Shown: piece after piece, positions 1 to 32,000 of the stretch
How positions within the stretch are numbered: position 1 is the stretch's first letter
How the letters are laid out: the number at the start of each line of letters is the position of its first letter
Assembly (NCBI GenBank): GCA_037310415.1
Contig: CP147780.1
Span: forward strand, 662,402 to 694,401
Source of the DNA: Candidatus Atabeyarchaeum deiterrae
GTDB taxonomy: Archaea > Asgardarchaeota > Atabeyarchaeia > Atabeyarchaeales > Atabeyarchaeaceae
Length of the DNA: 32,000 bases
Direction of reading: 5' to 3'
Program-made: the position numbers and the translations under genes
The notes under the pieces: generated by a model
What the model was told of the DNA's origin: nothing
Seen by the model: only the letters and a program-made list of their open reading frames with translations
Databases searched by the model: none

Positions 1-362
1 CTACTACAACCGGTGGAAAAACTTACTCCGGCGAATTGAAAGGTTACGATCCTAACTCTTTGAGCGTATGCTTGGCGGGTGCCAAGGACAACGAGGGAAA
101 GAATTTTCACAGACTGATAATTAACGGCTCAATTATTAGAGAAATAATCAAGGCTGAGGAGCCATTCGATTTAAGGACTCTCGCAAACGAGATTCAAAGA
201 ATATTCCCTCCGGGGGAGGTCAAATACTTGGAAGAGGCCCGCGTGATCCAAGTTCTTGACAAAATCAAAGTCACCGAGTCAGGGGTTGAGGGTTCAGGTC
301 CTCTTACAGAAAGAGTAAAGATGATCTATGATAAGTTCATTCAAGAGAGAAGCAGGAAGTAA
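1..362 (+). CDS. Hypothetical protein, C-terminal fragment. The frame is open to the left window edge, so the TTG at 36 is probably internal.
   Basis: There is no in-frame stop from nt 3 to the TAA at 360-362. I recognise no motif. It is convergent with rpl2. Confidence 0.4.
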   Translation, partial: TTTGGKTYSGELKGYDPNSLSVCLAGAKDNEGKNFHRLIINGSIIREIIKAEEPFDLRTLANEIQRIFPPGEVKYLEEARVIQVLDKIKVTESGVEGSGPLTERVKMIYDKFIQERSRK

Positions 363-412
363 TGCAAGAGGGTTCCATCTATTCACGGGCAAGACAGGAT
401 TGTGCTTGTGTT

Positions 413-1153
413 TCAGGTTGCCTTATCTGCTCTTGAATGTTTGCCTGTCCCTGTACGCCTAGCTGCAATAAGCCCTACTTTGGCCCCTGGAGGGGCGTTT
501 CTGGAAACTGTGGTTGGTGCTCCTTCATGTTGGTGTTGCCCTCCACCATGCGGGTGGGCTACTGGATTCATGGCAACTCCTCTTACTATGGGCCACTTCC
601 AAGCTTTGGAAAGGGAAAGATGGTACTTCTTACCAGCCTTAACAAAAGGTTTTTCTATTCTGCCTCCGCCAGCTACGATGCCGATAGTTGCTCTGCACGA
701 CGGGTTGAAAGTCTTCATCGCGCCTGACGGGAGTTGTACAAGGGTCCCAGCATTAGTGTGGGTGATTACGGATCCATAGGTTCCAGAGGATCTTATGTAC
801 TTGCCTCCGTCACCCGGCTCTCCTTCGATATTGAAAACGGGGGTCCCCTCTGGCACGATTGAGAGAGGTAGAACATCTCCTTGCGAGAGGGTTTTCCGCG
901 CTGAGGAGGAGCTTCCAACAGTTATAGGTTGATTCAACCGAAGACCTTCACATGCTGGAAGAAGCACTTGAGTCCCATCATCGAATCTCACCATCGCGAG
1001 GGGTGCACCCCTACCTGGATCGTGAAGAATATCCTTCACATGTCCCCTAAGGTAGGACGCTTCGCCTCCATGAAGAGGTGGGTATTTCGCTTCGCCGAGA
1101 CGTCTATGGGTAGGCGATCGGAATGTTGAAGTTCCTCTACCCTTCCGTTGCAC
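413..1153 (-). CDS. rpl2: 50S ribosomal protein L2 (uL2). The true N-terminus probably extends to about 1171.
   Basis: It carries QRKGRGTSTFRSPTHR, GGGRIEKPFVKAG, WPIVRGVAMNPVAHPHGGG and SRNAPPG, the typical uL2 signature. The conserved GKKILV lies in frame just upstream of the GTG at 1153. Confidence 0.95.
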   Translation of the reverse strand: MQRKGRGTSTFRSPTHRRLGEAKYPPLHGGEASYLRGHVKDILHDPGRGAPLAMVRFDDGTQVLLPACEGLRLNQPITVGSSSSARKTLSQGDVLPLSIVPEGTPVFNIEGEPGDGGKYIRSSGTYGSVITHTNAGTLVQLPSGAMKTFNPSCRATIGIVAGGGRIEKPFVKAGKKYHLSLSKAWKWPIVRGVAMNPVAHPHGGGQHQHEGAPTTVSRNAPPGAKVGLIAARRTGTGKHSRADKAT

Positions 1154-1205
1154 AAGGATTTTCTTGCCCGTGTTGGAACACCCTCATTCTGCTACTTTCT
1201 CAGAT

Positions 1206-1466
1206 CTAGAATACGCCAAGCTTCGTAGCGATATCGCTGGCCTTGAATTCAGGTCTTAGAGTGATGTATGCTTTCTTTTCCCCTGTAGGAAGGATCGTCG
1301 TGTTAACTTTCATTACCTTGATTGCGTAGAGTCTTTCTATTGCCCTACGGATCATGTGCTTATTGGCCTTTCGGGCCACTATGAAAACTAATTTGTTTTC
1401 CCGCTCGATAGTTTCAAGGGCCGCTTCCGTGATTACAAGTCTCATGATCAAGTCTTCGCTGGTCAT
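1206..1466 (-). CDS. rpl23: 50S ribosomal protein L23 (uL23)
   Basis: It is 86 aa and sits between rpl4 and rpl2. KLVFIVARKANKHMIRRAIERLY..KVNT is typical of uL23. Its ATG overlaps the rpl4 stop by 4 nt. Confidence 0.9.
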   Translation of the reverse strand: MTSEDLIMRLVITEAALETIERENKLVFIVARKANKHMIRRAIERLYAIKVMKVNTTILPTGEKKAYITLRPEFKASDIATKLGVF

Positions 1467-2269
1467 TGATTACCACCGCTACTTAGCCAATCAAGCGTCT
1501 TCAATCTGCTTAATGCTGACTCTGACCAGATAGTGAGTCGCCCTGGATGTGTACCTGGTGCCAGGTCTTCCACGCCCAGGTTTGAAACTGAGACGACGTG
1601 GATACCTAGATTCCTCATACCTTTGATTTTTGAGCCTGGTTTCGATACTACCATCAAAGGACCACACGGTACCTTGTACTTTCTTCCTCTTCTTTTGCCC
1701 AGACCGCTTCTGACTTTCTTGCCATCCAGAACCCGCATTACGTCGGTCCATACGCCGAATTTCATTAAAGCTGCTTTTGCTTCTTGTGTCGAATTAACAC
1801 TCTCAATTTCGTCTACGCAGATTATAGGTAAGATCTTCACCTTATCATCAATCAGATGCCCGCGTCTCTTCACAGATTCCATTTCGCTTGTTAGAGCTAT
1901 TGCTGATCTTAATGCCAGCCGTCGCTCTTTCTTATTGATGAATTCTTTGACGCGCTTTTCCACCCGAGGCGGATGAGTCAGTCTGCCCCCTACTGTCATG
2001 GGAGCGAAAGCTCCAGCCATCGCTTCTGGGTGAGAGGTTCCTCTTTTTCTAGGTACCCTTGCTAGATGCATGCCAGGTCCGCGAGAGTATGCAGTTGTTC
2101 TTTTGCCCGCCATTGGATCGACTCCATGGTGATGGAATCGAGCGGAGGCTGAGGATAAGACTGCTCTTTGGATCAAGTCTGGCCTTGGGGGTGTTTCAAA
2201 GACTTCTGGGAGCGTTATTCTTCTCACTGGGTTGCCTTCCAAATCTAGAACACTCACCGTCTTTGCCAT
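1463..2269 (-). CDS. rpl4: 50S ribosomal protein L4 (uL4)
   Basis: It is 268 aa and follows the conserved order L3-L4-L23-L2. A GGAGGAG Shine-Dalgarno site lies upstream. The GRGMHLARVPRKRG and GKRRGRKYK motifs are basic loops typical of archaeal L4. Confidence 0.93.
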   Translation of the reverse strand: MAKTVSVLDLEGNPVRRITLPEVFETPPRPDLIQRAVLSSASARFHHHGVDPMAGKRTTAYSRGPGMHLARVPRKRGTSHPEAMAGAFAPMTVGGRLTHPPRVEKRVKEFINKKERRLALRSAIALTSEMESVKRRGHLIDDKVKILPIICVDEIESVNSTQEAKAALMKFGVWTDVMRVLDGKKVRSGLGKRRGRKYKVPCGPLMVVSKPGSKIKGMRNLGIHVVSVSNLGVEDLAPGTHPGRLTIWSESALSRLKTLDWLSSGGNQ

Positions 2270-2291
2270 CTATAACTCCTCCTAGAGTTTG

Positions 2292-3296
2292 CTATTCTGT
2301 TGCTGTGTTGTGGATGTGTAAGATGTGTGGTGCTGCTTCAGCGCCTTTTGGGCTGCCTCTTATCGGGAATCGCAGCTTAATGAGTCGCCTGGTTTCGCCT
2401 GGAACAGAGCCTTGGAAGAGCACATAGTCTCCCTTTACTACTCCGTACCTATTAATTCCCCCTCTAGCTGTAATCTCTTCCCCTCGGTCGCCCAGCTTCA
2501 AAATGCGCTTGTTGAATTCGACCCGATGATGATATCCGGTCTGCCCGGCTCTCGGAACAGTGTACATAACACTATGCGGACTGATAGGTCCAAGTGTTCC
2601 CACACCTCGGACAGTTTTCCTAGACTTCTTTTGGAGAACCTTCACGTTCCATCTTTTTACGGGTCCTTGGAATCCCTTACCCTTCGAGACTGCGATTACG
2701 TCGACAAGGCCACCCTCTTTGAAAATGTCACGGATTCTAATTTCCTTGCCAAGAAGGGTTTTTGCATACTTGATTTGCTCCGAGATTGAGCCTCCACCGA
2801 CTTCGACCTCCATTACTACTGGTTTCTTTGAAGAAACTCCTGCCAGCCTTGGTTGGGTATGTGCCACTACTCTGATAGTATCCACATTGGTCAAGTCTGC
2901 GCTCAATTTTGCCAGCTTTTCTTCGGTCTTGGTATCTGAAGGCATCGGGAAATTACGTGAGAGATCCTCCTTCAAGTTCTTCGACCAGATCTCGTGTTTG
3001 CATCTTAGTCCATATGGAGTATGAATGTAGGCTCTCACTCCGCAAACAACTATTGGAGGACAATCTATGATAGTGGCTGCAACTTCCACTTCCCGTCCTC
3101 GCAATGGACTATGCGGGGCATCCTCCATTAGAATCACATGCGTCATACCAGCTTTGTAGCCAGCGAATCCTAATACTAAGGGCTCACCTGTGCGCGTCGG
3201 CCAGGTTCTGATACGTCCCCAAGGTTTAGATGCCCTTTTTCTAGGGAGATAGGCGAGCGAACCATGTTTGGGGGCGTGTTGTTTTCTATGTCCCAT
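2292..3296 (-). CDS. rpl3: 50S ribosomal protein L3 (uL3)
   Basis: The N-terminus MGHRKQHAPKHGSLAYLPRKRA is classic archaeal L3. It also has FKGKGFQGPVKRW and GQTGYHHR. A GGAGG site lies 8 nt upstream of the ATG. Confidence 0.95.
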   Translation of the reverse strand: MGHRKQHAPKHGSLAYLPRKRASKPWGRIRTWPTRTGEPLVLGFAGYKAGMTHVILMEDAPHSPLRGREVEVAATIIDCPPIVVCGVRAYIHTPYGLRCKHEIWSKNLKEDLSRNFPMPSDTKTEEKLAKLSADLTNVDTIRVVAHTQPRLAGVSSKKPVVMEVEVGGGSISEQIKYAKTLLGKEIRIRDIFKEGGLVDVIAVSKGKGFQGPVKRWNVKVLQKKSRKTVRGVGTLGPISPHSVMYTVPRAGQTGYHHRVEFNKRILKLGDRGEEITARGGINRYGVVKGDYVLFQGSVPGETRRLIKLRFPIRGSPKGAEAAPHILHIHNTATE

Positions 3297-3460
3297 CGAG
3301 GGAGCCTCCTGTAGAAATATTACCTACGAAGAAGAAATCCAAGTGATAGTGCGGCAATTACTATTTGGCTTATAAACATAAGAGCAAGTACGCTTAATTT
3401 CCTTCCTGGGTTTGGATATACTCTTAAGTTATACGTCTTATGAATCTTCCGTATGTTTTT

Positions 3461-4369
3461 TCACATAATCAAATTGATGATGGCAAGTGTTGCGTGAATT
3501 GCTTCTTCTGTTCTTACAGTCTGCGTCCCTTGATTGGGGATCATGTTCAAGCTGTAGTCTCCGGTGGTCTCGTCTAGACTTTCTCTAGCCAGTATCTCTT
3601 CCAGTCCCTCTTTTGGAGAGCCGAAAGCAACCAGGATCTTGCTCGAGTTCTTAAGCTCTTCCTGCAGCCTCTTTAGGACATCTTTTATTGGTGAGCCAGA
3701 CCTAGACGTTAGGATGTACAGATCGAATGTTCTTCTTTTCATGAAAGTTCCTAATGTCTCCTGTAACTCAGTTACTCTGAACCCCCAGTACCCGGGAATC
3801 TCAGAGCGACTCACCAAATCTAGCTGGACATCATCTTCGCCTTTTCTTCTGACTCGGAAGCTTTGTCTCTTCCCTTTAGGGACCTTTTCTGAGCTTCTCA
3901 ATGGCCTTCCCAGCCCTGCATCTATGAGGGATCCAGTCCTATCTTGAGCAATAGCAACCCCCTCACGGAATTCGCCATCGCGTAGAGCCGCTACAAGGCT
4001 GTTGGTTGGGTGATGAAGTGTGTTCAGAGGCGGGAGAACCCCGGCGTATTTCAGTACCGGTGACAATGGAAAAAGCCTTTTCCTTAGATATTGTGGCGTC
4101 TCTACATAGCGAAGGATCTGAGAAATCATACCCATTTCGTTTTTCTGTTCTCCATGAATGAGATCTGGATAAATGAATATCTCTTCGACGCGATAGATCG
4201 CGGAAGCGCGCGCGACTTGGCCTATCTTGAAGGTTTTCAATTGGAGTCCTGGAACATCCGCAATTATGGATGCAGGTATCGCTATGCTAACATGCGGTGT
4301 CGCCAAATCAAATCCTCCCATTCTATAGACTTCTCGGGGGTATGCTTTTGAATTTGTTGTGCAAGACAT
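3461..4369 (-). CDS. SPOUT-superfamily putative RNA methyltransferase (DUF171/COG2106, C9orf114/SPOUT1-like)
   Basis: It is 302 aa and lies immediately upstream of rpl3, the conserved archaeal position for COG2106. VSIAIPASI..D and the C-terminal LNMIPNQGTQTVRTEEA resemble the family's knot motif. Confidence 0.7.
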   Translation of the reverse strand: MSCTTNSKAYPREVYRMGGFDLATPHVSIAIPASIIADVPGLQLKTFKIGQVARASAIYRVEEIFIYPDLIHGEQKNEMGMISQILRYVETPQYLRKRLFPLSPVLKYAGVLPPLNTLHHPTNSLVAALRDGEFREGVAIAQDRTGSLIDAGLGRPLRSSEKVPKGKRQSFRVRRKGEDDVQLDLVSRSEIPGYWGFRVTELQETLGTFMKRRTFDLYILTSRSGSPIKDVLKRLQEELKNSSKILVAFGSPKEGLEEILARESLDETTGDYSLNMIPNQGTQTVRTEEAIHATLAIINLIM

Positions 4370-4489
4370 TATTTCGAATAAAGTAAATGCACGTAATTTG
4401 TCTGTGACTGGTAAGAGTAGACCTCAGCAAAATCCCCAAGAGAGACGATATTCCGGGTTCAGATACTGATTTCAAATGAAAGCGTTTCC

Positions 4490-5122
4490 TTATTCTATGG
4501 TTGCATGACGAGCCTTCAGATCTTCCTCTTTCTTACCGAGTCGATGCATTAGTTCAGCGATGATACCATCGAGAAAAATCATGGCAGCCACTTCAAATTG
4601 AGTTCCGAGAGGTGCAAGTGGCTCATGCTCTCCCACTATCTGTCTCGAAATGTATGAGTTCTCTTGTCTGGTCATTTTCGTTCTACCAACCACGACTACG
4701 ATTTGGTCTGCTAAGTGCCCAAGAGGAGAATCAGGGTATGAGGTGACAGCTACGACCTTAGCTTGTCTCCTTTCCTTCGCGATTTTGGAAGACATTACAA
4801 CCAGACGCGTTGTGCCCGAGCCCGATATGGCGATTACGACGTCGCCTGAGCTGAGTATTGGAACTATGGTTTCGCCAGTCACATAGACCTGATAGCCCAG
4901 ATGCATTAGGCGAATAGCAAAAGCCTTGCCAACAAGACCCGAGCGACCAGCGCCTACAACTAGTATCTTCTTGTCTCTTGCCCCCATGAGAATCTCGACA
5001 ATAGCTTCAACCTGTTGTGGATTAAGCTGATCAGCAGCTCTCTTGACAGACTCTACTATCTCATCCATTCCCCTCTTTACGAAGCTTGTCCCACTATCTC
5101 CTGTCATGATGCTATCCCCCAT
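4490..5122 (-). CDS. hxlB: 6-phospho-3-hexuloisomerase (SIS domain, RuMP pathway)
   Basis: VVGAGRSGLVGKAFAIRLMHLGYQVYVTGET, AISGSGTT and PLGTQFEVAAMIFLDGIIAELM..RH align closely with archaeal PHI as I recall it, for example the M. jannaschii PHI. Confidence 0.8.
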   Translation of the reverse strand: MGDSIMTGDSGTSFVKRGMDEIVESVKRAADQLNPQQVEAIVEILMGARDKKILVVGAGRSGLVGKAFAIRLMHLGYQVYVTGETIVPILSSGDVVIAISGSGTTRLVVMSSKIAKERRQAKVVAVTSYPDSPLGHLADQIVVVVGRTKMTRQENSYISRQIVGEHEPLAPLGTQFEVAAMIFLDGIIAELMHRLGKKEEDLKARHATIE

Positions 5123-5459
5123 GAGCCACAGGCATTAGAGTGACTTCGTCTCCTTCCGACAGTCTTGTACTGATTCCATCCAGTACTTCTATATCTACAT
5201 CGTTAATAAGTATTAAAATGTCGCTTCTCATCGTTTTTCTGTCCTGCTGGAACAAGTGAGCTGCCATTGTCTCTCCATACATGGTAGCAATCGATCCAAG
5301 CAAATCCCCGACTGTTGCCTCAGCTTGAACCTCAATGATAGTCTCGTTCGGAGCGACTATGTTTCTCATCGTTGACAGAAACCTTATTCTTATCTTCCTC
5401 AGTTGCGCTTCACCCAAAATCCCCAATTCCTTGAAAATCGCTATCACAAAATATCGCAT
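5112..5459 (-). CDS. MoaD/ThiS/SAMP-like ubiquitin-fold protein with a C-terminal Gly-Gly. The real start is probably an internal TTG near 5400.
   Basis: It ends ...EGDEVTLMPVAHGG followed by the stop. IRIRFLSTMRNIV... resembles the MoaD N-terminal strand. Its stop overlaps the hxlB start by 11 nt. Confidence 0.65.
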   Translation of the reverse strand: MRYFVIAIFKELGILGEAQLRKIRIRFLSTMRNIVAPNETIIEVQAEATVGDLLGSIATMYGETMAAHLFQQDRKTMRSDILILINDVDIEVLDGISTRLSEGDEVTLMPVAHGG

Positions 5460-5636
5460 GGGGTTGATTGAAATCTCCGGAATGAAGAGCTGGTTTCTTG
5501 GTGGGCAACAATTCTATTCACTAATTTGATCGGAGTGATTTCCTTGCACTGGATCTGGGATCGTGGAAGACCTGCAAAAAATCGATCGAACCGATACGAC
5601 TTCTGTGAACAAGTTTCGGTCTAACTGATAACCGCC

Positions 5637-5879
5637 CTACTCCATTTCTTCTTCGGAGTCCACATTTCCTTCCTCTTCGTTGTGGCTCTCCCTCGTCTTG
5701 ATCCGTGCTAGGCGCGTTAGGTAACCAGCAACCCCATTTCGGACTTTCTTGGAAGGAGTTAGCAGGACATTCTTCAGTTTTTCCTTGTTGCCAGGAAAGT
5801 CCGTGTTGAAGTAGTCTGGGTACCGCGTGTAGAGATTACGTGCTGTTCGCTTGACAGTGTCTGTTTTGACTTTGCCCAT
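5637..5879 (-). CDS. rps17e: 30S ribosomal protein S17e, with an acidic C-terminal tail
   Basis: MGKVKTDTVKRTARNLYTRYPDYFNTDFPGNKEKL is the typical eS17 N-terminus. Confidence 0.9.
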   Translation of the reverse strand: MGKVKTDTVKRTARNLYTRYPDYFNTDFPGNKEKLKNVLLTPSKKVRNGVAGYLTRLARIKTRESHNEEEGNVDSEEEME

Positions 5880-6088
5880 TGGAGAGCACCTATCGTGTCT
5901 TTAAGATACTTCTAGGTAATCGCTTACGAGAGAACTATCTAATATGCTTCTGCTTTTATAATTCTATCGGTCACATGGTTCATAGGAGTCTCGCCACTAT
6001 ACTCGTCTGATCTTGTTTTGATCGCATTCCAAGCGCGCATAGATTGACCGAAAAGATTTTGAACTAGATATGCTATCTTTGGATTCAT

Positions 6089-6203
6089 GCTCCGGTAGTA
6101 TAGTCCGGTCAAGTATAGCGGCCTCTCGAGCCCAGATAGGGAAAGCCGCGGACCCGGGTTCGAATCTTTCTATCTTGAGGTGAAAATCCCGGCCGGAGCA
6201 CCA
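6089..6203 (+). tRNA. tRNA-Glu(CUC) with two introns and an encoded CCA
   Basis: The acceptor is GCTCCGG/CCGGAGC and the D arm is GTAT/GTAT. The anticodon arm is GCGGC-CTCTCGA-GCCGC, with the anticodon at 6125-6127. This arm only forms after removing 15 nt at 6129-6143, which is compatible with the canonical 37/38 position. The T arm CCGGG-TTCGAAT-CCCGG only forms after removing 22 nt at about 6166-6187. The mature length is 75 nt plus CCA. Confidence 0.85.
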
Positions 6204-6228
6204 ACGCACTAGAAGTTGGCAGGAGTTC

Positions 6229-6465
6229 TCACAGGTTGCCTCCGCCAAACATCCTTAGAAGATCGTTTTTTATTCGGTCGAGTTGCTGATATACCGAACT
6301 GAGTGCGTCGCCAGACCAGCCAAGCACTTGGAGGACGAGTCCGATTATTATCCCTATAACAACGAGAGAGAGTCCTATTAGCATTCCTTCTTCTACAAGC
6401 GGAGAACCCCTCTTGTCCTTCAGTAGTCTCAGAATTAAACTCTTTTCTGCTTTGTTCGGCTTCAT
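6229..6465 (-). CDS. Small membrane protein with a class III (type IV pilin-like) signal peptide
   Basis: It is 78 aa. It reads KDKRG|SPLVEEGMLIGLSLVVIGIIIGLVL: a basic leader, Gly at -1, Glu at +5, then a hydrophobic helix. This resembles short archaeal class III signal-peptide proteins. Confidence 0.45.
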   Translation of the reverse strand: MKPNKAEKSLILRLLKDKRGSPLVEEGMLIGLSLVVIGIIIGLVLQVLGWSGDALSSVYQQLDRIKNDLLRMFGGGNL

Positions 6466-6584
6466 TCTGGCTTCGCCGCAGACTAGTGTCTGCAGTGATA
6501 TTTAAAGCCCAAGTTCACGGCGAGCCAGATCTTGTTTGACACCGTAAAACATTTATCTGCTCCGTCTTTGTTATCTAAAGACCT

Positions 6585-6741
6585 GCGGCCGTGGTCTAGA
6601 CAGTGCCTTCCAAAAACGAATAACCTAGAATGGTCTAGGACAGAGGAAACGAGACAGTTTCCATCCAAAGGCCTCCCAAGTCTCTAACCCAGATTCTCTA
6701 TTCTTGGGGAGGAAACCCGGGTTCAAATCCCGGCGGCCGCA
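6585..6741 (+). tRNA. tRNA-Gly(CCC) with three inferred introns and no encoded CCA
   Basis: The acceptor is GCGGCCG/CGGCCGC with discriminator A. The T arm CCGGG-TTCAAAT-CCCGG is intact. A cloverleaf requires three removals. The first is about 6601-6629 (29 nt, D-loop). The second is about 6647-6671 (25 nt, within the 5' strand of the anticodon stem). The third is about 6685-6711 (27 nt, at the junction of the anticodon stem 3' strand and the variable loop). The result is D arm GTCT/GGAC and anticodon arm GAGGC-CTCCCAA-GTCTC, with the anticodon at 6675-6677. The length bookkeeping is exact: 157 = 76 + 81. Confidence 0.7.
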
Positions 6742-6816
6742 CTCACATTCGGCATTGTTTCCTATCCTTTCAGTGCAAAAGGTTATTAAGCCATCAGCAA
6801 TTAGTGGAAATCAACG

Positions 6817-6869
6817 ATGATGACTCTGACCCCGCTGAAATTCGGATGAATGAAGATCTTGAGTTCTGA
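6817..6869 (+). ncRNA. Candidate C/D-box sRNA (2'-O-methylation guide)
   Basis: The C box is ATGATGA at 6817-6823, followed by an 11-nt guide. The D' box is CTGA at 6835-6838, followed by a 7-8 nt spacer. A degenerate C' box, (A)TGAATGA, is at 6846-6853, followed by a 12-nt guide. The D box is CTGA at 6866-6869. The 53-nt box-to-box length is typical of archaeal sRNAs. It lies in non-coding sequence 76 nt downstream of tRNA-Gly. Confidence 0.5.
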
Positions 6870-6998
6870 GTCTCAGTTCAGTCTTAACGGATAAGTACGT
6901 CTGTTGGAGAATAACTTTTACTTCTCCCTCCCCTATTCTATATTAGTGCTTTCTCATTTCTATAGACTGGGAAACCCGTCGACTGGATACCATCAGTT

Positions 6999-7376
6999 AT
7001 GCTGATTCATGGGTCTGTACATTCACCAGACAGCGGAGGGATCAGTATCATGTTTGTCGGGTCAGAGAGAATCTTGGACAATAGGAACATGACTATACCT
7101 GTTGAAGAGATACTCTCTTCAAGGGGCCGTATCAGAATCATAAAGATGTTGCTCAAGAACGACGAGCTTTGTATTTCTGAGATTGTCAGGTTAACCAGGT
7201 TAAACCATAACTCAGTTGTTCAGCATTTGGATTTACTGAAGCATGCTGGGTTTGTCTACGAGAAGAAATTCGGACGGATACGGATTTATAGCATACGAAA
7301 TGAGAGTCTCATCGTCAAAGCAATGAAGAGTTTCATCTCTCTGTGGGGTTTTTCCAAGATGGAAATTCATAAATAG
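6999..7376 (+). CDS. ArsR/SmtB-family winged-helix transcriptional regulator. The likely start is the ATG at 7089.
   Basis: ILSSRGRIRIIKMLLKNDELCISEIVRLTRLNHNSVVQHLDLLKHAGFVYEKKFGRIRIY matches the ArsR HTH-plus-wing pattern. Confidence 0.75.
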   Translation: MLIHGSVHSPDSGGISIMFVGSERILDNRNMTIPVEEILSSRGRIRIIKMLLKNDELCISEIVRLTRLNHNSVVQHLDLLKHAGFVYEKKFGRIRIYSIRNESLIVKAMKSFISLWGFSKMEIHK

Positions 7377-7424
7377 CCTTCTATGTTCTTTCTCTCACTA
7401 TCTAATCCAGCTAGGAGGAAATCA

Positions 7425-7523
7425 ATGTGCCATCGCATGGCTCGGTTGCAAAGGCGGGCAAAGTTAGGAAGCAAACCCCGAAAGTTGAAGGTGCGGACAG
7501 AATCAAGGCTTCACCGCGCGTGA
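7425..7523 (+). CDS. Possible small basic protein of 32 aa (MCHRMARLQRRAKLGSKPRKLKVRTESRLHRA). It could alternatively be a structured RNA.
   Basis: AGGAGG lies 7 nt upstream of the ATG. The segment is locally GC-rich inside an otherwise AT-rich spacer. It is too short for the ORF track and I recognise no family. Confidence 0.25.
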   Translation: MCHRMARLQRRAKLGSKPRKLKVRTESRLHRA

Positions 7524-7656
7524 GAGGCAGGCTAAACTACGTCAAGCGAATTCTTCACAATAGACCTATAGGCCAAACTACCTAAGCGCGTTGAAGAATA
7601 AAGTAATGATGATGGGAGTTTTAGCTGTTATTTTGTAGCGCATAGGTTGATTAAGA

Positions 7657-8865
7657 TTGGAAGATAATGCTGTTGAAGAAATACTATTTGGGAAATCCGT
7701 CTTCAAGAACGAAGCTACGTTGCTTTCAGAGTACGTTCCTCCGAAACTTCCGAGAAGAGAACGGGAAGTCATGCGTTTGGTGCAGGATTTCAGACCTCTT
7801 CTCATAAGAGATGGCTCATTTGGTGTCAACATTGCGATAGTAGGCGAAGCTGGGGCAGGCAAATCGGCCCTTGCGAAATCTGTCATGGAGAAGATAGTGC
7901 CAGCTGCAAGTAAGAAGAACATCAGGATACTTTTCGAATATTTCAACTGCTATACTTTTCGTACAAAGAGTGCAATTCTAAGGAACATGCTAACTGAGCG
8001 CTTTCACGTGTTGAGTCGTGGGTTCTCAGACGAAGAACTCCTTAGCATGCTTATTAAGAGACTTGTTAGTGAGAACGCGAAACTTGTAATCGTAATAGAC
8101 GAGGCACCGATTCTTGGCGGCGAAGAAATCCTGAGTGTGTTGCATGCATCAGAGGTATATGGGTTTGGTCAGTCCCGTATTTCAACAGTTGTAATAAGTC
8201 GGCCATCCGAATGGAGATTGATGTTGAGCGCGCCTTTGTCAGGGCACATTCACGACCAGATAAATATGACTAGTTACAGCAAAGAGGATCTCGTTGAAAT
8301 TCTGCGTTACAGGGCGGATACAGCTTTTGTCCCTGGTACCGTATCTGAGGAGATCTTGGATATGGTAGCGCAGATAGCGGCAAGTACAAGGAACGCGAGA
8401 CACGGCATCGAAATGCTCTACCAAGCTGGCAAAAGGGCGGATTCAGAAGGTGGAACGGAACTGACAGCTGAAATGATAAGGCAGGCAAAGGAAAATGTCT
8501 ATCCTGAACTAAGGTATGACATGTTCTATACTCTAAAGCCTCATGAGGTTCTGACTGCGCTAAGCATTGCTAGGATGCTAAAAACCAAAGGATCAACATC
8601 CACAACGGTGGACGAATCCTTCGACTACTACCGTGTAGTCTGCGAGGAAGAAGGATTCTCGCCGCAGTTGAAGCCGACTTTCAGAAAGAATGTTAGTCTT
8701 CTGATCAATCTCGGATTCATGGGTCTGATCGTGGGCCCAGTGGAAAGAGGTAAACGAGGCAGACAAGGGAGAATAACACTATATGACATTCCGGCAAGCA
8801 TTCTTGAAGAGAGACTCCGTGATATTCTCGACCGATTCAAGAGAAACCCAAGTGGCACAGACTAG
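7657..8865 (+). CDS. cdc6: Orc1/Cdc6 replication initiator (AAA+ domain plus C-terminal winged helix)
   Basis: FKNEATLLSEYVPPKLPRREREVMRL is the canonical Orc1 N-terminal motif. The Walker A is GEAGAGKS and the Walker B is VIVIDEA. A C-terminal wH-like region is present. The start codon is TTG. Confidence 0.9.
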   Translation: MEDNAVEEILFGKSVFKNEATLLSEYVPPKLPRREREVMRLVQDFRPLLIRDGSFGVNIAIVGEAGAGKSALAKSVMEKIVPAASKKNIRILFEYFNCYTFRTKSAILRNMLTERFHVLSRGFSDEELLSMLIKRLVSENAKLVIVIDEAPILGGEEILSVLHASEVYGFGQSRISTVVISRPSEWRLMLSAPLSGHIHDQINMTSYSKEDLVEILRYRADTAFVPGTVSEEILDMVAQIAASTRNARHGIEMLYQAGKRADSEGGTELTAEMIRQAKENVYPELRYDMFYTLKPHEVLTALSIARMLKTKGSTSTTVDESFDYYRVVCEEEGFSPQLKPTFRKNVSLLINLGFMGLIVGPVERGKRGRQGRITLYDIPASILEERLRDILDRFKRNPSGTD

Positions 8866-8867
8866 AA

Positions 8868-10232
8868 TCATGGAATAGGTTTCAACTGTTTTTGCCTCGA
8901 GTTCCTTAGAGTCTGATGATATGAGCCAGTCGCCTTTGCCACGAATATATTGTGTTTGGTGCGAATCATACGCACCTGTCTTCTTGAATGGGTGTCCGTG
9001 TCGCCTGTCAGAACATGTAGAGATCGGTCCCTACCGACGCCAAGCATCTCCCCCATCATTCGACCAGATTCTAGGATCTCGATTTCGCAGATCTCGCCTC
9101 TTCTGAAAGGTTTTGGATAGCTTTCCATCGGTCTTATTCCAAAGTCGGTGGGGGTCAGAATGAGAGGGTGAACATCATAGAATTTGCCAATAGCCTCTAT
9201 TTCACTCTGGAACTGTTTCATAGAGCAAGGCTTGAGACCTTTTACCTTCTTGCCATGTTTATGGATCAAGTAATTCTGAATGCCAAGCAAAGGCCACTCT
9301 GACCTATTCGCAATCTTCTTAACAAATCGCACTATCTTGGGAATCTCATCGTCGTTGAGACCAGGAACCCACAGCGGGGCTATAAGTAGTGAAACGTCTG
9401 ACTCACATATCTTCTCCACGATATTGAGAATATGTCCAAGAGAATAACCTACTTCACCTGAAAGCTGTAATGCTTTCCCTGAATCCAATGCATTTACTGA
9501 GAGATTTATCCGAGAAAGTCCGGCCCGCTCCAGTTTATCGACTAGACTATCCGTCAATGGAACTCCATTAGTCTGGAGTGATATTGTCTCAACGCCAGAA
9601 ATCATTGAAAGCTTCTCAACTAACTCAGGCAGATAAGGATAGAGTGTCGGTTCTCCTTGTCCATCAATATGCAACTCGATGGATTGCGATCCCTTGAATT
9701 CGCATAATTTCCTTATCTCATCGACCATGTATCCAGGTTCGACAATGAAATCAGTCAAGCGGGTCTTCGAGTGTAATCCACTGTCGACGGAGCAGAAAGG
9801 ACAGTCGAGGACACACCCGGTTATTGGTCTAACCTGAATTAGGTTTGTTCCTCTATCGATTATCCCAAAATCAATCCGTCCTATCAAGGGGATCCCAGAA
9901 GAGTCTGTCACATAGATGAGTCTGTTTCCAGTGATCCGATTCCTGAGCGTGCCGGGCAAATGTGCTGAGATGAAGTTGCTCGCAATGTCAACTAGTTTCT
10001 GATCATCTACCCTATCACCGGAGGATGTATCAAGAATGAGCATCAATTCTCCGTCTTTAACTATAATATCAGCTCTTGATGTGTCACTTGTTAAACCCCT
10101 TCTCATAAGGTTCCTCAGCCGAGCTAACGGTAACTCGCCAGCAATGATTCTGTGAAGATAGATAGTGATTATTCCACCATTGATTTCTGCTTCAATCGGA
10201 AAGAGTTGAGACAAGTTGATTTCTCTTCTCAT
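8868..10232 (-). CDS. Radical SAM protein (archaeal COG2100-like)
   Basis: It carries CVLDCPFCSV, the CX3CX2C radical SAM cluster motif, with TIM-barrel-like repeats after it. It also has long N-terminal and C-terminal extra domains. Confidence 0.8.
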   Translation of the reverse strand: MRREINLSQLFPIEAEINGGIITIYLHRIIAGELPLARLRNLMRRGLTSDTSRADIIVKDGELMLILDTSSGDRVDDQKLVDIASNFISAHLPGTLRNRITGNRLIYVTDSSGIPLIGRIDFGIIDRGTNLIQVRPITGCVLDCPFCSVDSGLHSKTRLTDFIVEPGYMVDEIRKLCEFKGSQSIELHIDGQGEPTLYPYLPELVEKLSMISGVETISLQTNGVPLTDSLVDKLERAGLSRINLSVNALDSGKALQLSGEVGYSLGHILNIVEKICESDVSLLIAPLWVPGLNDDEIPKIVRFVKKIANRSEWPLLGIQNYLIHKHGKKVKGLKPCSMKQFQSEIEAIGKFYDVHPLILTPTDFGIRPMESYPKPFRRGEICEIEILESGRMMGEMLGVGRDRSLHVLTGDTDTHSRRQVRMIRTKHNIFVAKATGSYHQTLRNSRQKQLKPIP

Positions 10233-10407
10233 TGAACTTCATCTTTCTCTGTCCAACAGATTTATAACAGGTCTTGAGATCCGATTCCATTGAAGAACCA
10301 TACGGACTTGTCACATGAACACTAGTTCTACTGCGTGTTACTAACTTTTTGCTGTACGGGCGCAGCTGATAAACATGGTTATGTGCTGACTACCATTTAA
10401 CCCTACA

Positions 10408-11385
10408 GTGAAGACCAAAATCAATGAGATTAGTTGTGCAGGCGGTCCGAAATTGAATAAATGCTCAAAGTGCGGTAGGAACGCTGTCACATTCAGGCCC
10501 TACTCTGGTGAGTACTTATGTAAAGTATGCTTCACTGGATCAGTTGAAGATAAGGTTAGGAGAGCGATTACAGTCAACAGAATGCTGAAGGAAGATGACA
10601 GAATAGCAGTAGGGCTCTCAGGTGGCAAGGACAGTGTGGTCTTACTACACATCATGAAGCAGATCGAAGAGAAATTTCCTAATTCACGACTCATGGCTCT
10701 TACGGTTGACGAGGGAATATCAGGTTATCGTGAAGAGAGTATAGCTGTAGCAAAGAGAAATGCATTGTTGCACGATATACCCCATTCTATATTCTCTTTT
10801 AAGGATCTTTTCGGCTACACAATCGATGAGATTATGCAAAATGGACGAGTGAAAAACTCGGGCGCTAGCGCATGTTCTTTTTGTGGGTCACTCAGGAGAA
10901 GGGCATTGAACCAGATGGCCAGAGAGCTCGGAGCCACAAAGCTAGCCGTTGGGCATAATTTGGATGATGAGTCTCAAAGCATACTCCTGAACGTGCTACG
11001 GCCAGACATTCATCGCTTGGCTAAGTTGGTTCCGGCTACAAGTTCCGAATGTAAGAACTTCGTACCTCGAATTAAACCACTTCGGGCGATTCCTGAGCGG
11101 GAAACTGTTCTATATGCATATTACAAAGGAATAGAGTTCCACTCACAAGAATGCCCATACTCGTTTAATGTGCTCAGAGGCGACATTGAATCGATTTTGA
11201 ACACTCTTGAAGCCAGGAACCCAGGAGTAAAATACGGTATACTCAGATTCTTGGAGGACTTAGCCCCCCTTCTCGAAAACTATAGACGAGATATCGATTT
11301 TACTCAATGTGAGTATTGTGGTGAGCCTTCTTCGGACACTCTCTGCAATGTGTGCAAACTCTTATCACACTTAGCTCAGAAATGA
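10408..11385 (+). CDS. PP-loop ATPase of the TtuA/NcsA(Ctu1)/TtcA family (tRNA 2-thiolation)
   Basis: The PP-loop is SGGKDS. The N-terminus has CSKCG..CKVC and the C-terminus has CEYCG..CNVC, forming zinc-ribbon pairs. GHNLDDE is also present. Confidence 0.8.
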   Translation: MKTKINEISCAGGPKLNKCSKCGRNAVTFRPYSGEYLCKVCFTGSVEDKVRRAITVNRMLKEDDRIAVGLSGGKDSVVLLHIMKQIEEKFPNSRLMALTVDEGISGYREESIAVAKRNALLHDIPHSIFSFKDLFGYTIDEIMQNGRVKNSGASACSFCGSLRRRALNQMARELGATKLAVGHNLDDESQSILLNVLRPDIHRLAKLVPATSSECKNFVPRIKPLRAIPERETVLYAYYKGIEFHSQECPYSFNVLRGDIESILNTLEARNPGVKYGILRFLEDLAPLLENYRRDIDFTQCEYCGEPSSDTLCNVCKLLSHLAQK

Positions 11386-11401
11386 GTAGTGAACATGGAA
11401 A

Positions 11402-11751
11402 GGGTTATGAACCCCGACTCTCGACATCCTTTACGCTCACCAGTACCCTTCTCTAGGGAATCCACCCCGTGAATCCGAAAGCGCACCCGGTCAAACTTAC
11501 GACTGCTGCCTCCCGGCTCTCGTCGGATTTGTCTACAACGGTCTTCTCCATCTCCCCTACAGGAGATGTTCGACCACCAGATGCCCTCCGGGGCGAGGCT
11601 TCATGTCCCTCGGAAAAGGCTGTATGAACGCTTGGAATGCCTCAAGCCGGCATTCGGCCCGCCGTATAGGGCGTTTGCGGTACAGGGGAGTTCTAGCCTA
11701 TGGCTGGGGATCAGTCTAGGTCCCTAGCCCCCCGCCTAGGCTCATAACCCC
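11402..11751 (-). ncRNA. Signal recognition particle RNA (archaeal 7S RNA); ends are approximate
   Basis: On the minus strand the 5' end GGGTTATGA pairs with the 3' end TCATAACCC. GCCTAGGCGGGGGGCTAGGG and CTCCCCTGTACCGCAAACGCC resemble the archaeal Alu-domain 5' region. CGAC-GAGA-GCC-GGGA-GGC-AGCA-GTCG forms the helix 8 motif, with a GNRA loop and an AGCA symmetric loop. Confidence 0.85.
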
Positions 11752-11766
11752 AATGTGGATACCGAA

Positions 11767-11781
11767 AAATTAAATATAAAG
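11767..11781 (-). promoter_or_regulatory. TATA box/BRE-like AT box for the SRP RNA
   Basis: CTTTATATTTAATTT on the minus strand is centred about 25 nt upstream of the inferred SRP RNA 5' end. Confidence 0.5.
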
Positions 11782-11853
11782 ATTTCCTGATGTGGAGATT
11801 AGGTGGTTTTTGGGCACCAACTGTGTTTGATGTCCTGATCCATGCGTATGCGT

Positions 11854-11995
11854 GCCGGGGTGTCCTAGAGAGACGAATTCGACCAGTCTCAGGGAACCTG
11901 GTAGGGAGCAGACAAAACCACTCTTGGTAATGGCTCATGCCTGCTAAGTCTGTGCCCGAAAGGGCGCGTGGGTTCAAATCCCACCCCCGGCGCCA
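11854..11995 (+). tRNA. tRNA-Ser(GCU), class II, with two introns and an encoded CCA
   Basis: The acceptor is GCCGGGG/CCCCGGC with discriminator G, followed by CCA. The T arm is GTGGG-TTCAAAT-CCCAC and the long variable arm is TGCCCGAAAGGGCGC. D arm TCCT/GGGA and D-loop AGCCTGGTA form only after removing 11869-11896 (28 nt). The anticodon arm CAGAC-CTGCTAA-GTCTG, with the anticodon at 11943-11945, forms only after removing 11914-11940 (27 nt, between positions 31 and 32). The bookkeeping is 139 = 84 + 55. Confidence 0.8.
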
Positions 11996-12138
11996 AACTA
12001 TTAATGAGATTCTGGGGGATGAGTAGTACCTGTTGGGTGGGCTGAAAGCGGCGAGTAGTCAGATAGAGGTTCGGTGTCTGGCAAATTCCTCTTCCAAATG
12101 CCATCTAGCTGGGAATCTGATCTCACATTCGAAACACC

Positions 12139-12579
12139 GTGTCGGGGGCAATCATTGTGGGGTACGAATTCCTTGAACACACTGCTGACGTTATGGTTGA
12201 AGCGCACGGGGGATCCCTTGAGGAAGCATTCTGCTTTGCTGCCAAAGCCATGTTCGATACGATGGTTGACTTGTCGAAAGTTGTGCCGAAATCAAGTGTG
12301 AATGTTGAGGTTTCGGCAAGTGACGTCGAAGGTTTGTTGTACTTGTGGCTCGAGGAACTGCTTTTCAGGTTTGATGTCGAGAGGATGGTTTTCTCAGAAT
12401 TCAGATTCCAATTCATCGAGAAAGAAGATGCCCTGATCGGTAGGGGAATTGCAGAGGGTGAGCCTTACGACCCTAAGAAGCATTTGGGGAAAACCGAGGT
12501 AAAAGCAGTAACATACGAAGAAATGCTGATAGTTAAGAGCGATAGGGGTTTCAAGGTTAGGTTCATTCTCGATATATGA
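12139..12579 (+). CDS. Archease (activator of the RtcB tRNA-splicing ligase and chaperone of tRNA m5C methyltransferase)
   Basis: GYEFLEHTADVMVEAHGGSLEEAF..A is the hallmark archease N-terminus. It is 146 aa, and KAVTYEEM lies near the C-terminus. Confidence 0.85.
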   Translation: MSGAIIVGYEFLEHTADVMVEAHGGSLEEAFCFAAKAMFDTMVDLSKVVPKSSVNVEVSASDVEGLLYLWLEELLFRFDVERMVFSEFRFQFIEKEDALIGRGIAEGEPYDPKKHLGKTEVKAVTYEEMLIVKSDRGFKVRFILDI

Positions 12580-12791
12580 TAGATCGATCGGTTCCTTTAT
12601 CAATTGTCGATTAATCGCCAACTGTTAGGGATTTGCCGAAGTATGATCCCTTCAAGACATAACACTTTTATTTGATCAGCAATAGGAGTAGTAGTTCAAA
12701 TCCCGGCATCATTGATGACTGTTCTTAGAATGATATGCATTGTCCATGACAACAGGTCTTTATGAGTTAGGTCCATTGAGGACGATCAAAG

Positions 12792-13682
12792 ATGACTTCG
12801 TTTAACTTCGACCCCGTCAGCATTCTAATTGGTTTACTAGTTGTTGGTGGTTTCGGTGTTTTTTCAATGAAAGTAAAAGCGGTCAACTTCTCTGGTTTAA
12901 TAGCAGGTCTAGTAGTAGGGCTTTCAGTCTGGGTCTTCGGGGGCTGGTATTGGTTTGTTTTGATCCTGACATTTCACTTGGTCACCGCTCAGTTCACACA
13001 TTTCAAGTATGAATTCAAGAGGAAACTCGGTGTCGCGGAAGGGAAGCATGGAGCAAGGGCGTGGGGAAATGTTTTTGCTAACGGAGGAATCCCAGCAGTC
13101 TTCGCCATTTTCGAGAGAATATACCCGATTTACTTGACTGGAAGCGCAGACATATTCTTCGCCGCTTTCATAGGAGCGATATCTACCACAACCGCAGACA
13201 CACTTGCCACCGAAATCGGGTTGCTTTATCCAAGAGAGCCCAGACTCATCACCAATCTCAAGACAAAAGTTGTACCCGGAACATCTGGAGGCATATCACC
13301 TCTTGGTGAAGCAGCTATAATCGGAGGCGGCCTTTTGATAGGGTCCGTGGCTTGGCTTCTCGCTATTACGACGAGACTGATACCAAGTGAAGGCATTCTC
13401 GGTTTTGGTCCAAACCTGCTTATCATATGTGTCGTGTCGGCCTTCTTTGGAAGCACCATTGACAGTTTTCTTGGCGCAACTCTGCAGGGATCGTACAAGT
13501 GTAAGGCATGCCACAAGATAACAGAGCATAGAGTTCACTGCGACGAGCCAGCAGAGCTTATGAGAGGTAGCAGATTACTCGGAAACAACTGGGTTAACTT
13601 CATTTCATCCCTTTCAGGTGCCGTTGTAGCAATCCTCATGTTTTACTTCAGCATACAGTTCCCTCTAGTTCGAACGATTTAG
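12792..13682 (+). CDS. DUF92/TMEM19-family integral membrane protein (COG1836) with a C-terminal Cys/His cluster
   Basis: It has multiple TM helices. PGTSGGISPLGEAAIIGG is a typical DUF92 motif. YKCKACHKITEHRVHC is inserted before the last helix. Confidence 0.7.
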   Translation: MTSFNFDPVSILIGLLVVGGFGVFSMKVKAVNFSGLIAGLVVGLSVWVFGGWYWFVLILTFHLVTAQFTHFKYEFKRKLGVAEGKHGARAWGNVFANGGIPAVFAIFERIYPIYLTGSADIFFAAFIGAISTTTADTLATEIGLLYPREPRLITNLKTKVVPGTSGGISPLGEAAIIGGGLLIGSVAWLLAITTRLIPSEGILGFGPNLLIICVVSAFFGSTIDSFLGATLQGSYKCKACHKITEHRVHCDEPAELMRGSRLLGNNWVNFISSLSGAVVAILMFYFSIQFPLVRTI

Positions 13683-13700
13683 GAATCGTTGGCGAGGGTC

Positions 13701-13952
13701 TTACTTCTTCGAAGCATAGTAGCTGTCAATAAACTCTCCATAGACATCTACCTGCTCGGTGAGTTTGCCGACAGCAAGCTTGCTGTTTATTCCACAGTTA
13801 CCACATCTGACTGAAGCTTCATGGTGACTCTTGTCTATCATTATCTTGACTGATTTGTTTCCGCATGAGGGACACGTAAAAAGCACCGGCACTCTTCTTG
13901 GAATTCTTTTGATAACCTTCCTGCGTCTTCTGCCCATCTCAAACACAACCAT
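13701..13952 (-). CDS. Transcription elongation factor Elf1 homologue (zinc ribbon). The likely start is the ATG at 13937.
   Basis: MGRRRRKVIKR...FTCPSCGN...VRCGNCG...VDVYGEFID matches the Elf1 architecture: a basic tail plus a C4 zinc ribbon. Confidence 0.75.
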   Translation of the reverse strand: MVVFEMGRRRRKVIKRIPRRVPVLFTCPSCGNKSVKIMIDKSHHEASVRCGNCGINSKLAVGKLTEQVDVYGEFIDSYYASKK

Positions 13953-14022
13953 ATCTTCGTACGCCGTTCTAAAAGTAACTCATGGTCGGCTTAGCTCAGT
14001 TTTCGTCATAACAATGTCCCTT

Positions 14023-15792
14023 CTAGATAATAAACTCGTTTCTGATGTGTTCAAGCAGTGACCTTGCTTCAATTCTGGGGTCGGGTTTAACTATTCTGAT
14101 AACTCTGAGTTCACTCCTGTTCAACTTCTGATTCAGAGAGCACCTCCCTACCAGGATCACGTCTGTGCCGAGAACATTTGAGAGCATTGATGCATTTTCT
14201 TTTGTGTTGCCTTCTATGCCAGAAAGCAGCTCATCAGCTCTCATGTCCAGCAGTTCTTCGCCAATCTTTCCTGACAACGTGCATTTTACTATAGCGGTTC
14301 CATCATCAAGGGTTAGGCTGTATAGAACTCTTGGCATGGGGGTATCGATGCTGCCATGTTCTATGCAGAGCCATTTTTCTTCTTTCTTGTCAACTTTTCT
14401 GAAGCATTTCGGACATGCCATATAGACTAGAGGTCTATCTTGGACTTTCGTGATCAACCCTCTGATTTCAGCGACCTCCCCATCCTTCAGTTCGACTATC
14501 TTCTTCCTATGGACTCTGTTATCTCTGTCTTCTACCCGTGCGAGATCATATCTTAATCCACGATCTGCCAACGCGATCCTTTCTATGCCGTTCTTGACAG
14601 TGACCAAATTCGAATCTCTGATATGTACTTCTACCTCAGCGTTTATTCCACGTCTTATGTTTCCTTCTCTGATTGCGATGCTGTCACCTTTTCTCAGCTC
14701 TCTAAGATTCTCAGCATCTTCGTCCCATGCCACAACTCTAATCGATGAAGTGTTGTCAGCCAGAATGAATGAGAGTATCTTACCTTTCACACCATTACTG
14801 CGGGTGAACTCTCTAAGAAGAGGCTCATCAGCTATCAAACCCTCTAGGGCAACACCTCGTGTTCTCCGCTCACTTTCAATAATTCCCTTGGCTTTCTCGA
14901 TTCCAGTCGTACCGACCACAGCAGTTACTGAAGGGACCATTTTGACAGCTGATGATGCGTTGATATGGATTTCGATTCCACCATTTCTATTTAAGCGTGC
15001 TTGTCCCGAGCGAATCTCCATAATGTCCCCTATTCTAGCATTTTCCACAAGAGATGTTTTGTCATCCCAGAAGACCACCCGCGCACTGGCTCCAGTCTCA
15101 TCTCCTATGATCAGGCTTGACAGCCGGACTTCCCTTCCTTCCTTGGTTCGCACGGATCTCGTACCGAAAACTCTCTGAACAAGCCCTTTAACATTAACTT
15201 CTCTCATTTCAGGTCTCAGTTCGTTGACTTTCATACTCCTCGCCAAGTCTGGAGGAAAGTCACTTTCCCTAGTATCATGAGGGTTGATTTCTATTCGTCC
15301 TCTTCTACCAACATGCAGTTCAATCTTTTCCCCTAAGTCCTCTTTTACATAGCCATCATGGATTCTGACGATACTGCCCTCGTTGACATTGTTAGTTTGA
15401 ACGAAACTGGTCGCTTCGCCCCATAATACGGTCTTCGCTTCTCCACTCTTGTCGGCGATGACTAGGTCTGTTACAAATCCCTTGTTGCCGTTTCTGTCAG
15501 TGTACTCCCTTACAGGATTGACTCTCATGACCCTGCCAGTGATTGTGACATTACTCATTCCCGTAACAAGATCGCCAATCGTGAGACTGAGATCCTCATC
15601 ATCAAGATCTGGATAGATCTCTACGCCGAGCTCCTTTGCAACTAGATCGGCGGCTCCTTCATCACTTATCATCCAACTGAGTGTGCTTTTCTTCTTGTCA
15701 ATCAGCTCGAAGACTTGTTTTCTGGATAACCCTTTTTCCTCAACTATTCTACTCACTATTTCGTCAAGCGCCACTCTTGGTAGTCTATTCAT
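14023..15792 (-). CDS. Replication protein A, a large ssDNA-binding protein with several OB folds and a zinc finger
   Basis: The OB-fold pattern is repeated (ITGRVMRV...R.Y.....G....L.I.D.TG). CPKCFRKVDKKEEKWLCIEHG forms the zinc ribbon inside the last OB fold. The protein is 589 aa. Confidence 0.85.
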   Translation of the reverse strand: MNRLPRVALDEIVSRIVEEKGLSRKQVFELIDKKKSTLSWMISDEGAADLVAKELGVEIYPDLDDEDLSLTIGDLVTGMSNVTITGRVMRVNPVREYTDRNGNKGFVTDLVIADKSGEAKTVLWGEATSFVQTNNVNEGSIVRIHDGYVKEDLGEKIELHVGRRGRIEINPHDTRESDFPPDLARSMKVNELRPEMREVNVKGLVQRVFGTRSVRTKEGREVRLSSLIIGDETGASARVVFWDDKTSLVENARIGDIMEIRSGQARLNRNGGIEIHINASSAVKMVPSVTAVVGTTGIEKAKGIIESERRTRGVALEGLIADEPLLREFTRSNGVKGKILSFILADNTSSIRVVAWDEDAENLRELRKGDSIAIREGNIRRGINAEVEVHIRDSNLVTVKNGIERIALADRGLRYDLARVEDRDNRVHRKKIVELKDGEVAEIRGLITKVQDRPLVYMACPKCFRKVDKKEEKWLCIEHGSIDTPMPRVLYSLTLDDGTAIVKCTLSGKIGEELLDMRADELLSGIEGNTKENASMLSNVLGTDVILVGRCSLNQKLNRSELRVIRIVKPDPRIEARSLLEHIRNEFII

Positions 15793-16239
15793 TCTTCGTT
15801 AGCCTCGTGAACTCACTAATATTGATATTACAGATGCAGAGTCTTAAAGCTCTCTAATTGCTTCTGAAACTGGGCGGAGTCCGAAGCAAAAAAGGAAATA
15901 GCCCCCTGCTTCAGTGAACGCATTCACTCATTCTATTGCTTTCCTTCCCAGAACTTCGGTATATATTCCTAGATCTGTTCTAAGAAATGGATTGACTGTC
16001 TTGTCGTGTTCCTGCTTCATATCCCTTATAAACTAAGCAATCTGGCTACGGGATTCCGTCGCCTTGGCCATGAGGTCTTCAATCAATTGCGGCCAGCGAC
16101 GTAGGCTTTGACTTCGAGGAATGCTTCTATTACTAAGCTTTTCTAACTATCCTTCAAGACCATATGACGGAGCACCCAATGTATGTTCTCATCGGGTGAT
16201 AGAGTGCACGCGGAGAGGTGAAAGGGTTTCTCAGAAGAA

Positions 16240-16353
16240 TTAGACAACTGATTTTTCCTCTTCTCCGAATATCTGATACGCGAGAATGAACACGACAGCC
16301 ACACCGATCAAAACCCACAGGATCGTGAGGAGCGTGTCAAAGGCTGCTGCCAC
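16240..16353 (-). CDS. Possible 37-aa single-TM micro-protein with a GTG start
   Basis: (V)AAAFDTLLTILWVLIGVAVVFILAYQIFGEEEKSVV has a hydrophobic helix and an acidic tail. GGAG lies about 11 nt upstream. It is below the ORF-track cutoff. Confidence 0.25.
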   Translation of the reverse strand: MAAAFDTLLTILWVLIGVAVVFILAYQIFGEEEKSVV

Positions 16354-16439
16354 TATTCATCATCTCCTGTTTGGCTCTCGACCTACGTGAAGTAAGAATG
16401 GGTATTTATTATTTCTCTCTTTTGTAGGGCTCTCCTGTT

Positions 16440-16769
16440 CTAGGGGTCCTGTCTCGCGACTCTTCGCAATCCCCTCATGAAGGTCAGATATCGGCTGTCA
16501 TCCAAGGGTTCCAACTCATATGTGTGCAACGCCTCAGCTATCGTCTTGGCTAAGAGATGGTAACAGCAAAGGAACTTTCTTCTTATAATCACGTTGAGGT
16601 AGAAGTCATCACAAGTGCAGTAAAAGTCATCTATTACAAAGTAATTCATTTTCTTACCTTTTACAGTCCAAGCTTCGCGCCCGCTTGGACCAAAAACATG
16701 CTTGATGACACTTCCTTCTATGGCAGCCCTGATTCCTTTCCAGAATCGTTCTCCGTATCTCGCGGACAT
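16440..16769 (-). CDS. Small stand-alone SWIM zinc-finger protein
   Basis: YCTCDDFYLNVIIRRKFLCCYHLLA fits the SWIM CxC-x(n)-CxH signature. It is 109 aa. Confidence 0.6.
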   Translation of the reverse strand: MSARYGERFWKGIRAAIEGSVIKHVFGPSGREAWTVKGKKMNYFVIDDFYCTCDDFYLNVIIRRKFLCCYHLLAKTIAEALHTYELEPLDDSRYLTFMRGLRRVARQDP

Positions 16770-16891
16770 ACCTCTTAGCTCACTGCCTGAAACCTGTCCA
16801 CTCTTCTTAATCTTGGCTAGACTTTGGTCGTCTCTAAGCAGACTGAATCCCCTCGCTTGCTAAAGATCGATGTCTCAAATATGATAGTATG

Positions 16892-17056
16892 TGGGCGAGG
16901 CCGGATTTGAACCGGCGACCTCAGGTTGCTATCGATCCATTGCGAGCAATCTCCTGCTCCCACTCTGCGGCAACATCCCATATGATGCATGTTGCTTAGG
17001 CAGGAATCATGGCCAGCCTAGGGATTCTCTTGAACTCCTATCTAGACTACCCGCCC
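16892..17056 (-). tRNA. tRNA-Pro(UGG) with three inferred introns and no encoded CCA
   Basis: On the minus strand the acceptor is GGGCGGG/CTCGCCC with discriminator A, and the T arm is GCCGG-TTCAAAT-CCGGC. The perfect anticodon stem CCTGC/GCAGG encloses 42 nt. The only 7-nt loop with U33 and a purine at position 37 is CT+TGGGA, which needs a 35-nt intron between positions 33 and 34; the anticodon is at 16960-16962. A 24-nt D-loop intron follows GTCTAG. A 31-nt intron sits between the anticodon stem and AGGTC of the variable loop. The bookkeeping is 165 = 75 + 90. Confidence 0.7.
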
Positions 17057-17174
17057 ATTCCTCTTTTGCCTTGGACAAGCACCTTCATTCTCAATCATTA
17101 ACCCTGTTTCTTCTTAATTCTCTTTTTATGCAGACATGGCACCTGAGAGACTGGCAGAGGCTGAATATAGGGTC

Positions 17175-17187
17175 TTTAAATATATAT
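17175..17187 (+). promoter_or_regulatory. TATA-like box upstream of tRNA-Thr
   Basis: TTTAAATATATAT is centred about 39 nt upstream of tRNA position 1. Confidence 0.4.
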
Positions 17188-17219
17188 GTAACTCTTTTAT
17201 CCCAAGAGAAGGAAAGATT

Positions 17220-17312
17220 GCCGCCGTAGCTCAGTCGGTCAGAGCGCCAGCCTTGTAATGCACCAGACATGACAGTTGGTGGTCGCGAGTTCGACTCTCG
17301 CCGGCGGCTCCA
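17220..17312 (+). tRNA. tRNA-Thr(UGU) with one canonical 37/38 intron and an encoded CCA
   Basis: The acceptor is GCCGCCG/CGGCGGC with discriminator T, followed by CCA. The D arm is GCTC-AGTCGGTCA-GAGC. The anticodon stem is CCAGC/GTTGG and the loop is CTTGTA|A. A 16-nt intron occupies 17258-17273. The T arm is GCGAG-TTCGACT-CTCGC. Confidence 0.9.
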
Positions 17313-17318
17313 AAATTA

Positions 17319-18542
17319 CTACTCCTGCTTGGTTCTCTTAACGGCTCGGTAAAGGGCTTCGAGCCCAGGTAGCTTCTGTCCAGCTAGCATTGCCATAGTA
17401 GCTCCCCCGCCGGTGCTAACGTAACCCATCGACTTATCGAGATTTTCTTCCTTGGCTAAGACAGCCAAATGTCCTCCTCCGATAACGGAGAAACCCTTTG
17501 ACTGTGCTATCGCCTCTAGGATCTCTTGCGTTCCCTTAGAAAAGTTTCTATTTTCAAAGACTCCGGCCGGTCCATTTGCAAGAATTGTCTTTGCCTTCGC
17601 TATTATGTCCACGTATTCCTTAATGGTGTTTTCTCCTATGTCCATCACAGTAGCATCCTTGGGCATTCTGTCAACTCGAACTTCAACTCGTTTTTGCTCG
17701 ATGGCTACGGCAACATCCTTGGGGAGCATTATTATATCCCTGTACTTCTCTAATAGGTCCTTAGCTTGTTTCTTGAGCGATTCGAAATCCTTCAGATTTC
17801 CCCTGCTGCTCTCGCCAAGGCTTACACCCGACGCTTCGAGAAAAACGATGGCCATAAGCCCTGCCAGGAGAACCTTGTCAACCTTTTTCCTCTCCAGTAT
17901 GCTGGATAGAATCTTGATCTTGTCTGACACCTTTGCTCCTCCCAGTACCACAACACTTGGTCTATCAGGTTCATAGAGCACTCTGTTGAGCGCCTTTAGT
18001 TCCCTTTCCATCGATCTACCCGCAGCAGAAGGTAGAACCTCAGGGAATCCGACCATTGAGGCTTGGGCACGGTGTGCCGCTGGATAAGCGTCATTCACAA
18101 ACAAATCAAAGAGAGGTGAGAGTCTCTTGACGAGATGAGTCTTGGCGAATAGCTCTGGTGTCCCTTCCATGATTTCTTCGGAGAGAAATCTGGCGTTGTC
18201 CAGCAGAAGTACATCGCCGTTCTTGAGTTTTTGAATGGCCTCTAGGGCTGTTGGTCCTATAATATCCTCGACGAATTTCAATCGATTTCCCAAATACTTC
18301 TTTAATGCTTGTGCATGAGATTTCATTGATGTAAAATCGGCTTCTCCGGGTCTACCTTGATGTGACAGAATGGCAACTCTGGCCTTTTCTAGATCTTTCA
18401 ACGTGTCGAGGATGGCTACTATCCTTGAATCGTCTAATATCTGATCCGTTCCGGGTTTCATTGGCGAATTTATGTCAACCCTTACGAGGACTTTTTTTGA
18501 ATCGACTTCCACGTCATCCAAAGTCAAGAATTTCAAACTCAT
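17319..18542 (-). CDS. pgk: Phosphoglycerate kinase
   Basis: It is 407 aa. VLVRVDINSP, ILSHQGRPG, GGAKVSDKI and VSTGGGA are canonical PGK motifs. Confidence 0.93.
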   Translation of the reverse strand: MSLKFLTLDDVEVDSKKVLVRVDINSPMKPGTDQILDDSRIVAILDTLKDLEKARVAILSHQGRPGEADFTSMKSHAQALKKYLGNRLKFVEDIIGPTALEAIQKLKNGDVLLLDNARFLSEEIMEGTPELFAKTHLVKRLSPLFDLFVNDAYPAAHRAQASMVGFPEVLPSAAGRSMERELKALNRVLYEPDRPSVVVLGGAKVSDKIKILSSILERKKVDKVLLAGLMAIVFLEASGVSLGESSRGNLKDFESLKKQAKDLLEKYRDIIMLPKDVAVAIEQKRVEVRVDRMPKDATVMDIGENTIKEYVDIIAKAKTILANGPAGVFENRNFSKGTQEILEAIAQSKGFSVIGGGHLAVLAKEENLDKSMGYVSTGGGATMAMLAGQKLPGLEALYRAVKRTKQE

Positions 18543-18645
18543 ACTGCTATCCCTCCTAGCTCTGATTTACAAATAGTCAGCTTAAAAGCTTTCTACTTTC
18601 TGTGGATTGAGGATCGTTGAGACAATTCGTGATGCGGATCCGCAT

Positions 18646-19212
18646 TCAAGAGTTTTGGTCAGCAAGTTGCCAGTTGGAAGAGAGCTGAAGTTGGTGCTTA
18701 ACTTCTTCGATCGTTTTTCTCATGTTTTCCCAATGCCCACCGACCCAGTAAATCTTGCCACAGTTCTTGCAGACCCAAAACTCTTTGTTTTCTTCTATAA
18801 CCTTTGATGGAATCTTACCAACAATCTTGCTCTTGTCGGTGGCCCCTTCTATTTCTCCATTGCAGAGCGGGCACCTGGACAATGTTGGATCAAGATTCAT
18901 TTCAAGTTCGTAAACCGTGACCAAATGCGCAAGTCGTTTAACAAGGGTGTCGGGTCTAAGAAGAAGTGAGACAATGCCCTTCTTCAGAGCTTTCTTATGG
19001 AGACTCTGGTCACATGTTAGCAACACTCGATTCTCGCTCCTTGACTGCTCAATTAGGTCCTCGTCATCAAGATCTTTTGAATAGTGAGTATCATAGCCCA
19101 GAAGACGGAGCCAACGTGCCAAGTCACCCAACATTTGATCAACAAGAAAGCTGGGAGCGACCCGTTTTTCCATGTCAAAACGCCTTGTTAATAGCTTGAC
19201 TCCGTTTTTCAC
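18646..19212 (-). CDS. Mut7-C/DUF82 PIN-like nuclease-domain protein with a C-terminal zinc ribbon
   Basis: FLVDQMLGDLARWLRLLGYDT...RVLLTCD is the Mut7-C motif. CPLCNG...CKNCGKIYWVGGHW is the zinc ribbon. The gene overlaps the upstream gene by 4 nt. Confidence 0.75.
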   Translation of the reverse strand: MKNGVKLLTRRFDMEKRVAPSFLVDQMLGDLARWLRLLGYDTHYSKDLDDEDLIEQSRSENRVLLTCDQSLHKKALKKGIVSLLLRPDTLVKRLAHLVTVYELEMNLDPTLSRCPLCNGEIEGATDKSKIVGKIPSKVIEENKEFWVCKNCGKIYWVGGHWENMRKTIEEVKHQLQLSSNWQLADQNS

Positions 19213-20558
19213 GGCGCTAAAGGTACTGCAACGTGCTTTACTATTCTCCCGCTTCCAGGTTTACCAATGATTTCGCCATCTTGCATTACTGGAATTCCAT
19301 TTACGATGGTTAAAACTGGAATTCCTTTTACCAGTCGCCCCTCGAAAGGCGTGTACTTCGCCTTAGAGTGAAATGACTGCGCGTCTATCGTTTTCTCCTT
19401 TGCCAGGTCTACCAGTGTGAGATCTGCGTTATAGCCTTCTGAGATCTTCCCTATATTCTTCAAGTTGAAGGATCTTGAGGGGTTCTCTGACATTGTCTGA
19501 ACAATTCTCTTCAGAGTTATTCTTCCTTTTGTCATCTCTGTAAGGATAAGTGAAAGCATCGTTTCAAGACCAGGGATTCCAGACGGCGCATCGGCGAATC
19601 CTTCGTCTTTTTCTACGTTTGCATGTGGGGCGTGATCGCTCGCAATTATGTCGATGGCTCCACTCGTAAGTCCTCGCATCAGACTATCGCAGTCCCTCTT
19701 TGTTCTGAGCGGTGGAACCATTTTTGCATACGACCCGAAGTGATAAAGCTCTTCATCCGATAGAAGAAGATGATGGGGTGTTACTTCAGTGGTCAATGGG
19801 ACTTGTCTGCCTTTTTCACCGTTTATTATATTGAGCGCCATTTCCGTACTCAGATGACAAATGTGAATGTGAACGCTGGACTCTCTAGCCGCCTTAGCGC
19901 ACATCGACACAGCGTCGACTTCAAGCTGTGGGGCATGTGATGAGACGAAATGCCGTATTTCGCCGTCGAGGTTGCTTGGTTCTCTTTTCTCTCTCTGCTC
20001 GTGTTGGAACTCGGCATGTATTGCCACTAGACAGTCGCTGGATTTCATTAATCTCAGTGATCTTGTTAGCATCGGCTCCTTTCTGAAGGAATCATACTGT
20101 GGATCATTCAGGTAGAGTTTGAACCCTACGGCTCCCTCCTCCATTATTTTACTTGCTTCATTTGGTTCCAGCGGGAACGCTCCAAAGAAGCCCACGTTGG
20201 AGTATATCATGTTGGAGGCCTTGCTAATTTTTTCCCTCAGCCTTTCCGCATTTGTTGTTGGCGGAAATGTATTAGGCATATCTAGTACCGTTGTAACGCC
20301 GCCGATCACGGCTGCCTCCGTACCAGATGAGAAATCCTCTTTGTAGGAGAGATTCATGTCTCTGAGATGAACGTGAACATCGACCACTCCTGGAAGCATC
20401 AGCATCTTTCGGGAGTCTATTGTTGTGTCCGATGGGGGAAGGTTAGGGTCCTTGGCTATTCGCACTATCTTTCCTTTGTCGACGGCAACGCCTGCTTCGA
20501 CTATGCCATTCTCAAGGAAGATCTTTGAATTTACAATCTTCAATTCGACTCTTCTCAT
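19209..20558 (-). CDS. Dihydroorotase-like cyclic amidohydrolase (dihydroorotase/allantoinase/dihydropyrimidinase family)
   Basis: PGVVDVHVHLRD is the HxH metal-binding motif. There is an N-terminal composite beta-domain. IASDHAPH carries the catalytic Asp. The protein is 449 aa. Confidence 0.8.
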   Translation of the reverse strand: MRRVELKIVNSKIFLENGIVEAGVAVDKGKIVRIAKDPNLPPSDTTIDSRKMLMLPGVVDVHVHLRDMNLSYKEDFSSGTEAAVIGGVTTVLDMPNTFPPTTNAERLREKISKASNMIYSNVGFFGAFPLEPNEASKIMEEGAVGFKLYLNDPQYDSFRKEPMLTRSLRLMKSSDCLVAIHAEFQHEQREKREPSNLDGEIRHFVSSHAPQLEVDAVSMCAKAARESSVHIHICHLSTEMALNIINGEKGRQVPLTTEVTPHHLLLSDEELYHFGSYAKMVPPLRTKRDCDSLMRGLTSGAIDIIASDHAPHANVEKDEGFADAPSGIPGLETMLSLILTEMTKGRITLKRIVQTMSENPSRSFNLKNIGKISEGYNADLTLVDLAKEKTIDAQSFHSKAKYTPFEGRLVKGIPVLTIVNGIPVMQDGEIIGKPGSGRIVKHVAVPLAP

Positions 20559-20592
20559 GTGAGGCCTTCCGCGAAGAACGAGTTCAGTATGA

Positions 20593-21396
20593 CTAGACTT
20601 CTAATCTATTGGAGACCAACTGAGTCAGATTTGTTTTTGTGATTACGCCTACCAGTCTATTGTTATAGTCCAAGACTGGTAATCCCTTTAATCGTTCCTC
20701 AATCATCAGCTTGGCTGCGTCTTTGATCTTTGAATCGGGTTTGCAGAACGGGGGAGTTGACCTCATTGCGCTACTCACAGTACCCTGCCGGATTTGTCTG
20801 TCTACGTGTTTTCCGTCAGTCTTGTCCACTATATTGAACATGGCTAAAGCTATTAATCCATCCGTAATCAACCCGACCAACTTTCCTCCATCGATTACTG
20901 GGAGTAGGTTCAGATTCTTCTCGAGAAGAAGTCTCCCAACATTCACTAGCCGCGTATTTGGAGATGTTGTTGTTGGATTCTTTGTCATGACTTGGCCTAC
21001 ATAGATGTTATCGACCTTAAGACATAGTTTCAGCATTCTCGTCTTGGTTATGATCCCCACGAACCGGTCTTCTTTTGTTATGACAGGTAAGCAGCTTACA
21101 TTATGGGCCACCATTTCCTTGGCTGCCTCTGTAACGTCTGCTTCCTGTGATATTGTCATCGGATTGGAGGTCATTATGCTTGAGACTCGGATGCTGGATG
21201 ATGAGAGTCCAGTTGCCCTTCCGGAAGATAGTTTTGCCACTATATCTCTTTCGGTAATAATGCCAACTAAGACACCCTTGTCCAAGACTGGGAGACGAGA
21301 TATTCTGTTTTTTCTCATCAAGTCTATGGCAAATGAGACCGACTGGTCCTTATCGATCACTATAGGGTTCTGAATCATCAACTTTTTGACTAACAT
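20593..21396 (-). CDS. CBS-domain protein with four tandem CBS domains
   Basis: The CBS pattern is repeated four times: V..IM..NP..I......V.EA...M....IS.LPV.D....VGIIT..D. Confidence 0.85.
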   Translation of the reverse strand: MLVKKLMIQNPIVIDKDQSVSFAIDLMRKNRISRLPVLDKGVLVGIITERDIVAKLSSGRATGLSSSSIRVSSIMTSNPMTISQEADVTEAAKEMVAHNVSCLPVITKEDRFVGIITKTRMLKLCLKVDNIYVGQVMTKNPTTTSPNTRLVNVGRLLLEKNLNLLPVIDGGKLVGLITDGLIALAMFNIVDKTDGKHVDRQIRQGTVSSAMRSTPPFCKPDSKIKDAAKLMIEERLKGLPVLDYNNRLVGVITKTNLTQLVSNRLEV

Positions 21397-21536
21397 CTTG
21401 TGTCTCCCTCCTCCTCATCGATGAGTTCATTATTCCCTCAAGTAGATTGATATCGGTTTTCTTATTTAAGACTGACATATGACAAGAGATTGCCCGGTCC
21501 TGTGAGTTCCGCTTGGTTGACAGATTAATGGATTGG

Positions 21537-23534
21537 TTAGTTTGTTATGCGAGATCCTCCAGAAGGCAATAATAGGAGGAACTCATCCAATGGAATTTTC
21601 TGAAGTCGTTGCCTTGCTTCTGGTTCAACTAGTCTAAGTAGTCTTTCTTTAATATCATGAGCCAGCTTCGACCTAGATTCCTCCCCCGGTGTCAATTCGA
21701 TCTTGACGTTAGCCCTCTTAGCTACGGAAGATGGAGGGCCTGCTACTACTACAGCATACCCATCTTCATCGATTACACCTATTGAAATCTTTAGCTGTAT
21801 CCCCTTCGCATAGGTTCGCTCTCCTCTGACCATGAATGAACCCTTTTCTAAGTACTCTCCTGAAGGAGGGGAGAGAGAGACTTGTTCACCCTTAACCCAA
21901 TATGCCTCGCCTGCCACAGTCCCAAGTTTCCACAGCTTGCTATATGAGACCGAGAATTGGCAGGCTTCGGCAAGGGTAGTCTCTGGAACGTCCTTTCCCT
22001 CAGATTTGACAATGACAACGGGTGCGCCATGAACATCAGCGTGCACAAATATGTCGTTAGGTTCCATCCTTTTCTTAACGATAATTTCATTGGTCTTTGC
22101 ATCACGTCCTCCTATTATCAAGAAGTCGTCTGAGGACACAAACCACCTGTATCGTTCATACCAATTCTTGGCGCGTTTCTTTCTGAGAGTTTCTTCAGTG
22201 ACCGATGCCTCTTGTCTCTGTTGTTGCTTTAACTTCATCTGGGCATTCTGTAGCGCTACCTCAGCACCCTTCCTCTTGGATCCCGCTTTTTTTGCGGTCT
22301 CGTAGAACCTTGAAGCGTTTTCCGTGGCGGGCAGACGTATGTCGAGGGTGATCCTCTCGCTATTGAGTTCTAATGTCAGGGTTCCTTCCTTTTCATTAAG
22401 AGAGTCAATACTGTTTAATGATCCGCTCCCTTCTTCTCTTGCTTTTCTGACCCTTTCTTTTATTTCTTGCCACGCTATTCCCTTTCTTCTATCTGTTGTT
22501 ATTGTATAGAGTATTTCTTCGACGAGTCGTAAGTTTGAATAGACTAGGTCACCAAGCCTCCTGCTTTTCTTCTCGAGCTCCTCAGATTCCAAGATCTTCT
22601 TTTTCTGTTCATTAATGGTAATCTCAATTTCTCCGATTTCTTTGGTGTATTCGCTTGTGCTCAGATCTTTTCCAGCAGCGACTTCGACTGTGCTAAAGAA
22701 TTCGTCTAGCGCATCGTTGTAGGTTTCGGTTTTCTTAATTGGCAAGCCCTCAAATACCTTCAACTGGAATGGAGCCGTTGACAGAGGTCTGCCTTGCTGG
22801 TCGAACACTATTTGGTGATCATATGGACCCTTTGCAAGCTTGCTTACCATAAGCCTTATCGCTTCAAGTACTTTTGTTGTTTCTCCTCTGGTGAGCTGCC
22901 TAGATTTTAGGCCTTTTTCTATGCTTGCCAATGCGCACATCTCTTCAGCATAAATCGGATCCATGTTGAGTTTGCTTGCTAGCGTCTCAGCAAGACCACC
23001 AGATGAGGAACTAAGTATTGATGCTATCTCATCCTCGGTTAGATTCATCAAGTCGGTTCCTCTAAGTGGTGGCGGGGCGAATTGCTCCTTCGGCTTGATA
23101 GATCGATCTTTCATTATTCTGTAGTGCCTTGCCTGAACTATTCTATTCTCTTGGTCACAGAGAATCAGGTTGCCTTCACCAAACAATTCGACTACGAGTG
23201 TGAATTTCTCCGAGTGAAGACTGATCGTTATTATTACGATCCTGTCAAGATCATGTTGGGCAAGATTCTCGATGTGAGCGTTTCTGATATGCTTTCTGAG
23301 CGCGGCACAGAAGTTGGTTGGGGTTTTTGGCATGACCTTCTCATATTGAGTCAAATGTACTCTGCGTCCCGGTTCGACTAAGAGTGTCTTCTCCCCTGAT
23401 CTGGTATTTAGTTTAAATAGGAAAACCTCTTTAATCTGGTAGATGTTGCTGATCCATCCATCTGTAACAAATTGGTTTATTTCGTTTAGCAAAACAGCTA
23501 TATCGAAGTTAGACATAGAACGCTTTGATCTCAT
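21537..23534 (-). CDS. NFACT-family protein (FbpA/Tae2/NEMF/RqcH homologue, ribosome quality control). The likely start is the ATG at 23516.
   Basis: The N-terminal NFACT-N domain reads MSNFDIAVLLNEIN...ISNIYQ. There is a long coiled-coil middle region. The C-terminal DUF814/NFACT-R domain carries DIFVHADVHGAPVVIVK. Confidence 0.85.
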   Translation of the reverse strand: MRSKRSMSNFDIAVLLNEINQFVTDGWISNIYQIKEVFLFKLNTRSGEKTLLVEPGRRVHLTQYEKVMPKTPTNFCAALRKHIRNAHIENLAQHDLDRIVIITISLHSEKFTLVVELFGEGNLILCDQENRIVQARHYRIMKDRSIKPKEQFAPPPLRGTDLMNLTEDEIASILSSSSGGLAETLASKLNMDPIYAEEMCALASIEKGLKSRQLTRGETTKVLEAIRLMVSKLAKGPYDHQIVFDQQGRPLSTAPFQLKVFEGLPIKKTETYNDALDEFFSTVEVAAGKDLSTSEYTKEIGEIEITINEQKKKILESEELEKKSRRLGDLVYSNLRLVEEILYTITTDRRKGIAWQEIKERVRKAREEGSGSLNSIDSLNEKEGTLTLELNSERITLDIRLPATENASRFYETAKKAGSKRKGAEVALQNAQMKLKQQQRQEASVTEETLRKKRAKNWYERYRWFVSSDDFLIIGGRDAKTNEIIVKKRMEPNDIFVHADVHGAPVVIVKSEGKDVPETTLAEACQFSVSYSKLWKLGTVAGEAYWVKGEQVSLSPPSGEYLEKGSFMVRGERTYAKGIQLKISIGVIDEDGYAVVVAGPPSSVAKRANVKIELTPGEESRSKLAHDIKERLLRLVEPEARQRLQKIPLDEFLLLLPSGGSRITN

Positions 23535-23537
23535 ATT

Positions 23538-23849
23538 GTGACTATACTCCTTCAGGAGAGCATTCTTGACATGAACAATGAAGACAAGCTTTACTGGTTG
23601 AAAGCAATATTCGCGCTGATTGCAGCCCTAGTTTGCTCGTCGACCCCTATTCTTCTGGGTAAATGGGGTATTATCGCGAGTCTGTTGATATACTTAGCTA
23701 CGTACCCCGTTGGCGTCTACGTGTTGAAGGTTGAACCATCAAAAGTGGGGGGATGGAAAAGAATGCTATACTCTGGATTGATTACTTATCTCTTCATTTT
23801 CACGGCAATATGGGGCACCGTATTTACTTTGATGTACCCTTGGAGCTAA
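23538..23849 (+). CDS. Small membrane protein with 3 predicted TM helices. The likely start is the ATG at 23571.
   Basis: Three hydrophobic helices are visible, and I recognise no family. It is divergent from the NFACT gene with a spacer of 55 nt or less. Confidence 0.5.
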   Translation: MTILLQESILDMNNEDKLYWLKAIFALIAALVCSSTPILLGKWGIIASLLIYLATYPVGVYVLKVEPSKVGGWKRMLYSGLITYLFIFTAIWGTVFTLMYPWS

Positions 23850-23968
23850 ACGAAACGTTGTGAAACTTCGATTCCTGCAATCGATCACGAAAAACTTAAT
23901 AGTCTAAATAACAAAATGAGTTATCTGTTGTTATTTTCCCAAAACAAGAGGGCGAAGGGTGAAGAAGA

Positions 23969-24523
23969 GTGGAATTGGACGAGTTAGACAAAAAGATTAT
24001 AGCAATACTTCAAGAAGATTCCCGTGTTCCGTTCACAAAGATCTCAGATATCCTCAAGGTTCCTGATACTACAGTCCACTTTAGGGTAAGGAAGCTAAGA
24101 GAAAACAATGTTATCAAGGCCTTTACCGTTCTGATACCTTCCTCAAGTCTAGGTTACGAAACCTTTGCTCTTGTTCGGATCAGCGTTGGAGGGCACATAA
24201 TTCCCAGCATAAGCATAAAGCGAGCTGAGGAGATAACTAGTTCGCTGCGCAGCAACTCCAATATACGTATGCTGGCTTCTGGCGAGGGCGGGACGTCAAT
24301 CTATGCACTAGTTGTTGCCCGAAACAATTTTGAGCTCGATAGAATTCTCTCAAGACTTCGAAGTGACCCTGATGTACTCGATCTGAACGTGTGGAGGATA
24401 TCAAAGCTGATCAAAGGAGAAGAGCTAGTAAGCCCTCCAACTGAGGGTTTCAAAGAGGTTCTTGATAGAAGCTCTGCAGTAGGCGAAACAAAGGCTCAAG
24501 AAGAGGTTGTTAAAGCGGTATAA
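23969..24523 (+). CDS. Lrp/AsnC-family transcriptional regulator
   Basis: LDELDKKIIAILQEDSRVPFTKISDILKVPDTTVHFRVRKLRENNVIK is the typical Lrp/AsnC HTH, followed by a RAM-like domain. Confidence 0.8.
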   Translation: MELDELDKKIIAILQEDSRVPFTKISDILKVPDTTVHFRVRKLRENNVIKAFTVLIPSSSLGYETFALVRISVGGHIIPSISIKRAEEITSSLRSNSNIRMLASGEGGTSIYALVVARNNFELDRILSRLRSDPDVLDLNVWRISKLIKGEELVSPPTEGFKEVLDRSSAVGETKAQEEVVKAV

Positions 24524-24551
24524 GGAACAATAGTGACTGAGAGGAAGGAGA

Positions 24552-25283
24552 TTGTCCGCGCCACGTGTGAACACCGGAATACCTGGACTTGATAGCATAC
24601 TGCATGGAGGGTTCATAGAAGGAACAAACATACTCGTTCTCGGTGGGACAGGAACGGGGAAGACGATATTTTGCATGCAGTATCTGTATAACGGCGCAAC
24701 CCTATACAATGAGCACGGAGTCTTCGTCACGTTTGAAGAGAGACCGAAGGAGCTAAGGCTGGAAGCCAAGCAATTCAACTGGGATCTCAGGAAACTTGAA
24801 GAAGAGAATAAACTCGTCATAATCGATGCGGCGTCAAGCAAGGCGGGAATTCCATCTGACGAAGAGTATGCGATTCGTCGCGAGCTTGACATGAATATTC
24901 TTGCACAGGAGATTTACCGTGCGACGAGGAAGGTTGACGCTCAGAGGGTCGCAATTGATTCCCTTTCCGCTATAGGAATCAAGTTTGATGACGCAACGTC
25001 GGTGAGAACGGCCATTTACAAATTATCAAGCCTCCTAAGAGAACTTAACGTTACCTCCATAATGACTAGCGAGATGACGCATGAATCTGGGCAGTTGTCT
25101 AGGTTCGGAGTTGAAGAATACATCGCTCAAGGAGTTGTGGTGCTCTACCTCAGAGAAGAAGACGGGGAGTTGAGAAGATCACTCGTGGCCCAGAAGCTCA
25201 GAGCAAGTTCACACTCGCTAAGAAGGTATCCATTCGAGGTAAGTTCCAGAGGAATCACTGTGATGCCTGGAGGAGGACTCTGA
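24552..25283 (+). CDS. KaiC-like/RadA-paralogue RecA-superfamily ATPase (single domain)
   Basis: It carries TGIPGLDSILHGGFIEGTNILVLGGTGTGKTIFCMQYL, which is the Walker A. The Walker B is LVIIDAAS. The protein is 243 aa. Confidence 0.8.
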   Translation: MSAPRVNTGIPGLDSILHGGFIEGTNILVLGGTGTGKTIFCMQYLYNGATLYNEHGVFVTFEERPKELRLEAKQFNWDLRKLEEENKLVIIDAASSKAGIPSDEEYAIRRELDMNILAQEIYRATRKVDAQRVAIDSLSAIGIKFDDATSVRTAIYKLSSLLRELNVTSIMTSEMTHESGQLSRFGVEEYIAQGVVVLYLREEDGELRRSLVAQKLRASSHSLRRYPFEVSSRGITVMPGGGL

Positions 25284-25291
25284 GAGTGCTT

Positions 25292-25954
25292 CTAGATCAC
25301 GGAAGTAGGTTTTCCCGTTCTAAGTAGGGTTTCCTCGTCCTTGAGTATTCCACGCCTGAGGTATTCCTTGAGTCCTGGTGTTAAGAGCGGCTTTTTCCTC
25401 ACTGCGGGATAAGCGAAGGGGAGGCAATTAGCATAGCGCTTACTGATAGTTATCTCGATCCCTAGTCTTATGGGTATATCAGTGATGGGTTTGCCTGATG
25501 CTACCCGTAAAGCAACGAATACAGCACCATCTACAGAGAATTGATGTGGTCCCAGGTTGCGGCTTAACCAGTCTGGAAGTTTTTCTGTCAAATCATGTCT
25601 CGTTCTCCCTCTGGGTGGATGATCCCCCAGAATACCTCCCACTAAGAGGCTCGTATCATTGGCGAAATCCCCTGGAGACAATGGCGTCGGAGATTGTGGA
25701 TCAAGAATAATCATACCCCCCTTCGTGCTTCTCTTCAGGTCGACTATGCTCTTGTGGGAAACCTTTCCTATTGTACTCAACTTCTTTGCCTCATTCGCTT
25801 TCTTGACATTCGTGAAAAGCAGATTTTCATAGCCAGCTATCTTTGAGATGTGACTGTACTCTAGCCAAATCCATTTTCCGAGGATCGGCTCGAGGTGCTC
25901 TATTACTATGCAAACCTTCCTAGCATGCCTCTTAACATCGTGCAGAAGGTTCAT
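25292..25954 (-). CDS. Sfm1-like SPOUT methyltransferase (DUF431). The track ORF extends to 26062, but the ATG at 25954 fits the family N-terminus.
   Basis: VCIVIEHLEP..GKWIWLEYSHI...G..NLLFTN and GGILGDHPPRGRT match yeast Sfm1 as I recall it (IIEHME..W..LEY, GGILGDHPPRDRT). Confidence 0.7.
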   Translation of the reverse strand: MNLLHDVKRHARKVCIVIEHLEPILGKWIWLEYSHISKIAGYENLLFTNVKKANEAKKLSTIGKVSHKSIVDLKRSTKGGMIILDPQSPTPLSPGDFANDTSLLVGGILGDHPPRGRTRHDLTEKLPDWLSRNLGPHQFSVDGAVFVALRVASGKPITDIPIRLGIEITISKRYANCLPFAYPAVRKKPLLTPGLKEYLRRGILKDEETLLRTGKPTSVI

Positions 25955-26085
25955 CGCCAAATCGTCCCTTCTATGTGATCTGGGGTTTTGGGTTTTCAAT
26001 TGAGAACCAGAGGTTTGCCATAATTTATAAGTCTGAGTAAGGGTTGATCTGATAAATAACACTATTCTTGGAAGGGTGAACTGAA

Positions 26086-26973
26086 ATGGACTACTCGAAA
26101 TCGATCGAAGAGACAGGTCTAAAACTAATTTCTTTGGCAGTCACCGAACTTCCAAAGGATGTTCATAGCAAGTTGAAGAAAGCTTACGAAGAGGAGCAAA
26201 GCGAGATAGGGAGAACGCAGCTAAAGACTATCTTGGAGAACATTGAGTTAGCAGAGAAGTTGAAGTTGCCTATGTGTCAAGACACTGGGATCATCTCATT
26301 CTATGTTAGAGCTGGACACGGGTTTCAGGGAATTAGCTTCGTAGAAGACGCGCTGACAAAGGCCCTTCGACGTGCGACCAATGAGATCCCTTTACGCCCC
26401 AATGTTGTTCATCCACTTAGCCGTGCGAATTCTGGAGACAATACTGGTCTAAGGGTTCCACATATCGAATGGGAAATGGACAAGAACATTGACTTCTTAG
26501 AGGTTACAGTTTTTCCAAAAGGAGCCGGGAGCGAGAACATGTGCTCCTTTAAGATGCTAAGGCCAGGAGAAGGCGTACTGGGTGTCAAGAAATTCGTCAT
26601 CGATACTGTTGTTGAAGCTGGAGGTCAGCCGTGTCCCCCGATTATCGTGGGTGTCGGAATAGGTGGAACGGCTGATGTTGTAATGAGCCTTGCAAAGAGA
26701 TCCTTGACTAGTCCGCTGGATGAGACTAATCCGGATACAGAAATCGCTTCGCTCGAGAAGGAGCTTTATGGATTGTTAAACCAGACAGGAATCGGCCCCC
26801 AAGGTCTGGGTGGGAAGTATACGACACTAGCGGTCAAGATACTTCATTCCTACTGCCATACAGCTTCCTTGCCTGTAGCCTGTGCGATCCAGTGCTGGGC
26901 AGCTAGGAAAGCATCAGCCAGACTGAGTAATGACGGTACCGTAAGTTATCTTACGCACAGTGTTTTGAGGTGA
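26086..26973 (+). CDS. Class I (Fe-S) fumarate hydratase, alpha subunit (FumA N-terminal/TtdA-like)
   Basis: It carries LPMCQDTGI, FPKGAGSEN and GVGIGGT. The gene for the beta subunit follows 4 nt later. Confidence 0.9.
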   Translation: MDYSKSIEETGLKLISLAVTELPKDVHSKLKKAYEEEQSEIGRTQLKTILENIELAEKLKLPMCQDTGIISFYVRAGHGFQGISFVEDALTKALRRATNEIPLRPNVVHPLSRANSGDNTGLRVPHIEWEMDKNIDFLEVTVFPKGAGSENMCSFKMLRPGEGVLGVKKFVIDTVVEAGGQPCPPIIVGVGIGGTADVVMSLAKRSLTSPLDETNPDTEIASLEKELYGLLNQTGIGPQGLGGKYTTLAVKILHSYCHTASLPVACAIQCWAARKASARLSNDGTVSYLTHSVLR

Positions 26974-26977
26974 TCTC

Positions 26978-27586
26978 ATGGCGATCTTTGAGTTGAAAAC
27001 ACCAATTTCAAGAGACGATGTGAAGAAACTGAATGTTGGTGATAATGTGTATTTGTCGGGAACGCTCGTGACGGCGCGAGACCAAGCCCATAGGCGTGCT
27101 CTACAATATGATAAAGAAGGAAAACAACTACCCTTGTCCCTGCAAGGATTAGCTCTTTACCACTGTGGTCCGATAGTTGCTGAGAAGAAAGGCGAGAGAG
27201 TTGTCATAGCAGCGGGCCCGACCACTAGCACCAGAATGGATCAATTTGAAGACCAGTTCATCCAGAAGTTTGGGATCAGGATCATAGTGGGCAAAGGGGG
27301 AATGGGTGAAAAAACCGTCAAAGCATGCGAAAAATTCGGAGCGGTTTACTGCTCTTTCACTGGTGGAGCAGCGCTAATCGCAAAGCAGGGGATCAAGAAG
27401 GTAAAGGGTGTAGAATGGTCAGATCTCGGCATGGCTGAGGCAATGTGGATCTTCGAGGTGGATAGGTTCGGACCAGTTGTCGTCACAATAGATGCAAAAG
27501 GTAACAGCCTACATGACCAAGTTGCCCGCGAGGTCCACAAAAATGTCCTGGCAATATATGAAAAACTCGGATTAAAGAGTTCATGA
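26978..27586 (+). CDS. Class I fumarate hydratase, beta subunit
   Basis: It carries GD.VYLSGTLVTARDQAHRR, HCGPI, GKGGMG and FTGGAAL. Confidence 0.9.
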   Translation: MAIFELKTPISRDDVKKLNVGDNVYLSGTLVTARDQAHRRALQYDKEGKQLPLSLQGLALYHCGPIVAEKKGERVVIAAGPTTSTRMDQFEDQFIQKFGIRIIVGKGGMGEKTVKACEKFGAVYCSFTGGAALIAKQGIKKVKGVEWSDLGMAEAMWIFEVDRFGPVVVTIDAKGNSLHDQVAREVHKNVLAIYEKLGLKSS

Positions 27587-27645
27587 CTGCATTAAGTGGA
27601 GGAAAAGTCCTTTTCTAACTCGGCAAGTGACTGAGAATACGGTAT

Positions 27646-29364
27646 TTGCTGGGAAGGCGGTTAGTTTTGGCAGAGGGTTATGAGGTTATCGACACAGATG
27701 TTTTGGTCGTTGGCGCAGGAGGCGCAGGATGCAGAGCCGCTATTGAGGCTACGAACTATAATGTTTCGGTGACTCTGCTTAGCAAGGAACTTTTTGGTAA
27801 AGCTCATACTATCATGGCAGAAGGCGGCTACAATGCAGCTCTTGGCAATGTTGACAGAGAGGATAACTGCGACGTTCATTTCAAAGATACCGTGGAAGGC
27901 GGTGCCTATCTGAACAATCAGAACCTCGTGGAAATACTGGTTAAGGATTCCATTGAGCGCGTGTTTGACTTAGAGAATTTCGGAGGTTTGTTTGATAGAA
28001 CTGCTGAAGGCAAGATTGCTCAAAGACTCTTCGGGAAACAGACCTACCGACGGACATGCTATGCGAGTGACAGAACCGGTCATGAAATGATGGTAACTTT
28101 GGCAGAGGAGGTTAGAAGAAGAGACATCAGAATTATGGACGAGATTTTCGTTTCTCGTTTGCTGATGAGCGACGGAGAGGTCGCGGGCGCTTCGGCCATC
28201 AATATTAAAGATGGGCGATTCATCGTCTTTAGATCGAAAGCATTAATCTTGGCGACAGGAGGCACTGGGAGGATCTACTCTATAACCACCAATGCAATGC
28301 AGGACACCGGTGATGGGTACGCAATCAGCTTCGACTGCGGAGCTCAACTAGTTGATATGGAGCAATTCCAGTTCCATCCAACAGGCGTGGTATTCCCTGA
28401 GTCTGCTCGAGGAATCTTGGTTACTGAAGCGGTCAGAGGCGAGGGCGGGGTTTTGTATAATTCGATTGAAGATCGTTTCATGAGAAATTACAATCCGAAA
28501 CTCATGGAGGTTGCCGGAAGAGATGAAGTAGCAAGAAGCATTGCAAGTGAGATTCTTGGGGGAAGAGGAACCACTCATAATGGTGTGTATCTTGACGTAT
28601 CCCACCTTCCCTCGATTTTGATAGAAGAGAAGCTCTCGTCAATGCTGGAACTGTTTCTCAGAATCGGCGTTGACATACGAAATGAACCTATGGAAGTGAG
28701 TCCAACAGCACACCACTTGATGGGGGGGCTAAAAATCAACGAAAGGGCTGAGACCACTGTCAAGAGACTTTTCGCCGCCGGAGAGGTTACTGGAGGCGTT
28801 CATGGAGGGAACAGACTCGGCGGAAATGCCCTCGCGGACACCCAAGTGTTTGGAAAGATAGCAGGAGAGAACGCTGCATTGCTTGCCAAGTCTCTATCAC
28901 AGAGTCCCATTCCAAGCCGATCGCAAATCGACCAAGCATACAAGGAGGTCCATTCTCCTATAGATAGAAGAGAGGGTGGAAGTTCAATAGAGCTTAGAAA
29001 GAGGCTACAGAAACTTATGTGGGACAAAGTAGGTATATATCGGACAGGAGATGCGCTCAAGGCAGCTCTCAACGAAATCATGAAGATGAGAAACGAAGCA
29101 ATGAACACGGCCACTCGGGACAAGAAGCTCTCGTACAATAAAGAGTGGATGGAATCGCTCGAGGTGGCAAACATGTTGCTAACGTCGGAAATGGTGACTA
29201 GAGCAGCGCTAATGCGGGAGGAAAGTCGCGGAGCGCACTACAGAAGAGACTTCAACAGAACGGATAACAAGTGGCTGGCTAACATCCATATTGCCAAAGA
29301 AGGGAATGGAATGAAGCTCTGGGTTGAGCCAATAGTAGTCACGAAACTGAAGCCTCCAGTATGA
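27646..29364 (+). CDS. tfrA: Fumarate reductase/succinate dehydrogenase flavoprotein subunit (TfrA/SdhA type)
   Basis: DVLVVGAGGAGCRAAIEA is the FAD Rossmann motif. It also carries HTIMAEGG, FHPTG, GG.HGGNRLGGN and SRGAHYR. Confidence 0.9.
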   Translation: MLGRRLVLAEGYEVIDTDVLVVGAGGAGCRAAIEATNYNVSVTLLSKELFGKAHTIMAEGGYNAALGNVDREDNCDVHFKDTVEGGAYLNNQNLVEILVKDSIERVFDLENFGGLFDRTAEGKIAQRLFGKQTYRRTCYASDRTGHEMMVTLAEEVRRRDIRIMDEIFVSRLLMSDGEVAGASAINIKDGRFIVFRSKALILATGGTGRIYSITTNAMQDTGDGYAISFDCGAQLVDMEQFQFHPTGVVFPESARGILVTEAVRGEGGVLYNSIEDRFMRNYNPKLMEVAGRDEVARSIASEILGGRGTTHNGVYLDVSHLPSILIEEKLSSMLELFLRIGVDIRNEPMEVSPTAHHLMGGLKINERAETTVKRLFAAGEVTGGVHGGNRLGGNALADTQVFGKIAGENAALLAKSLSQSPIPSRSQIDQAYKEVHSPIDRREGGSSIELRKRLQKLMWDKVGIYRTGDALKAALNEIMKMRNEAMNTATRDKKLSYNKEWMESLEVANMLLTSEMVTRAALMREESRGAHYRRDFNRTDNKWLANIHIAKEGNGMKLWVEPIVVTKLKPPV

Positions 29365-29560
29365 GATCTTCAGATCCAACTCAGAATTCATCATACAGAA
29401 CCTGCAGAGTCTGCCATCTTATATTGAGCGATATATCATAAAGAAATAGTAAAAGTTGATTTACCGATTTGCAGTATTTCCTGGATCGAGTCAGTTCAGC
29501 CTGATCGAAGAGAAAGCTTGATGACACAATGACTGTGAAGCCAGTTCCTACTAATCCTAT

Positions 29561-31129
29561 TTGGTGGTCAAAATGAGCACTGAGTCGTTTGAATTGAAGT
29601 TATTCCGTTATGATCACGCTAAAGACGACGCTGCAAGATATCAGACCTATAGAGTTCCGTACTCTGATGGGATGACTGTGTTAGATGCCTTGGATTACGT
29701 ATATGATAACCTTGATCCAACACTAGCGTACAGAAAGTCATGCAGGCAGGGATCATGTGGATCGTGTGCAGTGCTAGTCGATACAAAACCATGCGCAGCT
29801 TGTCGTACTCTTGTGAAAAGGGGCAGGAGTATAACTGTTTCGCCGCTGTTGCATTTCGATGTAATAAAGGATCTCGTAACAGACATTAGTCGAGGAACCA
29901 GGAAACTGATGAGAGTCAGACCTTTTGTGGAGAGAACATCCTCGCCCGGAAGACCTGAAGTGATCAAGAGGAGCGACATTGAGCCGATAAAAGATCTGAG
30001 GAAGTGCATTGAGTGCTGGTCATGTATAAGCGCATGCCCTGCCATTTCGGAAGCTTGGCAGGAATTCGCTGGTCCTCTACCAATGAGACAATTGGCGAGG
30101 CTCAAGCTTGATCCTCGAGATATGGAAGATCGCGTCAAGATGGCCATCGCTGATGGGTTATACGATTGTACTACATGCAAGGCTTGTGTGGAGGCTTGCC
30201 CAAAGGAGATAGATATCCCGGCAAAAGCTATTGAGAAGTTGAGGTCATTCGCTGTAGAGCAGGGACTTGGTCCACTTCCAGGTCACATGGACTTTGTCCG
30301 ATTGGTCGACGAAACGGGAAGATCAGTTGCAAAGAAGGGCATTTCTTTGCTTGAACAGGTTCCCGAGGTCATAAAAGTGCGCGACCCCGTCGACAGAGTC
30401 GCATTTTTCACAGGGTGTTTGATTGACTTCAGAATGCAGGACACTGGCAAAGCTTTGATCAACACTCTCGTCACAAATAACGTTGAAGTATGTGTGCCAA
30501 AGAACCAAGTATGCTGTGGATCTCCCGCATTGAGGACAGGCTCCGTTGGAGTTGCAAGAAAACGAATCATTCAAAACACGGAGTTATTTGAGAAACTAGG
30601 TGTAGAGAAGGTTGTCGTTGGATGCTCCGGCTGCGGTCTAACTCTCAAGACCAACTTCAACGAGATTCTCGAGGATGAAATAGGCAGAAAAGCAGGATTC
30701 AGAGCGTATGACATCAATGAATACTTGGTGAAGGAAATAGGATTGGAGAACATGGTCAGACCAAGCAAGAAACTGAATCTGCGCTTGACATACCATGACC
30801 CATGCCACTTGTGCCGAGGTCAAGGAATCAGGCAAGAGCCGAGATCATTACTCAAGATGATCCCTGGCGTTGAGTTTGTCGAGATGAAAGATGCGGATAG
30901 GTGCTGTGGTAGTGGCGGAGGAGTTAGGGCTGGCAAGAGACAACTTTCAATGGCCATAGCCAGGAGAAAGGCGGAATTGGTTAGTCAAGCAAACGCAGAT
31001 TATTGTGTGACCTCTTGTCCATTCTGTACTATCCAGATTCAAGAGATCCTCCAAGCCTTGGGCATTGGAACAAAAGTCGCTAATGTTGTAGACATACTTG
31101 AAAGATCATACGGAAAGAAGGTAGTGTGA
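29561..31129 (+). CDS. tfrB: Fe-S subunit fused to two CCG (HdrB-like) domains: TfrB-type thiol:fumarate reductase subunit B (SdhB+SdhE fusion). The likely start is the ATG at 29573.
   Basis: The N-terminus has CRQGSCGSCAV...C, a 2Fe-2S motif. CIECWSCISACP and CTTCKACVEACP are 4Fe-4S ferredoxin motifs. The C-terminal half has two CCG modules (QVCCGSP, DRCCGSGGG) with CxGCG and CPFC. Confidence 0.85.
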   Translation: MVVKMSTESFELKLFRYDHAKDDAARYQTYRVPYSDGMTVLDALDYVYDNLDPTLAYRKSCRQGSCGSCAVLVDTKPCAACRTLVKRGRSITVSPLLHFDVIKDLVTDISRGTRKLMRVRPFVERTSSPGRPEVIKRSDIEPIKDLRKCIECWSCISACPAISEAWQEFAGPLPMRQLARLKLDPRDMEDRVKMAIADGLYDCTTCKACVEACPKEIDIPAKAIEKLRSFAVEQGLGPLPGHMDFVRLVDETGRSVAKKGISLLEQVPEVIKVRDPVDRVAFFTGCLIDFRMQDTGKALINTLVTNNVEVCVPKNQVCCGSPALRTGSVGVARKRIIQNTELFEKLGVEKVVVGCSGCGLTLKTNFNEILEDEIGRKAGFRAYDINEYLVKEIGLENMVRPSKKLNLRLTYHDPCHLCRGQGIRQEPRSLLKMIPGVEFVEMKDADRCCGSGGGVRAGKRQLSMAIARRKAELVSQANADYCVTSCPFCTIQIQEILQALGIGTKVANVVDILERSYGKKVV

Positions 31130-31257
31130 AGTTCTCTTAGGGCTAAGGTTGTTACCAACGGGACGTTCGTTTTGTGAAATGAAGCGTCTGGTCGCTCGAT
31201 TTTTACTCGGTCTGGGGTCATTTAAATATGGTGAACAGTGACTTTCAGTTGTAAAAG

Positions 31258-32000
31258 AATGTTCTTCGATTTTCCCGTCGGGGTAAGATCTTGTATCATG
31301 TCAGGCGAATGATAGGCAACCCAGCATTATCCAAGTATTCGATTCGAGCTGCAATCGTTTTTCTTCTATTATGTCTCGCAAGTCTAGTCTGTTTCAGCAA
31401 TCTGCATCTGGCTATTCTGGTTCTAGTATGTACATTGTCTGCGGTGCGCTTACTGTACGGTGAGCAACCCAATATCAAGGCTTACACGTTGCGGAGCAAT
31501 GGTAGGAGTCTAACCTTTTCCGATGATAAAAGGCAAAGGTTCATAGCGCTTTCAATTGTTGAAGCGAAATCGAGCAGAGTCATGGAAACAGGGGTCAACA
31601 ATTCAGAAGAAGCTCCCTCCAAGATTGTCAGAGCGACTAAGATATTCGCAGAACATGTTGGAGCTTTCAGCATCGAGGTCAAAGTCAGAGCTGGATCTAT
31701 TAGATACCTAGCAGTTGCTGATGCAAAAACCGTGGCAGAAGCATGTCAAAAATCAGAAACTTCTGCTGAAAGACTATTAAGAGTAGTTAGAGAGATGCAT
31801 GGAGTGAACTCTCGGGCAGGAATCTTGGAAGGAGAATATCTCAGAGACACCTTCATGAGCATCGTTGGGGGGGATTTTGGAACCCTTAAAGGTGTGGGTA
31901 ACGTCGTTCTCCGAGAAGGCGAATCCAGGAATGGAGCCTCTGGATTTGCCCTACTTACTGCCATCGACGGATCGATTGGGACAATAGGGCTGGATAGACT
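31258..32000 (+). CDS. Hypothetical membrane-anchored protein, N-terminal fragment running off the right edge. An alternative start is the ATG at 31309.
   Basis: I translated it by hand. It is stop-free from 31258 to the window end, about 247 codons. It is absent from the ORF track because it has no stop. The N-terminus is basic, followed by two hydrophobic segments (AAIVFLLLCLASLVCF and LAILVLVCTLSAV). TTTAAATA at 31221-31228 lies about 30 nt upstream. Confidence 0.5.

Follow-up and report, generated by a model that had tools for sequence, protein, structure and literature searches.

This stretch of DNA raises the question of whether five tRNA genes, all of them interrupted, are functional and, if so, what the interrupting sequences are. 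The window, that is, the whole 32,000-nucleotide segment of the Candidatus Atabeyarchaeum deiterrae genome analyzed here, comes from a genome with a G+C content of ~46%, moderate as stated in the earlier note on this DNA. The answer reached below is that these are, very probably, five functional tRNA genes of the Asgard archaeon Atabeyarchaeia-2, each predicted to carry one to three BHB introns that are spliced by proteins.

Gene maps and restoration of the cloverleaf

In the raw DNA of the window, ARAGORN detects no tRNAs, and the sole tRNA match in an Rfam search is tRNA-Thr (17220-17309, 60.3 bits), whose anticodon loop contains an insert. Covariance-model support prior to splicing is confined to Thr, the other four genes going undetected. 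When given the unspliced genes, ARAGORN also recognizes none except Thr.

We mapped the genes and introns by sequence reading and BHB motif scans of the window (Table 1). The maps contain five interrupted tRNA genes with 11 introns altogether (two in Glu, three in Gly, two in Ser, three in Pro, and one in Thr), 15 to 35 nt in length, the same counts as those initially proposed. The distribution over the tRNA is also identical to the one suggested before: the canonical site 37/38 hosts two introns, the D-loop and the 5' side of the anticodon arm host three each, the variable loop has two (45/46), and the T-loop has one (59/60). After in silico splicing, ARAGORN calls the expected tRNA in all 23 products, namely, the five from the window and 18 orthologous ones from six related loci in five other assemblies; the acceptor and anticodon stems are intact in the spliced products, and the claim that intron removal yields a normal cloverleaf holds for each of the five genes. 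The mature lengths without CCA are 75 nt for Glu, Gly, and Pro, 84 nt for Ser, and 74 nt for Thr; these are the values given in the earlier note, except that Gly had been counted as 76 nt. A scan of the whole window for T-arms combined with acceptor stems revealed no further credible tRNA.

Table 1. Interrupted tRNA genes, their introns, and two neighboring genes, in window coordinates
Feature	Coordinates	Strand	Structure and site	Motif, match, or published counterpart
tRNA-Glu(CUC) gene	6089..6203	+	3 exons; CCA encoded (6201-6203)	ARAGORN: spliced 75-nt product is tRNA-Glu(ctc); published Atabeyarchaeota_2 tRNA #18
Glu intron 1	6129..6143	+	15 nt; canonical 37/38	hBHBh' (H=4, h=5, h'=1)
Glu intron 2	6165..6186	+	22 nt; T-loop 59/60	strict hBHBh' (H=4, h=5, h'=4); shuffle P=0.002
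tRNA-Gly(CCC) gene	6585..6741	+	4 exons	ARAGORN: spliced 75-nt product is tRNA-Gly(ccc); published tRNA #19
Gly intron 1	6602..6630	+	29 nt; D-loop 17/17a	relaxed HBh' (H=4 CUAG/CUAG, h=1, h'=2)
Gly intron 2	6644..6668	+	25 nt; anticodon stem 27/28	relaxed HBh' (H=3, h=0, h'=6)
Gly intron 3	6687..6714	+	28 nt; variable loop 45/46	HBh' (H=4, h=1, h'=5)
SRP RNA gene	11405..11747	-	32-nt insert in place of a single consensus nucleotide	Rfam RF01857, 131 bits
tRNA-Ser(GCU) gene	11854..11995	+	3 exons; CCA encoded	ARAGORN: spliced 84-nt product is tRNA-Ser(gct); published tRNA #20
Ser intron 1	11869..11896	+	28 nt; D-loop 15/16	HBh' (H=4, h=1, h'=5)
Ser intron 2	11912..11938	+	27 nt; anticodon stem 29/30	strict hBHBh' (H=4, h=7, h'=2)
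Archease gene	12139..12579	+	144 nt downstream of tRNA-Ser	Pfam PF01951, E=2e-44
tRNA-Pro(UGG) gene	16892..17056	-	4 exons	ARAGORN: spliced 75-nt product is tRNA-Pro(tgg); published tRNA #31
Pro intron 1	17016..17039	-	24 nt; D-loop 17/17a	HBh' (H=4 CUAG/CUAG, h=1, h'=3)
Pro intron 2	16963..16997	-	35 nt; anticodon loop 33/34	hBHBh' (H=4, h=3; h' 7 bp beyond A.C mismatch)
Pro intron 3	16920..16950	-	31 nt; variable loop 45/46	HBh' (H=4, h=1, h'=5)
tRNA-Thr(UGU) gene	17220..17312	+	2 exons; CCA encoded	Rfam tRNA, 60.3 bits; ARAGORN -i match; published tRNA #21
Thr intron	17258..17273	+	16 nt; canonical 37/38	hBHBh', one U.U mismatch in H (H=3, h=7, h'=1)

Junction geometry and conservation in relatives

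All 11 junctions contain a BHB core, with two 3-nt bulges in a register that is kept in all orthologues. The junctions had been expected to be of the BHB type and, after checking the pairing, each qualifies as either BHB or relaxed HBh'. The central helix H consists of four pairs out of four at nine junctions and of three out of four at the remaining two (Gly intron 2 and the Thr intron). Five junctions (Glu introns 1 and 2, Ser intron 2, Pro intron 2, and the Thr intron) form the full hBHBh' (h>=3), and six are relaxed HBh' (h=0 or 1), without the outer exon helix; such relaxed forms are counted as members of the BHB class if the endonuclease is (alpha-beta)2 or epsilon2 (PMC5829648). The BHB pairing is seldom recreated when the intron letters are permuted (per-intron P from <0.0001 to 0.14, with a product of ~3e-31). 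The short central helices are thermodynamically weak: in minimum-free-energy folding of whole precursors, the central 4-bp helix appears at high probability in only three of the 11 introns (Pro 1, Pro 2, and Ser 2). When the whole window is scanned for BHB motifs at moderate stringency, the matches are about as numerous as in shuffled sequence. The BHB motif alone is not diagnostic and needs the context of the cloverleaf and of conservation.

Comparison of six assemblies, the window and five others, yields 97.4% identity between the window and its relatives for the exons vs 66% for the introns. Intron positions are fixed among the relatives, and intron lengths vary; the matching gene architecture, with diverged introns, is found in independent NCBI and JGI assemblies (L001/L004, L005, L006, L008, and L009). 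In the case of Thr, the exons are 100% identical to those of Atabeyarchaeia-1, whereas the intron differs in both length and sequence. The position of Glu intron 1 is kept in six genomes, where the 3' strand of H reads AGGG, GGAG, GGGG, or AGAG and always retains the pairing with CUCU. The h' hairpins stay paired despite base changes, for example, through a compensatory change from C-G to U-A in Gly intron 3 and an A-U to U-A swap relative to L001 in Ser intron 1 (base-pair probabilities 0.93-0.94). In Gly intron 2, H comprises four pairs in four of the six orthologues, and the h' hairpin has a base-pair probability of 1.00; the shuffle P of this intron is 0.0001. In Ser intron 2, the helix h is the 3' strand of the D-arm alternatively paired with the anticodon loop, and the base-pair probability of H is 0.64. 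We found no convincing similarity between introns that would point to transposition.

The exons are under purifying selection, and the table published for the complete genome has one gene for each of the five anticodons. Each gene, being the sole one listed for its anticodon, therefore must be functional.

The published census and alternative explanations

The tRNA genes of these genomes have been surveyed by Valentin-Alvarado et al. 2024 (Nat Commun 15:6384, PMC11291895), who reported introns in 92-95% of them, more than half of the genes being multi-intron and the sites often non-canonical. Adding 662,401 to a window coordinate gives the coordinate in Supplementary Data 4 of that article for all five genes and for eight of the 11 introns, which places the window in the complete genome of Atabeyarchaeia-2; in addition, the Cdc6 protein encoded in the window has a 100% identical counterpart on a 2.76-Mb NCBI contig. 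Because this table lists all five, these genes, the multi-intron ones included, are already known, as reported in 2024; the earlier statement that such intron density is described mainly for Thermoproteales and a few other TACK lineages does not stand, given its prior description in this very Asgard genome. Wherever tRNAscan-SE boundaries are published (the eight window introns and all three introns of the Atabeyarchaeia-1 Gly gene), ours are the same: the published intron 669088-669115 is exactly Gly intron 3, the published coordinates agree with Pro introns 2 and 3, and the homologue of Gly intron 1 in Atabeyarchaeia-1 is the tRNAscan-predicted intron 18-55. In the main text of PMC11291895, the words bulge, endonuclease, RtcB, archease, and SRP are all absent; BHB motifs and SRP RNA are not discussed, and genes for splicing enzymes appear only in a supplementary KEGG table.

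For the five genes, Supplementary Data 4 gives nine introns vs the 11 found here. It is conceivable, albeit very improbable, that only those nine are real, the extra inserts in the D-loop and anticodon stem being either retained or misdelimited. Such a reading follows the published totals for Atabeyarchaeota_2, namely, two introns in Gly-CCC (one by tRNAscan, two by R2DT) and two in Pro-UGG (by R2DT, Pro intron 1 not being among them), and would fit the relaxed form of the D-loop motifs (h=1). However, removal of the published introns alone leaves Pro at 99 nt and Gly at >=100 nt, with no cloverleaf; the third inserts have a perfect 4-bp H with correct bulges and are kept in three to six genomes; the H pairs of Pro intron 1 have probabilities of 0.93-0.98. 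Moreover, PMC11291895 itself assigns three introns, at homologous positions, to both the Gly and the Pro orthologues in Atabeyarchaeia-1 (Pro by R2DT).

The failure of ARAGORN and Rfam to detect four of the five genes in raw sequence might also be explained if the loci were decaying pseudogenes or relics broken by insertions, with the functional tRNAs encoded elsewhere. This explanation has almost nothing to recommend it in view of the contrast between the conservation of exons (97%) and inserts (66%) across the six assemblies, the stems that are intact once spliced, the precise BHB geometry of the inserts, and the lack of any other gene with the same anticodons in the list for the complete genome. 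We attach equally negligible credence to an artefact of assembly or curation: although the genome was assembled from a metagenome and curated by hand, the same architecture with diverged introns recurs in the independent NCBI and JGI assemblies, and long-read validation of the overall genome topology is reported in PMC11291895. Functional genes with BHB introns remain by far the preferred interpretation.

Predicted splicing machinery and an insert in the SRP RNA gene

If the five genes function in this manner, each would be transcribed as a precursor with one to three introns of 15-35 nt. At a junction, the 5' exon would pair with the 3' part of the intron to give the 4-bp helix between the two 3-nt bulges that contain the cut sites, usually accompanied by the intron hairpin h' and, at times, by the exon-exon helix h. 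The archaeal splicing endonuclease EndA would cut both bulges, and the exons would then be joined by RtcB with the help of archease. A broad-specificity EndA, presumably an (alpha-beta)2 enzyme, would be needed because six of the 11 junctions are relaxed HBh'. From the sequence, we infer cleavage and ligation; the type of the enzyme and the order, if any, in which the introns are removed are likewise inferred. Asgard EndA has been described as (alpha-beta)2 with an L1 loop (PMC5829648), and the PMC11291895 supplement includes, for Atabeyarchaeia-1, an annotated RtcB (K14415) and at least two K01170 endonuclease genes (genes 206 and 659). An alpha2beta2 endonuclease, which the earlier note expected alongside epsilon2 as an option, would fit both of these records. 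No EndA gene was found within the window. Archease is a cofactor of the RtcB tRNA ligase, and its gene lies next to tRNA-Ser (Table 1) and occupies the equivalent position in L005, L006, and L008.

The canonical archaeal tRNA intron at 37/38, reportedly characterized by Marck and Grosjean in 2003, has a strict hBHBh'. Glu intron 1 and the Thr intron resemble this type in their position, the helix between anticodon and intron, the two 3-nt bulges, and the use of the anticodon stem as h, whereas the other nine introns are located elsewhere, and in six of the 11 the outer exon helix is missing. For Thermoproteales, multi-intron tRNA genes were reportedly described by Sugahara et al. in 2008 and Fujishima et al. 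in 2010. The genes analyzed here are similar in having short introns, BHB or relaxed-BHB, at many non-canonical sites, with <=3 per gene, and probably in their dependence on a broad-specificity (alpha-beta)2 EndA, but belong to an Asgard rather than a TACK archaeon, with moderate G+C. Compared to Thermoproteales, such as T. tenax (48 introns in 46 tRNAs according to PMC4731332), the intron load of Atabeyarchaeia and Freyarchaeia is higher (228 introns across three genomes; PMC11291895). The very high density of tRNA introns in Asgard archaea bears on intron spread and on the evolution of the archaeal and eukaryotic tRNA splicing machinery, a point made for this genome in 2024 and independently confirmed here. 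What we add is evidence at the level of individual junctions for all 11 BHB or relaxed-BHB introns, conserved in relatives, a correction of the count for two genes, and a lead from an SRP RNA gene.

The SRP RNA gene in the window contains, in the apical loop of a 5'-domain hairpin, a 31-nt insert (11691-11721, minus strand) with a strict hBHBh' (H=4, h=8, h'=4). In seven sequences from related genomes, an insert of 30-31 nt is kept, with diverged sequence. This insert is probably an intron, and the enzymes that would splice the tRNAs probably act on the SRP RNA as well; our literature search found no report of a BHB intron in such an SRP RNA gene. On balance, we favor, with some reserve, the joint reading that BHB introns in Atabeyarchaeia extend beyond tRNAs to SRP RNA and that the published census of this genome is two introns short in the five tRNA genes (Gly and Pro). 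An SRP RNA with a 'simple BHB intron' was reportedly postulated by Plagens et al. in 2015 as the ancestor of the permuted SRP RNA of Thermoproteus; if spliced, the insert described here would represent that postulated form.

Interrupted tRNA genes and the published record

Standard tools recognize little of the tRNA content of the window. ARAGORN detected no tRNAs in the raw 32-kb sequence, and Rfam, at gathering thresholds, reported only two RNAs, the archaeal SRP RNA and a single tRNA (17220-17309, 60 bits), the anticodon loop of which contains an 18-nt insert; when positions 5500-18000 were scanned permissively with Rfam, the only other tRNA-like element was an isolated T-arm at 11967-11984. 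On the raw sequence, the two programs overlook four of the five tRNA genes analyzed here. Such failure is expected for multi-intron genes and, accordingly, is no evidence against these loci; the same output implies that the window is archaeal and that any additional tRNAs would be too interrupted for such models. Acceptor stems and T-arms are clear at all five loci but are separated by far too much sequence, the genes spanning 115 (Glu), 157 (Gly), 142 (Ser), 165 (Pro), and 93 nt (Thr).

The junctions were mapped with a scanner for the bulge-helix-bulge (BHB) motif, in which exon positions x-5 to x-2 pair with positions n-5 to n-2 of the intron to form a 4-bp central helix (H), the bulges are 3 nt long and cut after the second nucleotide, and the outer exon-exon (h) and intron-intron (h') helices are also scored. 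In strict mode, the scanner recovered Glu 77-98 and Ser 59-85 (gene positions), with a near-miss at Gly 104-129; in relaxed mode, all junctions needed for cloverleaf closure were recovered. An earlier note had proposed 11 introns in these genes from inspection of the sequence, and this observation is confirmed by the maps, in silico splicing, BHB geometry, and conservation. The intron counts per gene and their spread over tRNA positions are the same as in our maps (see table), as are the mature lengths of Glu, Ser, Pro, and Thr, whereas Gly is 75 rather than 76 nt long. The interpretation as BHB-containing multi-intron genes likewise holds, with the lineage corrected to Asgard. The 3' CCA is encoded in three of the five genes.

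Coordinates of the features discussed (window positions; lengths without CCA; published coordinates of Atabeyarchaeota_2 from PMC11291895)
Feature	Position	Strand	Introns (tRNA position)	Published gene	Mature length (nt)	Encoded CCA
tRNA-Glu-CUC	6089-6203	+	6129-6143 (37/38), 6165-6186 (59/60)	Glu-CTC 668490-668604	75	6201-6203
tRNA-Gly-CCC	6585-6741	+	6602-6630 (17/17a), 6644-6668 (27/28), 6687-6714 (45/46)	Gly-CCC 668986-669142	75	absent
tRNA-Ser-GCU	11854-11995	+	11869-11896 (15/16), 11912-11938 (29/30)	Ser-GCT 674255-674396	84	11993-11995
tRNA-Pro-UGG	17056-16892	-	17039-17016 (17/17a), 16997-16963 (33/34), 16950-16920 (45/46)	Pro-TGG 679457-679293	75	absent
tRNA-Thr-UGU	17220-17312	+	17258-17273 (37/38)	Thr-TGT 679621-679713	74	17310-17312
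Archaeal SRP RNA	11405-11747	-	11691-11721 (probable)			
C/D-box sRNA	6817-6869	+				
Archease	12139-12579	+				
RPA-like protein	14023-15792					
Cdc6/Orc1	7657-8865					
Modification genes (SPOUT methyltransferase, Urm1/ThiS-like, radical-SAM enzyme, TtuA/Ncs6-like 2-thiolation enzyme)	3461-4369, 5112-5459, 8868-10232, 10408-11385					

In Atabeyarchaeia-1, Atabeyarchaeia-2, and Freyarchaeia, 92-95% of the tRNA genes have been reported to contain at least one intron and more than half to contain several, often at non-canonical positions, for a total of 228 introns across the three genomes (Valentin-Alvarado et al. 2024; PMC11291895). Adding 662,401 to the window coordinates yields the published coordinates of all five gene starts and ends and of 8 of the 11 introns. 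Given this constant offset, the window is a piece of the published genome, and the multi-intron tRNA genes are already known. Each of the five is the sole gene for its anticodon among those in the published table, which excludes the possibility that these loci are pseudogenes. The same table lacks some isoacceptors.

The published table and our maps differ, however, in the number of introns. For Atabeyarchaeota_2, the table gives two introns in Gly (one by tRNAscan, two by R2DT) and two in Pro, whereas the Atabeyarchaeia-1 orthologues of both genes have three introns each in the same table (PMC11291895). When only the published introns are removed, the Gly and Pro products are about 100 nt long and unable to fold as tRNAs; their published scores are 42.6 and 65.1 bits, respectively. 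The inserts at issue, namely, the first and second of Gly and the first of Pro (hereafter Gly i1, Gly i2, and Pro i1, in 5' to 3' gene order), are conserved and have H helices of the CUAG/CUAG or GGAC/GUCC type, perfect except in Gly i2. The conserved BHB motifs, the cloverleaf closure, and the three introns in the Atabeyarchaeia-1 orthologues lead us to conclude that the predicted number of introns in the five genes is 11, not 9 as published, with three each in Gly and Pro.

Evidence for the intron boundaries

After in silico splicing, the products of all five genes are identified by ARAGORN as the expected tRNAs; without splicing, every gene except Thr is missed or miscalled. A BHB motif, which the earlier note had proposed to look for in either the full (hBHBh') or the relaxed (HBh') form, is present at all 11 junctions. 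Five of the motifs are full and six are relaxed (h of 0 or 1), the latter comprising every D-loop and variable-loop intron together with Gly i2. The H helix is perfect at nine junctions and has a single mismatch at the other two (C.A in Gly i2, U.U in Thr). When the intron letters were permuted with the exons held fixed, using H + h' as the statistic, P ranged from <0.0001 to 0.14 per intron, with a product of ~3e-31.

Folding of whole precursors (MFE and partition function) makes H highly probable for only 3 of the 11 introns (Pro i1, Pro i2, and Ser i2), supports h' for about half of them (highly probable in Gly i2, Gly i3, Ser i1, and Pro i1), and places the remaining introns in shifted registers. 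However, one would not expect so short a helix (4 bp, between bulges) to dominate the MFE fold, so that precursor folding is a weak test. Scanning the whole window for BHB motifs (H=4, h at least 4, h' at least 3) produced a long list of hits, comparable to the 130-178 found in shuffled sequence, and is not specific. The BHB motif is diagnostic only in combination with the cloverleaf and conservation.

Alternative boundaries were weighed for two introns. A strict BHB at positions 15-54 of the Pro gene would remove the 3' half of the D-arm and leave a 59-nt product, and the conserved 24-nt intron at 18-41 is preferred. In Ser i2, boundaries at gene positions 61-87 would create a perfect CAGAC/GUCUG stem but were rejected since, as checked by hand, the central 4-bp helix is unable to form.

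For comparison, we used syntenic loci from five other assemblies, namely, Atabeyarchaeia-1 (L001, L004), GCA_019058575.1 (L005), and three JGI metagenome contigs (L006, L008, L009), which together contain 18 orthologous tRNA genes. In all 18, the intron positions and the BHB register are constant, whereas intron length and sequence vary: identity between the window and the orthologues is 1348/1384 (97.4%) in exons and 747/1127 (66%) in introns, and much of the intron identity falls in the segment that has to pair with the exon. Pairing in the h' hairpins is maintained despite base changes in Gly i3 (CCCAG/TTGGG vs CCTAGGA/TTCTAGG), Gly i2 (GGAAAC/GTTTCC vs GGAAGAT/ATCTTCC), and Ser i1 (GAGAC/GTCTC vs GAGT/ACTC). 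The three boundaries that we found in Gly of Atabeyarchaeia-1 (18-55, 69-93, and 112-139) are exactly those published from tRNAscan-SE. The RPA-like protein encoded in the window shows 52% identity to its match in CP147779.1 (Promethearchaeati archaeon SRVP18_Atabeyarchaeia-1), and the Cdc6 protein is 100% identical to an NCBI protein from Candidatus Atabeyarchaeum deiterrae. Similarity between introns, sought as a sign of transposition, consisted of short matches only (best z ~4 over 66 pairs) and was unconvincing.

Two other tRNA-like candidates were rejected. Three relatives do not preserve a T-arm at the T-arm-like string near 12690-12712; the conserved part lies upstream, is TATA-like (CATAACACTTTTATT), and probably represents the promoter and 5' UTR of the DUF92 gene. 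A T-arm and acceptor combination at 21535-21714 (+) lies within the NFACT coding region, is AT-rich, has neither a D-arm nor an anticodon arm, and was taken as a chance match.

A probable intron in the SRP RNA gene

The most novel item in this analysis is an intron predicted in the SRP RNA gene. In the apical loop of one hairpin of the 5' domain, the Rfam alignment of this RNA (131 bits) contains 32 nt, against 1 in the consensus. The 31-nt insert has a strict hBHBh' structure, with h=8, H=4 (CUAG/CUAG), h'=4, and bulges GG^A and AA^C; its removal leaves the hairpin GCGGGGGG-CUAGGGC-UCCCCUGU, which is of the Rfam consensus length. A 30-nt version, with an h' of 7 bp and a different loop sequence, is present in six further sequences (four syntenic loci and two metagenome contigs). 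In an alignment of six distinct sequences, 99.1% of the cells are paired, compared to 38-52% when the partners are slid. There is little covariation (a single double-sided change across the six closely related sequences), and for this reason the shuffle control is non-significant. A search of metagenomes for intron-less alleles returned two matches only, both carrying the 30-nt insert, as confirmed by sequence. Taken together, we consider the insert to be, probably, a BHB intron.

In full-text searches, we found no report of an SRP RNA gene with a BHB intron, and 'SRP' and 'signal recognition' are absent from the main text of the Atabeyarchaeia paper (PMC11291895). In Plagens et al. 2015, an ancestral SRP RNA 'with simple BHB introns' is no more than a postulate.

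Splicing machinery and gene neighborhood

Splicing would involve cleavage of both bulges of every motif by EndA and joining of the exons by RtcB with archease, and some precursors would have to adopt non-cloverleaf folds to expose the motif. In Ser i2, h is a UGGUAGG/CCUGCUA pairing of the D-arm with the anticodon loop. Non-canonical or relaxed motifs are cut only by the (alpha-beta)2 and epsilon2 forms of EndA, and Asgard archaea possess an (alpha-beta)2 EndA with an L1 loop (PMC5829648). The Atabeyarchaeia-1 annotation includes at least two K01170 endonuclease genes, RtcB, and archease (PMC11291895). No splicing endonuclease gene was found within the window, which does encode archease, the cofactor of the RtcB tRNA ligase (Pfam E=2e-44). 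This gene directly follows the two-intron tRNA-Ser, 144 nt downstream, close to the SRP RNA gene, and the arrangement is kept in L005, L006, and L008.

The neighborhood is rich in genes for tRNA-related and translation functions, including ribosomal proteins L2, L4, L3, and S17e, and tRNA and RNA modification genes form a cluster around the tRNA genes, next to Cdc6/Orc1 and genes for ribosomal proteins. At about 23000-24000, the sign of the GC skew reverses, with its cumulative minimum near 23 kb; here the genes also switch orientation, and G+C drops to 41.6%, the lowest value of the window. A search for origin-like repeats in 23450-24050, which covers the intergenic region at 23.5-24.0 kb, yielded nothing convincing. 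About 75 nt downstream of tRNA-Gly lies a C/D-box sRNA, with Rfam matches below threshold (sR55, 23 bits). Across all six genomes, its C, D', C', and D boxes, as well as its two guide regions, CUCUGACCCC[G/A] and AUCUUGAGUU, are conserved, whereas the D'-C' spacer varies.

Follow-up and report, generated by a model that had tools for sequence, protein, structure and literature searches.

The window, i.e. the whole stretch of 32,000 nucleotides analysed here, carries on its forward strand a gene for a tRNA-Gly(CCC) that is interrupted by three inserts (Table 1). Its position corresponds to 668986-669142 of the genome and is thereby identical with that of tRNA #19, Gly CCC, in the published Atabeyarchaeota_2 table. 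Gene for gene, the tRNA coordinates given for 'SRVP_Atabeyarchaeota_2' (Valentin-Alvarado et al. 2024, PMC11291895, Supplementary Data 4) match the present contig, a single one of 2,756,679 bp of which the window covers 662402-694401. The genome is the complete one published for Atabeyarchaeia-2, an Asgard archaeon from a wetland. For tRNA #19 this table reports a single intron called by tRNAscan-SE, 669088-669115 (window 6687-6714), a total of "2 observed" introns and an Infernal score of 42.6 bits with the single intron removed (PMC11291895). A preliminary description, made from the letters of the DNA, had already proposed that the 157 nt from 6585 to 6741 hold a tRNA in four pieces and had assigned it to Gly(CCC). 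The sequence is as described there, and outline and assignment both hold. The spliced 76-mer proposed at that time could be rebuilt letter for letter from the blocks given, and ARAGORN calls this 76-mer as well as the revised 75-mer presented below tRNA-Gly(CCC).

Table 1. Features of the tRNA-Gly(CCC) locus and further RNA genes of the window; exon and intron borders are those predicted by the revised model.
Feature	Position in window	Strand	Length (nt)	Remarks
tRNA-Glu(CTC) gene	6089-6203	+		Published table, 2 introns; distance to the downstream Gly gene about 380 nt
Possible archaeal BRE/TATA-like promoter element	6546-6559	+		AAAACATTTATCTG; suggested by its sequence
tRNA-Gly(CCC) gene	6585-6741	+	157	4 exons and 3 predicted introns; ARAGORN on the spliced product, coordinate match to the published table
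Exon 1	6585-6601	+	17	Acceptor 5' strand, nt 8-9, D-stem 5' strand, D-loop A14-C17
Intron 1	6602-6630	+	29	D-loop, after nt 17
Exon 2	6631-6643	+	13	Remaining D-loop (UGGUCUA), D-stem 3' strand GGAC, A26, G27
Intron 2	6644-6668	+	25	Anticodon-stem 5' strand, between 27 and 28
Exon 3	6669-6686	+	18	Positions 28-31, loop CUCCCAA (anticodon CCC at 6675-6677), 3' strand GUCUC, U44, A45
Intron 3	6687-6714	+	28	Variable loop, 45/46; equals the published tRNAscan-SE intron 669088-669115
Exon 4	6715-6741	+	27	A46, C48, T-arm CCGGG-UUCAAAU-CCCGG, acceptor 3' strand, discriminator A
Archaeal SRP RNA	11405-11747	-		Rfam RF01857, 131 bits; adjoins the tRNA-Ser(GCT) gene
tRNA-Ser(GCT) gene	11854-11995	+		Published table, 2 introns
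tRNA-Pro(TGG) gene	16892-17056	-		Published table, 2 introns
tRNA-Thr(TGT) gene	17220-17312	+		Published table, 1 intron; the only one of the four further tRNA genes found by Rfam at the gathering threshold

According to the published tRNA table and to our check of the tRNAs of the genome, this is the sole tRNA-Gly(CCC) gene present. An intron-free second gene for this tRNA, brought up in the preliminary description as a possible counter-argument, was found nowhere in the genome. All four exons lie collinear within the 157 nt, an arrangement different from that of a split or permuted (trans-spliced) tRNA. DNA contigs from two separate studies contain the three-insert form without any difference, and an intron-less joint was found in none of them, although such contigs cannot reveal rare variants. 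The identity of the contigs in both studies argues against an assembly artefact and is silent on expression. The one run labelled as metatranscriptome provided no contig on the locus, which says nothing about expression either.

A CCA end is not encoded, as the gene is directly followed by CTCACA (CTC at 6742-6744). For comparison we used two genomes of the same family, referred to as G001 and G002. The orthologue of G001 shows CTT after the discriminator and likewise no CCA; in G002 the CCA follows the discriminator immediately, and many other tRNA genes of the present genome encode it. The order of the Glu and Gly genes is the same in Atabeya-1.

Joined at the revised junctions, the four exons would yield a mature tRNA of 75 nt with the D-loop AGACUGG and a 4-nt variable loop UAAC. 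The cloverleaf of this 75-mer is canonical and evaluates at about -30 to -31 kcal/mol; its anticodon loop comprises 7 nt, G18-G19 and the T-loop are present, and all invariant tRNA features are intact. ARAGORN calls the 75-mer tRNA-Gly(CCC) in all three genomes, i.e. in this one, G001 and G002. Compared with the generally known identity elements of tRNA-Gly, the body of the molecule is Gly-like: the acceptor stem starts with G1-C72, C2-G71 and G3-C70, the discriminator is A73, U33 and a purine at 37 are present in the anticodon loop, and the variable loop comprises 4 nt.

The junctions were predicted by means of the bulge-helix-bulge (BHB) rule. In this geometry the central helix joins two blocks of 4 nt, each of which stops 2 nt short of a cut, one at the 5' and the other at the 3' junction; the cuts divide the two 3-nt bulges between their second and third nucleotides. 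The motif includes at least one outer helix and can take the form hBHBh', HBh' or hBH. Applied to the canonical intron of tRNA-Arg(CCG) of this genome, the rule reproduced the intron as published. A first strict scan, which demanded 4/4 central pairs, detected the first and the third intron but not intron 2; the latter was located by hand via the orthologues and then scored. Within 175 nt the same strict scan also returned dozens of weak motifs attributable to chance, and a BHB-like match by itself is thus not evidence. Among random junction pairs of the genome, motifs of equal quality occur at a frequency of 0.26% for intron 1, 0.05% for intron 2 and 0.013% for intron 3.

At intron 1, the central helix is formed by CTAG (6596-6599) and CTAG (6625-6628) with 4/4 pairs, flanked by the bulges AC↓A and AA↓T (the arrow marks the predicted cut) and an inner helix GT/AC of 2 bp. 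The end of exon 1 follows from the BHB rule and is in line with the paralogue tRNA-Gly(UCC), which reads GGTCTAGAC directly followed by TGG, and with the orthologue, whose intron starts after the same nt 17. At intron 2, GGAC of the D-stem 3' strand (6638-6641) faces ATCC (6663-6666) with 3/4 pairs, one of them being replaced by a C.A mismatch in this genome; the bulges are AG↓A and AA↓A. The inner helix of 6 bp is the GGAAAC/GTTTCC hairpin already noticed in the preliminary description, which is real and located at 6645-6650/6657-6662. The best BHB motif of the locus belongs to intron 3, where TCTC (6681-6684) and GAGG (6709-6712) form a central helix with 4/4 pairs between the bulges TA↓A and AA↓A, and CCCAG (6688-6692) and TTGGG (6704-6708) an inner helix of 5 bp. 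In all three motifs the outer exon-exon helix comprises only 0-1 bp, which makes them relaxed HBh' forms. As inferred previously from the sequence, the splicing would thus be of the BHB type, with a motif at each of the revised junctions.

The comparison with the related genomes is independent of the motif search. G001 and G002 contain inserts at the same three sites. The earlier count of three introns is borne out; in the present gene the inserts measure 29, 25 and 27-28 nt. Between the three genomes the exons are 93-96% identical, the introns about 60-76% over aligned columns. Exchanges within the exons preserve the pairing of the stems (G30:U40 to G:C, G27:C43 to G:U, G53:C61 to G:U). In intron 1, G001 and G002 retain the central helix and the places of both bulges; the second inner pair, T-A in this genome, is C-G in G001. 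For intron 2, both relatives possess a central helix GGAC/GTCC with 4/4 pairs. In intron 3, the orthologues show exchanges on one side of the inner helix that leave its pairing intact; it reads CCCAGG/CCTGGG in G001 and CCCGG/CTGGG in G002. With the revised cuts, the variable loop is UAAC in all three genomes.

A check that does not depend on any motif is provided by the tRNA-Gly(UCC) gene of the same genome (369330-369192, minus strand). It shows no interruption over mature nt 1-50, is about 89% identical to the body of the Gly(CCC) tRNA, shares its UAAC variable loop, and reads AGACTGG, GAGGCC across 27/28 and TCTAAC, i.e. exactly the revised joints. Finally, the three tRNAscan-SE introns published for the Atabeyarchaeia-1 orthologue, 674168-674205, 674219-674243 and 674262-674289 (Infernal score 81.5 bits; PMC11291895 Supplementary Data 4), fall precisely at the homologous junctions. 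Since 674219-674243 is the counterpart of intron 2, the claim of an intron within the 5' strand of the anticodon stem, made in the preliminary description, agrees with a published call in a relative.

The predicted junctions are thus supported by four lines, namely the BHB motifs, the orthologues, tRNA-Gly(UCC) and the published calls for the orthologue. Judged by the presence of the same inserts at the same places in two relatives and by a motif quality reached by 0.01-0.3% of random pairs, the three-insert structure is not due to chance. We consider it highly probable (about 0.88) that positions 6585-6741 hold the one functional gene for tRNA-Gly(CCC), interrupted by three BHB-type introns (6602-6630, 6644-6668 and 6687-6714), and that its transcript would be spliced to a tRNA of 75 nt.

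Alternatively, only two of the inserts might be removed and the third retained as an enlarged D-loop or as an insertion in the anticodon stem. The published table, with its one tRNAscan-SE intron and two observed in total (PMC11291895 Supplementary Data 4), as well as the mismatch in the central helix of intron 2, would fit such an arrangement. But BHB-type motifs are found at all three inserts, the Atabeya-1 orthologue is published with three introns at homologous sites, and a class I tRNA could not function with an additional 25 nt in its anticodon stem or 29 nt in its D-loop, which makes this alternative very unlikely.

We regard it as equally improbable that the locus is a decaying pseudogene, untranscribed or incompletely spliced, with GGG being read by tRNA-Gly(UCC). 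Points in favour of decay are the low Infernal score published for the form with one intron removed and the missing CCA, in which the gene differs from many tRNA genes of the genome. Against decay speak the conservation across three genomes (93-96% in the exons, about 60-76% in the introns), stems that stay paired, a full set of invariant tRNA features and the fact that this is the only CCC isoacceptor. Moreover, a promoter-like element is present at the same spacing in G002. Upstream of the present gene, AAAACATTTATCTG is possibly an archaeal BRE/TATA-like promoter element, from which transcription might be directed; the octamer CATTTATC ends 27 nt upstream of the tRNA 5' end. The element AAAACATTTAT is situated at an equal distance in G002 and is not evident in G001. 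Nevertheless, tRNA-Gly(UCC) could read GGG by wobble, and the Gly(CCC) gene is not provably essential.

Slightly less probable still are the exact junctions of the preliminary description, which would result in a 76-nt tRNA with the D-loop AGAAUGG and a variable loop GAAAC of 5 nt, intron 3 being recognized via a helix between exon and intron, CTTGGGGAGG/CCTCCCAAG. ARAGORN accepts this 76-mer as tRNA-Gly(CCC), and the complementarity of 9-10 nt is present in this genome. Yet the BHB check of these junctions revealed only 1, 0 and 2 of 4 central pairs, and the published tRNAscan-SE calls disagree with them. Furthermore, tRNA-Gly(UCC) aligns better to the revised product (124 versus 115 for the 76-mer, which has a mismatch at nt 17 and a gap in the variable loop), and the variable loop would vary among the orthologues (GAAAC or GAGAC). 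In both orthologues the CTTGGGGAGG/CCTCCCAAG helix is broken by an A.C at the A38 pair, whereas the BHB helices are kept. As a recognition element this pairing was rejected, since its bulges are not at usable cuts and it is broken in both orthologues. The complementarity arises because the exon sequence GAGGCCTC is palindromic, so that GAGG of the intron is able to pair with CCTC or with TCTC.

The three borders had to be shifted to different extents. Intron 1, given earlier as 6601-6629, is off by one (6602-6630), which makes nt 17 of the D-loop a C instead of an A. Intron 3 had been placed at 6685-6711, right after position 43, and is moved by 2-3 nt to 6687-6714 at 45/46, whereby the 5-nt variable loop is replaced by the 4-nt UAAC and the tRNA becomes 75 instead of 76 nt long. 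For intron 2, previously 6647-6671, the product remains identical, as an AGG repeat at both intron ends lets cuts after 6643-6646 yield the same tRNA; the cut itself is predicted at 27/28 (6644-6668) rather than at 30/31. Altogether, the predicted junctions differ from the earlier ones by only 1-3 nt, and not grossly; RNA-seq junctions with gross differences had been named as speaking against the three-intron model.

The weakest reading, a tRNA-Lys(CUU) interrupted by one intron of 89 nt as reported by ARAGORN -i for 6585-6742, has a negligible probability and was rejected on structure and orthologue comparison, as its product would comprise only 69 nt with a G.U-rich D-stem of 3 bp and no G18-G19, its anticodon stem consists of intron sequence not conserved in the orthologues, and a tRNA-Lys(CUU) gene is listed at another position of the genome.

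Standard tools perform poorly at this locus. ARAGORN with default settings detected no tRNA in the whole 32,000-nt window, and a full-window Rfam scan at the gathering threshold detected none at 6585-6741; it found only one tRNA (17220-17309) and the archaeal SRP RNA. A scan with relaxed E-value returned a 21-nt fragment of the T-arm at 6713-6733 with 13.9 bits. That two of the three introns were missed by tRNAscan-SE is probably explained by the weak outer helices together with the C.A mismatch of intron 2. The intron mode of ARAGORN mislabels several tRNAs of the genome, e.g. Arg(CCG) as Trp(CCA), Arg(TCG) as SeC and Ile(TAT) as Gln. Applied to the Arg(CCG) gene (genome 243848-243938), the BHB rule leads to the anticodon as published.

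If the three-intron model is correct, splicing could proceed as follows. At each intron, 4 exon nucleotides close before the 5' cut would pair with 4 intron nucleotides close before the 3' cut, the scissile bonds would lie in the two bulges of 3 nt, and a helix within the intron would close the motif (HBh' type). As the three motifs use non-overlapping nucleotides, all of them can form at once in the structure model, and no obligatory order of removal results. In two of the three central helices, the exon strand is one that belongs to a native stem of the tRNA: GGAC, the 3' strand of the D-stem, pairs with (A/G)TCC of intron 2, and UCUC of the anticodon-stem 3' strand with GAGG of intron 3. 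Accordingly the model allows the cloverleaf to form only after splicing. A two-subunit splicing endonuclease would cut at the six predicted sites and RtcB would presumably join the four exons, giving the 75-nt tRNA with its 4-nt variable loop, to which CCA would be added afterwards.

The genome contains proteins suited for these steps, two with PF01974/PF02778 (EndA) and one with PF01139 (RtcB). The EndA protein of 238 amino acids (L021:1474-2190:-) carries both Pfam domains; its closest counterparts are catalytic subunits from Crenarchaea, namely 3p1z_B, 3ajv_B and 2zyz_B (E = 1.9e-46 to 3p1z_B). Its alignment extends through the stretch YGQP..KP...F..P, which we take to be the Crenarchaea-specific loop linked to a broad substrate range; a corresponding role in the present enzyme is suggested by the alignment. 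In the paralogue of 198 amino acids (genome about 625319-625915, L022:1192-1788:+), Tyr and Lys are kept and a Thr is aligned to the His of the M. jannaschii enzyme (1a79). This His is presumably a catalytic residue and member of the triad in that enzyme. The exchange suggests that the 198-aa protein is a non-catalytic, structural beta subunit. A catalytic-type EndA accompanied by a paralogue lacking this His resembles the heterotetrameric enzymes of Aeropyrum pernix and Pyrobaculum aerophilum (3p1z, 3ajv, 2zyz).

When the precursor is folded without constraints, the BHBs are absent from its minimum free energy structure (-55.5 kcal/mol, z = -3.1). The model with three BHBs amounts to -40.8 kcal/mol, or -49.2 kcal/mol when extended under constraint, and is thus 6-15 kcal/mol less stable. 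Thermodynamic folding alone would therefore not have found the motifs.

Genes of this kind are known. [quoted passage not shown] That study covers this very genome and gene, and its Atabeya-1 orthologue has three introns at the sites found here; the difference lies in its table, which lists one tRNAscan-SE intron and two observed for the present gene, compared to three supported in our study. A preprint of 2026 (10.64898/2026.10.13.758758) presents a cross-genome census of tRNA introns and argues for an independent accumulation in Asgard. From Crenarchaeota/Thermoproteales, tRNA genes with as many as three BHB or HBh' introns each have been known since 2007-2008 (Sugahara et al. 2007, 2008; review by Yoshihisa 2014, PMC4090602). 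According to the same review, an alpha2-beta2 EndA is linked to non-canonical and multiple introns, and the positions 45/46, D-arm and anticodon stem are known (PMC4090602). The present gene is similar to the crenarchaeal three-intron genes in its three BHB/HBh' introns, their non-canonical positions and the use of 45/46; it differs in the phylum, Asgard, and in position 27/28, which is not among the example positions named in PMC4090602.

The gene is hence an ordinary member of an oddity of which both the kind and the genome are already in print. The only addition is a corrected model of the gene, with three predicted introns versus two in the 2024 table, exact junctions and a 75-nt product. 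This model covers the only tRNA-Gly(CCC) of the reference complete Asgard genome. It also provides a worked example of standard tools failing, which applies to ARAGORN, Rfam and tRNAscan-SE (1/3 introns), and the gene would offer a compact substrate for studying the permissiveness of the Asgard splicing endonuclease, since three different relaxed motifs are combined in one 157-nt transcript.

As a wider interpretation, to which we would give somewhat less than even odds, the published annotation may undercount the introns (2 vs 3), the 27/28 intron may be spliced despite its C.A mismatch and the lack of an outer exon helix, and the Asgard EndA may tolerate weaker motifs than the characterised crenarchaeal enzymes, while the introns might block the folding of the tRNA until all of them are removed.

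The other glycine tRNA genes of the genome differ in their interruptions. tRNA-Gly(UCC) carries no insert in the D-loop and is interrupted only in the T-arm. In tRNA-Gly(GCC) (genome 369636-369465, minus strand) an insert in the D-loop seems to be located at the position of intron 1; it reads GGTCCAGTC↓...CTGGAA↓TGGTC, with a central helix CCAG/CTGG recognizable by eye.
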